Source: a virus
Strand: one strand, 5' to 3'
Length of the DNA: 64,000 nt
IMG/VR virus record: IMGVR_UViG_3300029253_000304
The notes under the pieces were generated by a model. The model did no database searches and was not told where the DNA came from. It was given only the letters and a program-made list of their open reading frames with translations. The position numbers and the translations under genes were made by a program. This document shows positions 1 to 64,000 of this stretch, piece by piece (within the stretch, counting starts at the first letter, position 1; the number at the start of each line of letters is the position of its first letter).

Positions 1-1
1 T

Positions 2-922
2 GATACGCAGCAGAACGCAGGGCTGAATCTGACCACCTGTATCGGCAAGAAGCCGGTAGGGGACAGTGCAGTCCGCAGCATTTGCGACAGAGGCATGATT
101 GGCATGAACTGCTACGAACTGCTTCGTAAAGAACGCCGCGAGAGCTTGAAAGAGGTCTTGAACCTTATCCTGGCAGAACGGAAAGGTGCGGTACAGGTTA
201 AGTACAGTTACGACAAGGTTCGTGCTGTGCATTCTGCCCGCTATGCAGCTATCGGAAACGATAAGCTCCTGAAAATCATGGACGATTATATGGACCGGAA
301 CTGGCCTGACCGTGAATTCGAAAGCGGCTATTTGTCTCACGAACTTATGAAAGTGGTCATCGACCTTGGAGCCTACAAGCAGCAGTTCTTCCGCAAACTT
401 CCTTCTGGATTTTCTGCGGGGTATACTCCGGCAGTCATGATGATTAGCTCGGATGTTGCTGCATCTGCTGTACGCCTGATTCCGTGCTTGAATATGGGCA
501 GCGGCATTGTGGCACCCATGGCTAAAGATGTGGCGATTCCGCATATCGGTGAAGACATTGCAGCACGAGTTACGAATGCTTTTGTGGCTTTGCTTGCGTA
601 TTTTGACGATGCGGCTACCGACCTGGATAAGCTGCGTAATGTTCTAATTCGCAACAGTAAAGCAGCGCTTGTTCGCGTTTTGAAAAGCGGTGGTATGCCG
701 AAGCAGGAAGCACTGGAAGCTCTCGAAGGCTTTGACGCTGTGTATGGCGATATGCCTGTAACTGCTTTGGATATCTACTTGGCAGTATGCGATGCATACG
801 CTGGTGTGGTTCGCAATCACACTCAGGATGCTAAGAAGATTTTCGCTGCCGCTGACTGCGTTGCACGCTGCGCTCGTACTCGCTGGAGCGATGTGGATAT
901 GCCTGGCAAGGAGGACTTGTAA
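2..922 (+). CDS. hypothetical protein, 5'-partial (reading frame open to window start); function unknown, possibly partner of the downstream YqaJ-type exonuclease
   Basis: ORF 95..922 continues upstream without stop codons to position 2; no recognisable motifs; same strand and close spacing to the exonuclease gene. Confidence 0.4.
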   Translation, partial: DTQQNAGLNLTTCIGKKPVGDSAVRSICDRGMIGMNCYELLRKERRESLKEVLNLILAERKGAVQVKYSYDKVRAVHSARYAAIGNDKLLKIMDDYMDRNWPDREFESGYLSHELMKVVIDLGAYKQQFFRKLPSGFSAGYTPAVMMISSDVAASAVRLIPCLNMGSGIVAPMAKDVAIPHIGEDIAARVTNAFVALLAYFDDAATDLDKLRNVLIRNSKAALVRVLKSGGMPKQEALEALEGFDAVYGDMPVTALDIYLAVCDAYAGVVRNHTQDAKKIFAAADCVARCARTRWSDVDMPGKEDL

Positions 923-1011
923 TGGTAAAGCCCAAAAATGTATTTATCCTGCTGGTTATTGCCGTACTTGTATACGGCTTGTGCCGCTGATTTTGAAAGG
1001 AGTAACAACCA

Positions 1012-2193
1012 ATGGCAAGCTATGATGGTACTAACAAATCCAGTGCGGGGTGTGCTCAGCATCTTCCGTACTGGGAAATCAATACTCCCTACACCAGGGA
1101 ACTCTACAATGAGGCAATGGCCGAGGCAAGCCCGGAAGCAGTTAAATTCTGTAACCCGGAAGGCTATAATGGCCCTGAAATCGAGGTCGATGCAAGCACC
1201 TTGACGGAGGACCAGTGGCAGGCACGGCGTGCAGACCATTTGGGCGGTTCTGACATTTCCGCTATCTTTGGCGCAAACAAATTCAAGACGAATCTTGATT
1301 TGTTCTACGCCAAGACTGGAAAGCAGCCGATTGTCCCGGAAGAAGAAACTTCTCAATCCCGGTTGAATAAGCTGTGGGGTCATATCTCGGAGGAGTATGT
1401 AGACGCTTGGCTGTCGGAACGGTATCCGTACAACGATATCATCACCGATACCAACATCTATTCCATGCCGGGAAAGCCTTATATCACGGCCAACATTGAC
1501 CGTATGATGCGCAAGCCGGACGGCTCGTATTGCTTGGTGGAAATCAAAACTACGAGCTCGTTCAACAAGGCTGAGTGGGAGAATGGCAATATTCCTATTC
1601 CGTACATCTATCAGGTTCGCACTTATATGGCGATTCTTGGCGTTTGGGAATGCGTTGTGGTCTGCATGTTTGACCGCGATACGCTTATCGCAAATACCAT
1701 CAAACGTGACCTTGATGAGGAGATGCGCATTATCCAGGGATGTGACGACTTCTGGCAAAACCATGTTGTCCCGCGTATCCCGCCCGAACCTCTTGGTGAT
1801 ACCAAAGCCCTCATGGATACCCTGCATCGTTATACCGGCGATGCCAACAAGTCTGCGCCCGGCATTTTGTTGGGCTCTGAATACGCAGAACTCTGTAAAG
1901 AGTATACGGACGCTTATGCTAAGTATAAGGCTGCCAGCGATGTAGCTAAAGGGTACGAAGCCCAGTACAAAAAGCTGGCAGTGCCTTTTGCGATGGCTAT
2001 GGGCGTTAGTACCCAAGGGACTGTCATTGGTCCAGATGGACTCAAATGGCTTGTTAAGCTCACCCCCAAGATGAGCAACGCATCCATTGACCGGCAGAAA
2101 CTCGAAGCATTGTACCCCGATGCTTTCAAAGCCTGTGACGTTCCCAGACGTGAAACGAGCCGGACATTAACGATAAAGGTGGTAAAGAAATGA
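1012..2193 (+). CDS. YqaJ-like viral recombinase-domain exonuclease (PD-(D/E)XK superfamily) with C-terminal extension
   Basis: N-terminal region has the typical YqaJ pattern (GGSDISAIFG...FKTNLDLFYAKTG, ...VEIKTT...); RBS-like GAAAGGAG upstream; 393 aa. Confidence 0.65.
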   Translation: MASYDGTNKSSAGCAQHLPYWEINTPYTRELYNEAMAEASPEAVKFCNPEGYNGPEIEVDASTLTEDQWQARRADHLGGSDISAIFGANKFKTNLDLFYAKTGKQPIVPEEETSQSRLNKLWGHISEEYVDAWLSERYPYNDIITDTNIYSMPGKPYITANIDRMMRKPDGSYCLVEIKTTSSFNKAEWENGNIPIPYIYQVRTYMAILGVWECVVVCMFDRDTLIANTIKRDLDEEMRIIQGCDDFWQNHVVPRIPPEPLGDTKALMDTLHRYTGDANKSAPGILLGSEYAELCKEYTDAYAKYKAASDVAKGYEAQYKKLAVPFAMAMGVSTQGTVIGPDGLKWLVKLTPKMSNASIDRQKLEALYPDAFKACDVPRRETSRTLTIKVVKK

Positions 2194-2420
2194 CATTACG
2201 AGAACATACTGGACGTACGGTCGAGTTCAAGTTGGTTGACCGTAATACCAACATCGATTTTGCGGAGGATTGGCTGAATGCCGGGGCTCTGCAGCGTGAC
2301 ACTGATGGAGCGTATCTTGTTGACGACATCGATTATATTCGCGATTACGCAAAAGATGCAATCAAGGGATGCAATCCAGATGTAGAAGGCAAGTTGAATG
2401 CAAATTTATTTTGCTTTTAA
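2190..2420 (+). CDS. small hypothetical protein (76 aa)
   Basis: ATGA start/stop overlap with the upstream exonuclease gene; no motifs. Confidence 0.3.
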   Translation: MTLREHTGRTVEFKLVDRNTNIDFAEDWLNAGALQRDTDGAYLVDDIDYIRDYAKDAIKGCNPDVEGKLNANLFCF

Positions 2421-2433
2421 TTCGCTTTTTGCT

Positions 2434-2461
2434 TGACAGCGTATGCGGCCGGAGTAAAATG
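2434..2461 (+). promoter_or_regulatory. sigma70-like promoter candidate TTGACA-16-TAAAAT
   Basis: hexamers read directly from sequence, upstream of the 2715 gene. Confidence 0.35.
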
Positions 2462-2714
2462 TTAATTAGTTAATAGATATCATCTTACTTCCACAGCGGC
2501 AGCTTGAAAAGTTGTCCTCCGGAACCAAATCCGGTCGTGGTTCATTTTTCATAATTCGCTTAGAAGCGGACTTCCTGTTTTCAGGGAGCCCGCTTTTTTG
2601 TTTTGAATTTCCAGTGCATTGCACTGTTTTTAATAGATGTCCGAACAGCTAACTTCAGTTAGTCTGCACAACAAATCACAATCCATACTAATGGAGAAAG
2701 GAAGGTAATCTATT

Positions 2715-2918
2715 ATGATTATCAACAATGTTAAGTATCTCACCCTGTCGGAATACTGCGAAGCAGTGAATGCTGAACGCAGCAAGACTGGTCTCAACCC
2801 GATTTCTGAGGGAGCTGTCCGCACTAAGGTCGCTCGCCATCAGATTCCGGCCGAGAAAATCGGCTGTCAGTGGATGGTAGTCTCTGGTACTCCGTGGCCC
2901 GAGAAAACCGTTCGCTAA
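2715..2918 (+). CDS. small DNA-binding protein, excisionase/AlpA-like HTH (tentative)
   Basis: 67 aa; RBS GGAGAAAGGAAGG upstream; basic C-terminal region and helix-turn-helix-like segment (LTLSEYCEAVNAERSKTGLNPISEGAVRTKVARHQIP). Confidence 0.35.
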   Translation: MIINNVKYLTLSEYCEAVNAERSKTGLNPISEGAVRTKVARHQIPAEKIGCQWMVVSGTPWPEKTVR

Positions 2919-2963
2919 CCGATTCCCGTATCCAAATCACAACCCAAACAAGAAAGGACAATC

Positions 2964-3248
2964 ATGAAAATGAAAAACTTCAAAATCAACTCCGAAAACA
3001 TAACCAAGATTGCTGCACGAATTGTCGTTGCAGTAGGCATCATCGTTCTGGTGGTTGTTGCGTTCAAACTCGCAGCATTTCTCCTGACCAAAATCCTGTT
3101 CCCTTTGCTGGGCGGTCTGGTTCAGATACTCTTCGAGGCAACTAGCTGGATTATCCCGCTGTTCCTCATCAGCCGCACCAAGACTTTCCAGAAGGCTTAT
3201 AACGCAGCTCGTGGAAAGCACGAGGAGAAGGAGAACAAAAACAAATAA
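2964..3248 (+). CDS. small membrane protein (2 predicted TM helices)
   Basis: two hydrophobic stretches (IAARIVVAVGIIVLVVVAFKLAAFLL; FEATSWIIPLFLI); Lys-rich C-terminus; RBS AAAGGA. Confidence 0.5.
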   Translation: MKMKNFKINSENITKIAARIVVAVGIIVLVVVAFKLAAFLLTKILFPLLGGLVQILFEATSWIIPLFLISRTKTFQKAYNAARGKHEEKENKNK

Positions 3249-3440
3249 CAGCACAGCCTTTGTCCGGCACGGCTCATCTGCTTAAAGCGGGTGGGCCGTT
3301 TTTTGTTGCAAAATATGAGGATGGCAAAAAAATGAATGTGTACAAAAGTACGGGATTGAAACAGGTGACATCGGAACAGGAACCCCATGTGTAGAAAGAC
3401 CCAAATGGAGAGCAGCGGTGATTCATATGCTTTTTGCTGC

Positions 3441-3468
3441 TTGCACATCTGTGCGGGTTAGGTACAAT
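3441..3468 (+). promoter_or_regulatory. sigma70-like promoter TTGCAC-16-TACAAT with TGTGCG in spacer
   Basis: hexamers and spacing read from sequence; precedes the 3575 gene. Confidence 0.4.
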
Positions 3469-3574
3469 TATAAATGTAGCATGGATACCATCTCATTTAA
3501 CTTATCATTAACACTCATGCGCTCGGTTGCTACACCGGGCGCTTTTTTGATATACAAAGGAGGATTTTTTGATT

Positions 3575-5221
3575 ATGTCATTTTATTATAAACCAGAATG
3601 GTGCTTATATGCTGCCAGCGAAGTGGAACGAAATCAGGCTGCAAAGAAGCGCTTTGTTGATGAATATGAAAGCAATGTTTGCTACCGTAAGGAAGCCAAA
3701 AACCTACTCAATGATAAAATAATGGGCTTAACGGAAGTCGTACCTTCTCGTCGTGCCGATACGGTGAAGGTGGCTGCCGTTATGAGTTATTTACTATTCA
3801 ATGAAAACAAGCCAAAATGGACAAAACTTGTACAGCTGCTGGGACGCGATTTTTCCTATATGCCTCGAATGGTAAGTGCAATGTACGCAGGTACGAAGGC
3901 AGCATACGATTTCACAGATGAAATCAACAAACCGGAGAACGTGGCAAAGAGATATCTGTTTTTCTTGTACGGATATGCCAGCCCGGAAAGCCAGCTTCCC
4001 CAAAACAAAGATGTCTATGATATCTGGACCCGAAATTTGGCAAATTCAGAAGGCGAAGACAGCGCCATCCAAAGAGAATTCTTTGCGAAACTTGGCACAG
4101 GCGTACAGAAAACAATTAGTGACCTTCAGAACAAAGTGATTGCCGATATGAACAAAGCAACTATTGATGTGAAAGTAAACGATAACTTAACAATCCAAAA
4201 GACAGAATTCAGTGATTCGAATTACTCCATCATGTGTGATGGCTATGCTATCTGTGAAGATGCTATGTGTCAGGCAGGCGTTGGCTTCAAACCAGTAGCA
4301 AACAGACCTCTAACAAAACAAGAGTTCCGTAATATGCAGGCAAATCTCGCGGAGGATGTTCAGTTTGTCTGCAAAGAGGACGATGACAGCTTTTGCTTTG
4401 GCATGCTGGAAGCCCTTGTTATGGATGGACTTATCACCGTTGATGATAAGAACAACATGCTGATTTCCCAGAAAGTATCGCAGCAGACGCTTAATCTTAT
4501 CAATCTTTATAACTTTATGCTTCCTGTTTACGCGTCAGTCTACAACTTGGCGAATGCTTACGCCGATGAAATTCGTAGAGCTGTTTCGCGTGAGCTGTTT
4601 GGACAGGATGAGGGTGCTTCGGATGAAATGTTCGTTAAGCAGATTGACGCTCTGAACAAAAAGCTGGTAGACGCAGAGGCTTGTGTAGAGCGAGCTGAAA
4701 ACAAGGCAGCTGATGCAGACAAGTTGCTGCAGCAGAGTAAGAAGCGCGAAAACGCTCTGACATCCAAGCTGGAAACGGCGTATGCGGAGATTGACGAACT
4801 GATGCAGCTGGTTCCGGAAGAGACAGAGGATGATTTGCCAGATGAGCAGGAGGCTCTTGAGGAAGAAACCTTGCAGCCTGACGATGAACCCGATGTCGAT
4901 TATAGGAAAAAGCTGGATGAACTACTTCAGAAATATTCGGTTGCTGTCGTTGGCGGCAATCAAAACCTGATGAAGCGATTCCAAGTTCTTCATCCCGATG
5001 CCATCTATGTGAGCAAAGATATGGTGGCGGCCTGTGACCAGATGATTCACGCTGCAGACCTTGTGCTCTGCAAGGTGGATTCCATGTCTCATGCACTTTA
5101 CAATAAATGCAAAGTGACATGCCATCGTTATGATGTTCAGATGAACTATCTGCCGAATGTCACATCCTGCACGCGCCTTGAAAAATGTATGTGCGAGATG
5201 ATTGAGGCACTCTCTGCTTGA
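3575..5221 (+). CDS. coiled-coil protein with C-terminal DUF2325-like domain
   Basis: ATG at 3575 preceded by AAGGAGG (the ORF track start 3569 is a TTG); central charged coiled-coil; C-terminal segment (VAVVGGNQNLMKRF...VLCKVDSMSHALYNKCK) resembles DUF2325. Confidence 0.5.
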   Translation: MSFYYKPEWCLYAASEVERNQAAKKRFVDEYESNVCYRKEAKNLLNDKIMGLTEVVPSRRADTVKVAAVMSYLLFNENKPKWTKLVQLLGRDFSYMPRMVSAMYAGTKAAYDFTDEINKPENVAKRYLFFLYGYASPESQLPQNKDVYDIWTRNLANSEGEDSAIQREFFAKLGTGVQKTISDLQNKVIADMNKATIDVKVNDNLTIQKTEFSDSNYSIMCDGYAICEDAMCQAGVGFKPVANRPLTKQEFRNMQANLAEDVQFVCKEDDDSFCFGMLEALVMDGLITVDDKNNMLISQKVSQQTLNLINLYNFMLPVYASVYNLANAYADEIRRAVSRELFGQDEGASDEMFVKQIDALNKKLVDAEACVERAENKAADADKLLQQSKKRENALTSKLETAYAEIDELMQLVPEETEDDLPDEQEALEEETLQPDDEPDVDYRKKLDELLQKYSVAVVGGNQNLMKRFQVLHPDAIYVSKDMVAACDQMIHAADLVLCKVDSMSHALYNKCKVTCHRYDVQMNYLPNVTSCTRLEKCMCEMIEALSA

Positions 5222-5388
5222 CGGATTGTGCGGCACGGATAAAATAATAAATGTACGATGGATAACATTGAACGGTTTCATACGTTTGGGACCCGTCGCA
5301 CAATTTACATTCTGCTGATATAGGCAGCCATCCTTTACCGGGTGGCTGCCTATTTTTATCGGCATATCAAATAGAAAGGAGTTTATCA

Positions 5389-5829
5389 ATGAGTAAAAAC
5401 AAGAACCAAAACAAAAATCAGACAAGTTACGAAGAGCAAAACCGACAGCTTGTCGATGCTCTCTATGAGCAAAAACTTGTAAAGCCAACATGCAGCGACT
5501 GCGATGACTATTTTGGTGCGATGGTTTCCATCTTGGCAAAACGCGGATTCGAGCAGGAATCTTTCGAGCGAGAACTTCACAAATGCGAAGGGAAAATGAA
5601 GAAAAGCCTTGAGGATAGTGGCAACCCATATTTCTTGTGGCTTGTGCATAATTGTCAGGCGTGTTGGCTATCTACGCCGGTTGATGTTGCAACGCCCGGA
5701 AGCGAGGATTACGATACATGGTCTTACTATATGTACAGTAATGACGTAAAGGCGTATCTTATCACGGTAAACGAAAAAGTCGAAAAAGTGGCATATCCGA
5801 AATGTTTGGAGGTGCTGCGAGAAAAATAA
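5389..5829 (+). CDS. hypothetical Cys-containing protein (146 aa)
   Basis: RBS AAAGGAG 8 nt upstream; no recognisable domain. Confidence 0.45.
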   Translation: MSKNKNQNKNQTSYEEQNRQLVDALYEQKLVKPTCSDCDDYFGAMVSILAKRGFEQESFERELHKCEGKMKKSLEDSGNPYFLWLVHNCQACWLSTPVDVATPGSEDYDTWSYYMYSNDVKAYLITVNEKVEKVAYPKCLEVLREK

Positions 5830-5843
5830 AGGGGTAAGCAAAA

Positions 5844-8126
5844 TTGGATAACACTACTATCACGCTAAACAAGTGCAACGTAAAGCGTGTACTGAAGGCC
5901 GTACCAACGAGCACAAATTACGCCTGCTGTATTTTTACAACTTGTGTAAAAGGGCAAGAGGATATGTTTCCTCCTGAGGTGCGCAGATACGGCGGGATGA
6001 CGGCAGAATTCAAAGCTACATCTCAGCACATTCCCGTTGAACTATTAAAGAAGATTTCTTTCCGTCTGGAAGGACATTGGGCACCGGATTCTAAAGAGGA
6101 AAACGAGAAAATCTTCGTTGCAGAAAAAGCAACCGAGATTTTGCCTGAAACCGAAAGCGAGGTTTGCAAGTTCCTGATGCGGAATTGCAGCAGTTTAGGA
6201 AAGACGATGGCAAACCATATTGTTGAACGTTTTGGGATGAACACATTGGACGTTTGCGCTCATCACTGCAAACAGCTGTTTGACATTCCAAGAATCGATG
6301 ACAAGGTCATTGCCAAACTCAACGATGCCTGCTTGTCCGCTCTGGTCCGCGCAGATGTTCTTAAACTTCTGCAAGGCGTAGACGTTTCACCATCCGCTAT
6401 CAACACATTGGTTGAGACGTACGGAAATGAAACGATTTACGTTCTGGAAAACAATCCCTATAAGCCCGTCCCGATTTTGGGCTTTGCGGTGATGGACCAG
6501 ATTGCGCTGGCAATGGGCGAGCCGGTAGATTCCGAGCGCCGCATGACCTGCGCGACAATCGAAGCATTACATATCGCCTGCCAAAAGACAGGAAGTATGT
6601 GTGCGGAAGAGAGCGCTATCTTAGCTCGGATGGCCGCGCTCACTCCACAGGTGAGTGCAGAACGTCAAAAAGAATCGCTTGATGATGTTGCCAAGGTATA
6701 TGCGATTGTCAAGCAGGGCAAATACTACTACGATAAAGACGATTTCCTGGCAGAGCGTAAAATGTCAGCTAAAATCGTTGAGCTTGCCAGTGCTGAGCCG
6801 GTGAAGGAACGTGAGATTGAGGAAGCGTTCATCAAGTGGCAGAAAGAGAATGCAATCGTTCTCTCTCCGCGACAGGCTGAAGCTGTTCGAAACCTGAAGT
6901 ACCGTATTTCTATCGTCACTGGTGGCCCAGGTACAGGCAAGACCACTTGTCTGCGGGCTATCATGGATGTGTACCATATGGTATGGCCGGAGGAACATAT
7001 TCTATTGATGGCTCCGACGGGTTTGGCCGCCAAGCGTATGGCAGAAAGTACCGGTATGAACTCATCCACGATTCATAAGGCTTGCGGCTTGGTTCCGGCA
7101 AATAATCCGAGCGGATTCACAGCGCAAGGAGACTGCACCATCTGCGGTTTCATCGGTATCGATGAGATGAGTATGGTGGGTGAACACCTATTCGCTTATG
7201 CAATCGATGCTGTTTTGAGCAGCCCATCCACCAGAATTGTGCTGCTTGGTGATACGGACCAGCTGGCTCCGGTAGCTCGCGGTGATGTTCTGCGCGATTT
7301 GATTAAATGCAAAGTGATTAAAACCGTCCGCCTTGATGTCAACTATCGACAGGGGAGTACCTCAACAATTACGGACGCTTCCATCAAGATTCGTGAGAAT
7401 CGCGCTTATACCGGAAACACCCGAAATCTTGTGTTTGATGATGAATTTCGCTTTGTTCCGGTCACTGATAAGGACAAGGAAAAAGAAGCGAATGAAATCA
7501 TGAATCATATTGTTGAGGAGTATCTGAATGGCGTGTCCAAATACGGTATGGAAGGAACGATTGTTCTAACTCCTACGCACTATGATAAAGGTACGCCGAG
7601 CGGATATCTTTGCAAGAACCGTGTCAACGCTGCAATTCAGGCAGTTGTGAATCCTAAAACGGATGATAAGCTCTGCGTTGAAATGGGCAAGCAGCTGTTT
7701 ATGGTTGGCGACCGAATCATTCAGCGAAAGAACACCGAGCAGGTCATTAACGGTGACTTGGGAACGATTCAATCAATTGCCCAGCTGGAAAGCGATGTTG
7801 CCGTTGAAATTTACTTTGACTCGAAAGGAGAAACTTTAGTTTATAACAATGAAGATATGAAAGATATTGAGCTTGCGTATGCCATTACCGTGCATAGCTC
7901 TCAGGGCTGTGAATTTCCTTGCTGCATTATTCCGGTGAGTATGACATACGGAGTGATGTTGACAAAGCCTTTGTACTATACCGGTATTACGCGAGCCAAA
8001 AAGAAATTGGTGATGATTGGCGATGAGGAAGCATTGAAATATGCGCTTCAGAATTTCCGTAAACAAACCCGCAAGTCCTTGCTTGGCCCGCGCATCATCA
8101 CGAAACTAAAAAAAGCCAAAACATAA
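5844..8126 (+). CDS. RecD2-like ATP-dependent DNA helicase (SF1B)
   Basis: Walker A GGPGTGKTT, motifs LLMAPTGLAAKRM, IDEMSMV (Walker B), LLGDTDQLAPV, VNYRQ, AITVHSSQGCEF; N-terminal helix-hairpin-helix segments and an ENNPY motif as in RecD2. Confidence 0.8.
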   Translation: MDNTTITLNKCNVKRVLKAVPTSTNYACCIFTTCVKGQEDMFPPEVRRYGGMTAEFKATSQHIPVELLKKISFRLEGHWAPDSKEENEKIFVAEKATEILPETESEVCKFLMRNCSSLGKTMANHIVERFGMNTLDVCAHHCKQLFDIPRIDDKVIAKLNDACLSALVRADVLKLLQGVDVSPSAINTLVETYGNETIYVLENNPYKPVPILGFAVMDQIALAMGEPVDSERRMTCATIEALHIACQKTGSMCAEESAILARMAALTPQVSAERQKESLDDVAKVYAIVKQGKYYYDKDDFLAERKMSAKIVELASAEPVKEREIEEAFIKWQKENAIVLSPRQAEAVRNLKYRISIVTGGPGTGKTTCLRAIMDVYHMVWPEEHILLMAPTGLAAKRMAESTGMNSSTIHKACGLVPANNPSGFTAQGDCTICGFIGIDEMSMVGEHLFAYAIDAVLSSPSTRIVLLGDTDQLAPVARGDVLRDLIKCKVIKTVRLDVNYRQGSTSTITDASIKIRENRAYTGNTRNLVFDDEFRFVPVTDKDKEKEANEIMNHIVEEYLNGVSKYGMEGTIVLTPTHYDKGTPSGYLCKNRVNAAIQAVVNPKTDDKLCVEMGKQLFMVGDRIIQRKNTEQVINGDLGTIQSIAQLESDVAVEIYFDSKGETLVYNNEDMKDIELAYAITVHSSQGCEFPCCIIPVSMTYGVMLTKPLYYTGITRAKKKLVMIGDEEALKYALQNFRKQTRKSLLGPRIITKLKKAKT

Positions 8127-8136
8127 AATTAGTTAT

Positions 8137-8178
8137 AGCGGGAGTTCCTCATGACAGGAGCTCCCGCTTTTTCGTTTT
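8137..8178 (+). terminator. intrinsic terminator after helicase gene
   Basis: stem AGCGGGAG...CTCCCGCT followed by TTTTCGTTTT. Confidence 0.6.
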
Positions 8179-8205
8179 GTGTGAATAATGCTTCAAATAA
8201 ACGAA

Positions 8206-8233
8206 TGTATGATTGTTGCACGCCTTTGCGAGG
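8206..8233 (+). promoter_or_regulatory. promoter TTGCAC-16-GATAAT upstream of pilin-like gene
   Basis: hexamers and spacing read from sequence; spacer TTTGCGAGGTGCA resembles the conserved island spacer. Confidence 0.4.
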
Positions 8234-8326
8234 TGCAGATAATAGATATTGTAGAGTTAAAGGGTTGAACAATCAGTTCACGAAGGCTCTACTACGATGA
8301 TAATCGAAGGAAGGAGGTAGTTCGAA

Positions 8327-8737
8327 ATGAATATGAAAAACAGCTTGCAGAAACGCACCCCGGTGCAGAGCCTCCAGATGGCTGTAGGTACTGCTTGTGC
8401 AATGGGTACTGCTACCATGCTGAGCACGGTTATGGCTTATGCAGATGTTAGCGAAGCTATTAACAAAGTGTTCGACGTAGGCAGCCAGGTTAGCAACTCT
8501 ATTGCTAAAGGCTTGACCAACGTCGTTGTTCCTATCGGCATCGCAGTATTCCTGTATATGCTGGTGCGTATGCTGCTGGCCAGTGACCCGAAAGACGTTC
8601 AGACTTATAAGAAACGTCTTATTGTGGTTGCCATCATCGTCGTGGCTGCTGTTGCAGTGCCCGGCCTGATGAAGGTTGCTAATGAACTCGGTGGCCAGAT
8701 TAACGGCGAGCTCGGCGGCACTAACATTGGCGTCTAA
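8327..8737 (+). CDS. VirB2/TrbC-like T4SS pilin-type protein (signal peptide plus two hydrophobic helices)
   Basis: 136 aa; N-terminal signal-like region; two long hydrophobic helices; first gene of the T4SS cluster; RBS GGAAGGAGG. Confidence 0.5.
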   Translation: MNMKNSLQKRTPVQSLQMAVGTACAMGTATMLSTVMAYADVSEAINKVFDVGSQVSNSIAKGLTNVVVPIGIAVFLYMLVRMLLASDPKDVQTYKKRLIVVAIIVVAAVAVPGLMKVANELGGQINGELGGTNIGV

Positions 8738-8867
8738 TATTCGCTTTGCGGCCAAAAGGCTCGTCCGAGTAATCGGGCGGGCCTTTTTTTATGGAAAGAA
8801 GGTGAGCAACATTAACTCTCTTATAAAATGCAGACCTGCAAACGGGAAGAAAACGGTCAAGCGTTCC

Positions 8868-11800
8868 ATGCTGGCTGTAATTCTTGCATTTGCAACGACA
8901 GGATGTATCGCACTTGCTGCTATGTCTGACCTGGTCAGTAACTTCCTCAGTATGGTCGTCATGGTCATTGCCCGTATCATTTTGCAGCTCTGTGACCTCA
9001 TTATGAATCCGCTGCTTGAAATCACACAAATGACAACAGAGGAAGTCGCCGAATACATCCCAGGTTTTGCAATGAGCGGAGACGGTGTTGGCGGCTATTT
9101 CGCAAAAGCTATTATGGTGATTGCAACGACTATTGCGGGAGCGCTGATTGCCGTCCGTATCATTTCTTATTTGCTGGAAATTGCAGATGGTGCAAGAACC
9201 GAAAGCGTGGCAAAACTGATTTGGAATGCTGTCTTTGGTATGGTTCTTACTCTTACAGGCAGTCACTTCCTTCAGTTAATGTTCGATGAAATTATTTCGC
9301 CCTTAACAAAAGCATTGAGCGAAGGCGTTTCCGGAGGAGGATTGGGCGATTTTTCATTTGAAAAGGCGGGCATGTCCATCATCGACTTAACTGAATCCGG
9401 AGATACAACAGAAACAATAATCGCATGGATGGGCGGTTTTGTGCTTGCTCAGGCTGCTGCTTTGGTTGTCAGTGTTGTACTTTTGTTTTTAATTTGGTGG
9501 AACTTGGTTAAATTGGTTCTGGAATGTGCAGAACGATATATCATTTGTGTTTTCACAATTTTGCTTTCACCTTTGGCATTTGCTACAGCAACAAACGAAA
9601 GAACAAAAGATACAGCAATCAACTGGATGCAGATGTTCTGGTCCCAATGCGTCTTGCTAATCCTAAATATTTGGGTCGTTGGTATTGCACGAACGGCATT
9701 GGATATTGGGCTGGTAGGTGCATCGATTGACAGTGTTGTAAAATGGGGCCTTATCACATACGCATACCTCAAAATCGCGCAAAAGCTGGATGACTTGCTT
9801 GCAAAAGCCGGATTTCGGATTACGAGTACAACAGGTCTTGACCCGATGAGCGAAGCGATAGGCGCATTTAGCGTCCTAAAAACTGGCGCACACGATATTC
9901 TTTCTCTTGCGGGTGGTGTTGCCGGTCGAGGCCGTGCTGCTTTTGAAGCGCTTAGCTCGTTTATCGGTGGAGCGGACAACAGCCCGCCGATTGCCACAAA
10001 TCCAGTGACGCCTGCGGGGCCTGGAGGCGCACCGAGCGGGAGCTCGAGTGATTTCAACAAATATGGCAAGGTCAGCTTTGGTGACAAAGAAAAGGCTGAC
10101 CGCTTTGTACGTAGTACGAACGCCGAACGCAGCGATATATACAAAAACCCTGGCGAAACCTTCAACTCCAATTCGAATCGTCAGGCTATGGCAAACGCTC
10201 TGGATGAGCTTGGATTTGACGGCGGTAAGGTATCTCAGGGTACGGTTGAAGACCTGGCTCCTGATAACGCTATCAAGGGCGCTGTAAACGGCAAGGTTAC
10301 TTACCGCGATGAGAATGGCAAGATTACCGGCGTTTCCGGATTCCGTTATTCCAGTGACGAATCTGGTACGACCGCAACCAAGACTTCTGACCTGGCTATC
10401 AGCCCGGATGGGCAAAGCGCTATCCTTACCACGGATAAAGGTAAGTTCCGTCTTGAAAACACCGGACGCACTGCGGCAAACGGTTCTCAGGAATGGACCG
10501 CTACCCGCATGACGGACGGGAAGGGGAGAAACCTTGGCGACGTTATCCCGGATACAAAGAATTCTACATCTTTCAGTGTTCCCGCTGGTCAGTTGAACAA
10601 GTACGGCGCAGATGGTGCAGCCGCAATTGCCGCAAGGTCCGCGATGGAAGGCAAGAACCTGGATTACCTGACTCGTACTACGGATTCTGCGCTCAACAAG
10701 CACGACCAGGAACAGGCGGCTGCTGTTGCCCGAGATGCCAAACAGGCTGAAGCACAAAAGCAGTTTGATACTGCCAAAGAAAATTACGCTGGGCGCTTCC
10801 AGATGTCCAACGAACAGCGTGCTGCAGAAATGCGCGACCCGGATTCTGCTGTCGATTACAATTCTCCGGAATCCTTGGCTGCTATGCAGGATACGCTTGC
10901 AAATGCTGACCCTGCACTGGCAGAGCAGTTTGCTAATGGCGCGAAAGTTACTGGCGTTGATATGGCTATGGGCCGTGACGATATGCCCGATGGCGCTTTG
11001 ACCGTTACGGTCGGCGATGGCAACACTACCGATACTTATATGGTATCGAACCCGAAGAGCAGCCTGACGGACGAAGAAGCTGCCCAGGTTATTGCGTCTG
11101 GACAGTTGCCTAATGAAACAGCTCAGAATGCAGAAAACGCAGATGGCGTTGCTGGCGGACCTAATAACGCTAGTGCGGCGGAGAACGGCACGGATGCGGC
11201 CAAGACCGAAGCCGCTATGCCGGATGAAGATGGCAATATAGCGTACAATTCTTTGGCTGGTGACGATAACGAGCAAGAAGTTACCGGTGAGGAAGTCGGC
11301 GATACCGTTGGTATGACATCGGAAGCTTTTGAAGCTATGCATACGCCCATGACTTGGATGGATGAGCCTGAAGCTGATGAATCTGAAGCTGGAGCGCCTC
11401 CTACTATGTGGGAATACTTTGCGGCAATGTTCAGTGGCCGTTACAGCCGTAATAATTCTGCTCAGCCCACCTACGTACATGTTGTCAACCCTGATGGAGT
11501 TAATTATAAATCCGGTGCTGCTGCTCCGAATGCTGCTAATGCCGCAAATGGCACGACAACCAATACGAATGGTACTGGCAAAGCGGCTGCTGGCAGTGGC
11601 GCACCCACGGATAAGGGCGCACCGACACCGCAGAACGCTACGGCAAGTGCAACGGGAGCAACTGGTTCTGTAAATACCGCTCAGAACGGCAATACTACCG
11701 ATGCGACCAGCACTACGATGGGTGGAGCGGTTTCTCGCTTCTTTGGCGGTGGCAATACTCAGGCTGTGCATAACCCCGATGTGAGCGGTAAAGATTCGAA

Positions 11801-14800
11801 CGCCACGACAACTGAAACCGCCACTGCTCCGAATGCTGCTAATACCACAAACGGCACGACAATCAATGCCAATGGCGCTGATAATACGGCTGTTGGTGGT
11901 ACGGCACCTCGCGCTTCTGGCGCAAACAACGTGAATGTGGTTAATCCCGATGCCGTTGGCAGCAGTTCCGGCTCCACTAAACCTACATCTACACCTGTGG
12001 GCGCACCTACCGCGAATGGTACGGCTGACAGCAAACCGATTAACGCTGCGAATGCAAACACGACTGTAACGGGAGCATCTGCACCTGGCAACGCATCTAG
12101 CGCAAGCACGAATGCACCGCAAGGTAAGTCTGGTGATGGTACACCTACCGATGCAACTGTCAAGGGTTCTGCAACGCCTCTGACCCACGAGGGTAATGCG
12201 CCTATCGACGGTAGTGGTACTGCTGCAAATAAGGGCAATGGCCCCGCTCCCACGCCCGAAGCTGTACCTACACCCAAAGCTGGTACAGCAGAAGGAAAGG
12301 TCGCTGGCCCCGCACCTACTCCCACGCTTGAAACCACGCCCGCTGGCAAGAACGGCGTTGCTCCTGAACAGGGAATTGGCCCTGCTCCTGCTGCTGGCAA
12401 TGGAACTGTACCTGCACCCACGCCCGAAACTGCACCTACAGCGAAAGGCCAGAGTAATGCTCCGTCTGCAAATGTCAATGGCGCTGGTGAAGGAAATACC
12501 GCTCCTACTGGCACTGCCGGTACTACGGCGGCAGAGGAAACTGCGCCTACACCCAGCAATGCTGGTACATTGCCCACCGAGCCTGCCGGTTCTGGCAGCG
12601 ATGCTACTGTCGCTCCTGGCGCTCAGGAACAGAATGTGTCCACAAAATCTGCTCCGAGTTCTGAATCTCAGGGCAATAGCGAAATCTATACTGGTGGTAA
12701 TGGCGTAGATGGAGAAGGCAATACGGTTGTTATTTCTTCTCCCGCTCAGGGCAGCAATGCAACTCAGGCTAAAGATACAACTCCTTCTGAGCACGTTGAA
12801 ACGGAAACCTTTGCTGATAGCAGTGCGACTTCCACCGTTACTCAATCTGCAAGTGAAGACAGCATCACCGATAGCAACGCAGGTCAAACCGAGACTGTCG
12901 TTGGTGGTGGCTCCGTTGGACCTGCAACGCAGTCCGCTACCGACAAGACCGTTACCGAAGAAGGTCCTGCACCCACAACTGCACCGGCAAGCCCCAACAA
13001 CAGCGATTCCGCAGCAAACGATTCTACCGCTTCTGTCGAGTCTCCCGCTGGCAATGCTCCCGGTGAAGAAGTTGCTGGTCCTGCAAAACAGGCTACAAGC
13101 CATGGCTCTGCCGACGCTGAATACACTGGTTCGGAAACACCTACCGGTAACGGTGCTATCAATGAAGGCTCTAGCTCTGTTGGCTCCGAAGTTCAGCTTG
13201 TGGATGACAGTTCCGATACAGTTCAGACCAATGCGCCTGCGCAAACCGAGAACGCAGCTGGGGCTGCTGCCAATGACAGTGCAACGGGTGACGCTTCTGC
13301 TGATTACGCTAAACCTCCGGCTGATGCTGGCAATGCTTCTGGCAACGGTGCTGTTACTGAGAACTCTGGCTCTGCTGATTCCGAAACTCAGTTCACGGAT
13401 GACAGCTCCGCTACGGTTCAAGCCAATGCTCCTACAAGTCATGCTGACGATGTATCTGGTGGCGGTTCTGCCGATTACGTTGAGCCTCCTGCTAACGCTG
13501 AGAACATTTCTGACGGCGGTGCTGCCCCCGTTGTACAGCATACAGACAGTGAACCGGTTGGCAATGAATCCGATGATTCGGATGCACCTTCTGGTTACGT
13601 CGGTGGTACTACGGATGTGGATGCTGGCTCTGCTGACTCTGAGGCTTCGCCCATGGATAGCAATTCTACTACAGTGGAAACTCAGGCACCTGCAAGTCGC
13701 GCTGATAGAACGGTCGATACCAATGATGAAACGGCTGGCGAAGCTGGTTTCGACTATGCTGAACCTCCTGCTGACGCTGGCGGCAATGGCGGTGGCGGCA
13801 ATTACAGCTCTGACGAAGAGACTGCACCTGCTACCCAAGGCGCAAAGGCTCCTGCCGATGAGGGTGATTCTGATATCGGTGAACCTCCTGCAAAGGGAGA
13901 AAGCTCTTCCGATGTTGGTGGTGCTGCTGGTCGTACGACATCCTCCGCTGATGATAGTGACGATTCCGACGACAGCGATGCCGGTTCCGGTTCGTTCGGC
14001 GGCAGCAACGGCAGCTCTCACGACGAGAATCCCGGCTCAGGTGCTTCCGGCAGTGGTGGTGATTCCAACGGCGGCGCTGCTGCTTCCGCAGTACAGTATC
14101 AGAGTGGCGGCGATAATTCTCCCGACGTTGGCGATTCGTTCACCGATAACGAAGGTGCTACCGCAAGCGCAACTGCTGCACCTGAAACTCAAGGCAATGA
14201 CGCAGTGAGTCTCGCAAATGCGGGCTCCGGCAATGAAAGCACTATTGGTCAGGCTGCTCCTACAAAGGCTTCCGCCAGTACGGATACAAATACTTCCAAA
14301 CGGGAAGAGAAGGCCGCACAGAACGATAGTCAAAATAGCTTCGATGGGAATGCAGACGGCTCCGATTACAGTAATAGCACCGCAGTAAAGGATAGCACGC
14401 CGGTTCATGAGCAGAGTGTGGAAAAGCCTCCTGTGGATGGCACGCAGTTCTATGCTGATACATCTCGTGGTAATTCCTTTGCCACATCTGGTAAATCCAG
14501 TACTGAACCCAGTGCATCCAGCGCTGAATACAGCGCTTCCAGTGGTCCTGAAATCCGGCCCTTGAGCCATGTGTCCATCAAGGCATTCAATGATACGAAT
14601 GGTTTTGTTGAGAGCGATGGCATTGGCCGTATTCAGGTCACTCGCGTCAGCGTAGACCCCGATACGGGTGTTACACAGTGGCGCATCATGCAAAAGCTCG
14701 ACGCCGATGGCAACGTTCCTGAGACTCCGGATGTGATGAACATTGAACGGAGTGCCAAGTACAACAAGCAGACCCGCCGGTACGAACCCGAAACGTTTGA

Positions 14801-15089
14801 AGGCATTGCCCGCCAGCTTGGCAAGGTGGATGACTACGAAAGCGTTGGGCCCGATACAGATGAGTCTTACAAACGGCGTAATCGTAACTCCAGTCAGGAT
14901 AGAACCCAATCTGCTGCTCGTTCTGATTCCCAACCTCAGCAGAAAAACGCTTATGAAGGAAAATCGTTCCGTGAACGCAACTCCCGAAATGAGCGCAATG
15001 AGCGGAACAACAGGTTCCAGCAGATGATGCAAGGGAATAAGAACCGCAGCAACGGTTCGAAAAACAAAAAGGATAAGCCGTCCAAGTAA
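8868..15089 (+). CDS. VirB6/TrbL-like polytopic T4SS membrane protein fused to a ~1,700 aa low-complexity (A/G/T/S/N/D/E/P-rich) C-terminal tail
   Basis: N-terminal ~400 aa has at least six hydrophobic helices in a VirB6-like arrangement; remainder is a compositionally biased, repeat-containing region (GPAPTPE repeats; ADY[AV][KE]PPA[DN]A ~60 aa repeats); start placed at ATG 8868 (ORF open from 8676, overlapping the pilin gene). Confidence 0.6.
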   Translation: MLAVILAFATTGCIALAAMSDLVSNFLSMVVMVIARIILQLCDLIMNPLLEITQMTTEEVAEYIPGFAMSGDGVGGYFAKAIMVIATTIAGALIAVRIISYLLEIADGARTESVAKLIWNAVFGMVLTLTGSHFLQLMFDEIISPLTKALSEGVSGGGLGDFSFEKAGMSIIDLTESGDTTETIIAWMGGFVLAQAAALVVSVVLLFLIWWNLVKLVLECAERYIICVFTILLSPLAFATATNERTKDTAINWMQMFWSQCVLLILNIWVVGIARTALDIGLVGASIDSVVKWGLITYAYLKIAQKLDDLLAKAGFRITSTTGLDPMSEAIGAFSVLKTGAHDILSLAGGVAGRGRAAFEALSSFIGGADNSPPIATNPVTPAGPGGAPSGSSSDFNKYGKVSFGDKEKADRFVRSTNAERSDIYKNPGETFNSNSNRQAMANALDELGFDGGKVSQGTVEDLAPDNAIKGAVNGKVTYRDENGKITGVSGFRYSSDESGTTATKTSDLAISPDGQSAILTTDKGKFRLENTGRTAANGSQEWTATRMTDGKGRNLGDVIPDTKNSTSFSVPAGQLNKYGADGAAAIAARSAMEGKNLDYLTRTTDSALNKHDQEQAAAVARDAKQAEAQKQFDTAKENYAGRFQMSNEQRAAEMRDPDSAVDYNSPESLAAMQDTLANADPALAEQFANGAKVTGVDMAMGRDDMPDGALTVTVGDGNTTDTYMVSNPKSSLTDEEAAQVIASGQLPNETAQNAENADGVAGGPNNASAAENGTDAAKTEAAMPDEDGNIAYNSLAGDDNEQEVTGEEVGDTVGMTSEAFEAMHTPMTWMDEPEADESEAGAPPTMWEYFAAMFSGRYSRNNSAQPTYVHVVNPDGVNYKSGAAAPNAANAANGTTTNTNGTGKAAAGSGAPTDKGAPTPQNATASATGATGSVNTAQNGNTTDATSTTMGGAVSRFFGGGNTQAVHNPDVSGKDSNATTTETATAPNAANTTNGTTINANGADNTAVGGTAPRASGANNVNVVNPDAVGSSSGSTKPTSTPVGAPTANGTADSKPINAANANTTVTGASAPGNASSASTNAPQGKSGDGTPTDATVKGSATPLTHEGNAPIDGSGTAANKGNGPAPTPEAVPTPKAGTAEGKVAGPAPTPTLETTPAGKNGVAPEQGIGPAPAAGNGTVPAPTPETAPTAKGQSNAPSANVNGAGEGNTAPTGTAGTTAAEETAPTPSNAGTLPTEPAGSGSDATVAPGAQEQNVSTKSAPSSESQGNSEIYTGGNGVDGEGNTVVISSPAQGSNATQAKDTTPSEHVETETFADSSATSTVTQSASEDSITDSNAGQTETVVGGGSVGPATQSATDKTVTEEGPAPTTAPASPNNSDSAANDSTASVESPAGNAPGEEVAGPAKQATSHGSADAEYTGSETPTGNGAINEGSSSVGSEVQLVDDSSDTVQTNAPAQTENAAGAAANDSATGDASADYAKPPADAGNASGNGAVTENSGSADSETQFTDDSSATVQANAPTSHADDVSGGGSADYVEPPANAENISDGGAAPVVQHTDSEPVGNESDDSDAPSGYVGGTTDVDAGSADSEASPMDSNSTTVETQAPASRADRTVDTNDETAGEAGFDYAEPPADAGGNGGGGNYSSDEETAPATQGAKAPADEGDSDIGEPPAKGESSSDVGGAAGRTTSSADDSDDSDDSDAGSGSFGGSNGSSHDENPGSGASGSGGDSNGGAAASAVQYQSGGDNSPDVGDSFTDNEGATASATAAPETQGNDAVSLANAGSGNESTIGQAAPTKASASTDTNTSKREEKAAQNDSQNSFDGNADGSDYSNSTAVKDSTPVHEQSVEKPPVDGTQFYADTSRGNSFATSGKSSTEPSASSAEYSASSGPEIRPLSHVSIKAFNDTNGFVESDGIGRIQVTRVSVDPDTGVTQWRIMQKLDADGNVPETPDVMNIERSAKYNKQTRRYEPETFEGIARQLGKVDDYESVGPDTDESYKRRNRNSSQDRTQSAARSDSQPQQKNAYEGKSFRERNSRNERNERNNRFQQMMQGNKNRSNGSKNKKDKPSK

Positions 15090-15236
15090 TTCTTAGACGA
15101 TACCCTTTTCCCGACTTTCGAAAGAAAGTCGGGTGTCTCACAAAAAAAGCCAGCACCTCCACGGGGTGTGAGATGGAAATGTGCAAAATCTTCTGCACAG
15201 CTGAGACTGGCTCGATTCAGGAAGGAGTGGTGTAAA

Positions 15237-16961
15237 TTGAGCAATTTAACCGATGAAGCGGTCCACGACGCAAAACAGGGAGCTAAAGCGGTTTCATCAA
15301 CAGTACGCGCTGTAAAACAAGGTGTGAAGGACGCCAAAGTCATTGGTGAGGCGGCAGGACAAGCTGCAACAGGTAACTTTGTCGGTGCCGCTACTACAAT
15401 GGTTACACATCCTAAGACGCTGATTAAAGTTATCGCGGCGGTCATTGTTATTGCGCTCATGCCGGTGCTTTTGCTGCTTTTTGGATTTGCGTTTCTCACT
15501 CAAATTCCAGGAACGATTGCGGAAACAACAATGACTGCATTGGGCGAAACAGTTGATGAGGTTGTACTTGACTGGGAAGAACTCAAGGCTCAGCTATCTA
15601 ATGGTATCGATGACTTTTTGACCTGGATTACAACGGGTGAAAAAGGTGATGCCTCACAAGCGTATCAGGATGATATTGCGATTGCATCGGATGAAATATT
15701 CCAATCTTATATGGGAACGTCAAATGTGATTGTTGCGGTTCTGAATAACTACTTTAGAGATGCGTACAATACATATTCGGAAAATATGAGGTCAAAAGCC
15801 CAGGAAAAAGTTGATGAAGCCAAAAATGCTGCTATTGCAAATGGCGTTGCCACGGACAATATTACTTACACCATCACAAAAGACTTGTACGACGGCAAAA
15901 ATTATCTCAACTGGACGTTCTACATTATGGCTGGAGACAGTTATGCGGCTCGTACAGAAGAAGGACTCCATTTCCGAGTTCCTAAAATGGTAGAGGCGGC
16001 CCGAGAACTTGTCGGAGACAAGGTCTGGAAAACTGAAACCACAACAAATACAACTTATGGGAAAAAGACCGTCACCAAAATGGAGCCCAAGATGGATGAA
16101 GACGGAAATCCGGTTTTTGATGAAGATGGAACGATTGTGATGGAACGCGTAAGTGAAGTGGTAAAGACCGCAACCATCACATGTACCTACAAAGTTTCCC
16201 CTACGGAAGCAGCCAAAAAGGTAATCATGAAGCACTTCAACGTCCCAGAAGATGAAGATACAGTTGAGAGCGATACTTCCGAAGCCGACCTTTTCGATGA
16301 AGAAGCTGCGACAATGCGAAAGCTGTATAACGCCGCTGAAGCTGATTTTGAAGGAGATTCGTCTTTGAATATCGGGGCTGGTGATAGCACTGGTGGCGCT
16401 GGTACTGGCACAGTCATCAGCGGTTCTATCAAACAAATGATTGAACAGTTCTACGCCACCCATTCCGACGAACTGTTTGAGTGCCCGGCTTCGGGCCTTC
16501 TCCCTGGACCGTGGAGCGGCTGGAAGGCCAAGGTTACATCCAGCTGGCAATCGCCTCGTGGCAATACGAAGCACAATGGCACTGATATTGTTCCCCCTCA
16601 TTCGATATATCCAATGAGTGCGCCGTTTAAGGGTATCATTGTTGGTAAACAGGATGGTTATTCAAACGGTGTGCTTGTTACGGAAGGGAATGGTCAACGC
16701 GGTAACATGCTGATGATTTATTACGGGGAACGCGGTGGCGTAGTTCCGGGCGAAAAGAATGGCGTTTTCATTCTGTATCAGCATTTGAGCCCGGGCCTTT
16801 CGTACAATGTTGATGATACAATTTCTGCTGGCGCAACAATCGCTTCCACCGGCTACAGTGGCTATTGTCTTAGTAGTCATGGTGGTACAGGTGAACATTT
16901 GCACCTTGAACTTTATTACGGCGAAACTCAAAAGGACCCCGAAATTGAAATGAGTAACTAA
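15237..16961 (+). CDS. membrane-anchored M23 (LytM-type) peptidoglycan hydrolase, conjugation-associated
   Basis: C-terminal M23 signature HNGTDIV...HLHLELYYGE; N-terminal TM helix; TTG start at 15237 with RBS GAAGGAG (the ORF track start 15168 lacks an RBS). Confidence 0.7.
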   Translation: MSNLTDEAVHDAKQGAKAVSSTVRAVKQGVKDAKVIGEAAGQAATGNFVGAATTMVTHPKTLIKVIAAVIVIALMPVLLLLFGFAFLTQIPGTIAETTMTALGETVDEVVLDWEELKAQLSNGIDDFLTWITTGEKGDASQAYQDDIAIASDEIFQSYMGTSNVIVAVLNNYFRDAYNTYSENMRSKAQEKVDEAKNAAIANGVATDNITYTITKDLYDGKNYLNWTFYIMAGDSYAARTEEGLHFRVPKMVEAARELVGDKVWKTETTTNTTYGKKTVTKMEPKMDEDGNPVFDEDGTIVMERVSEVVKTATITCTYKVSPTEAAKKVIMKHFNVPEDEDTVESDTSEADLFDEEAATMRKLYNAAEADFEGDSSLNIGAGDSTGGAGTGTVISGSIKQMIEQFYATHSDELFECPASGLLPGPWSGWKAKVTSSWQSPRGNTKHNGTDIVPPHSIYPMSAPFKGIIVGKQDGYSNGVLVTEGNGQRGNMLMIYYGERGGVVPGEKNGVFILYQHLSPGLSYNVDDTISAGATIASTGYSGYCLSSHGGTGEHLHLELYYGETQKDPEIEMSN

Positions 16962-17018
16962 ACTAATTGAAGAAAGGAGTAAGGCCCCACTTGAGATAGA
17001 AGTGGGGTCATTTTTATT

Positions 17019-18434
17019 ATGGACAACTTTATGAAAAGTGCCGCTATTTTGGGCGCTTGCCTTTGCTGTCTGACTGCTTGTAAAGGAAACAGCGGAAACA
17101 GCGACACGAATGCTAACAGTTCCACCGCGCCGACCCCGTCCATTCAAAGTACATCGGAACCGTCATCAAATCCTGATATCGGTGGTGAAGTGGATACATC
17201 AGGCGGCACCCAAATGAAAGACGGTGAAATCGTTTTGACTAAACTGAACGTCAAGAGCCCGAACAACCTCGATTGCAACGGATACAAGGAAGTGAAAATG
17301 GGCGATGGTTCTCCTTTATATAAGGAGAAGGCTCAAGTGATTGAAAGTATGGGTTTGATTCCGTATACGGATGAAAACGGAAACGGCCTTGAAATTTTCA
17401 GCGGTCATACCGTGTATCTGCGTCCGAACCCGGAACATATGGAGCCTGCTGAAACTCCTGTGCCTGATGATGGAACCTCAGAAAGTGAGACTGTGGATGG
17501 AACGAATACTTCTTCCGATGACTCTACGTCAAGCGAAGAATCTGATGGCACAATTTTGGGCGTCGATGAGAAGGATATCGTTTCGGAATCCGGACACTTT
17601 GATGCTGATGGAAACTTTGTTATCGATAGAGTGAGCACAACTGGATATGACGATTCGAACGGCTATAGCGTTGACGACGAATACTTGAAGTGCATTGTTT
17701 CCGGCGAGGAAGTTTATGAGCTTGATAAGGATTCGCTTGTCATTGATTATCCAACAGATTTTTCACAGCTTCGAAAAGAAGGTTCTTGTGAGCGACTTTA
17801 CGTTTTCAATTCTCAGGAAGATTACGACCAGGCAATCAAGAATCGAGAAGATGGTCAGGCTATCCTGAAAGGTGAAAAGACTGCTCCTACGAAATGCGTT
17901 ATCTTGAACGGTTCTTTGGTGCCCGGGATGCACTTCTCCATCAATAGCGATGGCCGCTTGTGCGTTTCGGTTCGCGCGTTGGCTGAGGCTTATGACAGCA
18001 ATACGCAGTATGCGGAAGACGCGGGTCTTCTCTATGTTCCCATCACTTATGGGCATTGGGAATATGTGCCGTCCGCAAGAGCTTTGACCAAAGCAAGCGA
18101 GTATTTTGAAATCCACGGTGACAGGAAAACCTTCAAATATACGTCGCGCAATACATCGTATGCCTGGACCGATACGATGACGCTGGCCCAAGATAATACG
18201 TTCGCAATGCCGATTGAAGACGTTTCGAGAATCTTTGGCTGGGAATTCTGGTACAACGATAATATTTTGAAGGTCGTCACGGATTCTCTTGACGATACAA
18301 ACCCTGACAACTTTATCTTGCAGGAAGTGGATACGACCGTTACAGAAGGAGAAGTTGAGAATTTGGATACTTCCGACAGCACAGAAAATACCGATGATAC
18401 CAGCGATACCAGCAGTGAGGTGGATGGACAGTGA
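17019..18434 (+). CDS. acidic lipoprotein of unknown function (T4SS cluster)
   Basis: signal peptide with lipobox LTAC; Asp/Glu/Ser-rich; stop overlaps the start of the coupling protein gene. Confidence 0.5.
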   Translation: MDNFMKSAAILGACLCCLTACKGNSGNSDTNANSSTAPTPSIQSTSEPSSNPDIGGEVDTSGGTQMKDGEIVLTKLNVKSPNNLDCNGYKEVKMGDGSPLYKEKAQVIESMGLIPYTDENGNGLEIFSGHTVYLRPNPEHMEPAETPVPDDGTSESETVDGTNTSSDDSTSSEESDGTILGVDEKDIVSESGHFDADGNFVIDRVSTTGYDDSNGYSVDDEYLKCIVSGEEVYELDKDSLVIDYPTDFSQLRKEGSCERLYVFNSQEDYDQAIKNREDGQAILKGEKTAPTKCVILNGSLVPGMHFSINSDGRLCVSVRALAEAYDSNTQYAEDAGLLYVPITYGHWEYVPSARALTKASEYFEIHGDRKTFKYTSRNTSYAWTDTMTLAQDNTFAMPIEDVSRIFGWEFWYNDNILKVVTDSLDDTNPDNFILQEVDTTVTEGEVENLDTSDSTENTDDTSDTSSEVDGQ

Positions 18435-20599
18435 CGAAATGGAACGAATTCAAAACGAAAATTCTGATGCTGTCGAAGGGTGAAAAGCTCGTACTTTTGT
18501 TCTGCTTTTCCTTTCTTGTCAGCCTTTTCCCGGCAGGATGCATTGCGAAAGTTTTTGTCGGGGAATGGGATGCGGGGCTTTTGCGGGGCTTTGTGCTTGC
18601 CCTGACGACCGGTTACGGAATTGTGACGGCACTTGTCTTTGCGTGTGCCATTACATTCGTTATTATCCGGTTTTCAGTTAATAACACAGACCTTAACGCA
18701 ACCAAAGAAGTGGATGACCGTGGCGTTGCAACGTCTATGGCGGGCACATACGGCACGGCTCGTTGGATGAACGAAGCAGAAGCCAAAAAAGTCTATGAGG
18801 TCGGACCGGTTGAAAACGTAACGGGCACGATTCTAGGACAGTTCACGCAAGACGGTGAAGAAGTCATTGCGCTGCCTTTTGAACCTACCGGCAACCGGAA
18901 CCTTATCCTTATCGGACCTCCGGGTTCAGGTAAGTCTTTTGGCTATGTCAGAACGGCGGTATTCCAATCTATTGTGCGTGGCGAATCGGTTGTGGTCACT
19001 GACCCGAAAGGCGAAATCCACAACGATATGCGTAAACTTCTTGAATCCCGTGGTTATAAGGTCAAGGTCTTTAACCTTATCAATCTGGACCTTTCTAATG
19101 CATGGGATTGTGTTCAGGAAATTTATGACCCGATTACCGGCAACATTGATGACCAGCGTGTGATTACCTTCTGTAAAACCGTTATTGCGAACACCGGGGG
19201 CGGCGCAAACAGCAAGGGCGACCCGTTCTGGGAGAGCTCGGAAGAGAACCTGTTCCGCGTTGCGGTTTCTTATTGTGCTTATATCCGTGAGAAGAGCCTG
19301 ATTGAGATTTATGAGCGCCGTGCAAAAGAGCTTTTGACGCAGTTGCCGTACATCACTCGGGAAGATGAGCAATCTCTGATTGAGATTGTAAAGAATCCGG
19401 AATCCGCAATGGTGGATAGACGCCGAGTTGTCGAATACCTTGCTCATTCGTTCTATGGCGATGAAGAAGGGGACAGGAAACTCTCTGAATGGGAGGAGGA
19501 TGCTCCGACCTGTAACATCTCTGATATCTATGACGCTCTGCTTCACAACGACCTTGATAAGTGGGAAGCAAACTTCAAGTATGTGCCGTTGAGCCATCCT
19601 GCTGCATCTGCCTGGGCAGTGTTTAAGGGTATGGGTGAACGTGTACAGCCCAACATTGTTGGCGGCTTGAATACTCGACTCCAGCTGTTCATGACCTACA
19701 AGGTGCGCCGTGTTATCAGTAACGATGATATCCGCCTTGCAAATCTTGGCGCAGAAAAGACTGCACTGTTCCTTATCATCTCGGACGATAACGCTTCTAT
19801 GCAGCTGCTTTCCTCTCTGCTTCTGAGCTTCCTGTTCAAGGACCTGAAAGAGGCTTTTGATGCAGTTGGCGGCGAAGGACGCATCCCCGTCAACGTTGTT
19901 GCGGACGAGCTAGCAAACACCGGTGTCTGGCCGAACTTCGAAAAGACGATTGCTACTGCACGTTCTCGTAAGATTGCAGTTTCTCTTATCTTGCAGAGCT
20001 TACCGCAGTTGACTCAGCTGTACGGCGAGGAAAACGCCGAAACTATCATCGGCTGCTGCAATACAATGCTGGTTCTGGGTTGTAACGATAAGTATACAGC
20101 CGAATACATCTCTGATAAGAGCGGCATCGTTACGATTCGCGCCAAGAGCGTCAGCGATACTCGCGCTTCTTCTGCCGGAAATCGCGGTGTGATGCAAGGG
20201 TATTCGCTCAGTGAAGGCGACGGCAAACGAAACCTTGTGAACCCGGATGAAGTTCAGCATTTGGAAAAGGAACAGATTTTGATTATGACGAATGGCCAGA
20301 ACATGCTGGAAGCCAAGCGTTTCGGATTTATTCATCATCCTCTGTTCAATGACCCGCATTTCGTTCCGACCAAATGGGCAGAGCTTCCGAAAACCGCAGA
20401 CCTTTATCCTAATGCCCGCAAACATGACGCGATTGAGTCTCGTGAATCGTCGTTCGGTGATATCCAGCGCCAGAAGGAAATCAATACAGACATTACACAA
20501 AAGCGCTCCGAAGAGCGCATGAAACCGCGTTTGTCCAAGAAAGATTTACTGGCAACGGATGAACCCGCACCTAAAAAGAAAAACGCCTTCAAAAAATAA
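18431..20599 (+). CDS. VirD4/TraG-family type IV coupling protein (T4CP)
   Basis: N-terminal TM helices; Walker A LILIGPPGSGKSF; TraG/VirD4-like conserved blocks; 722 aa. Confidence 0.85.
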   Translation: MTKWNEFKTKILMLSKGEKLVLLFCFSFLVSLFPAGCIAKVFVGEWDAGLLRGFVLALTTGYGIVTALVFACAITFVIIRFSVNNTDLNATKEVDDRGVATSMAGTYGTARWMNEAEAKKVYEVGPVENVTGTILGQFTQDGEEVIALPFEPTGNRNLILIGPPGSGKSFGYVRTAVFQSIVRGESVVVTDPKGEIHNDMRKLLESRGYKVKVFNLINLDLSNAWDCVQEIYDPITGNIDDQRVITFCKTVIANTGGGANSKGDPFWESSEENLFRVAVSYCAYIREKSLIEIYERRAKELLTQLPYITREDEQSLIEIVKNPESAMVDRRRVVEYLAHSFYGDEEGDRKLSEWEEDAPTCNISDIYDALLHNDLDKWEANFKYVPLSHPAASAWAVFKGMGERVQPNIVGGLNTRLQLFMTYKVRRVISNDDIRLANLGAEKTALFLIISDDNASMQLLSSLLLSFLFKDLKEAFDAVGGEGRIPVNVVADELANTGVWPNFEKTIATARSRKIAVSLILQSLPQLTQLYGEENAETIIGCCNTMLVLGCNDKYTAEYISDKSGIVTIRAKSVSDTRASSAGNRGVMQGYSLSEGDGKRNLVNPDEVQHLEKEQILIMTNGQNMLEAKRFGFIHHPLFNDPHFVPTKWAELPKTADLYPNARKHDAIESRESSFGDIQRQKEINTDITQKRSEERMKPRLSKKDLLATDEPAPKKKNAFKK

Positions 20600-20613
20600 A
20601 TAATTTGTTCCTT

Positions 20614-20656
20614 AGCCCCCGGTTACTGATTGTGTGACCGGGGGCTTTCTTTTTCC
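20614..20656 (+). terminator. intrinsic terminator after T4CP gene
   Basis: 10 bp perfect stem AGCCCCCGGT...ACCGGGGGCT followed by TTCTTTTTC. Confidence 0.6.
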
Positions 20657-20802
20657 CTGATTCGCTCCATGCGGGTCAGGAACCACACAAATCGACAGCC
20701 TCCGCGCGGCGTGTGGTGGACAGTGCCCGAATCCTGCTACCGGGCAGCGACGAATGTCGATAATCTCATATTTCTTTTTTTAATACAAAGGAGACAAATA
20801 CC

Positions 20803-21939
20803 ATGAACGAAAACGAAATGCTGAATCCCACTGCCGTTGAAACCAATGAAGCTGCTGTCGCCGCTGCACCCGAAGAAAATGTAAACGCCGCGCCGGTATC
20901 TGAACCGCAGGAGGCAAAAGAAGCACCTGAAGCCGCCTCCGCTGATGAGGGCATTGATGAGGACGGCAGCGAGGCTCCTCGCGCAACTCGCCGTTTCAAT
21001 GACGACGACCTGGCGATTGGCGCTTTCATCGATGACGGCAATGATATGCTGCATGTCGATATGCCTGAAGACCGCCGCGCTCGTGACCTGGCTGAGATGC
21101 GCCGCTGCATTGCTGACAACAAGCGTGGCCCTCGCCGTTTCCTGCAGGGCAAGGTCTTTGGCGTTCGCCCGGTTCAAAATGGCAGCGCTGTGGTTGAAGT
21201 GAGCCGTGGCACGCTGCGCGTCATGATTCCCGCTGAGGACTTCTTCTACTTCAGCCTTATGAAGGGCATTGAAGAGAACGATGCGACTACTCGTCAGCGC
21301 CGCTATCTGCGCAAAGCAAAGCTGATGAATGGCGCTATCATCAACTTCTGCCCGTACATGGAAGCCAAGTCCGATGACGGCGAGGTTGTGTTCGCTGGTT
21401 CTCGTCAGGATGCTATGCAGCTCCAGCGCAACCGTCACTTCTTTGGCCGTAATGCCGATGTTCAGAACGGCTCTCGCGCTATCGCTTCTATCCTGTCCAG
21501 CGGCCCTGATTACGTCATCGCTGAGGCTCTGGGCGTTGAGACCAGCATCGGTGCTGGTGCTCTGTCCGCTTATGAGTACATCGACGATGTGTCCAAGAAG
21601 TTCCATGTTGGCGAAGGCATTCCCGTTGTCATCGAAGACCTGAATGTGGATAATGAGAACGGCACTGTCAGCCTGCGTATGAACCGTGCTATTCTGGAAC
21701 GCCGTGCGAATCCCGCTATGAATATCCACAGCCTGGCCCGCAACGGTGCTTACGGTGCTACTGTGACTTCCGTTCAGGATAACTACTACCGCCTGATTGT
21801 GGATGTCGGCAACATCCAGGCCCGCGTTGCCCGTACCGCTTCCGATGAGCTGCTGACTCGCGGCGACCGTGTGACGCTGCTTGTCTACGGTTACGACGAT
21901 AAGCGCAACTACGTTTGGGGCGCTTGCCATAAGGCGTAA
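20803..21939 (+). CDS. hypothetical protein with acidic disordered N-terminus and repeated S1/OB-fold-like segments
   Basis: RBS AAAGGAGA; GC-rich; repeated G-x-V/I...V-x-V-x-R-G segments; the long antisense ORF 20737..21954 is judged a shadow. Confidence 0.4.
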   Translation: MNENEMLNPTAVETNEAAVAAAPEENVNAAPVSEPQEAKEAPEAASADEGIDEDGSEAPRATRRFNDDDLAIGAFIDDGNDMLHVDMPEDRRARDLAEMRRCIADNKRGPRRFLQGKVFGVRPVQNGSAVVEVSRGTLRVMIPAEDFFYFSLMKGIEENDATTRQRRYLRKAKLMNGAIINFCPYMEAKSDDGEVVFAGSRQDAMQLQRNRHFFGRNADVQNGSRAIASILSSGPDYVIAEALGVETSIGAGALSAYEYIDDVSKKFHVGEGIPVVIEDLNVDNENGTVSLRMNRAILERRANPAMNIHSLARNGAYGATVTSVQDNYYRLIVDVGNIQARVARTASDELLTRGDRVTLLVYGYDDKRNYVWGACHKA

Positions 21940-22094
21940 CTGAATCCCGGCCACTTGCTTTTTCCGGCAAGTGGCCGGATACCGCGCATGTCATCAGCCT
22001 TCTCGCGGCGCGTGGTGAGCAACTGCAAAAATTGCAGGCCAATGATGACTTTAGTTGAAAATGAATTTATTAAGTGGTGACGAGGTGATTCTTT

Positions 22095-22436
22095 GTGAGT
22101 AGGTGTGCGAATATGCGGTCGGGAATGTTTCATACGACAATGAATGACACGGACATTTTTGTTACGTGTAGTATAAATGGACCGTGCGTCAAGCTGACGG
22201 TTTCTGCGTTCTTTGAAAGTGATTTGTCTGATATGTGTAATCTGATGCGAAAAGTGAAAAGCAAGTCGGTCTTACTTTCAATGGATATCTACAAAAATGG
22301 CGCGGTGGTAAATATCAGTGATATTGGACTTTTGTCTGAACAAGAAAAAGCGAGCCAGGATATGCTAATGCAGTTATATCGTAATTGCTGTGCCGCAATG
22401 CTTGTATTGGCTCGGCAGGAGGGGGAAGAAGCATGA
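22095..22436 (+). CDS. small hypothetical protein
   Basis: ORF only; start uncertain (ATG 22113 possible). Confidence 0.3.
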   Translation: MSRCANMRSGMFHTTMNDTDIFVTCSINGPCVKLTVSAFFESDLSDMCNLMRKVKSKSVLLSMDIYKNGAVVNISDIGLLSEQEKASQDMLMQLYRNCCAAMLVLARQEGEEA

Positions 22437-23737
22437 GTAAAGAAGAGCAGAAGCCAAATATTTATCAAATCCCAAAAAACTCGTTTGATACCGGGTATGT
22501 GCTGAACGGACAATTCAAAACCCGAAACTTTGTGGAAGGCATCATCCTGGCGATTCCGTTTCTGGCACTCTTCATTTACGGCTGGCATGATTTGGGATGG
22601 GATGTGCAAAGCACCGTTGCCTATTGTGCAATACTTTGTGCTGCTGCTTTTCTTGGCGCGGCTCATGGCGTTGGCGGCGATAGCTTGTTTGAGTTTATTC
22701 AGCGTGTCATCCGGTTCCGGCAAAGCCGCAGAATCTCAAAATACAATCCTCGTATTAAGACTGAGTTGGAGCCTGAGTATTTGATTCAGGATGGCCGGAT
22801 GCTCCCGAAGGAAAAGCTCAAACAAATGTTTGGTACTGTAAAGGGGAAGGTACTCGGTGAAGAGAACGGCCCTATCAGCTCTGACATTACGGACGAAGAG
22901 CTCAAGGTTTTTTATGACGATGACTATGGGTTCTTGGAAAAGCCTGATGCCCTCAAATCTAAAGCAGAACTCCGTGCTGAAGCAAAACAGCGTGCGAAGG
23001 AAGAAAAGGAATATATCAACTCTTTGCCCCGTTCTGAACGCAAGGCTGCCAGAGAGGAAATTAAGCGTAAGCGTGAGCAGGAAGAGGCTGAGAAGAAGGC
23101 AAAAGAAGCTGAGCGCGAGCGCATTATTAACGAAGCTATCAAGAAGCGTCTGGATAAAGCCGAGCGTGTCAAGACCGCGCAGTATTATGAGAAGTTCATG
23201 GAACCCAGTGATGAACAGGAAACCGACAAGCCGGAAGAGAACGGCGCTGAACTGAATTCTCAGGCTGTAGAGTTCAAGCCTGTCACTGTAGGACCGAGCG
23301 ATAATGCGGTCCAGGATGATATCGATATCTTTGACAGCGAAAAGGATATCAGTACCGACGAAGTAGATGTGAATGCGGATACAGAACTGTTTGAGAACGA
23401 CGCCGATACTGATATCCAGGCACCTCAGTTTGACGAAGTGGTCCTTGACGTCGATGATGACTCGGATGACTTGTCGGTTGATATCGAGGACATTCAACCC
23501 GCACAGCCCACACAGCAGAGCAGGGGACAGGCTGTAGTCAGTGATGGCGATGTCAGCCTGGATGACGTAGACCTTTTCGATGACAGCAAGGTCAGCCGCA
23601 CAGAGGTAAGAGTCCAGAACGTCAAGGCTCATGGAAAGATGATGAACCCGCAAAAGCAGCCGCAAGCCACACAGGGCAACAGTGATATTGATTATATGTC
23701 CTTGAATGACATTTCTATCTTTGATGATGAGGAGTGA
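22433..23737 (+). CDS. VirB3-like two-TM membrane protein with long charged C-terminal extension (tentative)
   Basis: ATG 22433 after GGAGGGGG; two TM helices near the N-terminus; sits directly upstream of and overlaps the VirB4 gene, as VirB3 homologues do; the 300 aa Glu/Lys/Asp-rich tail is atypical. Confidence 0.4.
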   Translation: MSKEEQKPNIYQIPKNSFDTGYVLNGQFKTRNFVEGIILAIPFLALFIYGWHDLGWDVQSTVAYCAILCAAAFLGAAHGVGGDSLFEFIQRVIRFRQSRRISKYNPRIKTELEPEYLIQDGRMLPKEKLKQMFGTVKGKVLGEENGPISSDITDEELKVFYDDDYGFLEKPDALKSKAELRAEAKQRAKEEKEYINSLPRSERKAAREEIKRKREQEEAEKKAKEAERERIINEAIKKRLDKAERVKTAQYYEKFMEPSDEQETDKPEENGAELNSQAVEFKPVTVGPSDNAVQDDIDIFDSEKDISTDEVDVNADTELFENDADTDIQAPQFDEVVLDVDDDSDDLSVDIEDIQPAQPTQQSRGQAVVSDGDVSLDDVDLFDDSKVSRTEVRVQNVKAHGKMMNPQKQPQATQGNSDIDYMSLNDISIFDDEE

Positions 23738-26403
23738 AGCCTATGTTTCGATTCAAAAAGGGCGGAGAAATCCCCCATGGTGTTGTGGAACAGAGTATCG
23801 GTACAATTCCGCTGACGAAAAAGGAACGCGATGAAATCGCCAAAGAAGAGCGGCGGCGGATGAATCAAAAGCTGGAAGCTCAGAATGACCGCTATCAAAT
23901 CATTCGAAGCACACAGCGTATTATCCCTATCGAAGATATTTACGGCGGCATTGTTGTGACGAAAGACCACCGTTATATCAAAATCATGGAGTTCCGCCCT
24001 ATCAACTTTGCCTATATGGACGCGGAAACTCAAAACCGTATTATTTCGCTCTTCTATCAAACGTTCAAAGCAACCCCCTGCAATATCCAGTTTAAGACCT
24101 TTTCCCGTAAAGCTGATGTTGAGAATTCAATTGCGGCCGTAACGGACTATTATAAGGCAGAAAAGAATCCGAGTCGTAAGCGGATGCTGCAGGCATACAT
24201 TGGCTTGCTTCGTAAAACCGCTTTGTCCGTTGGTATTACCCGCCGCTTCTTTGTGGTTGTAGAATTCCAGCGCACTATCAGCAACGATGGTTCTAAGTTT
24301 GAAATGGTCGTGGCGGACTTGAATGCTGTTGCGGCAAACGTTCGCTCTCACATGGAACAGTGCGGCAATATCTTCATTCCGGCGCTTGGCAACCCTGATG
24401 GGAACGAGGACGCAGGTCTGCACCAGCTTTTCTATCAGCTCTTGAACCGTAGAAAGAGCGAAACCGTCACGTTTAAGCAGCACATGGACCCTATTGTAGA
24501 CCGTTATTTTGAAGCCGAAAAGAACGGCGTCAAAACTTCTTTGCAGGCAACGGAACTGATTGCTCCAGACTGGATTGACTTTACGCATCACGATTACATT
24601 GTCATTGATGGCAAGTTTTATACTTTCGCTTACATTCCCTCGAACGGGTTCAGCCAGCGTGTCTATGCGGGCTGGGTGGCTACGTTCGTAAATGCTGGTG
24701 AAGGCATTGACGTCGATATGTTCTTTGAGCACATGTCCCGTGAAGCTGTCTTCAATAAAATCAGTACACAGCTTCGTCTGAGCCGTGCAAACGCCATGGA
24801 CAGTCACGATACTGACTCTGACTATCAGGCGCGTATGGAAAAAATTTCGTCCAGTGAATATATGCTGCGCGGCCTTTCCAGCGGCGAAGAGTTCTATTAC
24901 CTGTCAATGCTCATCACTATCGTGGCAGATACAAAGAAGGAACTCGATTATAAGTTCGATGCTTTGAAAAAGCGTATCGAAGGTCAGAGCATGAAGATTC
25001 GCCGTGCGGATTTCATGATGGAAGAATGCTTCGATTCCTGCCTGCTTCCTCTTGCGAAAATCAATAAGGAGCTGGCAAAGAAATCTCATCGCAATCTTCT
25101 GACTTCGGGTGTTGCATCCTGCTATCCGTTCATCTCGTTTGAAATGCAGGACCCGGGCGGCGTTATGGTCGGTACAAACCATGTCAACAACTCTCTGGTC
25201 ACCATCGATATGTTTGATACCCGTGCTCATGCAAACGCAAACGCCGTTATCCTGGGCTCTTCCGGCTACGGCAAGACTTTCACCGCACAGCTGTTCGCAC
25301 TACGCTTGTCTGAGATGGACACGCAAGTGTTTATCATCTCTCCTCTGAAAGGTTTGGAGGACTACGGCGGCGGTTGTAAGGCAATCAATGGTCAGTTCGT
25401 CTCCATGGACCCCTCTTCGGACAACAACATCAACATCATGGACATTCGCGCTCCTGACGATGAGGACGCAAAACTGCTGGATGATTATGAGGCTTCTGGC
25501 TCCTTCTTGACCAAAAAGATTCACACGATTCTTTCGTTCCTGCACCTGGTTGTTCGCAATATGACGCAGGAAGAAGAGCAGCTGATTGACGGCTGCCTGT
25601 ATGCGACATACGCAAAGTTCGGCATTACCCGTGATAACAACTCTATCTACGATAAAGATGGCAACTATAAGGTGATGCCGCTGTTGGAAGATTTGCAGGA
25701 AGAAATGAGAAAAAAACCTGAACTGCATACCGTCTGCAACATCTTAAATCCGCTAATTAACGGTTCTATGGCTTGCTTCAATCACCACACCAACGTGGAC
25801 CTTGACTCCAAGTACATCGTATTTGACTTCAATGGCATGAAAGGCTCTTTGCTTACCATGTCTATGTTCGTGGTTCTGGACTTTGTCTGGACGAAAATCA
25901 AAGAGGACCGTACACAGCGCAAAGCCGTATTTATTGACGAATGCTGGAAATTGATTGGTACTGACTCCAACGAGCAGGCAGCTGAAGACGTTGTTGAAAT
26001 CTTCCGTACGATTCGTGCTTATGGCGGTTCCGCTTTTGCTATGACTCAGGATATTTCTCAGTTCTACGAATACAAGGGCGGCAAATACGGCAAGGCAATT
26101 ATTGGTAACGCCGATACCAAAATCATCATGCACCTGATTCCGTCCGAAGCAAAAGCCCTTCAGGAAGCCATTCAGCTGACCAGCGTTGAGATGGAAGCGG
26201 TATCCAGCCTGCCGCGTGGTCAAGGTCTGGTTTGCTCTGCATCCGCAAAACTGTTCGTTGATTTTGTGGCCGATGACTATGAAGCCAAGGAAATCACAAC
26301 CGATGCTAAGTCCTTCTACGAACGCCGCAAGGCTCTGGAAAAGAAAAAGCGGGAAGAAGAAGAGAAGGCGGCGGAAAATACCGTCATCGATGTTGAAATG
26401 TGA
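23734..26403 (+). CDS. VirB4-family T4SS ATPase
   Basis: Walker A ILGSSGYGKTF; Walker B VFIDECWKL; ~890 aa typical of VirB4/TcpF/ConE-like proteins. Confidence 0.85.
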   Translation: MKPMFRFKKGGEIPHGVVEQSIGTIPLTKKERDEIAKEERRRMNQKLEAQNDRYQIIRSTQRIIPIEDIYGGIVVTKDHRYIKIMEFRPINFAYMDAETQNRIISLFYQTFKATPCNIQFKTFSRKADVENSIAAVTDYYKAEKNPSRKRMLQAYIGLLRKTALSVGITRRFFVVVEFQRTISNDGSKFEMVVADLNAVAANVRSHMEQCGNIFIPALGNPDGNEDAGLHQLFYQLLNRRKSETVTFKQHMDPIVDRYFEAEKNGVKTSLQATELIAPDWIDFTHHDYIVIDGKFYTFAYIPSNGFSQRVYAGWVATFVNAGEGIDVDMFFEHMSREAVFNKISTQLRLSRANAMDSHDTDSDYQARMEKISSSEYMLRGLSSGEEFYYLSMLITIVADTKKELDYKFDALKKRIEGQSMKIRRADFMMEECFDSCLLPLAKINKELAKKSHRNLLTSGVASCYPFISFEMQDPGGVMVGTNHVNNSLVTIDMFDTRAHANANAVILGSSGYGKTFTAQLFALRLSEMDTQVFIISPLKGLEDYGGGCKAINGQFVSMDPSSDNNINIMDIRAPDDEDAKLLDDYEASGSFLTKKIHTILSFLHLVVRNMTQEEEQLIDGCLYATYAKFGITRDNNSIYDKDGNYKVMPLLEDLQEEMRKKPELHTVCNILNPLINGSMACFNHHTNVDLDSKYIVFDFNGMKGSLLTMSMFVVLDFVWTKIKEDRTQRKAVFIDECWKLIGTDSNEQAAEDVVEIFRTIRAYGGSAFAMTQDISQFYEYKGGKYGKAIIGNADTKIIMHLIPSEAKALQEAIQLTSVEMEAVSSLPRGQGLVCSASAKLFVDFVADDYEAKEITTDAKSFYERRKALEKKKREEEEKAAENTVIDVEM

Positions 26404-26657
26404 TATTTGAAACGTCAAAATGAGGCGAAGGAGCGCTGATTATTATAAAGAATGATACATTTTGAGTAAAGCTGTGAATGTACACGTTAAAATGTGTTCA
26501 TTTTGCACTTTCAAAATGTGTCATTCTTTTTCTTTTATCCATAAAAAGGCACAATTCAATTTCACGTAAGCACAACGCTAATGCGTTTAATTTATGGTTC
26601 ACAAACGGCAAAAGAACACATTGGTTCATTTTGCTAGAAATGAAAGGAGACATTTGT

Positions 26658-27248
26658 ATGTCTGAGATTCACAATTCCGATATCCGCGAACTGCTGGATG
26701 CCATCCCCGTTATTCCCAATGAACTGATGGCCGAGTATCTCACTCGTCAATATCAGGTCAGCAAAAATATGGCACAGGAAATCATTTACAACGCCTGCCG
26801 TAAAGGCTCCAACCGCCGTCCGGCTTGCTATCCTACCAAAGAAGGGTTGGCGAAAGCCGATTACATCACGATGACGAGCAGTATCCGCAAGCGCTGCCGT
26901 GCTTTCCGCGTTGCATGTGAATTTTTGCCGGAGAGTCGTAATTTTACGATTCCCAGCGGCACTCCCTGGCTGTTGAGCTTCTGCTTCGATGGCAGTGTCT
27001 ACTATGTTTGTGAATTTGAACGTGGCAACGAACTTATTTTGGGAGACACGATTCGGAGCCTTGGCATTCGTGAGGATATGATGCCGGTCACTTCCCGTAT
27101 CGCAATCCTGGCCCCCGGCGCAAATCGAAAGCTTCTGAGTGAATGCGGGATTCGTTATTTCTGCATGGTCAGCGACAACTATGACCTGAATGTGACGGAA
27201 CAAATTGACGACGAGGATGTTTGGAATGGCGTTCCCATCATTAAATGA
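26658..27248 (+). CDS. hypothetical protein
   Basis: ATG 26658 preceded by AAAGGAGA; no motifs. Confidence 0.4.
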   Translation: MSEIHNSDIRELLDAIPVIPNELMAEYLTRQYQVSKNMAQEIIYNACRKGSNRRPACYPTKEGLAKADYITMTSSIRKRCRAFRVACEFLPESRNFTIPSGTPWLLSFCFDGSVYYVCEFERGNELILGDTIRSLGIREDMMPVTSRIAILAPGANRKLLSECGIRYFCMVSDNYDLNVTEQIDDEDVWNGVPIIK

Positions 27249-27993
27249 TTATAAACGTTGCATCGATAAAAACGATGTCAAACGCAACGCCGGTGATGAT
27301 GCCCCTGAAGCCGAATATCAAGCCCCGGTTTTGTACAATGCATCGACAAAGTTCGTAAAAAGCAAGCTCAAAAAGGCAGTGGATGCTTTGAAATCGGTTC
27401 CGGATGATGTTCCCTTGAAAAAGCTGCCGGATTCCATTCGCAATGATGTCTCGATTGAGATTCTTAAAGCCGAGCGGTCAATCCTTGTCTCATTTGAGAG
27501 TGATGAAGCCCCTGCACCGTATCAGCGGAAAAACATTGCAACGTTAATTCCAAACGATTTCTGTATGGTTTCTATCCCTCAAAATGGCTTTCTCAAGCTC
27601 CGGTTTTCTTCCTTTTTGCCGCCTTTTCAGCATGAGTGGTACAGCCGCAAGGCAAAGGCGAAAGACGCTGCTGGGCAGTATTATCTTGATGCCGAATTCG
27701 ATTACATCACGGAGGCTGCTATCAAGGCATTTATCGCTCAAAATGGGCCAATCAACCTGCCTTCCGAACAGCTTTTTCTCGTGTTTTGTCGCGGCGTTTC
27801 ACCCGCGAAAAAGACCCCGATTGACAGCAACAATGTCTATACGGGAGCCATCACAAACGCCATTTGTAGGGTGCTCCAACACGGTGATGGATGGGATATG
27901 ATGAGTTTCCTTTACACTGCAATTCCAACCGAATCTGACCCGTATTTGGAAGTGATTCTTTGCTCAAAAGCCGACCTCTTCCATTGGCTTTAA
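27226..27993 (+). CDS. hypothetical protein
   Basis: start/stop region overlaps the previous gene; no motifs. Confidence 0.4.
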   Translation: MAFPSLNDYKRCIDKNDVKRNAGDDAPEAEYQAPVLYNASTKFVKSKLKKAVDALKSVPDDVPLKKLPDSIRNDVSIEILKAERSILVSFESDEAPAPYQRKNIATLIPNDFCMVSIPQNGFLKLRFSSFLPPFQHEWYSRKAKAKDAAGQYYLDAEFDYITEAAIKAFIAQNGPINLPSEQLFLVFCRGVSPAKKTPIDSNNVYTGAITNAICRVLQHGDGWDMMSFLYTAIPTESDPYLEVILCSKADLFHWL

Positions 27994-28004
27994 CATAGTC
28001 CGGT

Positions 28005-28076
28005 AGTAACATTTTTAGGGATATAAAAGAGTAACATTTTTAGGTGTCAAATTTTCGTTCCCTAGAAATGTTACTC
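28005..28076 (+). promoter_or_regulatory. iteron/operator-like repeats: two direct AGTAACATTTTTAGG copies 25 bp apart plus one inverted copy
   Basis: 28005-28019 and 28030-28044 are identical direct repeats; 28062-28076 is the reverse complement with one change. Confidence 0.4.
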
Positions 28077-28165
28077 TTTCTTTTTGATTTTACGCGGTAC
28101 GATATGAATTTCAGCCCTGCGATTCGTATGAGGTACGGAATCGAACGGACAACTTTGGTGGTACT

Positions 28166-29443
28166 ATGACGAACGAACAAAAGCTTCTCGTATATCTCTA
28201 TGGCGTTGATTCTATCCAGCACAAGCAGCTTGCCATTGCTCTCTCTGACATCCCATATCAATGCGTTACCAAAGCTCTGAGAGCGGCCAAAAAGCATGGG
28301 TATGTTGAGGTCTTTATGAGAGATGAATCGCGGTATGTGCGTATCTCTCCGGACGGTCTGAAATACATTCGAAGCACTCAAAAAGACGCTCTGGATGTAG
28401 ACAAGCGGACGGCTATGAAGCGGCGAATCAAAGGCGAACAAGGACGGCTCACCAGGGTGGAAACGACACTCTGCATGTGCCGAGCAGCGGGAATTCAGCC
28501 TGCCAAGGAAGCTGGTATCAAGTTAATCGATGTGCTTGACCCCGAGCAGGATGCGACCCAAACTTTCATGAATGACTTCTTCTATGACAAAGGACTTCTT
28601 TTCCTGTCCGATGAAATCTCTGCAACTATCAAGACGAGCACCACAATGGGCGAAGAGTACACGCTCGGTCAAAGCCGTCTGGTAGGTATCGTAATCAACC
28701 GTACAGGCATTTCTTTTCTCTACTGTACGCTCGATAAGCTGATGCGATGGGTTGTGTCTTACGAACAGCGGCGTGTAAGTGCAGTGATGGAACTCTTGAA
28801 ATCCAGCTCACTTGCGGCAACGGACGAGGACTTCGCAACAATCTGCAATATGTCTCCTAAGTGCATCGTTATCGGCAAGACCTGCGCTATAGTTCCAAAA
28901 ATCATTACTGGCGATAAGTATGGCAAAGCAATCGACAGCACTGATATTATCAAAACCCATAACGCAACAAGGCTCTTGACGCTCACGAATCTCGAACAAG
29001 TCTACAAGTACAGCTATTTCGTTCCAACAAGTTCTATCGGCGTGGAACTTCTTGCTCGAACAGCAGCTTTAACACGAAACGAACTCAATGAAATGATTTC
29101 CGTGTGGCTGGATGAGATGGCTGAAAGCCATACAACCGTTACTACTGGGCGATATGTTGAAGCATACATCAATGAACAGAAATGCAAAACCATAACGCTG
29201 CCGGTCATTGAGTTTGAAGAACTCGAATATCAAAAAAACGGACGAGTGCCTTATCATGTCGTTTGTGAGCGAGGAACGCAAGACGGTATCAGCCGGGCAC
29301 TAGGAAGCAAAGTTCTCGATTTCAAGGATTTTGACAACATCCCAATGCCAGCACATAAATACGACGACGACGGAATTCGCCGCGATGGGATTAACCCATT
29401 GACGCATAATGGATACAATGAAGAGGAGATGGATGACCAATGA
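28166..29443 (+). CDS. protein with N-terminal winged-helix-like DNA-binding domain (possible replication initiator or regulator)
   Basis: N-terminal ~70 aa resembles wHTH (LLVYLYG...HKQLAIAL...VTKALRAAKKHGYVEV); rest unrecognised; preceded by the repeat set above. Confidence 0.45.
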   Translation: MTNEQKLLVYLYGVDSIQHKQLAIALSDIPYQCVTKALRAAKKHGYVEVFMRDESRYVRISPDGLKYIRSTQKDALDVDKRTAMKRRIKGEQGRLTRVETTLCMCRAAGIQPAKEAGIKLIDVLDPEQDATQTFMNDFFYDKGLLFLSDEISATIKTSTTMGEEYTLGQSRLVGIVINRTGISFLYCTLDKLMRWVVSYEQRRVSAVMELLKSSSLAATDEDFATICNMSPKCIVIGKTCAIVPKIITGDKYGKAIDSTDIIKTHNATRLLTLTNLEQVYKYSYFVPTSSIGVELLARTAALTRNELNEMISVWLDEMAESHTTVTTGRYVEAYINEQKCKTITLPVIEFEELEYQKNGRVPYHVVCERGTQDGISRALGSKVLDFKDFDNIPMPAHKYDDDGIRRDGINPLTHNGYNEEEMDDQ

Positions 29444-29742
29444 TAGCGATTCGAGTATGTCCAACCTGCAAGCGCAAGTTTGAAGCTCGTGTGGGAGAAC
29501 CCCAAACTTATTGTGAAGAGTGTCTTGAACTCAAAACCATGAGTGAATCGTCCGTGTGCTCTTGGTTCTTTGATGACGATGACTTCGATGACGATTTCGA
29601 TATCTCGGAAGCCGGAAAAGAAGAAAAGGCGGAGACACAAGAGAGAAAGCAGAGTAGACAAGTATTTGACTTGATTCCGCCGCACAAGGAAAAGACAAGA
29701 CGCATGGACAACGCTTTCTTCCAGGAAGCATTGAAAGGCTGA
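29440..29742 (+). CDS. small zinc-ribbon protein with acidic tail
   Basis: CPTCK...CEEC motif; ATGA overlap with the upstream gene. Confidence 0.4.
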   Translation: MIAIRVCPTCKRKFEARVGEPQTYCEECLELKTMSESSVCSWFFDDDDFDDDFDISEAGKEEKAETQERKQSRQVFDLIPPHKEKTRRMDNAFFQEALKG

Positions 29743-29830
29743 CAGAAGGGTTGATGGAGCTACTTCCACCTCTCGTCTGGCAGGCTGGCAACACTTTAAC
29801 CGCTAATCGTGAACTTTCATTTAACAAACC

Positions 29831-29859
29831 GGCTTCCAAATTGAGAAAAAGTGCAATTT
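29831..29859 (+). promoter_or_regulatory. strong sigma70-like promoter TTGAGA-17-TGgTATAAT (extended -10)
   Basis: read directly from sequence. Confidence 0.5.
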
Positions 29860-29973
29860 ATGGTATAATGCAAATATAGGAAAGAAAAATTGTACATACC
29901 TCTGACCACAAATCATTCAGATGCAATCTAATCAAAGTTTGAGGTTATCTAAATCAAATCGGAAGCATGTCCT

Positions 29974-30642
29974 ATGAAAAGAAAGTTTTTAATTCCATAC
30001 GCTGCAGCAACACTGGCAATGGCAGCCGCAATCTGCACTGCCGGAATACCTTCCGTTGCTTTAGCAAGGACCTATGAGGGCTATAATGGAATGAAGCGTA
30101 GCTCGACGGCGGAAGAGACATTCCAGAAAATCAAAGTTCCTGCCTTTGCCTCCATCAAAGAAGTGACGGCGGAGGAAGCACGAAGCGTAGCTGATGGCAT
30201 TATCGTTTTTGCATTTCCTACCTGCCCTTATTGCCGGAACCTGATACCGGAACTTATCGAGACCGCAAAAGAGGAGGGAAAGACCCTCTACTATTGCCAG
30301 ATTGATAACTACCGCGACAAGTATGAATTTGATGAGACTCTGAATGGCCCGGTCATGACCGTGGCTCCCGGAAAAGGGTATTATGAGCTTCTTGACTGGC
30401 TGAGCGATTATCTCATCGACTATACTGTGAAAGACGAGAACGGCGAAAGCATCAGTATCGGTGAAAAGAGAATCGGAGCGCCCACCATAATTACAGTCCA
30501 GAACGGGGTTCCTGTATCCTCCTGGAAGCTGAGCATGGTAGAGAATGCCGAGTTCCCTGACAATGCGTATACTCGTTGGAGCCAGGAAACGCAGGAAATC
30601 GTATCGGAGTCACTGCATCAATATTTTGCTGAGGAGGCATAA
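29974..30642 (+). CDS. secreted thioredoxin-fold protein with CPYC active-site motif
   Basis: N-terminal signal peptide; FAFPTCPYCRNL motif in a thioredoxin/glutaredoxin-like context. Confidence 0.6.
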   Translation: MKRKFLIPYAAATLAMAAAICTAGIPSVALARTYEGYNGMKRSSTAEETFQKIKVPAFASIKEVTAEEARSVADGIIVFAFPTCPYCRNLIPELIETAKEEGKTLYYCQIDNYRDKYEFDETLNGPVMTVAPGKGYYELLDWLSDYLIDYTVKDENGESISIGEKRIGAPTIITVQNGVPVSSWKLSMVENAEFPDNAYTRWSQETQEIVSESLHQYFAEEA

Positions 30643-30645
30643 ATC

Positions 30646-30870
30646 ATGTCGAATATCACTGTTGGTCGAATCTTGCTTCTGGACCTTGTGTTCCTTGTTA
30701 ATTCTGCTTTAACTCTTGTTGTTTTCAAGTTCGTTGGTCTTTTGGATGTTATGACTACACCGGCCTTGTTCTTTCATTTTGTTGGTTCTTATATTATCCT
30801 GGCATATTTCATGTTTTGGATTTATCCGCAGATTCTGGAAGACCGGGAAAACAACGACGACGATAAATAA
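30646..30870 (+). CDS. small membrane protein (2 TM)
   Basis: hydrophobic helices; acidic C-terminal end. Confidence 0.4.
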   Translation: MSNITVGRILLLDLVFLVNSALTLVVFKFVGLLDVMTTPALFFHFVGSYIILAYFMFWIYPQILEDRENNDDDK

Positions 30871-30877
30871 CCTGGTC

Positions 30878-31085
30878 GGAACCGTAGGCACTTGAAACCG
30901 TAGGTACTTGCCTAAAGTTGAGCGAAATGTACTTGCGGGAAGCGTAGCCGCAATAGACTACTCCGAAAGTACCGTAGGCCCGCATACCGTAGGTCATACA
31001 ATGAAGCGTAGCTGTTTGTAAAGAAATGAAAGACGGATGACGGAAGCGTAGCCGCTGCCCGGTAACAGGCTGCCGGTTGCGTAGC
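30878..31085. repeat. array of eight short repeats with core CGTAG (4x ACCGTAGG, 4x [AT]GCGTAGC) in a 208 bp intergenic region
   Basis: copies at 30881, 30897, 30941, 30971, 30986, 31005, 31045 and 31079, with irregular 15-44 bp spacing. Confidence 0.55.
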
Positions 31086-31122
31086 TGCCATTCGTCTTTT
31101 TTGGTTTAGAGGAGAGACGAGA

Positions 31123-31356
31123 ATGGTATATGAGGTAATCAGTCCACGCCCACATGGTTCAGAAACATTCGTGGGATTGCATACAGAATACCCGGAATGC
31201 ATCGACCCGTTGAGTGTGCAGGAAGCGATGCTCAGCGGCGGCAATAAAATCATATTCAAAGGCACAGAAAAGGAATATGAGGCAGTTAAGAAAAAACTGG
31301 CGGCCAAAGTCAAGGTGACCATCATTAAAGAACAGAAAACGAAGAAAGGAAAATGA
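31123..31356 (+). CDS. small hypothetical protein (77 aa)
   Basis: RBS GGAGAGA; ORF only. Confidence 0.35.
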   Translation: MVYEVISPRPHGSETFVGLHTEYPECIDPLSVQEAMLSGGNKIIFKGTEKEYEAVKKKLAAKVKVTIIKEQKTKKGK

Positions 31357-31357
31357 T

Positions 31358-32107
31358 ATGACAAAGACTGATTTCAAGAACATTTATGAAGCGTTTATGC
31401 ATTGCGATACAAATAAGCTGAAGAAAGAATTTGCTGCCATGTATTCCGATAACGAGGAACAGGCGGCAACAGTTAAGGAAGTCGATAGAGCATTTGCAAG
31501 AATGGAGACCGTCACGCCGAAAGCGGTGAACCCGGATGAACAGAGTATCATTGTGGTTTGCAAGGGATTTGGCGATGAGGGGGATGACACTGTCTGCATC
31601 GAAGTGGAAGACCTCCGTAAATGGAGAAAAGAGCACCTGAAAGAATCTGAGCCCATCAGTGATGAGATGCTGACCTTTATGAGCACGGACGAAATCGAGA
31701 ATGCAGTGATGAAACAGGACCTTCCCACGAAATATGCTTTTGAGCTCAGTGCTTGGAATGAAATTCTTAGCTGGAAACTGGCACCATCCAGCATCTACAT
31801 CTATGGCCTTGAATTCTGCCTGTCCCGTGTGTTATGGGAAATGACCTTCTTTGGTGTAGATGCATCCGGCGTTGAGCTGGAAAAGGAAAAGCTCGATACG
31901 AGATTTGAGGAAGCGCAGAGGGCTTTTGATGAAAACAAGGAACCTCGAATCGGATTCTCGATTGAAGACATTGCCAAGAAACTTCTCGGTGATGACTATA
32001 CCGATGACTGGTATCCCGAAGAGGAGCAGGAGCGCGACCGCCGGAATATGGTTATTTCCTCCTATAAGGACAACAATGAAATGGAACGGCTGCTCATGAT
32101 GCTTTAA
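31358..32107 (+). CDS. hypothetical acidic protein
   Basis: ATGA overlap-type coupling with the upstream gene; no motifs. Confidence 0.45.
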   Translation: MTKTDFKNIYEAFMHCDTNKLKKEFAAMYSDNEEQAATVKEVDRAFARMETVTPKAVNPDEQSIIVVCKGFGDEGDDTVCIEVEDLRKWRKEHLKESEPISDEMLTFMSTDEIENAVMKQDLPTKYAFELSAWNEILSWKLAPSSIYIYGLEFCLSRVLWEMTFFGVDASGVELEKEKLDTRFEEAQRAFDENKEPRIGFSIEDIAKKLLGDDYTDDWYPEEEQERDRRNMVISSYKDNNEMERLLMML

Positions 32108-32126
32108 GAGAAAACGAGAAGGGGAG

Positions 32127-32972
32127 ATGAGGATGAGCGAAATCTTCGTGGCGGGAGATATCCATGGAAACTATCAAGGATTGATGGAATCTCTCAATGC
32201 AGCAGGCTGGCAGGAAGGCGATACCATCATCTGCGTGGGAGATGTCACCGACCGTGGAAAAGATAATGCCAGAACGGTGTCTTTTCTGCAAGAGCATGAA
32301 TGTGATGTGAGATTGGTTCAGGGCAACCATGAGCTTCAACACAGGAAGATGCTTCAGTACTATCATGTGTTAATCAAAGTCCCCCAAATTCGGTTGTTTG
32401 CGGCAGGAATATTCAGAACATACAAGGAAGGATATACTTATCCCAAAACAAAAGAAGAACTCAAAGAGTATGAGTGCAGTGCCGATAAACGAATCGAAAT
32501 CATTCAGGGAAAGCCTAAGACCTTCCATGCTTTTGTTCGAGCCTTTATCGCTTATACATTAGCATGGGAAGACGATAGCCTTTGGAAGATTATTCTGTAC
32601 TTGCTGGAAGTGATGTGCGGTAATCCCTATAATGCTGAAAGAACCATCTATGAATATCTCTCTTGTACAAGAAAACAAAGAGCATTATTTGAATGGCTTT
32701 GGAATCAGACGGTTACGGAGGTTAATATAGATTATACAGAGCCATATAGATATCAGCATATAGTGATTACGCATAACAATCCTTTTGGAAGATATTACAG
32801 TTACGACCTGGATGAGTTACGACCTGGACACGATAAGACGCTCTATGTGTTTGGGCACATCCCGCATTCCGAAATCGTCAGGTTTGACAGGGCTTGTTCC
32901 GGATGCACTTATCTGGACATTGACACATCCCTGAATTCGGTCGGCGTCATTAAGCTGAGTGATTATCTCTAA
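32127..32972 (+). CDS. calcineurin-like metallophosphoesterase (PPP-family Ser/Thr phosphatase or ApaH-like)
   Basis: GDIHG, GDVTDRG and GNHE motifs in canonical order. Confidence 0.8.
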   Translation: MRMSEIFVAGDIHGNYQGLMESLNAAGWQEGDTIICVGDVTDRGKDNARTVSFLQEHECDVRLVQGNHELQHRKMLQYYHVLIKVPQIRLFAAGIFRTYKEGYTYPKTKEELKEYECSADKRIEIIQGKPKTFHAFVRAFIAYTLAWEDDSLWKIILYLLEVMCGNPYNAERTIYEYLSCTRKQRALFEWLWNQTVTEVNIDYTEPYRYQHIVITHNNPFGRYYSYDLDELRPGHDKTLYVFGHIPHSEIVRFDRACSGCTYLDIDTSLNSVGVIKLSDYL

Positions 32973-32982
32973 GAAAGCATAA

Positions 32983-33025
32983 GCACCATAGGGGCGCAGA
33001 GCCTCTGTGGTGCTTTTTCTTTTTG
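32983..33025 (+). terminator. intrinsic terminator after phosphoesterase gene
   Basis: stem GCACCATAG...CTGTGGTGC followed by TTTTTCTTTTTG. Confidence 0.5.
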
Positions 33026-33068
33026 CATGGGTAAAGTTTCCTTGCTCACACGGAAACAATGCACAGGC

Positions 33069-33101
33069 AAAAAAAGAAAGGAGCCACCCGAAGGTGACTC
33101 C
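33069..33101 (-). terminator. minus-strand intrinsic terminator (convergent)
   Basis: stem GGAGCCACC/GGTGACTCC with CGAA loop, followed on the minus strand by a T-run. Confidence 0.45.
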
Positions 33102-33136
33102 AATAGTTTAGGTTCCTGTTTTAGCCGTGAAAAGCA

Positions 33137-33358
33137 TCAGGCGGCAGACGGGGTATCCGTTGCTGCGTCAAAGAGCAGTGTGCCTTCGCCGTTATAGCTT
33201 GCGTCGTTCAGAGCGGCGTAGATGTAGTCAATGAAATAGCCATCATCACCATTGTAGGTGGACTTCATGGAGACAAGATTGCCGTTGTCATCATAGGTGT
33301 TCTCGAAGGTCTGTTCGAAGTTGCCCATCGTAGCATCTTTGCCCTGCTGTTTGGTCAT
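33137..33358 (-). CDS. small ORF with YD/RHS-repeat-like segment (possible gene fragment)
   Basis: YDDNGNLVSMKSTYNGDDGYFIDYIY resembles RHS/YD repeats; only 73 aa. Confidence 0.25.
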   Translation of the reverse strand: MTKQQGKDATMGNFEQTFENTYDDNGNLVSMKSTYNGDDGYFIDYIYAALNDASYNGEGTLLFDAATDTPSAA

Positions 33359-33501
33359 ATTACCATCGACATTGTGCGCATCCGTGCTATGACGAACTGC
33401 TGCCGCAAGTTCAAGACGATGTAACTACAAGCCGTCTGCTTTCGGATGGTCGCTGCTTTTTTATTACAAGCCTCGAAAATACGAGGAGAAAGAGAAAAAT
33501 T

Positions 33502-35061
33502 ATGAATGCTTTTATGAATGTTATGCACACCACCACCTGCAACTGCACTGCTTGCACGACTGTTCCGACTCTTGGCATTAAGATGCCGTATGAGGAAGAG
33601 GAAAAGAAAGCTACTAAAACTAGAAAGACTCGCCAAAAACTGATTGTTGGAGAAAACGATTTGGCTACGGTCGCTCCTGAAGTTGCCGCAATGCTGAGTG
33701 AGAAAGATAAGCACTTTGCTTTTGAAGTTACTGCTGGAAGCAACAGGAAACTTACTTTTGTCTGCCCTGACTGCAAGAAAGAGTTTGAGGCTAAAATTTG
33801 CAGTGTCACAATAGCAGTTTGCCCATGTCCTTATTGCCGCAAAGTAAAAAAAGCGCGTCGCAATCCGAAACCTATTGTTGGAGTTAATGATTTGGCTTCG
33901 CAATGCCCGCAGGCTGTAGCAATGTGGAGTGAAAAGAATAAATGCTACCCAACAGAAGTTTTCGCCCAAAGCACTAAGACTGCAATTTTCAATTGCCCAA
34001 AATGTAAGCACGAATTTGAGACGACTGTCACATCCTTTGTGAAAAGCATCAAAAAATCGAAAGGCAATACTACTGGCTGCCCTATCTGTAATGGGACTAA
34101 AGTTGTTGTTGGCTACAATGATTTAGCTACGACCTGCCCCCAAGTAGCTGCTATGTTAAGCAAAAAAAACGCTGACTTTGCAACAAAGTACACTATGGGA
34201 AGCAATGCGGTTGCAAGTTTTACTTGTCCTGATTGCAAAAAAGAGTTTGAGGCTAAAATTTGCAAAGTCACAAATGTAGTTTACCCATGTCCTTATTGCC
34301 GCGATACGAAAATTCTCGCTAATCATATGGATTTGGAAACTTACTTAAAGAAAAATAATCGAGAGGATATTCTTAACTGTATTCGTCCAGATAGTCCGTA
34401 TCAGGCAAGTGAAGTTTCTTATTCCAGCAACAAAACATTATTTCTTAATTGCCCTGAATGTGGTAATAAATGGGTGATTTCAGCCAATTATCTGACTGCA
34501 CAAGGCATTAGTTATATGTGTGGTAATTGTAATCAAACGACAAATTTTATTTCCAAGCCAGAGCAGTATGCTGTTCGTATTGCAATGGGTTTTGCAAGGG
34601 AAAACGGAGTTCCAAATGCATTCGATGAAGTTCGTCACATTTTTGGCTATAACAACAAATATGGTGTAGATTTTGTCGATAACACTCGCAAGGTTTGCAT
34701 GGAGTACAATGGTGTATATTGGCATAAAGACAAAAAAAGAGTTGATTGCTATAAATTCATCAAAATCCATAATGCCGGATATACTTTTATTCGTATACTG
34801 GAACCGGGCTTAAAAGCTTTTGACAAAAAATATGACATTGTATTGCCAAAAAACTACAAACACGGTAACGAGTATGAATCAAAAATCATGGAGGACCTTG
34901 GCTATAAGCTTATTTCTTTATTTGAGGAAATCTATAATTACAAGGCCACTCCTGAAATTCAAAAATTAGTCGATTTTAAAGAATTCGAAAAGTGGTACGA
35001 TATTCATCGCAAAAGAATTTCTGCAAAAGCTACCGAAAACGCAGCAAAGAAAGCTGCCTGA
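33502..35061 (+). CDS. multi-zinc-ribbon protein (four C-x2-C...C-x2-C modules) with C-terminal PD-(D/E)XK-like nuclease-type domain
   Basis: repeated FxCPDCKKEFEAKI...CPYCR modules; C-terminal VDFVD...CMEYNGVYWHK resembles a restriction-endonuclease-like fold; markedly AT-rich versus neighbours. Confidence 0.55.
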   Translation: MNAFMNVMHTTTCNCTACTTVPTLGIKMPYEEEEKKATKTRKTRQKLIVGENDLATVAPEVAAMLSEKDKHFAFEVTAGSNRKLTFVCPDCKKEFEAKICSVTIAVCPCPYCRKVKKARRNPKPIVGVNDLASQCPQAVAMWSEKNKCYPTEVFAQSTKTAIFNCPKCKHEFETTVTSFVKSIKKSKGNTTGCPICNGTKVVVGYNDLATTCPQVAAMLSKKNADFATKYTMGSNAVASFTCPDCKKEFEAKICKVTNVVYPCPYCRDTKILANHMDLETYLKKNNREDILNCIRPDSPYQASEVSYSSNKTLFLNCPECGNKWVISANYLTAQGISYMCGNCNQTTNFISKPEQYAVRIAMGFARENGVPNAFDEVRHIFGYNNKYGVDFVDNTRKVCMEYNGVYWHKDKKRVDCYKFIKIHNAGYTFIRILEPGLKAFDKKYDIVLPKNYKHGNEYESKIMEDLGYKLISLFEEIYNYKATPEIQKLVDFKEFEKWYDIHRKRISAKATENAAKKAA

Positions 35062-35388
35062 TAGATTACAAGACCTCTGACGTATCAGTCGTCTTTTTAC
35101 ATAGATAGCATTTCCTGCCGTTCACTCCTAACCGGGTGGACGGCTTTTTCTTTTGCCAACTACTTGCCATACGTCAATTTCATGCATGAATTACAAAATA
35201 GTAACCGTTCCATACAACCGCTGGCGATAACTACCAGTTGTAGTGTATTTGATTGGACTTCCAAATTCTATTTTATCCGCACATATTGCAACTTACGGTT
35301 GTATTTGCTATACTATTAACAACCAATTACAACCAGCAGAACATAAATAACAACCAACAGGTGTTGCAGCGGACGGAGGAGGCCAATC

Positions 35389-36690
35389 GTGGCGAGTGAA
35401 CGAATCATTCTTCATTGTGACATGAATTGCTTTTATGCAAGCGTGGAGATGGCCTATAACCCAAAGCTGCAGGGGAAGCCGATTGCAGTATGTGGTGACC
35501 CGGAAAGGCGAAACGGCATTGTGTTGACTGCCTCGTATCCGGCCAAACGGATGGGCGTGAAAACCGGGATGGCACTCTGGGAAGCGCAGCAGCATTGCCG
35601 TGACATCATCTTTGTTCCGGCTCATTATGACCTATATACCAGGTACAGTGGGTATACCAGAGAGATATTCCTCAGATACTCTGACATGGTCGAACCGTTT
35701 GGCTTGGATGAAGCATGGCTCGATTGTACCGCAAGCCGGTCTCTCTTTGGAAGCGGGGAAGAGATAGCCAAGAAAGTATCTGATACCGTGAAGAATGAAC
35801 TGGGCATTACCTGTTCCATCGGAGTGAGCTGGAATAAAGTCTTTGCCAAGTTGGGGTCTGATTACAAGAAGCCAGATGCCACCACCGTTATATCAAGGTC
35901 AAACTGGAAAGATATCGTATTCCCGCTGCCTGCCACGGACCTTTTGTATGTTGGGTCCAGAACGGGAAAAAAGTTATCAAGCTACTGTATCCATACAATC
36001 GGTGATTTGGCGACTGCCAATCCAAACTTTCTGAAAGAAAAACTCGGGAAAATCGGCCCGATGCTTTGGGGATTCGCCAATGGCCTTGACACGGGAGCAG
36101 TGGCGAAATACGAGGGAAGGGAAGCTCAGGCACCTATCAAGAGCATCGGAAACAGCTGGACAACGCCACGGGACTTGAAGACTAACCGGGATGTCTGGAT
36201 TGTTATTTATCTGCTCGCGGAAAGTGTCGCTGCGCGGCTCAGAGAGAACCATTTCCGATGCCGAGGCGTAGAGGTGAGTCTCCGGGATTCCAGCCTTTTC
36301 TCTTTTGAGAGACAGTGCAAGCTCGGCCAGCCAACGATGCAGGAAAAGGATATTGCGGAGGCAGCTTACCAGCTGTATAAGAAGAACTACCGGTGGAGTG
36401 AGCACCTACGCTCAGTTGGCGTGCGTGCCATTGACCTGCGGCCAGATACGGAACCAAACCAGATATCTTTTGAGTACAGCGCCGAAAAGCAGGAAGAGAC
36501 CGAGCGGCTTGAATCCGCGATTGACGGGATACGGAACCGGTTCGGATACTATTCCGTACAACGAGCCGTCATGTACAAAGACCGGTTTCTCTCTCATTGT
36601 GACGCCAAGGGAGACCACACCATACACCCACACGGGTATTTGCAGGGAAGCACAGGGGAGCATCTAATCTATGTCAGAACCAAGAATTAA
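35389..36690 (+). CDS. Y-family DNA polymerase (DinB/UmuC-like, translesion synthesis)
   Basis: N-terminal HCDMNCFYASVE (the DMDAFFASVE-type catalytic motif); GTG start after GGAGGAGG; 433 aa. Confidence 0.85.
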   Translation: MASERIILHCDMNCFYASVEMAYNPKLQGKPIAVCGDPERRNGIVLTASYPAKRMGVKTGMALWEAQQHCRDIIFVPAHYDLYTRYSGYTREIFLRYSDMVEPFGLDEAWLDCTASRSLFGSGEEIAKKVSDTVKNELGITCSIGVSWNKVFAKLGSDYKKPDATTVISRSNWKDIVFPLPATDLLYVGSRTGKKLSSYCIHTIGDLATANPNFLKEKLGKIGPMLWGFANGLDTGAVAKYEGREAQAPIKSIGNSWTTPRDLKTNRDVWIVIYLLAESVAARLRENHFRCRGVEVSLRDSSLFSFERQCKLGQPTMQEKDIAEAAYQLYKKNYRWSEHLRSVGVRAIDLRPDTEPNQISFEYSAEKQEETERLESAIDGIRNRFGYYSVQRAVMYKDRFLSHCDAKGDHTIHPHGYLQGSTGEHLIYVRTKN

Positions 36691-36943
36691 GAAATATGTC
36701 GAGGTCATTGCCGATTTCTCTCCTGAAGGCATATTAACGCCTCAGACAGTCATCTGGGACACGGGCCAGAGATTCGATATCACCTGCATCTCGGAAGTGT
36801 TGCCCCGGAAATACTCGAAAACTGGCGGAGTAGGAGTTCGCTATACCTGCCAGATAGGAAGAGCCAAAACATATCTGTTCTTTGAGGAGGACAGGTGGTT
36901 CGTGGAAGCAAAGGAAAATGCTGCAGCCGGAGACCCCTGCTAA
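36671..36943 (+). CDS. small hypothetical protein overlapping the 3' end of the Y-family polymerase gene (possible polymerase accessory factor)
   Basis: 90 aa; 20 nt overlap with the upstream gene. Confidence 0.35.
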   Translation: MSEPRIKKYVEVIADFSPEGILTPQTVIWDTGQRFDITCISEVLPRKYSKTGGVGVRYTCQIGRAKTYLFFEEDRWFVEAKENAAAGDPC

Positions 36944-37329
36944 AAATCGAAGAAATAATCACCCGTCAAGACTCCACCAACTTCCATGGTCGAGTTTGGG
37001 TCGGGCTTGCAACCAGATTTGCAGCAGAATGACTCCATTTCGGGCGTCAACACAGATTGGATAATAATGCGGTGTACGCCGTTTTCTTCGCAGATTTTCT
37101 TTAAGGCAAAAAGTATCGCTGTCATCGTACCACAACGTTTGTGAGCAAACTCAACGCGAGAAAGAACCAATGCAAAATTTCCAAGGAAAGCAACACGCAG
37201 CTCATTTTCCCCGTCGCTAGAAGTAATCCAAATAGTACGCATACTGTTGGAAACACTGCAATGACAGTCTTGCTTGCTCTCGATAGTATCTACAAGTTGT
37301 TGTATTTGCTCTTTCGTAAGCTCAAGCAT
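36940..37329 (-). CDS. GNAT-like acetyltransferase (tentative)
   Basis: start refined to ATG 37329 (GGAGG 7 nt upstream; TGGTATAAT -10 on the minus strand further up); HKRCGTMTAILFALKKICEENGV resembles GNAT motif A. Confidence 0.35.
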   Translation of the reverse strand: MLELTKEQIQQLVDTIESKQDCHCSVSNSMRTIWITSSDGENELRVAFLGNFALVLSRVEFAHKRCGTMTAILFALKKICEENGVHRIIIQSVLTPEMESFCCKSGCKPDPNSTMEVGGVLTGDYFFDF

Positions 37330-37424
37330 ACCTAAAGCCTCCATCATTTTTTGGTTGTAAAAATTATACCACAAACAGTGTCAAGCAGACGAAGTGATTT
37401 TGCAACGAAAGGAGAAGAAACAAG

Positions 37425-37955
37425 GTGAATAGCAAATACCGAGAGCAAACCTGCTGCTTTGTTGGGCACAAGGATATCCCACCGGGCGAGCAGCTCAAAA
37501 TATTGGCCAGGGTGGAACACCGGCTTATTCCACTTATCCAGCAGGGAGTCACTTACTTTGGTATCGGCGGTTCTTTAGGTTTTGATACTCTTATGGCGGA
37601 TATGCTGGTTTCGTTGAAAGCAGCACATCCCCGAATTCGCGTTATTGAGGTTTTGCCTTTTGAGGGATACCGTTCTAAATGGAGCTTAGAACAGCAGCGG
37701 CATGCCGAGAAAATAGACAAGCAGGTAGACAAAATAGTATATGCTGCGAAAGAACCAGGCAGGGGAGTATACCTTCTAAGAGACCGACATCTAGTCGATT
37801 ACTCTGCTTATTGTATCTCCTATTGCACAAGGACTACCGGCGGCACGGCATATACGGTGAAATACGCTCTGGAACACGGCATAACGGTGTACAACGCCTC
37901 CAGTTTCGATGTGAGCGCCTTGCTTCAGGCCCGACCGCTTGCGAAGAACGGATGA
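37425..37955 (+). CDS. DUF1273/YpsA-like (SLOG superfamily) protein, a type common in prophages (tentative)
   Basis: CFVGHKD...GIGGSLGFD pattern resembles the Rossmann-like glycine-rich loop of YpsA/YoqJ. Confidence 0.35.
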   Translation: MNSKYREQTCCFVGHKDIPPGEQLKILARVEHRLIPLIQQGVTYFGIGGSLGFDTLMADMLVSLKAAHPRIRVIEVLPFEGYRSKWSLEQQRHAEKIDKQVDKIVYAAKEPGRGVYLLRDRHLVDYSAYCISYCTRTTGGTAYTVKYALEHGITVYNASSFDVSALLQARPLAKNG

Positions 37956-38042
37956 AAAAACGCCCTTGCACAAAACATGAGGGAGATTTCCGGGCGTTTG
38001 GAGAAATACCCATAGGACTTTGAGCTTTGCTGCACAAAAACA

Positions 38043-38080
38043 AGCCTCCGCTCTTTGGCGGGGGCTCTTCTTGTATTCTC
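38043..38080 (+). terminator. intrinsic terminator
   Basis: stem AGCCTCCGC/GCGGGGGCT followed by a T-rich run. Confidence 0.4.
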
Positions 38081-38084
38081 AAAA

Positions 38085-39500
38085 ACGGTCAACAACCCCC
38101 ACCTGAAGGAGGGGGCTTGAAACCCCGCAGGATTCCAATGATTCTCACTCAATGGATTTTTACAGCACGGTTCCGTCCGTGCGACCAAGTATCTATGAGC
38201 TTTCACCGCTGTTGCGGGCGGAATAGCGGGAGTGAGAAAATTGGATTTATGTGGGATATAATCCCAACAATCCAACATTACGTATGTTTATAGCGGCATT
38301 GTGGTCGCGGTTATGTGTTGTACCGCAGCTGCTGCATGTCCAGTTTCTGTCTGCCAGTGTGAGGTCATCTTTTATGAGACCACAAACGCTGCAAGTTTTA
38401 CTGGATGGATACCACTTATCGATTTTGGCAAAAGTCTTTCCTTGCGATGTGAGCTTATACTCAAGCATCGTGCGAAACATACCAAAACCATTGTCGTTAG
38501 TGGATTTGCCAAGCTTCAGAGAGCCAGCCATACCACGAAGGTTTATATCTTCCACAAACACGGCATCATACTGCTTGGCTATCGCAGTACTCAGCGTATG
38601 GCAGAAGTTCTTTCTCTGGTTGGCTGTATGCTCTTGCAGAAGGCGAACCTTATGCAGTTGCTGGTTATAGTTGTTGGAGCCATACTTCATATGAGACAGC
38701 TTACGCTGTTCTTTAGCAAGTTTGGCCTCGGCTTTACGGTAGAAACGTGGATAATTAGCCACATCACCGTTGCTGTCTACATAAAAATTATGGGAGGAGT
38801 AATCCAAACCAAGAGATTTTTCTTTCGTGGCAGCAACAGGCTGGATGTCTTCCCTAAACTCGTACAGCAAGGAAATAAAGTACTTACCGGTACGGGTGCA
38901 GCTGACAGTAGCAGCTTTTAGCGTCCAGCCAGCCTTTGGCAAACAGTGTTTGCTGATTCTTACTTTCCCTATTTTAGGAAGCAAGATAGTGTCATGCCCA
39001 AGCGCAATGGTTTTAGCTGTACGCCCATCCTTTGTTTTATACGAATGAATGTTTGTAGTATAGGACATCTTGCTCTTGTGTTTGGATTTTAGTTGCGGCG
39101 CACCAGTCTTTTTCTCAAGATGCCGTTTATTGGCATCTTTCAAGTCAAGCTGGGTATTGCATAATGCACCACTGTCTATTTCCTTTAAAAAAGGAAATTC
39201 TTTCTTGTATTTAGCAGGAGTAGGAATAAAAAATATCCCTGCCTCGTTCAAGAATGTTTGCGCATCAGTAAGCATGTGATTCCACACAAAGCGTACACAG
39301 CCAAAAGTTTTGGCAAGCAACACTGTCTGCTCTTCAGTAGGATACGCTCTATATTTTATTGCACGGTTTAGTTTTACAGTCGGCACTGCTTGTCACCACC
39401 TTTATTATTAGTATACTAACTTCGCAACACTTAGCAAGGTGTGGCAATTCCTCCCCCACATGAATGAGGGGGAATCCTTGCCACTACTTCTTGAATTCAA
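38085..39500 (-). mobile_element. IS1341-like (tnpB-only) IS200/IS605-family element, approximate bounds
   Basis: tnpB plus structured 3'-flank (hairpins CCCCCACC...GGAGGGGG) compatible with an omega-RNA at the right end; bounds not precisely determinable. Confidence 0.4.
38247..39386 (-). CDS. tnpB: TnpB (IS200/IS605-family OrfB, RuvC-like RNA-guided nuclease), IS1341-type solo copy
   Basis: N-terminal KYRAYPTEEQ; RuvC-like blocks; C-terminal CSVCG...CSSCG zinc finger and DHNAAINI motif; GTG start after AAAGGTGGTGA. Confidence 0.85.
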   Translation of the reverse strand: MPTVKLNRAIKYRAYPTEEQTVLLAKTFGCVRFVWNHMLTDAQTFLNEAGIFFIPTPAKYKKEFPFLKEIDSGALCNTQLDLKDANKRHLEKKTGAPQLKSKHKSKMSYTTNIHSYKTKDGRTAKTIALGHDTILLPKIGKVRISKHCLPKAGWTLKAATVSCTRTGKYFISLLYEFREDIQPVAATKEKSLGLDYSSHNFYVDSNGDVANYPRFYRKAEAKLAKEQRKLSHMKYGSNNYNQQLHKVRLLQEHTANQRKNFCHTLSTAIAKQYDAVFVEDINLRGMAGSLKLGKSTNDNGFGMFRTMLEYKLTSQGKTFAKIDKWYPSSKTCSVCGLIKDDLTLADRNWTCSSCGTTHNRDHNAAINIRNVGLLGLYPT

Positions 39501-40286
39501 TTTCACTGAATTCCGATTCAACATTATTTGGCGTGGCTCAGCTTGGCCCGGTAGCACGATACCATGGCGGCCAAACACAATGATTCTCCAGAACGGAATT
39601 CTCGACATTCGGTGCGAATCGTATATAATCTAAATAATAAAACAGTATAGGAATATAGCTAAGCCGCCAAGCGAGTGAAATCGTTTGGTGGCTTTTCTTT
39701 TTGCTACGGAAAAGTAGATATTGTACTTGTCATGAGCTTGTTGCATACTTGCTAAGCACTTGCTACGCTTCACCTCGAAGCAAGTTCATTTTTTTTGCGC
39801 GAAAGAATATCGGATAAGTGACGCTTCCTACTCGTATGACCGAAAGAAAACATGCAAAGACTCTACCATTCTGGTAGGGCTTTTTTGCTGCCCAAAAAGT
39901 TGGAAAAATGTCGCAAGCGAGCCGCTGAAACCTCGGAATTTTGTCGCAGCCTTTCCGAATATGAGATGTATCTCACAAAAGCGAAATGCGCTGCTTCGTA
40001 TCTGTGGTGAGACAATCGGAACAGGCGAATAGCAAAATCTCAGCTGCCGCAAATGCTGTCAAGTTCAAATCACAACTCCCAAAAGTTTCGTTTGGGAAAG
40101 CCTGCATTAAAAGTTTCGTTCTGGAAAATGCAGAGGGGAAAGGAAAATGCCGAAGCATATATGCACTGATTTTCTTCTTGCTATTTGTGCAATCCGCTCA
40201 AATTGGCGATAAATATTCCCAAAATAAATAAGTCAAAGTGCTTTTGGTGTATAATGGCTCTGACAAACAGAAAAAAGGAGAACACT

Positions 40287-41369
40287 ATGAAAAAGGTTGT
40301 ATCATTAGCACTTTCGACTTTGCTCGTCCTCTCGTTGGCTGCCTGCGGCAAGGCGAATAGTTCCGCTGCAACAGCCGCAAGTGAATCCAAGTCAAGTGCT
40401 TCGTCAAATAGCACTTCCAATAGCACGCAAGATTACAGCCCTGACGGGATTAAAGTAGGAGAGACATATACTACAGAAGACGGCAAAACATATGAAAGGG
40501 TGTGGAACGGCACAGGCAGCGATTTACCTACGCCGTCCCCCGAACCAAAAATTACATACGATAATGATTTCCAGGCACAGACACTTGTTGATAATGAAGA
40601 ATGCATCATTATCTTGCAGAGCGTTGGTTACGATGATGATTACGGCTATTATTGGAAGCTTTATTTCAAGAATAAGACATCAGATAAAAAACTCGGTTAC
40701 TCGTTTGATGACTGCACATTGAATGGCGTGGGTGCGAGCCTTTGGCTTACGAGTGTTGAACCTGGTCAAGAGGAAACGGAGATTCATCATTGGGAAAGTT
40801 CCGGGCTTAAAATTTATAACATCAATCCGCAGGATATCAATACGGTAAGTTTTTATCTCGATGTCTATAACGAATTAGATTATGATGTTATCCCACGGCA
40901 TGACTTTGTTGATGACGATTTTGTGGTTTATCCAAAAGGGGAAGAAAACGCAACCGAGCCAAAGCATGAAACCCAACCCACAGACCTCGTACTGGCCGAC
41001 AATGACGCTTGCACTCTGATGATTTGTGGATTTGACCCCGATGGCCTGCACGGTTATACGACCAAAGCTTACATAGAAAACAAGACGGATAAAGAAATCA
41101 TGTTTGCCTTTAGAAGCGGAGGCTCTATAAACGGTTTTGAGTGCTTCCCTGAAACAGATACAATGGGAATTGATGCGCACACTAATGCCTATGTAGACAT
41201 CTACTATTACGATTATTTAGATACTTATGAGGCCAACGGTAAAGACCCCACCTCTATCACCGAAATGGTGATGCCAATCGTTATAAACAATTCCAGCACT
41301 CGGGACATCTATGTAGATGAGACTTTCACTATTAACCCTCAGACAAATTCCGTGACAACACCGGAATAA
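40287..41369 (+). CDS. lipoprotein with internally duplicated ~120 aa domain (paralogue A)
   Basis: MKKVVSLALSTLLVLSLAAC lipobox; two copies of D-N-D-x-C-x-[IM]...GYDD..YGYY / G-F-D-x-D-x-x-x-G-Y-T segments; extended -10 TGTATAAT upstream. Confidence 0.6.
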   Translation: MKKVVSLALSTLLVLSLAACGKANSSAATAASESKSSASSNSTSNSTQDYSPDGIKVGETYTTEDGKTYERVWNGTGSDLPTPSPEPKITYDNDFQAQTLVDNEECIIILQSVGYDDDYGYYWKLYFKNKTSDKKLGYSFDDCTLNGVGASLWLTSVEPGQEETEIHHWESSGLKIYNINPQDINTVSFYLDVYNELDYDVIPRHDFVDDDFVVYPKGEENATEPKHETQPTDLVLADNDACTLMICGFDPDGLHGYTTKAYIENKTDKEIMFAFRSGGSINGFECFPETDTMGIDAHTNAYVDIYYYDYLDTYEANGKDPTSITEMVMPIVINNSSTRDIYVDETFTINPQTNSVTTPE

Positions 41370-41727
41370 TTTGACGCCCTCCTGCGATTAAAATTATTAA
41401 CTTTCCCGGGCTTCGTTTGCAACTTTGTAAATAAAAGTTTCGTTCTGGAAAACACGGTGGAAAATTGACACCTCCCACGATTGAAATCGTGGGATTCCTG
41501 GGCGGCGCGGCAAGGTTCATCGCCAAATCGTGTCTGAAACAGCGAGTTATGCGGTTTCCCATCATCCGCTACGGGTGTAGCGCATGACGAGCATCCAGCC
41601 AAAATGGTTGACCAACATACTTGTCTGCATTCCCAGTTCTTTTAAGTGCATCCTCCGAAGGGAGTTTCACCTCTTGCGAGGCAGCTCTTTAACGAGGGAG
41701 TGTCGAGCCCCCGGGAAACTATTATTT

Positions 41728-43464
41728 TTAGAACCCTACGCTTGCAGGAAGGTAGCTTTTATCCTTCTGCAAGCGCTTTATTGTATTTTCGTGCATCACT
41801 AAGAATGCAGGAAAAGCTGAGTTAAGAGCTTTTGTATTGTATTCCAAAGATTCAGTATCTATATATTCAAGCAGAAAAGCGGAATACAGGTCACGCTGAA
41901 CTATATCGCCGCTGCGGAGACGAGCCATTCGTTCGGAAAGCCTCTTCTTGGTGTAGCTTTCATCTGTATGGTCAAATTGCGAGGCTTTTGTTTCAAAGGT
42001 GCTGACTTTGATAACACTGCCGTCATAACGATTGGCTTTTTTGTTCAGGATGGAAATAAACATTGCGGGGGCGCAACGGCTCAACGATTTGCCAAACCGT
42101 TTTTTTGTATGTGCTCTACCGGTTTTTGGATTGACTTTCGTTTCCTTGCTGCGCTTTTGCAAGGCTTTGTAGTTCATATCTTCAACCACGAACTCGTCGC
42201 CATGCTGCAGCAATTCGTTGGCAAGGATGTTGTGCTCCATCTTGCGGATATCCGCCAATCGGCGGTTTAAGTCACGCAGTTTTGCTTTCAAACGGAAATA
42301 GCGCTTGCTGTACTTCCAGTCACGCCTTTGTTTGTGACCATGCTTGCGCTTTAACCGTTTTATTGTACCATCAGAATTAAAATATTGCGGGTTTGTAGCG
42401 CGGCGTGAACGGTCCATTGCTCGCTGTGTACGAGCGATTTCGTTCACGAGGCTTTTGGCTTGCGCTCTTGCTGATGGCGCAAGAACTCTCAAATCGCAGA
42501 TATCTTTACCACTAATGGCAAGCGTTTGCGTGCCGATATCAAGACCTATGCGCCCTTGATTGACAGGATGCTTCATCACGCCGTTGCTATCGCATTTGAC
42601 GGGAGGATACCCTTCCAAAACAAGTTGAGCATAATACTTCCACTTATTGCGAACCCACTTACGAGTAATGCGGCAGTATTTTACTCCACATTTGAGAGCT
42701 TCCTGCTGATATTTTCCTGTCTGAGTTTTAGGATTACGCAACACAACAGGAAATTCATGCTTTCCGTACACAATGCGCAGGTTGCCTTTTCCGATAGTGG
42801 GTTTTATTTTTGCGATAGCGGCAGCAATTTCAGCTTCCATTTGTGGTTTTACCTCATCAGGAAGAACGACTTTCTTATCGTCTTTAGGGTCAGGCCGCCC
42901 GTACATATCATCGTATCGCTTCTCAACGGCTTTTTGCGCCTTGCGCTTAGCCGACTCTATATTGCTTGTAGTGAGGTTTGCCGGGCGAAGCACGATACCG
43001 GTAGCATTATTCTTACCGGAAATCGAAGCTACATCTTCCAGCTTTTTATAATGGACAGCCTTCCCTTTGCTGAAGAAAAAGCCTTCCCAAGCCGTCCAGA
43101 CGGCGGATGCAACATTCTGTGCTACATGAGAATTGATGGCAAAGTGCTTCGCGTACGGCACAACCAACTTATGAAGAGCATCTTCAGAAAAACGATATTC
43201 TTTAAGCATCTTTTCGCGTTGCTTAAAGAGTGTTTTTTGCTCATCGCTGTCGGGAGTTGCTTTTGCAATAGCTGCCATCAACTCACGATACTTGCGCGTC
43301 TTGCGCAATTGATGCCACATTTTTGTAGTCACACTCACAAGCTGATTGTAGATGACACCACACTTCTTGAACTCCTTATACAGATAGTCTTGCTCGTTGA
43401 GACTTATATCAAGAGGCAATGTCAATACAAATGATGGCGTGCTATTCTTGCTCCCAAAAGCCAT
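41728..43464 (-). CDS. tnpB: long TnpB-like RuvC nuclease (578 aa) without a canonical zinc finger
   Basis: RuvC-I GLDIGTQ, RuvC-II VVEDMN, RuvC-III QRDLYSAFLL; no Cys residues where CxxC...CxxC is normally found. Confidence 0.7.
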   Translation of the reverse strand: MAFGSKNSTPSFVLTLPLDISLNEQDYLYKEFKKCGVIYNQLVSVTTKMWHQLRKTRKYRELMAAIAKATPDSDEQKTLFKQREKMLKEYRFSEDALHKLVVPYAKHFAINSHVAQNVASAVWTAWEGFFFSKGKAVHYKKLEDVASISGKNNATGIVLRPANLTTSNIESAKRKAQKAVEKRYDDMYGRPDPKDDKKVVLPDEVKPQMEAEIAAAIAKIKPTIGKGNLRIVYGKHEFPVVLRNPKTQTGKYQQEALKCGVKYCRITRKWVRNKWKYYAQLVLEGYPPVKCDSNGVMKHPVNQGRIGLDIGTQTLAISGKDICDLRVLAPSARAQAKSLVNEIARTQRAMDRSRRATNPQYFNSDGTIKRLKRKHGHKQRRDWKYSKRYFRLKAKLRDLNRRLADIRKMEHNILANELLQHGDEFVVEDMNYKALQKRSKETKVNPKTGRAHTKKRFGKSLSRCAPAMFISILNKKANRYDGSVIKVSTFETKASQFDHTDESYTKKRLSERMARLRSGDIVQRDLYSAFLLEYIDTESLEYNTKALNSAFPAFLVMHENTIKRLQKDKSYLPASVGF

Positions 43465-43468
43465 AAAG

Positions 43469-43870
43469 TTACCCTCCTCTCTTTTTTTGCTGTTCTACAT
43501 AGTGTTGAATCGTAGCGGTAGACACATCTCCGGCAGTGCTTACAAAATAGCTGCGTGTCCACATTTGCATAACCGTGTCAGGAAAAAACTCTTGCTTGAG
43601 TATCCTGCCGGTGGTTCCTTTAATAATTTTCATGATTTCTGCAGCACTTAATGTAGGCGGAGCATTCACGAAAAGATGACAATGGTCTATATGACATTCC
43701 ATTGCCAGTATCACAATGTCGTTTTGCTCACAAATTTGAGTTACAAGTTCCTTGAAACGAGCTTCAAACCCATCCACCAGAAATAATTTTCTCCGATAGC
43801 GTGGGCAAAACACAAAGTGATAATTTATCATAGAAACGGTTGCTTTTGTGCGCCTATAATCTTTTTTCAT
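43469..43870 (-). CDS. tnpA: IS200/IS605 TnpA (HUH Y1 transposase)
   Basis: HUH motif HIDHCHLFV; catalytic Tyr region TRSYFVSTAG; 133 aa; 4 nt from tnpB. Confidence 0.85.
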   Translation of the reverse strand: MKKDYRRTKATVSMINYHFVFCPRYRRKLFLVDGFEARFKELVTQICEQNDIVILAMECHIDHCHLFVNAPPTLSAAEIMKIIKGTTGRILKQEFFPDTVMQMWTRSYFVSTAGDVSTATIQHYVEQQKKRGG

Positions 43871-44077
43871 GTATCTATTATATCATATTTTAGATGCCAT
43901 GTTGTTGCAAACACATGAATATATACAAAGTTGTCTTGAAATTTCTCCCAAAGTAACTCTAAGGTGCGGCCTTTCATCCCACGATTGAAATCGTGGGCTT
44001 TCCCAGCCTTCATTTTGTAAAATGTCGAAGCGCTTTTGATGTATAATAGCCTTATACAAAGAAAAAAGGAGAAAATC

Positions 44078-45100
44078 ATGAAAAAGGTTGTATCATTAGC
44101 ACTTTCGGCTTTGCTTGCCCTTTCCCTGGCCGCCTGTAGCAGCTCTAACACTACCAGTACTGCTGCCAGCAGTGCAGCTACATCTGATGCTGCATCCTCC
44201 GAGAAAAGCACCAGCGACTCTTCAACGAGTACTGCAAGTAGTGCTGCCGATAATGCAACGGCTGAACCCGACATCCAGTTCGATGAGAGTTTCCAGCCAC
44301 AGACGATTGCCGACAACGATACCTGTACCATCATCTTGCAGAACGTGGGTTATGATGACAGCTATGGCTACTACTGGACCGTTGATTTCCAAAATAAAAC
44401 GGATGACAAAACTCTTTGCGCTATCACAAGCAGCTCGTCCTTGAATGGAATCCCGGCAGATACCAGTTGGTTCCCGGAAATTGGACCAGGAGTGAAAACC
44501 ACCGAGGTCGTTTCGTGGGATAAAGCAGGACTGGAAATCTATGGAGTGAAACCGCAAGACATCGATACCGTCAAACTTCACATCGATGTCTATGATGAAG
44601 CAGAATGGGATGTGTCGAATCGTGATGACCCTGTCGATGATGACTTTGTGATTTATCCGAAAGGTGAAGAGAAAGCGACAGAACCAAAACACGAGATTCA
44701 GCCCACGGATATTGTGCTGTTCGACAATAATGCCTGCAGCATGGTCGTTTGCGGATTTTATTCTGATAGTTTCATGGGCTATACGGCAAAAGCCTACTAC
44801 GAAAACAAAACCAACGACCGTATCGATGTCATTCTGGACAAAGGCTCTATCAATGGTTTTGAGTGTACCCCGGAAGGGACAACGCTGCTGGAACCACATT
44901 CTAACGCCTATATTGATATTCGTTGGCAGGAATATGCCGAAACCTACGCAGAAAATGGCAATGACCCAACATCCATCACAGAAATTGTAATGCCAGTTTT
45001 TGTGAGAAAAGACACAGGGAGCAATACGGTATACATTGACGCCACTTATTCCATTGACCCACAAGCAAGAACAGCAACGCCGATAGTGAATCCCCAATGA
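44078..45100 (+). CDS. lipoprotein with internally duplicated domain (paralogue B of 40287..41369)
   Basis: MKKVVSLALSALLALSLAAC lipobox; collinear similarity to paralogue A including the promoter/RBS region. Confidence 0.6.
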   Translation: MKKVVSLALSALLALSLAACSSSNTTSTAASSAATSDAASSEKSTSDSSTSTASSAADNATAEPDIQFDESFQPQTIADNDTCTIILQNVGYDDSYGYYWTVDFQNKTDDKTLCAITSSSSLNGIPADTSWFPEIGPGVKTTEVVSWDKAGLEIYGVKPQDIDTVKLHIDVYDEAEWDVSNRDDPVDDDFVIYPKGEEKATEPKHEIQPTDIVLFDNNACSMVVCGFYSDSFMGYTAKAYYENKTNDRIDVILDKGSINGFECTPEGTTLLEPHSNAYIDIRWQEYAETYAENGNDPTSITEIVMPVFVRKDTGSNTVYIDATYSIDPQARTATPIVNPQ

Positions 45101-45272
45101 TAGCCGCATAATTTTCCAAAGCCAAAAACTTCTGGAATAGCAGCAAAACTTTTCTGAGTTCAGAAAACTTTTGGTACTTTGGGGAAAAGTTTTCTGGAAT
45201 GGGAAAACTCTCCGACTTTTTTGGAATAAAAAAATAAAAGCGCTCACCATTTTTCGGTGGGCGCTTTCGTGT

Positions 45273-46802
45273 TTATTCTTCAGTTTTCTTTTTCAGCCAC
45301 TGCCTTCTAACGAACGGTGTTACATAGGTTTCATCACTCTTCAGCTCATAGCCATAGCTTTCAGCTATCATGGTAGCACGTTCACTCGCTTTCTGCCCGG
45401 CAGGCAGGCGACGAATAAAACCATTGATGTTCTTGGACGAAGCATCATACTTGGACTTGTCGAACACTCGCAGCGGCTCATCGTCTTCATTGTCTTTCTT
45501 GCGATAATCGCGGGGCTTGCCGCCAATCATCAGGCAGCGAATGCCAAATGGGGCATCCGCGTGTGTCACAAACGAAGACCGGAACGACGCATCAGTGGGC
45601 AGGACATCCGGCAAATCACAGGCGAGAGAAGTGTACAGCCAGAGAATCAGATTCGTGACGCTGTCAACCAGCTCTGGAAATTGAGCTCGGTCAGTCAAAA
45701 TATAAAACCACTCGGTGCTTGTGTTATAGTATCCGGCCAGGTCACCGAACTTGGTTACGATTTTATACAGACACACAATCTCGTTGTCGCGGCAAGTCTC
45801 TTTCAGCTTAATTTCCTGTATCAGCTGGCAGGCATCAAACTGAAACAATGCACCGTTGGCGGAAAGAGTTCTGCGGCGATGGTGCAGCGTATCTTTCAGA
45901 AACTCTGTCGTATATTTTGGTGAGATGGGCTTTGGCCACCAGGACCACATGTACGGCGTATTCGCAGTCAACGGTTTATCCGGAAGCATATCCACGGTAT
46001 ACTCGTTCACATAGGTGGCCATCGAAAGAACCGTGTTTGTATACAAATGCGAGAGCAAAGCGAGGTCGTTGATGCTATCGAAATCTGCTACATTCTCATA
46101 GCCATAACGCTTGTAGTACGAAAAGACCATATCCAGGCGTCTATCTTCAGAAATCTGAAAATCGCATTTATCGTATGGCCGATTATTGAAAAGGGCTTCA
46201 CTATAATAGACTGGAACATCCGCAAGGGGATAGGGGTCCCGAATGATGATAGGCTCATTCTCAGTCGAAATGCCAACAATGTTGTTCACAATGTCAAATT
46301 CCTGAGGCTTGAGGTATTCGCTTCCCTGCATCAGCATATCGATTACCGCGTACAGGACAGAATCATTACGTTCCATAACTCCGTCAATGGATAATCCTGA
46401 ATGAACACATTCCTGCGCATAAGCAATAGCCTTGAAATACAGAGCATAGTCCTTATTCTTCTTGATGGGCTTTGTGAGCCCCTGCAAAAACTGATGATAG
46501 CCTTTAATGAACTTGTCGGGGTTTGCCATGGCAAGCTCTACCTGAGAGCTGACGGCCTCAATGATGGGTTTGCACTCCTCAGCTTCACGGACCAGGTGAA
46601 AGAGGAAAGTAGATGCTTTCCCAAAATCCATGTCATGCAATGTCGTCGCAACCTGGCAAGCGCTGGACAAGGTTCTTCTCTGAAATACCCAGATGGACTC
46701 GCCTTTGCTCCGATACTTCTTATCCCATACCGGTGCGTATTTATCGACTAAGGCATTACCGAAATCTTCCTGCGCTGCCAAAACACCATTTTCGTTCTGC
46801 AC
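45273..46802 (-). CDS. large uncharacterised protein (509 aa), second gene of a two-gene operon with the HD-domain protein
   Basis: GTG start 10 nt after the HD gene stop, with GGAGGA RBS; no recognisable motifs. Confidence 0.55.
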   Translation of the reverse strand: MQNENGVLAAQEDFGNALVDKYAPVWDKKYRSKGESIWVFQRRTLSSACQVATTLHDMDFGKASTFLFHLVREAEECKPIIEAVSSQVELAMANPDKFIKGYHQFLQGLTKPIKKNKDYALYFKAIAYAQECVHSGLSIDGVMERNDSVLYAVIDMLMQGSEYLKPQEFDIVNNIVGISTENEPIIIRDPYPLADVPVYYSEALFNNRPYDKCDFQISEDRRLDMVFSYYKRYGYENVADFDSINDLALLSHLYTNTVLSMATYVNEYTVDMLPDKPLTANTPYMWSWWPKPISPKYTTEFLKDTLHHRRRTLSANGALFQFDACQLIQEIKLKETCRDNEIVCLYKIVTKFGDLAGYYNTSTEWFYILTDRAQFPELVDSVTNLILWLYTSLACDLPDVLPTDASFRSSFVTHADAPFGIRCLMIGGKPRDYRKKDNEDDEPLRVFDKSKYDASSKNINGFIRRLPAGQKASERATMIAESYGYELKSDETYVTPFVRRQWLKKKTEE

Positions 46803-46812
46803 AGTATCCTCC

Positions 46813-48273
46813 TCATAGTTTCAGCTGCCCTACACAGCTCTGCGCAGTGGGCAGTAGTTTGTGGGCCATCTCGTTGCGGAAATACTTAGGGTCTACGGCT
46901 CGCATCCCGAACCGCACACGGTCTAAAGCATCTGCGTCTTTCAGAATCGTATACAGCAGCCACACCCGTTCTTTGTCCCGGATATTGGATACTTTGAGGT
47001 CTGCAAGAGCCTTGCGGTCATCCAAGCAATGGTACTCGATGAGGAAAGCAGTTGCCGAATTGCAGTCGGGGGCTGTGTCATAATAAATGTCCCTAGACTT
47101 TGCTCCGTGACTGTCATCGACATCATCGTTTGTCCGCCCAATATCATGATAAAGAATCGCATCACATAGCTGGTGGGATTCTTTTTTTGTTAAGGCAATG
47201 CCCTGAACCTGAACCAAAAGCAGCGCATCAAAGAGAACTCGCAGCGTATGCTCGGCGTTGTGCTCCTCATCATTAGCCCGGCCATAAGCATCATACAGAG
47301 TGGAAATGCGGCTCCGGTAGCGCTGGTAGAGAGGGTAGAACTCCTGAATTTCATCTGTCAGAGCGTTAATGCCGTATAGTGTATCGACCTTTCTATCTTT
47401 TACGGCAGCCGGTGGGACAAGGACCTCTTTTTCTTCATCATTCGGAAAATACTCGATGATGTCACATTTGCTGACATGGGCAGTGATGATTCTGCTGTTC
47501 TCGAGACTCGGGATGCGGCAGGCGAAGAAACAGGCTGCCTTGTAGCTTGTGGTCCAGGAGAAAGATTTCTCGTATGGAGTTGACTTACTCCCTTCCCCGC
47601 GATAGATGGTCACAACATCCGGCAGGCTGGATAGCCTCTTTATAGTATCCTGCTTTTGCTTCTGAGATTTTCCGGCAAAGACTTTTTGGAGGTCATCCTC
47701 CTTGAGAGCAGAGAAACCAAAGTCGCTGGTACGATAAAGGTCCAGAAAGAGTGAGTACAGGTCCTCGTCAGGGTTAGACAACTCAATGTACCTGGAAAGA
47801 ACAGACACACGAAGGCTGTCTTCCAGGGAGAAAAGGTAACTGCGGATAAAGGGGGCATTTCCCGTTGAAATGTTTTCAGCTGCGCCTAAAACTCTCTGCT
47901 GGAATTTCTCATCCGATTCGCTGTTCACAGCCAGACGCTTGTCCCCGTAAATGTTCAGAGAGAGAACAATGGGAACGGTCGTGCTATCGAGCTCGCAATA
48001 ATAAAGAGGAGCAAGCATATTGTGCGCAGCATAAATCTTGTCGACGGGGAGTCTCGGATACTTTTTAGCGAATTCAGTGGCCGTTATACCGATACTGTAG
48101 CCTTCTTTGTAGTACCGTTCAATGTCAGCACTTGTCTGCACTGCAGTGAGGGGTAACATCGTCTCGAGACTTGCTTGGTTGATGCTTACAAGAATATCCC
48201 CGACCGTCATTGTTTTTCGGACTTCCAACTTTTCACGGGTTGCCCCGTTACTCAGTATGGATTTCTGCTTCAT
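46813..48273 (-). CDS. HD-domain phosphohydrolase with ~330 aa uncharacterised N-terminal region
   Basis: C-terminal H...HD...H...D pattern (HTLRVLFDALLL...LYHDIGRTND...HGAKS...LKDADALDRVRFG). Confidence 0.65.
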   Translation of the reverse strand: MKQKSILSNGATREKLEVRKTMTVGDILVSINQASLETMLPLTAVQTSADIERYYKEGYSIGITATEFAKKYPRLPVDKIYAAHNMLAPLYYCELDSTTVPIVLSLNIYGDKRLAVNSESDEKFQQRVLGAAENISTGNAPFIRSYLFSLEDSLRVSVLSRYIELSNPDEDLYSLFLDLYRTSDFGFSALKEDDLQKVFAGKSQKQKQDTIKRLSSLPDVVTIYRGEGSKSTPYEKSFSWTTSYKAACFFACRIPSLENSRIITAHVSKCDIIEYFPNDEEKEVLVPPAAVKDRKVDTLYGINALTDEIQEFYPLYQRYRSRISTLYDAYGRANDEEHNAEHTLRVLFDALLLVQVQGIALTKKESHQLCDAILYHDIGRTNDDVDDSHGAKSRDIYYDTAPDCNSATAFLIEYHCLDDRKALADLKVSNIRDKERVWLLYTILKDADALDRVRFGMRAVDPKYFRNEMAHKLLPTAQSCVGQLKL

Positions 48274-49640
48274 AGAGCGAGCTTACCGCAAGCCGCAGCT
48301 CTTGATAGAGGCTCGCTCTCCACAGACTTTAAGATTCGGTCGTCCTGACCGTACTGTTCGCCTGTGGTTATGAGGCGGCTGGCGTAGCCAGCATGTCCAT
48401 TCCTTTCTTTAGAATGTTTTCTGCTGCATTTTTATCCCTATCGTGTGATGTGTTACATTTCGGACAGACCCAATGCCGAACATTGAGGTTTTTTACCTCT
48501 TTGTTTTGGTAGCCGCAGCAAGAGCAGGTCTGGCTGCTTGGATAGAAGGTTGGTATTTTTACAACTACTCTTCCTGCCCAACTGGATTTATAATCAAGTT
48601 GTCGGAAGAACTCTCCCCAAGAAACATCGGAAATACTTTTAGCAAGGTTATGATTGCGAACCATACCATTTACATTGAGGTCTTCTACACAGATGATTTG
48701 GTTTTCTTTCACCAGTGTGGACGACAACTTATGTAGGGTATCTTTTCGTTTGTTGGTTATTTTTTCGTGGCAGCGAGCCACCTTGATGCGCTGCTTTTCC
48801 CAGTTGGCAGAGCCTTTCTTCTTGCGTGACAGTTTTTTCTGCTCACGCTTTAGTTTAGCTTCCGCTTTCTGTAGATACTTATGGTTTGGATGTTCATTTC
48901 CATTGCTGTCAACAGCAAAAGATTTGATGCCAACATCCAAGCCGATAGCGACATTCTTAACAGGAAGCGGTGCTACTTCTACTTCGCAAAGAATGCTTAC
49001 ATAGTATTTTCCGCTTGCTGAACGACGGATTGTTGCCTTGCAAATACGACCTTCAATGTTGCGGCTTTTGCGATAGCGCACCTTTCCAAGTGTAGGAAGC
49101 TGAATGTACTTATCGTCAACTTTAATGCTTTTTGCTTTAGTAGTTGTATAACTTTCTTCTCCTCTTTTTCGTTTGAATTGAGGGAATCCTTTACCGTCTT
49201 TGAAAAAGCCTTTATAGGCATTATCTAACTGACGACAGCTATATTTGAGTGCTTGGCTATCCGCTTCAGCAAGCCGAGGAAGATAGGTCTTCATCTGAGG
49301 AAGTAGATTTTGCGTATCAATATAGCTCATGCTTTCGCCGCGCCGCCTATAGGCTTTTATTCGCCTATCTAATATAGAGTTATATATAAAGCGGCAGCAG
49401 CCGAGCGTTTTATTGATTTTTACTTCCTGCTCTTCTGTAGGCTCTAGCCGAAATTTATAGCCTTTATGTACTTTCAAGGTGATTCACCTCCTTTATGGAT
49501 TTTTGTACTTGTGAATTGGTCAAACCCCCGGAAAAAGTTGAATAGCCTGTTTTTCTCCTCCCACAATTCTTTCTAACATAATTATATCATATTTTACAGA
49601 TGGACGGGCCAAAATCGCAACTTTGTTCATGAATACTTAA
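48270..49640 (-). mobile_element. IS1341-like tnpB-only element, approximate bounds; its right end abuts the HD-domain gene start
   Basis: tnpB with a 9 bp-stem hairpin (AGAGCGAGC...GCTCGCTCT) in the 94 bp between the tnpB stop and the HD gene start. Confidence 0.35.
48368..49477 (-). CDS. tnpB: TnpB (IS200/IS605-family OrfB), IS1341-type solo copy
   Basis: [12 protein letters not shown]-terminus; RuvC blocks; CSCCG...CPKCN zinc finger; [10 protein letters not shown]; RBS AAGGAGGTG. Confidence 0.85.
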
Positions 49641-49838
49641 ACTTTATGCACGAGATTTATTGTTGCCCTAATATATAAAACTAGAGCCCCGTCATCTTGG
49701 ATGGGGCTCTTGAGTTGTAACTGGAGGTGTATCTCATTTTGTGCCAGGGGTATTGTATGGTAGTTTTCGAAAATGAGTGCAAAAAAACAAACACCAGAAG
49801 TCGAACTCAAAAATATCTTAGTCTTGGCAAGTTTACCC

Positions 49839-49866
49839 TTGCGCCGCTGTGCGAACTTCGTACAAT
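49839..49866 (+). promoter_or_regulatory. conserved-spacer promoter (a): TTGCGC-cgcTGTGCGAACTTCG-TACAAT
   Basis: member of the seven-copy TTGCnn-16-xAxAAT family with TGTGCGAAYTG in the spacer. Confidence 0.5.
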
Positions 49867-49969
49867 AAGAATTGTACAAGAGAAACGGCAAGAGACATTT
49901 GTAGTGATTGTAGTTGGTCGCCACGAATCGATGCCGTGTCTGCTTGCGCATAATTACCTCTTTTCGAAG

Positions 49970-50004
49970 CCCACAGGCCATTCTCTCACCTGTGGGTTTT
50001 GTTT
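49970..50004 (+). terminator. intrinsic terminator ~105 nt downstream of promoter (a)
   Basis: stem CCCACAGG...CCTGTGGG followed by TTTTGTTT. Confidence 0.5.
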
Positions 50005-50015
50005 ATTGCGAAATC

Positions 50016-50043
50016 GTGCGAATTGCAGACAATTAAAGACAGA
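50016..50043 (+). promoter_or_regulatory. conserved-spacer promoter (b): TTGCGA-aatCGTGCGAATTGCA-GACAAT
   Basis: same family; lies ~60 nt upstream of omega-RNA-like copy 1. Confidence 0.5.
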
Positions 50044-50094
50044 GCGATTGTGAGATGGGGCGATACCGATGCAGTAGGGATGAGAATCTTAGCA

Positions 50095-50410
50095 GCTAAA
50101 AGAGTCAACAACCCCGCCTAAACCGGTTCGCCGGTTATAGACGGGGCTTGCGGGGCAACCTGTAAGCCCAGTTGATTAGCCTAAGCCCATTGCTCCGGCA
50201 GTGGGGAAAACTACGTTGTGTACTAATAATATAGGCACCTTATCCATGCTCCACAAGTGGTGAGCTCTGCAGGCGTTTCGTTAAACATCTCCGAGGGGAG
50301 GAGAAGTGCGAGCGTCATGTCGAAAGGCTAAAACAGTGCATAACATTGGCGAAGTGGACCACAGGACGCAAGTCCTGACTTATAGTTTTATTACTATTTT
50401 ACGAATGGAG
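50095..50410 (+). ncRNA. IscB-type omega-RNA (HEARO-like) scaffold, copy 1, with no IscB gene downstream (flotillin gene instead)
   Basis: ~85% identical in blocks to 63180-63545; a compensatory pair change inside a GNRA-capped hairpin (CAGGAC-GCAA-GTCCTG here, CAGGGC-GCAA-GCCCTG in copy 2); shared 3' end carrying an RBS. Confidence 0.5.
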
Positions 50411-50421
50411 AAACAAAAATT

Positions 50422-52065
50422 ATGGTATATGTGATTGGAATTGTAGCAGCCCTGATTATTCTCTTTGGATTTCTCTGCTACAAGAAAGCTCCGCCCACGG
50501 AGGCTATCGTTGTAACTGGCTTTGGCCTGTCTAAGCCTAAAGTGGTTTGCGGAAAGGGTACATTTGTTCTGCCCGTTCTTCAACGGGCTGACCGACTGAA
50601 TATGCGCCTTTTGAAAATCGATGTCAAGACTCCTGAAACAGGTGTTAAGACGAAGAACGGCGTAAGTCTCTGGATTGACTCTGTTGTCACGATTCAAGTC
50701 TACAGCGAAAACTCTACCGTTCTGGATGAAGAAGTGAAGGCATCCGGTCTGAAAGACGCCAAGGCGTACATCATGTCCCGACAACAGGCAGCCATCTCGA
50801 ACTTTCTGGGCATGAACGAGCAGGGCATCAATGAGAAAGTTAATGACGTTCTGCAGGGCAATTTGCGTGAGATTGTCTCTGACATGACCGTTGACCAAAT
50901 TCTGACGAACCGCAAGCAGATGGCTGTGAGCGTTATCGAGAATGCTCGCCCCGACCTTGCTAAGATGGGACTTGAGGTCGTGACTTTTAATGTCCAGGAC
51001 ATCAGGGATGCAGTGGATGTTCAAGGCCACAATCACGGCGTTATCGAAGCTATCGGCATTGAACAGGAAGAGCTTGTGAAAAAACAGGCTGAAATTGCCC
51101 GTGCTCAGGCTGCCCGTGATGTAGCCTGCGCGAAGGCCGATGCTGAGATGGCTGCAAATGCCAAGGAAGTTGAAGCGCAGACTGCGATTGCAAAACGCAA
51201 CAATGAATTGCAGCTCGCCAAGGCAAAGCTGAAAGCTGAAGCTGATAAAGCTGCGGCTGACGCAGATGCTGCCGGTCAGATTCAGATGAATCTCCGCGCC
51301 AAAGAAATCAAAGAAGCGGAAGCGGATGCTGAAATCGCCAAGCAGAAGAAAATGGTAGACCTTGCCGCACAGGAAGCCGAGGTCCAGCAACGCAAACTGG
51401 ATGCGGAAGTCCGCAAACAGGCAGATGCTGACTTGTACCGCCGCCAGAAAGAGGCAGAAGCCAAGAAATATGAGGCGGAACGTGCAGCTGAGGCACAGAA
51501 GTTCTCCAAGCAGCAGGAAGCAGAAGGCATTGAGCTTGTCGGTAAGGCAGAAGCTGAAGCGATTCGTCAGAAAGGCTTGGCTGAAGCGGAAGCCATGAAA
51601 CAGAAAGCAGAGGCATATAAGCAGTATAACGATGCGGCTGTGGCTGAAATGCTCATCAAGGTTCTTCCTGACATTGCCAAGAGCGTGGCTCAGCCTTTGT
51701 CCAGCATTGATAAGGTTTCTATCATTGGCGGTGATGCCTCCGGCGTATCCGGCGTTTCCGGGAACGTTCCTATCCTGATGGCTCAAACCATGCAGACGGT
51801 GAAAGAAGCGACTGGCATTGACATGGGCGAAATTGTCCGTGCCAACAGCATCCAGGCAAAGACAAACCGCAACATCAACATTATGACTCAATGTGAACAG
51901 CCTGAGAATAACAAAGAGAAAGGAGGTGCCAAGGCAATGGAACGCGTAGAAGGCGGCTATCTGATTCATGAGAAGAATCTCAACGGTGAGGAAGTCACTC
52001 ATTTTCGACCGGATGTGACCGAAGAAGAGAAGGCTATCATGAAAGACAAAAAGGCCAAAGATTAA
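50422..52065 (+). CDS. flotillin-like SPFH/band-7 protein (FloT/YuaG-like)
   Basis: N-terminal TM then SPFH domain; long AEAEA-rich coiled-coil; 547 aa. Confidence 0.85.
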   Translation: MVYVIGIVAALIILFGFLCYKKAPPTEAIVVTGFGLSKPKVVCGKGTFVLPVLQRADRLNMRLLKIDVKTPETGVKTKNGVSLWIDSVVTIQVYSENSTVLDEEVKASGLKDAKAYIMSRQQAAISNFLGMNEQGINEKVNDVLQGNLREIVSDMTVDQILTNRKQMAVSVIENARPDLAKMGLEVVTFNVQDIRDAVDVQGHNHGVIEAIGIEQEELVKKQAEIARAQAARDVACAKADAEMAANAKEVEAQTAIAKRNNELQLAKAKLKAEADKAAADADAAGQIQMNLRAKEIKEAEADAEIAKQKKMVDLAAQEAEVQQRKLDAEVRKQADADLYRRQKEAEAKKYEAERAAEAQKFSKQQEAEGIELVGKAEAEAIRQKGLAEAEAMKQKAEAYKQYNDAAVAEMLIKVLPDIAKSVAQPLSSIDKVSIIGGDASGVSGVSGNVPILMAQTMQTVKEATGIDMGEIVRANSIQAKTNRNINIMTQCEQPENNKEKGGAKAMERVEGGYLIHEKNLNGEEVTHFRPDVTEEEKAIMKDKKAKD

Positions 52066-52185
52066 AGACAACATGAAAAGAGGGTGACTCGAAAGAGCCA
52101 TCCTTTTTTCTGTTGTGACGCAAACGAAAAGTTCATGGTAGCCATCCAATTTGGGTGACTGTCTTTTTTGCATGTTAAGGCTTTG

Positions 52186-52213
52186 TTGCTGAATTGTGCG
52201 AATTGAAGATAAT
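52186..52213 (+). promoter_or_regulatory. conserved-spacer promoter (c): TTGCTG-aatTGTGCGAATTGAA-GATAAT
   Basis: same family. Confidence 0.5.
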
Positions 52214-52267
52214 TAAAAACAAAAGATGCTTTGTATCAAATCGATTGAAACCGAAGAGGTGAAGTTA

Positions 52268-53071
52268 ATGCTCGGCGTGAGTTTGATTATCATAGCAGCG
52301 GCTATAGTCTACATGGTCGAAACCTATATCAGCACCTATTACACTATCGAATACATGCACGGAACATCGCTGTTCCTTATCCTCCTTGCGAAATATGGCA
52401 CGCCAGTCCTGTTCCTGCTGCTCTGCGCCTACATTGCATATCGCAAATTCCTCAAAAAGCAGAAAGCTGCGGCTTCTGCTGCATCTGAACGGCCTACAAG
52501 CAAAGAAGAGCTGTATACCAACAAAATTCAAACGGCAGTAAAGACAAAAAGCGTCTTCTCAGAGCAGGCTGACCAAATGCTGTATCAGGTACGGCGCTTC
52601 GGGCAAAAAATGGCCGTTGCCTACAGCATGACCCAGGATAGCAAGACATCCGGGGAACAAGCCAAGTGCCTAACGTTATTGGAATCCGCAGAACGTATCT
52701 TCTATGACCGACTGGATGACGCGATTCGCTCGGCTTCAATGTTTGATGAAACGGAATACAAGGCTTTCTGTCAAGGCTCTATCTCGTTTGGAAACAAAGA
52801 AGAAGCGCAGAAAAAGAAAGAAATCTACAATGGTATCGTAAGTACCGTGGATAAGGTAGTTCATGACAATGAGCGCTTAATCCTCCGATTGGATTCTTTA
52901 GCATACGCTCTGAACCAACGTTCTGCCCAGAATCCGTGGGATACAGAGGTTGTGCTCGCAATGTCAAAGCTCGATGCTGTCATTAACAAGACGACGCAGG
53001 ACATCGAGCAGGATGAAGTAATCAGCCGCGAGGCTATGAAGCAATATGATATTTTGAAAGGAGAGTCTTAA
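52268..53071 (+). CDS. membrane protein with two N-terminal TM helices and a coiled-coil cytoplasmic region, unknown function
   Basis: ATG 52268 with GAGGTG RBS (the ORF track start 52226 lies only 6 nt from the predicted TSS). Confidence 0.45.
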   Translation: MLGVSLIIIAAAIVYMVETYISTYYTIEYMHGTSLFLILLAKYGTPVLFLLLCAYIAYRKFLKKQKAAASAASERPTSKEELYTNKIQTAVKTKSVFSEQADQMLYQVRRFGQKMAVAYSMTQDSKTSGEQAKCLTLLESAERIFYDRLDDAIRSASMFDETEYKAFCQGSISFGNKEEAQKKKEIYNGIVSTVDKVVHDNERLILRLDSLAYALNQRSAQNPWDTEVVLAMSKLDAVINKTTQDIEQDEVISREAMKQYDILKGES

Positions 53072-53072
53072 C

Positions 53073-54767
53073 GTGACGAAGAAAAATATTTTCCCTGTAG
53101 TTGCAACCATCGCCGTGGTGGGTGTTGTTCTCGGAGTATTTTCGATGACGGTGATGAGGGACTCGAATGTCAGCATCAGCACGATGACTTCCGAGCAGGC
53201 ATATGCCAACTTGAGCAGCAAGATGAAACGTATCGGGGTGCAGGAAGTATCCGTCAATCCGCAGCAGCTTGATGTATCGGAGTTTCTGGACGCAAAGGAT
53301 GAACTGCCCGACATTGAATCCTCCTACCCATTCGTGGTGGAGGGGAACGGTGATGTCAACATTGAAGTCTTCTCTTCCGGCGAGAAAGCAGCAGAATCCG
53401 GCTCCGATTCTTTCCTGACAAGCATGGCAAAAAAGTTCAATGCCCAGCACAACAAGACTTCCGGAGACAAGACTATGAGTGTCTCCCTGCGCTCCGTTCC
53501 GTCCGGTACGGCGGCTGAGTACATCTCGACGGGAAAGTATCAGCCCGAGTGCTATACCCCCTCAAATACGCTCTTTGGCGAGCTGGTGAAGAACGAGGGC
53601 GTAGAATTGACCGTTGAGGCTGACCGTCTGGTCGGCAATGTGGCGGGTATTCTCGTATCAAAGAAGACAGGGGATATGCTTCGCTCTGAATACGGTGAAG
53701 CGTCTGTTTCTTCCGTTCTGAACGCAACCATCGATGGCAAACTCATGATGGGATACTCGAACCCCTACACAAGTGCTACGGGTCTTAATTTTCTGCTTGA
53801 GGCTCTTGCGAGCAGCGGCAGCGATACGATTGTCGATACGGCTGCTGTTGAGAATTTCCAGAAATTTCAAGCGAACGTCCCTCTCGTATCCTTCACGACC
53901 CAGCAGATGGTCCAGTCGGCAGACAAGGGCATCGTGGACGGCGTTGTCATGGAGTATCAGTCTTATCAGAATGACCCGACCTTACAGCGCAACTACGAGT
54001 TCATCCCGTTCGGTGTGCGGCATGATAACCCCCTGTATTCTATTGGAAGCATCTCGGCCGAAAAGAAGGAAGTTATTGCTGCGTTCGTTTCCCTCTGCGC
54101 CCAGAATCAGGCAGAAGCGACGAAGGACGGGTTCAATGGTCTTGACGACTATGCTTATACAGGCAAGGCATACGACGGCAACACCATCGCACAGGCTCAG
54201 AGTGTCTGGAAAGAAGAGAAGGATTCCGGTATTCCTATTGTGGCAGAGTTCGTTGTCGATACTTCCGGCTCGATGCGCGGCGAACCCCTGAATGCCCTGA
54301 AAACCGCGATGATAAACACCATCCAGTATATCAATGACGACAACTATATCGGCATCATTGGCTTTGATTCAGATGTCAGGGAATACCTGCCCATTGACCA
54401 GTTCTCTCTGACCCAGAAAACTCTGTATAAGGGTGCCGTGAACTCCCTCGATGCGAACGGCAGCACCGCAATGTACAACGGTCTTTGCGTTGCTATGGAC
54501 CGCATCTACCAGAAATCTCAGGAACTGGGTGGGAATTGCACGCCCATCATCTTTGTGCTCACGGACGGTGACAACAATACCGGATATGACTTCTCCGATA
54601 TGAAGAACATCATTGCCGGTATGGATATCCCTATCTATACCATCAGCTACAACTACGCGGCAGACAGCCTCTCGGAACTCGCGTCAATCAATGAGGCGGC
54701 TGCTATCGTTGGTAACAGCGAGGATATCACCTACAAGCTCCGCAACTTGTTCAACGCGGAGATGTAA
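53073..54767 (+). CDS. membrane-anchored von Willebrand factor type A (vWA) domain protein
   Basis: N-terminal TM; C-terminal vWA with MIDAS DTSGSM...T...D and the later block IIFVLTDGDNN. Confidence 0.7.
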   Translation: MTKKNIFPVVATIAVVGVVLGVFSMTVMRDSNVSISTMTSEQAYANLSSKMKRIGVQEVSVNPQQLDVSEFLDAKDELPDIESSYPFVVEGNGDVNIEVFSSGEKAAESGSDSFLTSMAKKFNAQHNKTSGDKTMSVSLRSVPSGTAAEYISTGKYQPECYTPSNTLFGELVKNEGVELTVEADRLVGNVAGILVSKKTGDMLRSEYGEASVSSVLNATIDGKLMMGYSNPYTSATGLNFLLEALASSGSDTIVDTAAVENFQKFQANVPLVSFTTQQMVQSADKGIVDGVVMEYQSYQNDPTLQRNYEFIPFGVRHDNPLYSIGSISAEKKEVIAAFVSLCAQNQAEATKDGFNGLDDYAYTGKAYDGNTIAQAQSVWKEEKDSGIPIVAEFVVDTSGSMRGEPLNALKTAMINTIQYINDDNYIGIIGFDSDVREYLPIDQFSLTQKTLYKGAVNSLDANGSTAMYNGLCVAMDRIYQKSQELGGNCTPIIFVLTDGDNNTGYDFSDMKNIIAGMDIPIYTISYNYAADSLSELASINEAAAIVGNSEDITYKLRNLFNAEM

Positions 54768-55188
54768 TCCAAAAGCGCGGTTTTGTCCGCGCAGCTGCTC
54801 CAAAAGACAGCCTCCACACGGCGAGCAGCGGGAACATGCTGGTCGGAAACGGCACGGTCGTCAGCTGCCAGTGCCACTCGATGGATGAGACGGTCGATAT
54901 GGTCGCCGCCTTGTACAATGGCAGAAGCAGCGCAAGCATAACCATCCTGCAAAAATATATGCCGTTCATCTTTTTGGGTGGGCGGCTTTTTGTTTTGTGA
55001 ATACAGCGATTCAGTGGCGAAGCGAGCCGATTTTACCAGCAGTTTGATATTCTGCGGCATCGGCGTTTTGCGGCATCCAGCGAGAGAATATCGTTTGCTT
55101 CGATGACGAGGCGGCATTTTCGCATTATAAGGTCCTGTTCGAGACCTTCAAGGAGACCTGCTCCGACAATGTCTCCTATAAGGCAGTC

Positions 55189-56625
55189 GTGAACACCATG
55201 AACCAGGAAGATTATCTGAAAGAGAACATCAAAGAAGTGCCCGTCTTTCAGTCTATTGAAAAGCAGAAGCTTGTCTTTCTGGAACAGGCACAGCCTGAGG
55301 ATGAGGTCGAATACGAGATAGTTGCCGATGTCAAGAAAATGCAGGAACTCGTCAAGCCAATCATGCCTAAGATGCCGGTACAGGCGAATCGTATTGTAGT
55401 GGCAGCGGAACCGATGCGCGTTTTCGGGAAACGATATACCGAGGTTCGGCGTGTGGCAGCTGAGGCAGTTAAGCAGCTCCCAAAATTACATATCGACTAT
55501 GATGCCGGGACCATGACCTTCAACGACGAGAATATCGACCTCAATCCGAATCTCAGCGAGGTGGCAAAGAACATCAAGAGCATCCAGAAGTTCTTCTCAG
55601 GCATGGACTACTTTTACGGCGATGTCGAACAGGCCAAGAAGGACTACTTCAAGTACATGACCTGGTATCTGGCTACTCCGTTCATGGCGTATCTGCGGTA
55701 TTTCGCATCGAGGAACAACTACGATACGAAGCTGTTCCCGATGTACGGCGTTATATACGGCGACTCAAACGGCGGCAAGACGACATTTATAAAATTTCTT
55801 GTCAAACTCATGTGCGGTGAGACCGTTAAGATGAACACAACGGAGGATTTCACAGCCACAAGAATCGACGGCCTCAAACGAGTTTGTGAGGGACTGCCGC
55901 TGAACATCGACGACCTCGCCAAGACCCAGTTTCAGAACCATTCAGAACGGGTAATCAAGAACGATGAATGGGGTATCTCTGACAGGCTCGTGAACTATCC
56001 TGCTGTATCTATCACATCGAATAAAATTACCTCGCTGACAAAAGACCTCTCGAAACGCGCTATCATCTGTCGAATTGGTGCTAAAATCGACAACGAGCGC
56101 GGTGCCAAAAACTCGAAGCGTGTGAATGAGAGTATGTCGGAGCTGACAACCGCGTTCTATGGCGAATATGTCCGCCGAATGCTTGTTTGCATCGATGAGA
56201 TGACGACGGAAATGCGTGAAAATGCGAATGGCAAGGAATACTTCCCGGATATCTTCTACGCTTCGTCTAGTGTCATTGCAGATATCTTCGAGGCATGCGG
56301 AATCGATTTGCCGGACTATGTGCGTATCCTGTACTATAACGACTATATGGGTGATGAGAGCATTGGTCGTGCTGCAATTGAGAAAATCGAACTGGCATGG
56401 CAGGCTGACCCGAGCAAGTTCCGGGTTGATAAGAAGCAGAACAGGCTCATTTACTCCTATCCGCCGGATGGACCGTGGTACGAACTGAAATACATTGCAG
56501 ATGAGCTGCCGAACTCCCTCGAAGCAGAGATTTCTGGCGGCAACCAGCTTATCATGAACTACGAGCAGGCACAGGAATTGTTCGGCATCAAGTTTCGGCG
56601 CTGGCTGGGCATCTTTAACCTCTAA
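55189..56625 (+). CDS. P-loop NTPase of uncertain family (possibly P4/D5-type SF3 helicase-like)
   Basis: Walker A GDSNGGKTTF; Walker B-like LNIDDL; ~170 aa unknown N-terminal domain. Confidence 0.5.
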   Translation: MNTMNQEDYLKENIKEVPVFQSIEKQKLVFLEQAQPEDEVEYEIVADVKKMQELVKPIMPKMPVQANRIVVAAEPMRVFGKRYTEVRRVAAEAVKQLPKLHIDYDAGTMTFNDENIDLNPNLSEVAKNIKSIQKFFSGMDYFYGDVEQAKKDYFKYMTWYLATPFMAYLRYFASRNNYDTKLFPMYGVIYGDSNGGKTTFIKFLVKLMCGETVKMNTTEDFTATRIDGLKRVCEGLPLNIDDLAKTQFQNHSERVIKNDEWGISDRLVNYPAVSITSNKITSLTKDLSKRAIICRIGAKIDNERGAKNSKRVNESMSELTTAFYGEYVRRMLVCIDEMTTEMRENANGKEYFPDIFYASSSVIADIFEACGIDLPDYVRILYYNDYMGDESIGRAAIEKIELAWQADPSKFRVDKKQNRLIYSYPPDGPWYELKYIADELPNSLEAEISGGNQLIMNYEQAQELFGIKFRRWLGIFNL

Positions 56626-56676
56626 TATGCATGGCAGGTTCTTTTCGGAGCCTGCCTTCTTATTTCGCAAAAATAG

Positions 56677-56704
56677 TTGCCCATTTGTGCGAATTGCAGA
56701 CAAT
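56677..56704 (+). promoter_or_regulatory. conserved-spacer promoter (d): TTGCCC-attTGTGCGAATTGCA-GACAAT
   Basis: same family. Confidence 0.5.
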
Positions 56705-56784
56705 CAGAAGTAAAGCATAAAGCGAAGGAGCTGAGTACCATCTCAAAATTTGCAAGCAAAAAGTTGATTGAGCGAAATTGCAAT

Positions 56785-57231
56785 ATCATGAAAGACTACG
56801 GCAATGGCTATTCCGTTGAGGAGCTTGCCACAAAATATAGGTTGAGCGTCCGTACTTGCTATCGAGCGTTAGACGACGCGAAACAGGAGGCCAGAATTCA
56901 GTTGGCGCAGGTAGAGGATGCTAGAAAGGCCGAAATTCTTGCTGCGTACAAAGCCAGTGTCCCTCTCAAGGAAATGATTGCAAAATTCAACGTGGCAGAA
57001 GGATATTGCAGCATGGTTGCCAACGATGCGGGCCTGACTGAAAACCGTAGAAATGAGCGCATCAAAATTAGACAAAGACCGCGCAATGAGAATATCTTTC
57101 GAGAATACGAGAGCGGCGTGCCGGTGCAGAAACTATCCGAAAAATATCAGCTCTCGGTTCCTGGTATTTACAAGGTTATCCAGCGAGTGAGAAGGCAAAA
57201 GGAGGCGATGGAGTTTTGCAATGGATTGTGA
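56785..57231 (+). CDS. small regulator with two tandem HTH-like repeats (start uncertain: TTG 56761 or ATG 56785)
   Basis: two copies of Y-x-x-G-x-SV-x-x-L-x-x-KY-x-LSV-x-x-x-Y+ modules; the ORF track start 56677 lies inside the promoter. Confidence 0.4.
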   Translation: MMKDYGNGYSVEELATKYRLSVRTCYRALDDAKQEARIQLAQVEDARKAEILAAYKASVPLKEMIAKFNVAEGYCSMVANDAGLTENRRNERIKIRQRPRNENIFREYESGVPVQKLSEKYQLSVPGIYKVIQRVRRQKEAMEFCNGL

Positions 57232-57854
57232 AGCAAACCAAATCGAAAGGATATGAGTTCACCTTCGATATCGTGAAAGGCAAGGCCGTTATCGGGCAGG
57301 CACACTATATTCCGAAAGTGCTGCGGCAAGGTTATGGCATCCGGCTGAATGATTCCAAGTTCCTGCTGCAATACATGCCAGCTGCTGACGCAAGGGCGTA
57401 CATGCGCGGCATCAACACGAAAGATATTCTGAGACACCCTTTTGCTATCTGTGAGAACAACCGCAGGGTAGGCGAGATTTCCGTCATCCATACAAAAACC
57501 GGATTCCTCCAAGGATACAATTCTATCGCCATGCAACTGTATGGCGAGGAATACCAGAGCTACAAAATCGGCTTTGGAAAAGAAGGAGTATGCTGCCCTG
57601 TATTCCTTTGCGGACAGCAAATCGCCCAAATCAATAAGAGCGCGGTGGTCAAGGATAATCTGGATGAATACCTGATTTACGCAGTGAATGAAAAGGCACT
57701 GATGCCGTCCGTCATGTTCGCCATTTATATCGATGGAATATACTACGCAAACCGAGGCGTGTATGTGGATGACGCAACGACTATCAACTGCGAATACAGC
57801 TTGAACGAGGAAGTCCTGTCCCACTACGACCCGAATTTTGTCAAGGGACTATGA
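57216..57854 (+). CDS. hypothetical protein (212 aa)
   Basis: overlaps the end of the HTH gene (operon); no motifs. Confidence 0.45.
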   Translation: MQWIVKQTKSKGYEFTFDIVKGKAVIGQAHYIPKVLRQGYGIRLNDSKFLLQYMPAADARAYMRGINTKDILRHPFAICENNRRVGEISVIHTKTGFLQGYNSIAMQLYGEEYQSYKIGFGKEGVCCPVFLCGQQIAQINKSAVVKDNLDEYLIYAVNEKALMPSVMFAIYIDGIYYANRGVYVDDATTINCEYSLNEEVLSHYDPNFVKGL

Positions 57855-57887
57855 CTCCGATAACTGGTATTCACAGACAATATCATA

Positions 57888-57915
57888 TTGCGAAACTGTG
57901 CGAATCGCAGACAAT
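57888..57915 (+). promoter_or_regulatory. conserved-spacer promoter (e): TTGCGA-aacTGTGCGAATCGCA-GACAAT
   Basis: same family. Confidence 0.5.
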
Positions 57916-57954
57916 TAAAAGTGAATGAATTACAAAAGCTACAGAGGATAAACA

Positions 57955-58551
57955 ATGAGCTATGAACCCATTATCACACCGGGCAGGAATTTCTTTCTTG
58001 TCTCGACGGAGTACAAAGAGAGCTGCTCTGCCTGGTGCCGCAAGCAAATTAGAGCGACGCTGAGGACCTGTCAGGGACGAGTCATCATCATTGATGCAAC
58101 GGGCGAGTACGCGGACTTGGCGCTTGAACATGACAGATTGATTCGAGAGAAAATCCCGTCCATCATTTATCGGTATAAGCTGGTGGACGGGAAACCGTAT
58201 ATTGCTCATGTCATTGAAGTTGATACGGAAGCAAATGAAGCACCGCACCTGATTGTATACGATATCAGCCGGACCATAATCATCAGCTGGAAGGTCGGCG
58301 TGGAGGCAATTGATAAAATCCTGCAATCCTATGCCGTGATGCAGGACAGTGAAATTGCGTGGCTGTATGTTCCGCTGGACTTATATACCAATGTCAAGCC
58401 TGAAACCGAATCCTGGAACATTCTGGAACGAACCATCAAGGGCAATGAAGGAAAGCTCATGACGGTGCTGACAACACGAAAATTCAACATCGGCATGGTT
58501 CAGCGCTGTTTGCATATGACAAAAAATAAACTTCTGGAGGATAGCAAATGA
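57955..58551 (+). CDS. hypothetical protein (198 aa)
   Basis: RBS AGAGGA; first gene after promoter (e). Confidence 0.45.
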   Translation: MSYEPIITPGRNFFLVSTEYKESCSAWCRKQIRATLRTCQGRVIIIDATGEYADLALEHDRLIREKIPSIIYRYKLVDGKPYIAHVIEVDTEANEAPHLIVYDISRTIIISWKVGVEAIDKILQSYAVMQDSEIAWLYVPLDLYTNVKPETESWNILERTIKGNEGKLMTVLTTRKFNIGMVQRCLHMTKNKLLEDSK

Positions 58552-59435
58552 CCAATGAACAGCTGAGAATTGCATTGACGGCGAATGCCGTTACCAAACA
58601 GACCCGTAACCATTTTGGGTTCAGTGACCCGTGTGGGAAGACTCTGGAAGAGTACAACAAATCTTCAATGCTTTGCTGTGTGACGGCAGCGCAGAAAATG
58701 AACACGCCGGGTTTCGAGCGTGTCCTTGCTGCACAGATTTTCCCCTGCTTCACCATCGGCTGCTGGAACCAGACGAAGACGGTCTATGATTTTGACTACG
58801 AGTTCCAGAAAATTCTTATGGATACGGATGACATGGCGATTCATCAGGATATCCTGCAGCGGCTTCCGATTCGTGATTTCTTTATCCCGGTGTATGACAG
58901 CTACGACTACAACGGTATGTTCGTGCATGTGGAATTCGAAGAGAAAGAGAAGACCACTGCTTTCGGCATCGTTCTTGTCGGCCCGGCCAAAGGCAGCCAT
59001 GATGATTTCACGTTCCTGACTCTGCCTGCCTGGGCCAAAGAAAACCAGAGCTTGACGGAAGCAACTCGGAGCACGAAAGAATACCTGGAAAAGGCAGCCG
59101 GGCAGCGGCAGGTAAATGGTATCAGCGTACCGGCTGTGATGGAAGCAGTTCCTTCGGTCTTTGACGGCGGCACGCCTTATGTTCGCCTGGCAATCCTGTG
59201 TGCCTACTATCTTGCCAGTAAGAACCCTGATGTCCGCTTGGAAACTTCCAAAAAGCGTGACCGCCCGGTATTCGTGTTTCAGGGAAAGGCACAGCGAATC
59301 AACGTCAAGGCATATACCGTTGGTGAGAATGCGGCCAAAGAATACAAGAAGAACGGGGAAGGCAAAACTCCCCGCTGGCGGCATTACTGGTGCGGCAATG
59401 GCCGGGAACGTCGGGAATGCAAGTTTATTTACTGA
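58548..59435 (+). CDS. hypothetical protein (295 aa)
   Basis: ATGA overlap with the upstream gene; RBS GGAGGA; no motifs; the antisense ORF 58665..59552 is rejected. Confidence 0.45.
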   Translation: MTNEQLRIALTANAVTKQTRNHFGFSDPCGKTLEEYNKSSMLCCVTAAQKMNTPGFERVLAAQIFPCFTIGCWNQTKTVYDFDYEFQKILMDTDDMAIHQDILQRLPIRDFFIPVYDSYDYNGMFVHVEFEEKEKTTAFGIVLVGPAKGSHDDFTFLTLPAWAKENQSLTEATRSTKEYLEKAAGQRQVNGISVPAVMEAVPSVFDGGTPYVRLAILCAYYLASKNPDVRLETSKKRDRPVFVFQGKAQRINVKAYTVGENAAKEYKKNGEGKTPRWRHYWCGNGRERRECKFIY

Positions 59436-59453
59436 TGGCGGTGAGGGTGAATC

Positions 59454-60161
59454 ATGGCTCCCCATACTTATCAGGACCCGATTGGGTTCTATGAATGGTT
59501 CGATGACCTTCCTTATGCTATCCAGGATAGTATTCTGAAACACCTGCCGCATATGGAAGGCGAGGAATGGCTCATTGTCATTATCCTTGCAGCTCTTCTT
59601 CTGATGATTCTGGTTTCAGCGTATCTGGGCTTTGCAAGACATAATGTCAAAAAAACGAGTGAACGACTCAACGCTTTGAAAGAGCTGAACAACACGACTG
59701 AATTCATGCCGGTCGAGGCGCAGTACCGCTACTATCTACGTTCTGATACGAAGCTGGAATACGAGGAGTTCTCGCTCCCGAAGTTCTTTCGCCGTGAAGT
59801 GAGGGAAAACTTCAAGCTGTACAATACCCTGCTTGGCAATGCTCGGGCAAACACAGTATTGTATGAAACATACGGCCGCGAAATCCAGGAACTCCCGGAT
59901 TGGACAGAATCGGATGACGATTGCGGGCGGCATATCCCGTTCTTTCTCTACCACAACATCGAGAAAGAGTTGTACGATGAAACTGTCCTGGACTGCCCTG
60001 TAACGAACCCTGAGTTTGTCTGTACGAAAAGCTATCTGCCCAAAGATGCCAAAGAGCCGATTGAGACGGAAGAGACCTATACACTGGAGGAACTGGAAGA
60101 GTACATACGCCGCTTGAAGGTTGCAGCCGATGTCAAGAAGAACAGCCAAAACGCAGGCTAA
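59454..60161 (+). CDS. hypothetical single-TM protein (235 aa)
   Basis: one TM helix (LIVIILAALLLMILVSAYLGF); acidic C-terminal region. Confidence 0.45.
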   Translation: MAPHTYQDPIGFYEWFDDLPYAIQDSILKHLPHMEGEEWLIVIILAALLLMILVSAYLGFARHNVKKTSERLNALKELNNTTEFMPVEAQYRYYLRSDTKLEYEEFSLPKFFRREVRENFKLYNTLLGNARANTVLYETYGREIQELPDWTESDDDCGRHIPFFLYHNIEKELYDETVLDCPVTNPEFVCTKSYLPKDAKEPIETEETYTLEELEEYIRRLKVAADVKKNSQNAG

Positions 60162-60364
60162 AAGGGTAGCGGCCAAAGGCAAGAGGCAAGACTCCGTGGC
60201 TGTCAGTTGCAGAACGTCTTCACACCTGAATTCTTGAATTTTGCCAGTGCTTTGATGAATAATGAAGAGCGCACGCCCCGTCTATAGCCGTAAGGCTTAG
60301 GCGGGGTTAGCTCGTGTTTTGGAGCAGAAATCAGAAATTATTGTTTTCCGTTCTGATAAAGGTA

Positions 60365-60392
60365 TTGCCTGGTTGTGCGAACTGGATACTAT
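60365..60392 (+). promoter_or_regulatory. conserved-spacer promoter (f): TTGCCT-ggtTGTGCGAACTGGA-TACTAT
   Basis: same family; drives the TnpB-like gene. Confidence 0.5.
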
Positions 60393-60417
60393 AAAATTAT
60401 AGTAAACTGCAAGGGAG

Positions 60418-61911
60418 GTGAGTGCTTTGAATATTACATCCAGCTATCAGGTGAGAATCGTCAATTGCAGCGTAAACCTCAATGAGACTGTTCGCATTTA
60501 TCGCAAGGCACTTGCCTACCTGATTGGTGTTGTCAATGAAAACTGGGATGCCGTCAAACGCATTGATACCGGCAATCTTGAGCAGCAGCACTATATTGAC
60601 AAGCTAGTTCATGGCACCAAAAATCATGAGGCTAAGTATCCTGAATTTGATAAGCAGTTCTATAAGTACCCGTCGTATTTGCGCCGTGCAACTATTACGG
60701 CCGCCATTGGCGCGGTAAGCGGCTATCACAGCAATCTAGCTAATTGGGAAATGTCCGACAAAAAGGACAAACAGCCTACTCTTCAAGTAGATAGAAAAGC
60801 TTTTCCTACATTCTTCCGCGTTGATATGTTCCTTGTGGACGGCACACCCGAAAAGGTGAAAGTCGTAAAAAATCCTAAACCGAAGGATGAACTCACGGCA
60901 GAAGAAAAGAAAATCGAGAAAGCAAAACGCAAAGCTGCTGAATTACAGAACTCTCAAAATGAACTGACGGTTTTGAGTAATCACTGTACCGTTCGCTTGA
61001 AAGTTTTCTATAAAAACGACTGGGTGTGGGCAACTGTCACGCTGCGTAAAACGGATATTGCCTATTTACGCAAATACTGGATGCACGCTTGCTCGTCAGC
61101 CCCTATGCTCGAAAAGCGTTTCGGCAAATACAGCCTGCGCTTTGCTTTTGAGGAAAATACTACTCTTAGTGATACTCCTATCGATAAGCAGCGCGTCTGC
61201 GCCGTCGATTTAGGTCTCAATACCGATGCGGTGTGCAGCATCATGACCGCTGATGGAACTATCCTTGCCAGGAAGTTTATCAACTTCCCGAGTGACAAAG
61301 ACCATCTGTATCATGTACTTAACCGCATCAAGAAGTTCCAAAGGCTGCATGGGTCCCGGGAAGCGCATAACTTTTGGGCCTATGCAAAGCGCGTTAATGA
61401 TGAATTGTCCAAAAAGATTGCCGCCGCGATTGTAGAATTTGCGGTCCTCTATTCTGCCGATGTGATTGTTTTTGAGCACTTAGATTTCAAAGGCAAGAAA
61501 TCATCGTGCAAAAAGCAAAAAATCCAGATGTGGCGTAAAAATGGTATCCAGCGCATTGCGGAACATAAAGCGCACCGCTGCGGTATTCGTATCTCGCACA
61601 TCTGCGCTTGGGGGACTAGCAAACTTGCGTATGACGGCAGCGGCGAAGTGAAACGCGCACCAGATAACCATTCCCTTGCTACTTTTACAAGCAGCAAACA
61701 ATACAATGCGGACTTGAATGCGTGCTACAACATCGGCGCACGCTATTTCATCCGTGAGGTAACAAAACCCATGTCAAAAAAGGCATGGTCTCAATGCAAG
61801 GCTGAAGTTCCTGACATTGAGCGTAGAACCCAATGCACTTTACACTCTCTCAGACAGCTGCATGCCTTTTTGAGCACTCCAAAAGAGGCTCAGCCTGAAG
61901 CAGCCGCCTGA
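60418..61911 (+). CDS. TnpB-like RuvC nuclease (497 aa) with degenerate zinc finger
   Basis: RuvC-I AVDLGLNTD, RuvC-II VIVFEHLDF, RuvC-III YNADLNACYNIGARYF; only a partial C...C where CxxC...CxxC is expected. Confidence 0.7.
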   Translation: MSALNITSSYQVRIVNCSVNLNETVRIYRKALAYLIGVVNENWDAVKRIDTGNLEQQHYIDKLVHGTKNHEAKYPEFDKQFYKYPSYLRRATITAAIGAVSGYHSNLANWEMSDKKDKQPTLQVDRKAFPTFFRVDMFLVDGTPEKVKVVKNPKPKDELTAEEKKIEKAKRKAAELQNSQNELTVLSNHCTVRLKVFYKNDWVWATVTLRKTDIAYLRKYWMHACSSAPMLEKRFGKYSLRFAFEENTTLSDTPIDKQRVCAVDLGLNTDAVCSIMTADGTILARKFINFPSDKDHLYHVLNRIKKFQRLHGSREAHNFWAYAKRVNDELSKKIAAAIVEFAVLYSADVIVFEHLDFKGKKSSCKKQKIQMWRKNGIQRIAEHKAHRCGIRISHICAWGTSKLAYDGSGEVKRAPDNHSLATFTSSKQYNADLNACYNIGARYFIREVTKPMSKKAWSQCKAEVPDIERRTQCTLHSLRQLHAFLSTPKEAQPEAAA

Positions 61912-62147
61912 TGTAGATGTACTGTGTTGCGACAACTTTGCGGGAGACTAACCCTTATGTGGTGACCAATGCCGTCAGGCGTTGTGAGCTAAGTTTGGGC
62001 TGTATCTCTACCTTCGGGTAACGCAGAGACTTACCGTGGGGCTACAACCCACGGAGAAGCCCCGTTTAAGCCGCAAGGCTTAGGTGAGGAGGTTCACATT
62101 CTGCGGGCATTGACAAACAGCCAAAAATGTGCTTAGGTTAAAAATCC

Positions 62148-62175
62148 TTGCAAAAACGTACGATACCCATACAAT
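62148..62175 (+). promoter_or_regulatory. promoter TTGCAA-16-TACAAT without the conserved spacer
   Basis: read from sequence; upstream of the 62216 gene. Confidence 0.35.
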
Positions 62176-62215
62176 AAGCACAAATGAAATAACGAATGAA
62201 TAGGAGATACATACC

Positions 62216-62824
62216 ATGAGTGAACAGAATACCAATGCTCAGCTCGAAGCTTATCGGACTCTCGTTGACGATTTCAAGCGTTTCGTCAGTTCTGAAATTC
62301 GGGCAGAGGAAAACAGCTACCGGATTGTGGACATGACTTCCGAAGATGCCGAAATCGATGACCCGAGCGTTCCGGTGACTCAACTGGAGGACGAAAAAGC
62401 AGAGAAGCTCGCCGGTATCTGCATGGACCTGTCCAACGCTACGCTGTGGCTCTACTACAACCACGACAAGTTTGCGAACGTCGAGTTTATGCCTCTGAAA
62501 GAGGAGACTTTGAAGGAATACCAGAAGCAGGCTCAGAATGCTCTGAATGAACCGAAGAGCCCTCTGTATCTGAAATCCTGGTATCAGCTCATTGAAATGT
62601 TGAGTCAGGAATGTATCCCGCAGCGCTACGAGGACGACGGTCAGCGATATACAGACGTCTATGTGAACACCTATATGCTCATGTACCTGACCATGACCCG
62701 ACTCAAGAACGGCGGAACCTTTACACGCCTTGCAAACGGGCAGGGAAGCGATGCTGTGAAAATCACGACCATCGCAATGTACTACTTCTCCAGCCTTTTG
62801 ACGGTTCTCTGCACTGAATATTAA
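62216..62824 (+). CDS. hypothetical protein (202 aa)
   Basis: RBS AGGAGA; no motifs. Confidence 0.45.
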   Translation: MSEQNTNAQLEAYRTLVDDFKRFVSSEIRAEENSYRIVDMTSEDAEIDDPSVPVTQLEDEKAEKLAGICMDLSNATLWLYYNHDKFANVEFMPLKEETLKEYQKQAQNALNEPKSPLYLKSWYQLIEMLSQECIPQRYEDDGQRYTDVYVNTYMLMYLTMTRLKNGGTFTRLANGQGSDAVKITTIAMYYFSSLLTVLCTEY

Positions 62825-62882
62825 GAATTTTTTTCCCGTGTGAGCAGCGACGCTCATGCGGGAATTTTTTTGTAATTTTCTA

Positions 62883-62910
62883 TTGCTAATCTGTGCGAAT
62901 TGCGTACAAT
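62883..62910 (+). promoter_or_regulatory. conserved-spacer promoter (g): TTGCTA-atcTGTGCGAATTGCG-TACAAT
   Basis: same family; upstream of small ORF, omega-RNA copy 2 and the IscB-like ORF. Confidence 0.5.
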
Positions 62911-62944
62911 AGCAAATATAAAGTAGAAGTATATCGAATCGCTG

Positions 62945-62980
62945 CCCCGCATGAATTGTTTGTGCGGGGCTTTTTGTTTG
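62945..62980 (+). terminator. terminator/attenuator-like hairpin between promoter (g) and the next start codon
   Basis: stem CCCCGCA...TGCGGGG followed by CTTTTTGTTTG, immediately before RBS GGAAAGGAAA. Confidence 0.4.
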
Positions 62981-62997
62981 CGGAAAGGAAATGCATT

Positions 62998-63204
62998 ATG
63001 TACGGTTTGTCAGAAGAAAGCTTAACGATTGTTGGTATTATTTTGATTATTGTTGGTGTCGCTATGATTGGTTGGGGATTTGAATGGAATCAGGACATTA
63101 CCAATGATAAACGGGTCGGAACCGTTGTCAGAGACATTGGCGTTATGGTTTTGGCAACCGGCATCATATTTGTGATGCAGCGGGCAGTCAACAACCCCGC
63201 CTAA
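62998..63204 (+). CDS. small two-TM membrane protein; last five codons and stop lie in the conserved omega-RNA 5' region
   Basis: ATG 62998 with RBS; hydrophobic helices; C-terminal ...VNNPA* encoded by GTCAACAACCCCGCCTAA. Confidence 0.35.
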   Translation: MYGLSEESLTIVGIILIIVGVAMIGWGFEWNQDITNDKRVGTVVRDIGVMVLATGIIFVMQRAVNNPA

Positions 63205-63545
63205 ACCGGTTCGCCGGTTATAGGCGGGGCTTGCGGGGCAACCCGTAAGCCCGGTTGATTAGCCTTGGTGAACGGCAACTTCGGTTGCTGCGAACTCCGT
63301 TATGCATTTGATGAGCAATCATCTTCATAATATAGGCACCCCGATTATGCTCCACAAGTGTCGGGCTCTGCGGGCAGTGTATGTGTCAATGACGCAAGCC
63401 GTTGATATGTATTACGTTAAAAATCTCTAAGGGTAGGAGATGTGCGGCTGCCATGCCGAAAGGCTAAAACAGTGCATAACATTGGCGAAGTGGACCACAG
63501 GGCGCAAGCCCTGACTTATAGTTTCATTACTATTTAACGAAAGGA
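63180..63545 (+). ncRNA. IscB-type omega-RNA (HEARO-like), copy 2, immediately upstream of the IscB-like ORF
   Basis: conserved with copy 1; the 5' ~15 nt differ between copies (guide-like); GNRA-capped hairpins; 3' end carries the RBS of the downstream ORF. Confidence 0.6.
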
Positions 63546-63554
63546 GTGCCTTGC

Positions 63555-64000
63555 ATGAGCACTTGCGTTTGTGTTCTCAGCAACAGTGGTGAACGCTTAA
63601 TGCCTACCTTCCGTCTTGGCAAGGTACGCCGACTCTTGAAAGACGGAAAAGCAAAAATCGTTAAGCATCATCCTTTTACTATTCAACTGCTGTATGACAG
63701 CAAGACAAACACTCAACCCATCGAAATCTGCGAAGACGTGGGCTACAACTACATCGGCATCAGCGTGAAAAGCAAATCTCACGAATATGTGTCTGCCCAG
63801 TATGATACATTGCAGGATGAGAAGGAACATCACGATGATTGCCGCAAGTATCGCCGCACACGCAGAAACAGACTGCGTTACCGTAAACCGCGCTTCGATA
63901 ACCGCAAGCGCAGCGAAGGTTGGCTTGCACCTTCTCTGGAACATAAGAAGCAGCTGAATATCCGTCTTATCGAACGGTATGTATCTGTAATTCCGATTAC
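63555..64000 (+). CDS. iscB: IscB-like protein, N-terminal part (3'-partial at window end)
   Basis: N-terminal PLMP-type motif (RLMPTFRLGKVRRLLKDGKAKIVKHHPFTIQLLYD); Arg-rich segment then RFDNRKRSEGWLAPS, as recalled for IscB/Cas9-ancestor proteins; open to window end. Confidence 0.65.
   Translation, partial: MSTCVCVLSNSGERLMPTFRLGKVRRLLKDGKAKIVKHHPFTIQLLYDSKTNTQPIEICEDVGYNYIGISVKSKSHEYVSAQYDTLQDEKEHHDDCRKYRRTRRNRLRYRKPRFDNRKRSEGWLAPSLEHKKQLNIRLIERYVSVIPI

Follow-up and report, generated by a model that had tools for sequence, protein, structure and literature searches.

Two probable omega RNA scaffolds from a family of IscB transposons in a large gut phage: an apparently intact element and a decayed remnant

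The closest described relatives of the locus analysed here are the ISGst-type IscB elements of Geobacillus stearothermophilus and the ISC2 transposons. In the former (GstIscB; Meers et al. 2023, PMC10055086), the transposon RE gives rise to the RNA scaffold, the guide is located beyond the transposon boundary and read-in transcription is needed; the TAM of GstIscB is TTCAT, and tnpA is located nearby in only about 1.5% of iscB genes. ISC elements (Kapitonov, Makarova and Koonin 2016, PMC4810608) possess a 5'-GTCA terminus, an N/ATGA target (the slash marks the insertion point) and ends common to TnpB elements encoded on the opposite strand.

In the window (the whole stretch of 64,000 nt of viral DNA analysed), two repeats, here termed copy 1 and copy 2, very probably represent omega RNA (HEARO) scaffolds of one IscB-encoding IS200/IS605-type "ISC" transposon family, copy 2 being the start of an apparently intact non-autonomous element and copy 1 a nuclease-less, decayed remnant. 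The original prediction had described near-identical blocks separated by divergent segments, and the alignment bears this out: the copies can be aligned from GTCAAC (50104 / 63187) to ACGAA (50405 / 63542), just 5' of GGAG, and have long identical blocks in common, including both blocks quoted in that prediction. One 40-nt block is present in the window exactly two times, versus zero expected (100 shuffles), and the 3' core is identical at 30/30 positions. The repeat is thus real, but its conserved unit begins at 50104 and 63187 and not at 50095 and 63180 as proposed. Compared with copy 1, copy 2 carries insertions of 17 nt and 35 nt plus two substituted hairpin regions; the bases 5' of the block are completely different between the copies.

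A covariance-model search of the whole window with the HEARO model (RF02033) returned these two copies and nothing else. Both align at model positions 1-211, pseudoknot region included. Copy 1 (scaffold 50104..50405, + strand; the short form, without two peripheral hairpins) matches at 50104-50364 with 91.2 bits, exceeding the gathering score of 83. Copy 2 (63187..63546, + strand; the long form) matches at 63187-63500 with 50.7 bits (E 4e-9 locally, 2e-7 for the whole window), below the gathering score, because its two extra peripheral hairpins, which set it apart from the Rfam family, lower the score. Further 3' hairpins in both copies lie outside the Rfam model, from which such hairpins were likewise missing in the study of Meers et al. 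(PMC10055086). Both scaffolds fold better than shuffled sequences (MFE z-scores of -3.98 for copy 1 and -5.24 for copy 2).

The compensatory double change reported for the GNRA-capped hairpin is real: CAGGAC-GCAA-GTCCTG in copy 1 (50362..50377, + strand) corresponds to CAGGGC-GCAA-GCCCTG in copy 2 (63498..63513, + strand; followed by a U-rich tract), with the central pair covarying, and the G-U intermediate (GGGC...GTCC) is found in two sibling copies (L007 and L027). The consensus structure contains 13 base pairs altered on both sides, versus 4.5 +/- 1.2 after column shuffling, and six compensatory pairs distinguish the two window copies. Selection on RNA structure, as originally proposed, is supported by this covariation, but not by the long identity taken alone: a recombinant allele between copy 1 and copy 2 in a sibling phage (L065) shows, at the sequence level, gene conversion between the two scaffold types, which therefore contributes to the long identical blocks. 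Could the repeats be mere transposon-end DNA, or another class of RNA, without any guide-RNA role? The first hairpin does also resemble a DNA hairpin of the transposase-binding kind, and the far end of the element carries it again. The full-length HEARO matches of both copies, the covariation past the terminal hairpin, the tight linkage of the scaffold to iscB in more than 40 loci and the known structures of homologous IscB-omega RNA complexes effectively refute this explanation, to which we assign a negligible probability.

As predicted, copy 2 ends in a ribosome-binding site (AAAGGAG, 63540-63546), and the ORF behind it starts with an ATG at 63555 and runs to the end of the window (63555..64000, + strand; 148 codons). 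Its suspected resemblance to the IscB N-terminus was confirmed by a Pfam RRXRR match, the N-terminal region of IscB, with an E-value of 6e-41. The window stops at codon 148, and intactness of iscB in this molecule therefore rests on near-identical contigs. One public contig (L056; 2 mismatches in 7,003 nt) bears a 456-aa IscB with RRXRR and HNH regions, and the 148 residues of the window are identical to this protein and to its 456-aa counterpart in L055. The check for RuvC and HNH beyond base 64000 is positive in this ORF, with conserved catalytic residues: in a proxy sequence identical at 146/148 positions, the RuvC D/E/H-D and HNH catalytic residues align with those of solved IscBs, at E-values of 2e-35 to 6e-34. 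They are the same as in OgeuIscB (PDB 7XHT, 7UTN, 8CSZ) and 11HR, as is the domain order (PLMP/RRXRR, RuvC-I, bridge helix, RuvC-II, HNH, RuvC-III); at 495-496 aa, the solved chains exceed the 456 aa found here by about 40 residues. These comparisons of the window-family protein cover the solved IscBs only (E about 1e-34). At the same site, two sibling contigs (L048, L053) carry a truncated iscB.

Judged from the near-identical contigs, the copy 2 element appears to be an intact, non-autonomous IS605/ISC element of 1,848 bp, extending from 63187 to about window position 65034. It consists of the scaffold, the ribosome-binding site, iscB (456 aa) and a far end of 109 nt that contains a hairpin of transposase type and adjoins ATGAA in the near-identical contig. 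The scaffold doubles as the omega-proximal transposon end (RE, by the TnpA convention). Its first stem is a subterminal imperfect hairpin (CCCCGCCTAAACCGG..CCGGTTATAGGCGGGG; 63195..63229, + strand), which as DNA is likely to be the TnpA-binding hairpin; full elements carry this motif at their far end as well (CCCCACCTAAGCC..GGCTATAGATGGGG), and a sibling element described below has it at its ends.

A core 34-mer is common to 51 viral loci, whose left flanks, of about 20 distinct kinds, all end exactly at GTCAAC; the 16 bases preceding the scaffold are therefore flank-derived guides, in line with the proposal that the differing 5' bases were acquired from different insertion flanks. We assumed the guide length of 16 nt by analogy with characterised IscBs. 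The guide segment of copy 2, TGTGATGCAGCGGGCA (63171..63186, + strand), is the 16-nt stretch of host flank that directly adjoins the transposon end. In sibling phages lacking the element (L013 and L036) these 16 nt recur, with ATGAAC or ATAAAC directly after them. These empty alleles are not clean, since the element replaces 2.1 kb relative to L013 rather than forming a simple insertion. Across the loci, the far-end hairpin, which resembles the first hairpin of the scaffold, adjoins ATGAA, ATGAG, ATGGA, ATGTA or ATAAA. From these junctions we infer a target motif N/ATGAA, which reads TTCAT on the other strand as for GstIscB. The first motif base, A, is constant at all observed sites other than that of copy 1 (see below), and among the phage-contig sites, about 20 in number, many have a target ATG that is the start codon of the next gene. 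A further protospacer with ATGAA lies inside the flotillin ORF of the window (51187..51207, + strand). It matches the guide of a sibling IscB element (L037) at 16/16 positions, and this element is inserted exactly at the equivalent position in another phage.

As in the GstIscB elements, the scaffold is RE-derived and the guide adjoins the boundary on its outer side, the gene upstream has the same orientation, the element is non-autonomous, and there are sibling TnpB-type elements with similar ends, TnpA being supplied elsewhere. GstIscB elements reside on a bacterial chromosome, whereas the family described here is carried by a gut phage population. With ISC2 (PMC4810608) it shares the 5'-GTCA terminus, insertion immediately 5' of ATGA, lack of a target-site duplication, subterminal imperfect hairpins and an IscB strand opposite to that of TnpB in elements having the same ends; ISC2 was described from bacterial and archaeal genomes, unlike the sites in phage contigs found here. 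For OgeuIscB, the TAM is given as NWRRNA (PMC12660989), compared with the putative ATGAA of this family.

The window also encodes a TnpA, two TnpB and two TnpB-like genes. A sibling non-autonomous IS605-type element (60257..62097, + strand), directly preceded by TTTGAT, encodes a 497-aa divergent TnpB-like protein (E 9e-7 with the PDB TnpB 9nzp). Its end hairpins and those of the IscB element are of one family, its gene lies on the opposite strand relative to the ends, and it is absent from three contigs (L013, L036 and L048). An autonomous version with a Y1 TnpA is present in L007. The sole TnpA of the window (43469..43870) comes from an element whose end hairpins differ and whose flank is of the TTTAC type, so that the cognate transposase was seen only in L007.

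Copy 1 precedes a flotillin-like gene (50407..52065, + strand; ORF 50422-52065, Pfam SPFH/Band 7 and Flotillin). The GGAG at 50407-50410, which the original prediction had included in the repeat region, is retained together with spacer and ATG in six element-free sibling alleles (L013, L037, L064, L067, L070 and L071) and is the gene's own ribosome-binding site. Neither iscB nor a second transposon end was found after copy 1. A second scaffold near an IscB gene, as had been pointed out, does exist, but judged from its sequence copy 1 is a one-ended, nuclease-less remnant and not a spare copy of an intact unit. From PATE-like protein-less IS605 derivatives, which retain both transposon ends and are still mobile, it differs in having one end only. 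In copy 1, as in four other decayed, nuclease-deleted derivatives in the population (L009, L042, L048 and L053), the target site is still occupied and split, and all five resemble such derivatives as well as degenerating homing-endonuclease alleles.

The segment in the guide position of copy 1, CTTAGCAGCTAAAAGA (50088..50103, + strand), finds a perfect 16/16 match in the element-free allele L070, followed by TTGAAT; the other five element-free alleles show one mismatch, followed by CTGAAT. It is conceivable, though unlikely, that copy 1 is a working guide-only element, whose transcript, including the 16-nt flank, would be taken up in trans by the IscB of copy 2 and used to cut sibling phages lacking copy 1 at the flotillin leader, repair then copying the scaffold in, i.e. 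homing at IscB's expense. The perfect protospacer speaks for this, as do the complete scaffold with a HEARO score above that of copy 2, the identical 3' core, and the pairing of a short-form scaffold with an intact 456-aa IscB in L052, much like that of L056 as judged by reading rather than by computed identity. The solo allele also forms the majority among contigs encoding the identical flotillin protein (6 of the 10 places shown). On the other hand, the motif beside the matching protospacer is TTGAA, versus ATGAA-type motifs at every other site, and GstIscB is reportedly highly sensitive to TAM changes (PMC10055086); in the commoner empty alleles, the second base counted from the motif is mismatched. 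The region upstream of copy 1 yielded no consensus promoter, the conservation of copy 1 is no better than that of its flanks, and its intact look is explicable by gene conversion.

Even less probable is a co-option of copy 1 as a cis-acting leader of the flotillin-like operon, with the GNRA hairpin and U-rich tract attenuating read-through, or IscB binding modulating translation. Copy 1 does end 16 nt 5' of the flotillin start codon, directly adjoining the ribosome-binding site, its hairpin and T-rich tail were flagged as terminator-like, and the arrangement is retained in many contigs, where the left flank is either of the window type or that of L032. However, the identical flotillin protein is encoded without copy 1 in L064, L067, L070 and L071, the lack of excess conservation applies here as well, and the hairpin with its tail is also found before iscB in every full element and is not specific to the flotillin gene.

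For copy 2, homology with GstIscB and OgeuIscB suggests a mode of action. Read-in transcription is likely to come from a small upstream ORF (62998..63204, + strand; 68 aa, membrane-like), whose final codons and stop are now part of the element and whose exact fused product is recorded in 454 blocks of public assemblies. The resulting RNA would consist of 16 nt of host flank as the guide plus the scaffold, and IscB charged with it would cut DNA carrying the guide 16-mer next to ATGAA. Such a target would be the element-free form of the site, present either at the joint that a Y1 transposase leaves behind on excision or in a co-infecting sibling phage without the insertion; recombinational repair off the occupied copy would then restore or spread the element. 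Copy 1 probably derives from a related short-scaffold element, of which the omega-proximal end and the complete scaffold have survived, about 8 nt of flank having disappeared along with iscB and the far end; it is now fused beside the ribosome-binding site of the flotillin-like gene. Being single-ended, it is not excisable by a transposase, and occasional gene conversion from nuclease-linked copies probably keeps it fresh-looking.

HEARO or omega RNAs in multiple copies, some of them ORF-less, are expected for an IscB transposon family, and the two-copy arrangement is therefore less remarkable than first implied: it is a well-documented example of an already known system, not a new one. Copy 1 is most likely a decaying, site-blocking remnant, representing a late stage in the life cycle of a homing element; the transposon family to which it belongs encodes IscB and has expanded within a large phage that is very common in the human gut.

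Both repeat regions of the window are scaffolds of the IscB omega RNA (HEARO, Rfam RF02033). The short form (copy 1, 50104-50405) and the long form (copy 2, 63187-63546) can be aligned from GTCAAC (50104 and 63187, respectively) through the ACGAA directly 5' of GGAG, and the sequences 5' of GTCAAC bear no relation to each other. A 40-nt core has exactly two occurrences in the window and none in 100 shuffles. Between identical blocks, copy 2 carries insertions of 17 and 35 nt as well as substituted hairpins, and both stem sides of a GNRA-capped hairpin have changed (GGAC/GTCC at 50362-50377, GGGC/GCCC at 63498-63513); the near-identical repeats, their divergent segments and the compensatory double change of the original prediction were thus all recovered. 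The HEARO covariance model, proposed there as a check, matches both copies over its full length (model positions 1-211) and nothing else in the 64-kb window. Copy 1 scores 91.2 bits (E 3e-17), above the gathering score of 83, and copy 2, although matched full length, stays below it with 50.7 bits (E 2e-7 for the whole window), owing to the 17-nt and 35-nt hairpin insertions. Meers et al. accepted HEARO matches down to 15 bits if they adjoin iscB (PMC10055086). As to placement, defined as upstream of an iscB ORF on the same strand and within 500 bp, copy 2 ends 8 nt before the ATG (63555) of an RRXRR ORF, and copy 1 is followed by a flotillin-like gene. By analogy, the RNA would be expressed and bind IscB to guide DNA cleavage. 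A weak trpB-motif match in the Rfam-type scan (62867-62981, E 0.71) was dismissed as a terminator-like hairpin.

Copy 1 and copy 2 fold far more stably than dinucleotide shuffles of them, with z values of -3.98 and -5.24, respectively. In an alignment of 35 distinct copies (window plus public relatives) 99% of cells are paired in the consensus fold. Thirteen pairs are changed on both sides, compared with 4.5 +/- 1.2 in 500 column shuffles and 1-6 with slid partners, a count to be read with the structure being taken from the same alignment and most changes splitting just two lineages (short versus long scaffold). Among 86 pairs compared between copy 1 and copy 2, six changes are compensatory, ten one-sided and four pairs are broken. 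Comparative folding therefore bears out a conserved structure. The claim that the mosaic of identical and divergent blocks reflects selection on the RNA held only in part: the covarying structure speaks for it, but gene conversion contributes, and copy 1 has no excess conservation relative to sibling locus L021, in which the flanks are 99-100% identical, the same as the scaffold. Purifying selection on copy 1 was dropped as an argument for this reason. Over the first 180 alignment columns, copy 1 is 99% identical to the short scaffold of locus L052, whereas its 3' core (50321-50350) is identical to copy 2 at 30 of 30 positions and to L052 at 20 of 30. A solo copy at the flotillin site of locus L065 is a recombinant with a 5' half of copy 1 type and a 3' half of copy 2 type, the latter including the 35-nt hairpin and the GGGC/GCCC stem. 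Gene conversion between scaffold copies therefore occurs, and it accounts for part of the scaffold mosaic.

The ORF following copy 2 starts at 63555 and runs past the window end. Its 148 codons within the window match Pfam RRXRR (PF14239, the IscB N-terminal region) with E 6e-41 and include the PLMP/RRXRR segment, RuvC-I and the arginine-rich helix, in agreement with the predicted IscB-like N-terminus. The view beyond base 64000 was obtained by looking up a 68-aa upstream ORF with its stop codon inside the element; its product is on record, exact, in 454 blocks of public assemblies. As another handle for contig extension, the 239-aa ORF at 62138..62857 is not on record in public assemblies. 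Contig L056 (ENA ERZ28637140, 143,889 bp) has 2 mismatches to window 56998-64000 in 7,003 nt, and L055 has 4. Both encode an intact 456-aa ORF, annotated RRXRR plus HNH and identical to the window's at the N-terminus; the expected RuvC and HNH domains are thus found through these contigs, with the HNH inside a split RuvC, the window itself ending at codon 148. A proxy identical at 146 of 148 residues matches Pfam RRXRR (1e-46) and HNH (4e-7), and aligns with solved IscB structures (11HR, 7XHT OgeuIscB, 7UTN; E 2e-35 to 1e-33) at the RuvC-I D, the RuvC-II E, the HNH histidines and the RuvC-III H..D, the motifs EDVG, ATVEVG, HMHH and HSNDAY falling on catalytic positions. IscB relatives with 52-92% identity occur in Lachnospiraceae, Firmicutes and Clostridia assemblies. 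Two independent iscB truncations (L042 and L048) have the same breakpoint at window 63603, after ...GAACGCTTAATGC (codon 16-17), L048 by an internal deletion and L042 by being joined to unrelated sequence; the coincidence may point to a recombination hot spot or be due to chance microhomology.

Among 185,579 reference genomes, none contains an exact 34-mer from the core of the scaffold, but 51 IMG/VR viral contigs (23-389 kb) do, and most scaffold copies in them precede an IscB of 456-477 aa. About 20 different left flanks (16 nt) all end at the same base before GTCAAC. The element boundary is therefore fixed there and the upstream 16 bases are flank, i.e. guide, as the original prediction had proposed for the bases that differ between the copies. 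At the far end, 109-130 nt 3' of iscB, a terminal hairpin CCCCACCTAAGCC..GGCTATAGATGGGG resembles the first scaffold hairpin CCCCGCCTAAACCGG..CCGGTTATAGACGGGG; the end hairpins of the IscB elements are of the CCCCGCCTAA...TATAGACGGGG type. Right flanks diverge directly after ...CATAATT and begin with ATGAA at most sites, otherwise with ATGAG, ATGGA, ATGTA or ATAAA. The copy 2 guide (63171-63186) has perfect matches in L013 and L036, where this left flank continues straight into ATGAAC or ATAAAC, which assigns the motif to the target rather than the element. Sequence comparison thereby delimits a copy 2 element from 63187 to ~65034 (1,848 bp) with the predicted target N/ATGAA (slash, junction). 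With the far end taken from L056, it has subterminal imperfect hairpins at both ends, no terminal inverted repeats and no target-site duplication. Site-specific insertion and mobility are reflected in ~20 sites and in empty sites that carry the motif. A Y1 (HUH) TnpA is not part of the element: 1,848 bp offer room only for iscB, and the element is therefore non-autonomous, like about 98% of iscB loci (PMC10055086).

In these traits the copy 2 element agrees with ISC elements, which have a 5'-GTCA terminus and N/ATGA targets and have their ends in common with TnpB elements encoded on the other strand, as here (PMC4810608). It also agrees with GstIscB, where the scaffold derives from the transposon RE and the guide lies outside the boundary; the GstIscB motif TTCAT is the reverse complement of the ATGAA found here (PMC10055086). 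The GstIscB guide RNA requires read-in transcription (PMC10055086), and the gene preceding copy 2 is co-oriented with it, consistent with transcription of this type.

At seven of nine distinct ATG-type sites, an ORF of >100 codons begins with the motif's ATG, so these insertions fall precisely between the ribosome-binding site and the start codon of a gene. The ORFs so opened measure 123-421 aa, plus one of >107 aa running off its locus (loci L003-L052, L056), and the left-flank guide often includes the Shine-Dalgarno sequence of the next gene. The nuclease may thus target translation-start regions, perhaps hard for a rival phage to mutate. An IscB element in locus L037 has a guide equal to window 51187-51202, which is followed by ATGAA inside the flotillin ORF, and is inserted exactly at the equivalent of that site. 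The copy 2 guide matches in L013 and L036 do not represent clean empty sites. Compared with L013, the copy 2 element stands in place of 2.1 kb of sequence that has ATGAA at either boundary; with 2.1 kb between left and right flanks, L013 was rejected as a clean empty-versus-occupied pair. A sibling IscB element in L013, L019, L030 and L036 has a guide equal to window 56983-56998, a 16-mer followed in the window by AAGGAT, not ATGAA, and takes the place of the final 218 nt of the Mor-like gene region. Like the copy 2 element, these elements are at mosaic junctions and are not simple insertions.

Copy 1 precedes a 547-aa SPFH/flotillin-like gene (50422-52065) instead of iscB. The second scaffold copy is less remarkable than the original prediction implied, since a transposon family is expected to have several copies, including ORF-less ones. 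Copy 1 is missing from six sibling alleles: those of L013, L037, L064, L067 and L071 read GCTAAAAAA-CTGAAT(A/G)T-GGAG...ATG, and that of L070 reads GCTAAAAGA-TTGAATGT-GGAG...ATG. Since GGAG is present in these alleles, 50407-50410 is the flotillin gene's own ribosome-binding site, and copy 1 substitutes for ~8 nt of flank. No far-end hairpin follows 50405, where the sequence is identical to the element-free alleles. Copy 1 thus retains the omega-proximal end only, which rules out a PATE, in which both transposon ends are kept, and makes it a one-ended remnant that is not excisable by a Y1 transposase. Plain insertion followed by internal deletion is not an exact fit, as ~8 nt of flank are gone too and the junction reads ACGAA/TGGAG. 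In L052, the short scaffold belongs to an element with an intact 456-aa IscB, a normal far end and the ATGAA motif, so the short form is a natural working variant and the ancestor of copy 1 was a full element. Other decayed derivatives are L009, where the scaffold is joined, at the ATG, to the following host gene, L048, with a 1,174-nt deletion in iscB at copy 2's very site in a related phage, and L042 and L053, with truncated iscB. Such derivatives are what a homing element is expected to leave in its decay phase, and we favour the reading that copy 1 is probably a site-blocking remnant.

Alternatively, copy 1 could be a guide-only selfish element, transcribed with its 16-nt flank (50088-50103; the guide length is assumed by analogy) and borrowing the IscB of copy 2, an idea we regard as rather unlikely. 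It would imply, with equally modest probability, that sibling phages with an empty flotillin-leader allele are cut and that copy 1 is copied in by repair. The empty L070 allele argues for it by matching the guide at 16 of 16 positions, which makes CTTAGCAGCTAAAAGA+TTGAAT the candidate target of copy 1 RNA and IscB. However, the motif beside this match is TTGAA, and the commoner empty alleles, in which CTGAA follows, differ from the guide at a single position, two bases from the motif; cutting at either is doubtful because the first motif base A is otherwise constant. If true, copy 1 would exploit the IscB homing system as a hyperparasite, much as a MITE depends on a transposase. We rank the site-blocking remnant first and the trans-acting guide second, followed by co-option of copy 1 as leader of the flotillin operon, which appears very improbable.

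Locus L032 (IMGVR_UViG_3300029220_000234) has the same solo scaffold and flotillin gene behind a wholly different left flank (...GCAAGTGAT/GTCAAC), with the junction falling precisely on the element boundary. Scaffold copies may accordingly serve as portable homology when phage genomes rearrange. A PIN/PhdYeFM toxin-antitoxin pair is present 5' of the flotillin gene in some sibling phages (L065, L072), and L065 has in addition a 420-aa IscB, encoded on the opposite strand and directly 5' of the solo scaffold; this region is an accessory-gene hot spot.

The window holds further mobile elements of this kind. A 379-aa TnpB gene (38247..39386, minus strand) and a 369-aa TnpB element (48219-49547, minus strand) are both canonical, with HTH, OrfB_IS605 and TNB domains. 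The latter, bounded by a GAAAAACA repeat and missing in L021, separates the GGGAGGA ribosome-binding site of a 486-aa gene from that gene's ATG. An autonomous-looking IS200/IS605 element (41453-44016, minus strand), not at the corresponding site in L021, consists of a Y1 TnpA (43469..43870, minus strand; Pfam Y1_Tnp E 2e-33), a 578-aa ORF (41728..43464, minus strand) and a non-coding tail of ~260 nt, with flanks TTTTAC/.../TTTTCC and CCCACGATTTCAATCGTGGG hairpins at both ends. For the 578-aa product, Pfam and PDB yielded no match; it shows only a faint, RuvC-II-like resemblance to a 497-aa TnpB-like protein and may be a very divergent TnpB-like nuclease. This 497-aa protein belongs to a divergent element at 60257-62097 (plus strand; Pfam TNB E 0.0016, PDB TnpB 9nzp E 9e-7), which is missing in L013, L036 and L048, has the flank TTTGAT and end hairpins that belong to one family with those of the IscB element, its gene being on the opposite strand relative to the ends. 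In locus L007, a TnpB-like element of the same kind has matching end hairpins and its own Y1 TnpA, which makes this TnpA the best candidate for moving the IscB elements. The TnpA of the window is an unlikely mobiliser, its element having CCCACGATTTCAATCGTGGG hairpins and a TTTAC flank.

A large gut phage is the probable replicon. DNA almost identical to the window's occurs in IMG/VR contigs of ~140 kb and metagenome contigs of up to 296 kb, and the window carries a Mor-like gene. A PHROGs scan of ten large ORFs gave RecE-like and ExoV/Dda-like matches only, and a megablast of 49000-64000 against GenBank phages gave no match. The scaffold family occurs in viral and metagenome contigs and in one 141.6-kb 'Lachnospiraceae MAG' contig, which is roughly as long as the related viral contigs and so possibly the same phage binned as a MAG. 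Between the scaffolds, a 295-aa ORF (58548..59435, plus strand) has a precomputed Pfam AcrVA2-like match (PF26125) in identical public contigs, a family not listed for this ORF in our Pfam scan of the window at E<=0.01; it may be an anti-CRISPR-like gene. At 21981-22049 (plus strand), a match to the Faecalibacterium prausnitzii HDV-like ribozyme (RF02682; 39.4 bits versus gathering 44, E 9e-4) may indicate a small self-cleaving ribozyme and give a clue to the host lineage.

By analogy with characterised systems, read-in transcription would yield an RNA of guide plus scaffold, IscB-omega RNA would cut guide-matching DNA adjoining ATGAA, recombination repair would restore or spread the element, and a Y1 TnpA supplied in trans would move it. 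What the locus displays, from the identity of RNA and protein through boundaries, target motif and multiple sites to empty, decayed and recombinant alleles, fits known IscB/ISC biology in all defining features and adds no new mechanism. New are the setting and the resolution, namely a highly prevalent gut phage with many OMEGA-type elements and a natural allelic series; literature searches for phage-borne IscB found nothing specific.

IscB and omega RNA are ancestral to Cas9 and in demand as compact genome editors. The locus offers a 456-aa IscB with a putative ATGAA motif and two natural scaffold sizes, the short one lacking two peripheral hairpins yet being paired with an intact IscB elsewhere, a natural pointer to dispensable parts of omega RNA. 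RNA-guided 'non-restorative' homing between co-infecting phages is considered theoretical in a 2026 review; if copy 1 did act as a guide-only element, this phage population would be a natural case of it. With ~20 insertion sites, matched occupied, empty, decayed and recombinant alleles, and a phage present in hundreds of gut metagenomes, the system makes two ideas testable: homing between co-infecting phages by transposon-encoded RNA-guided nucleases, and orphan guide RNAs exploiting a nuclease supplied in trans.
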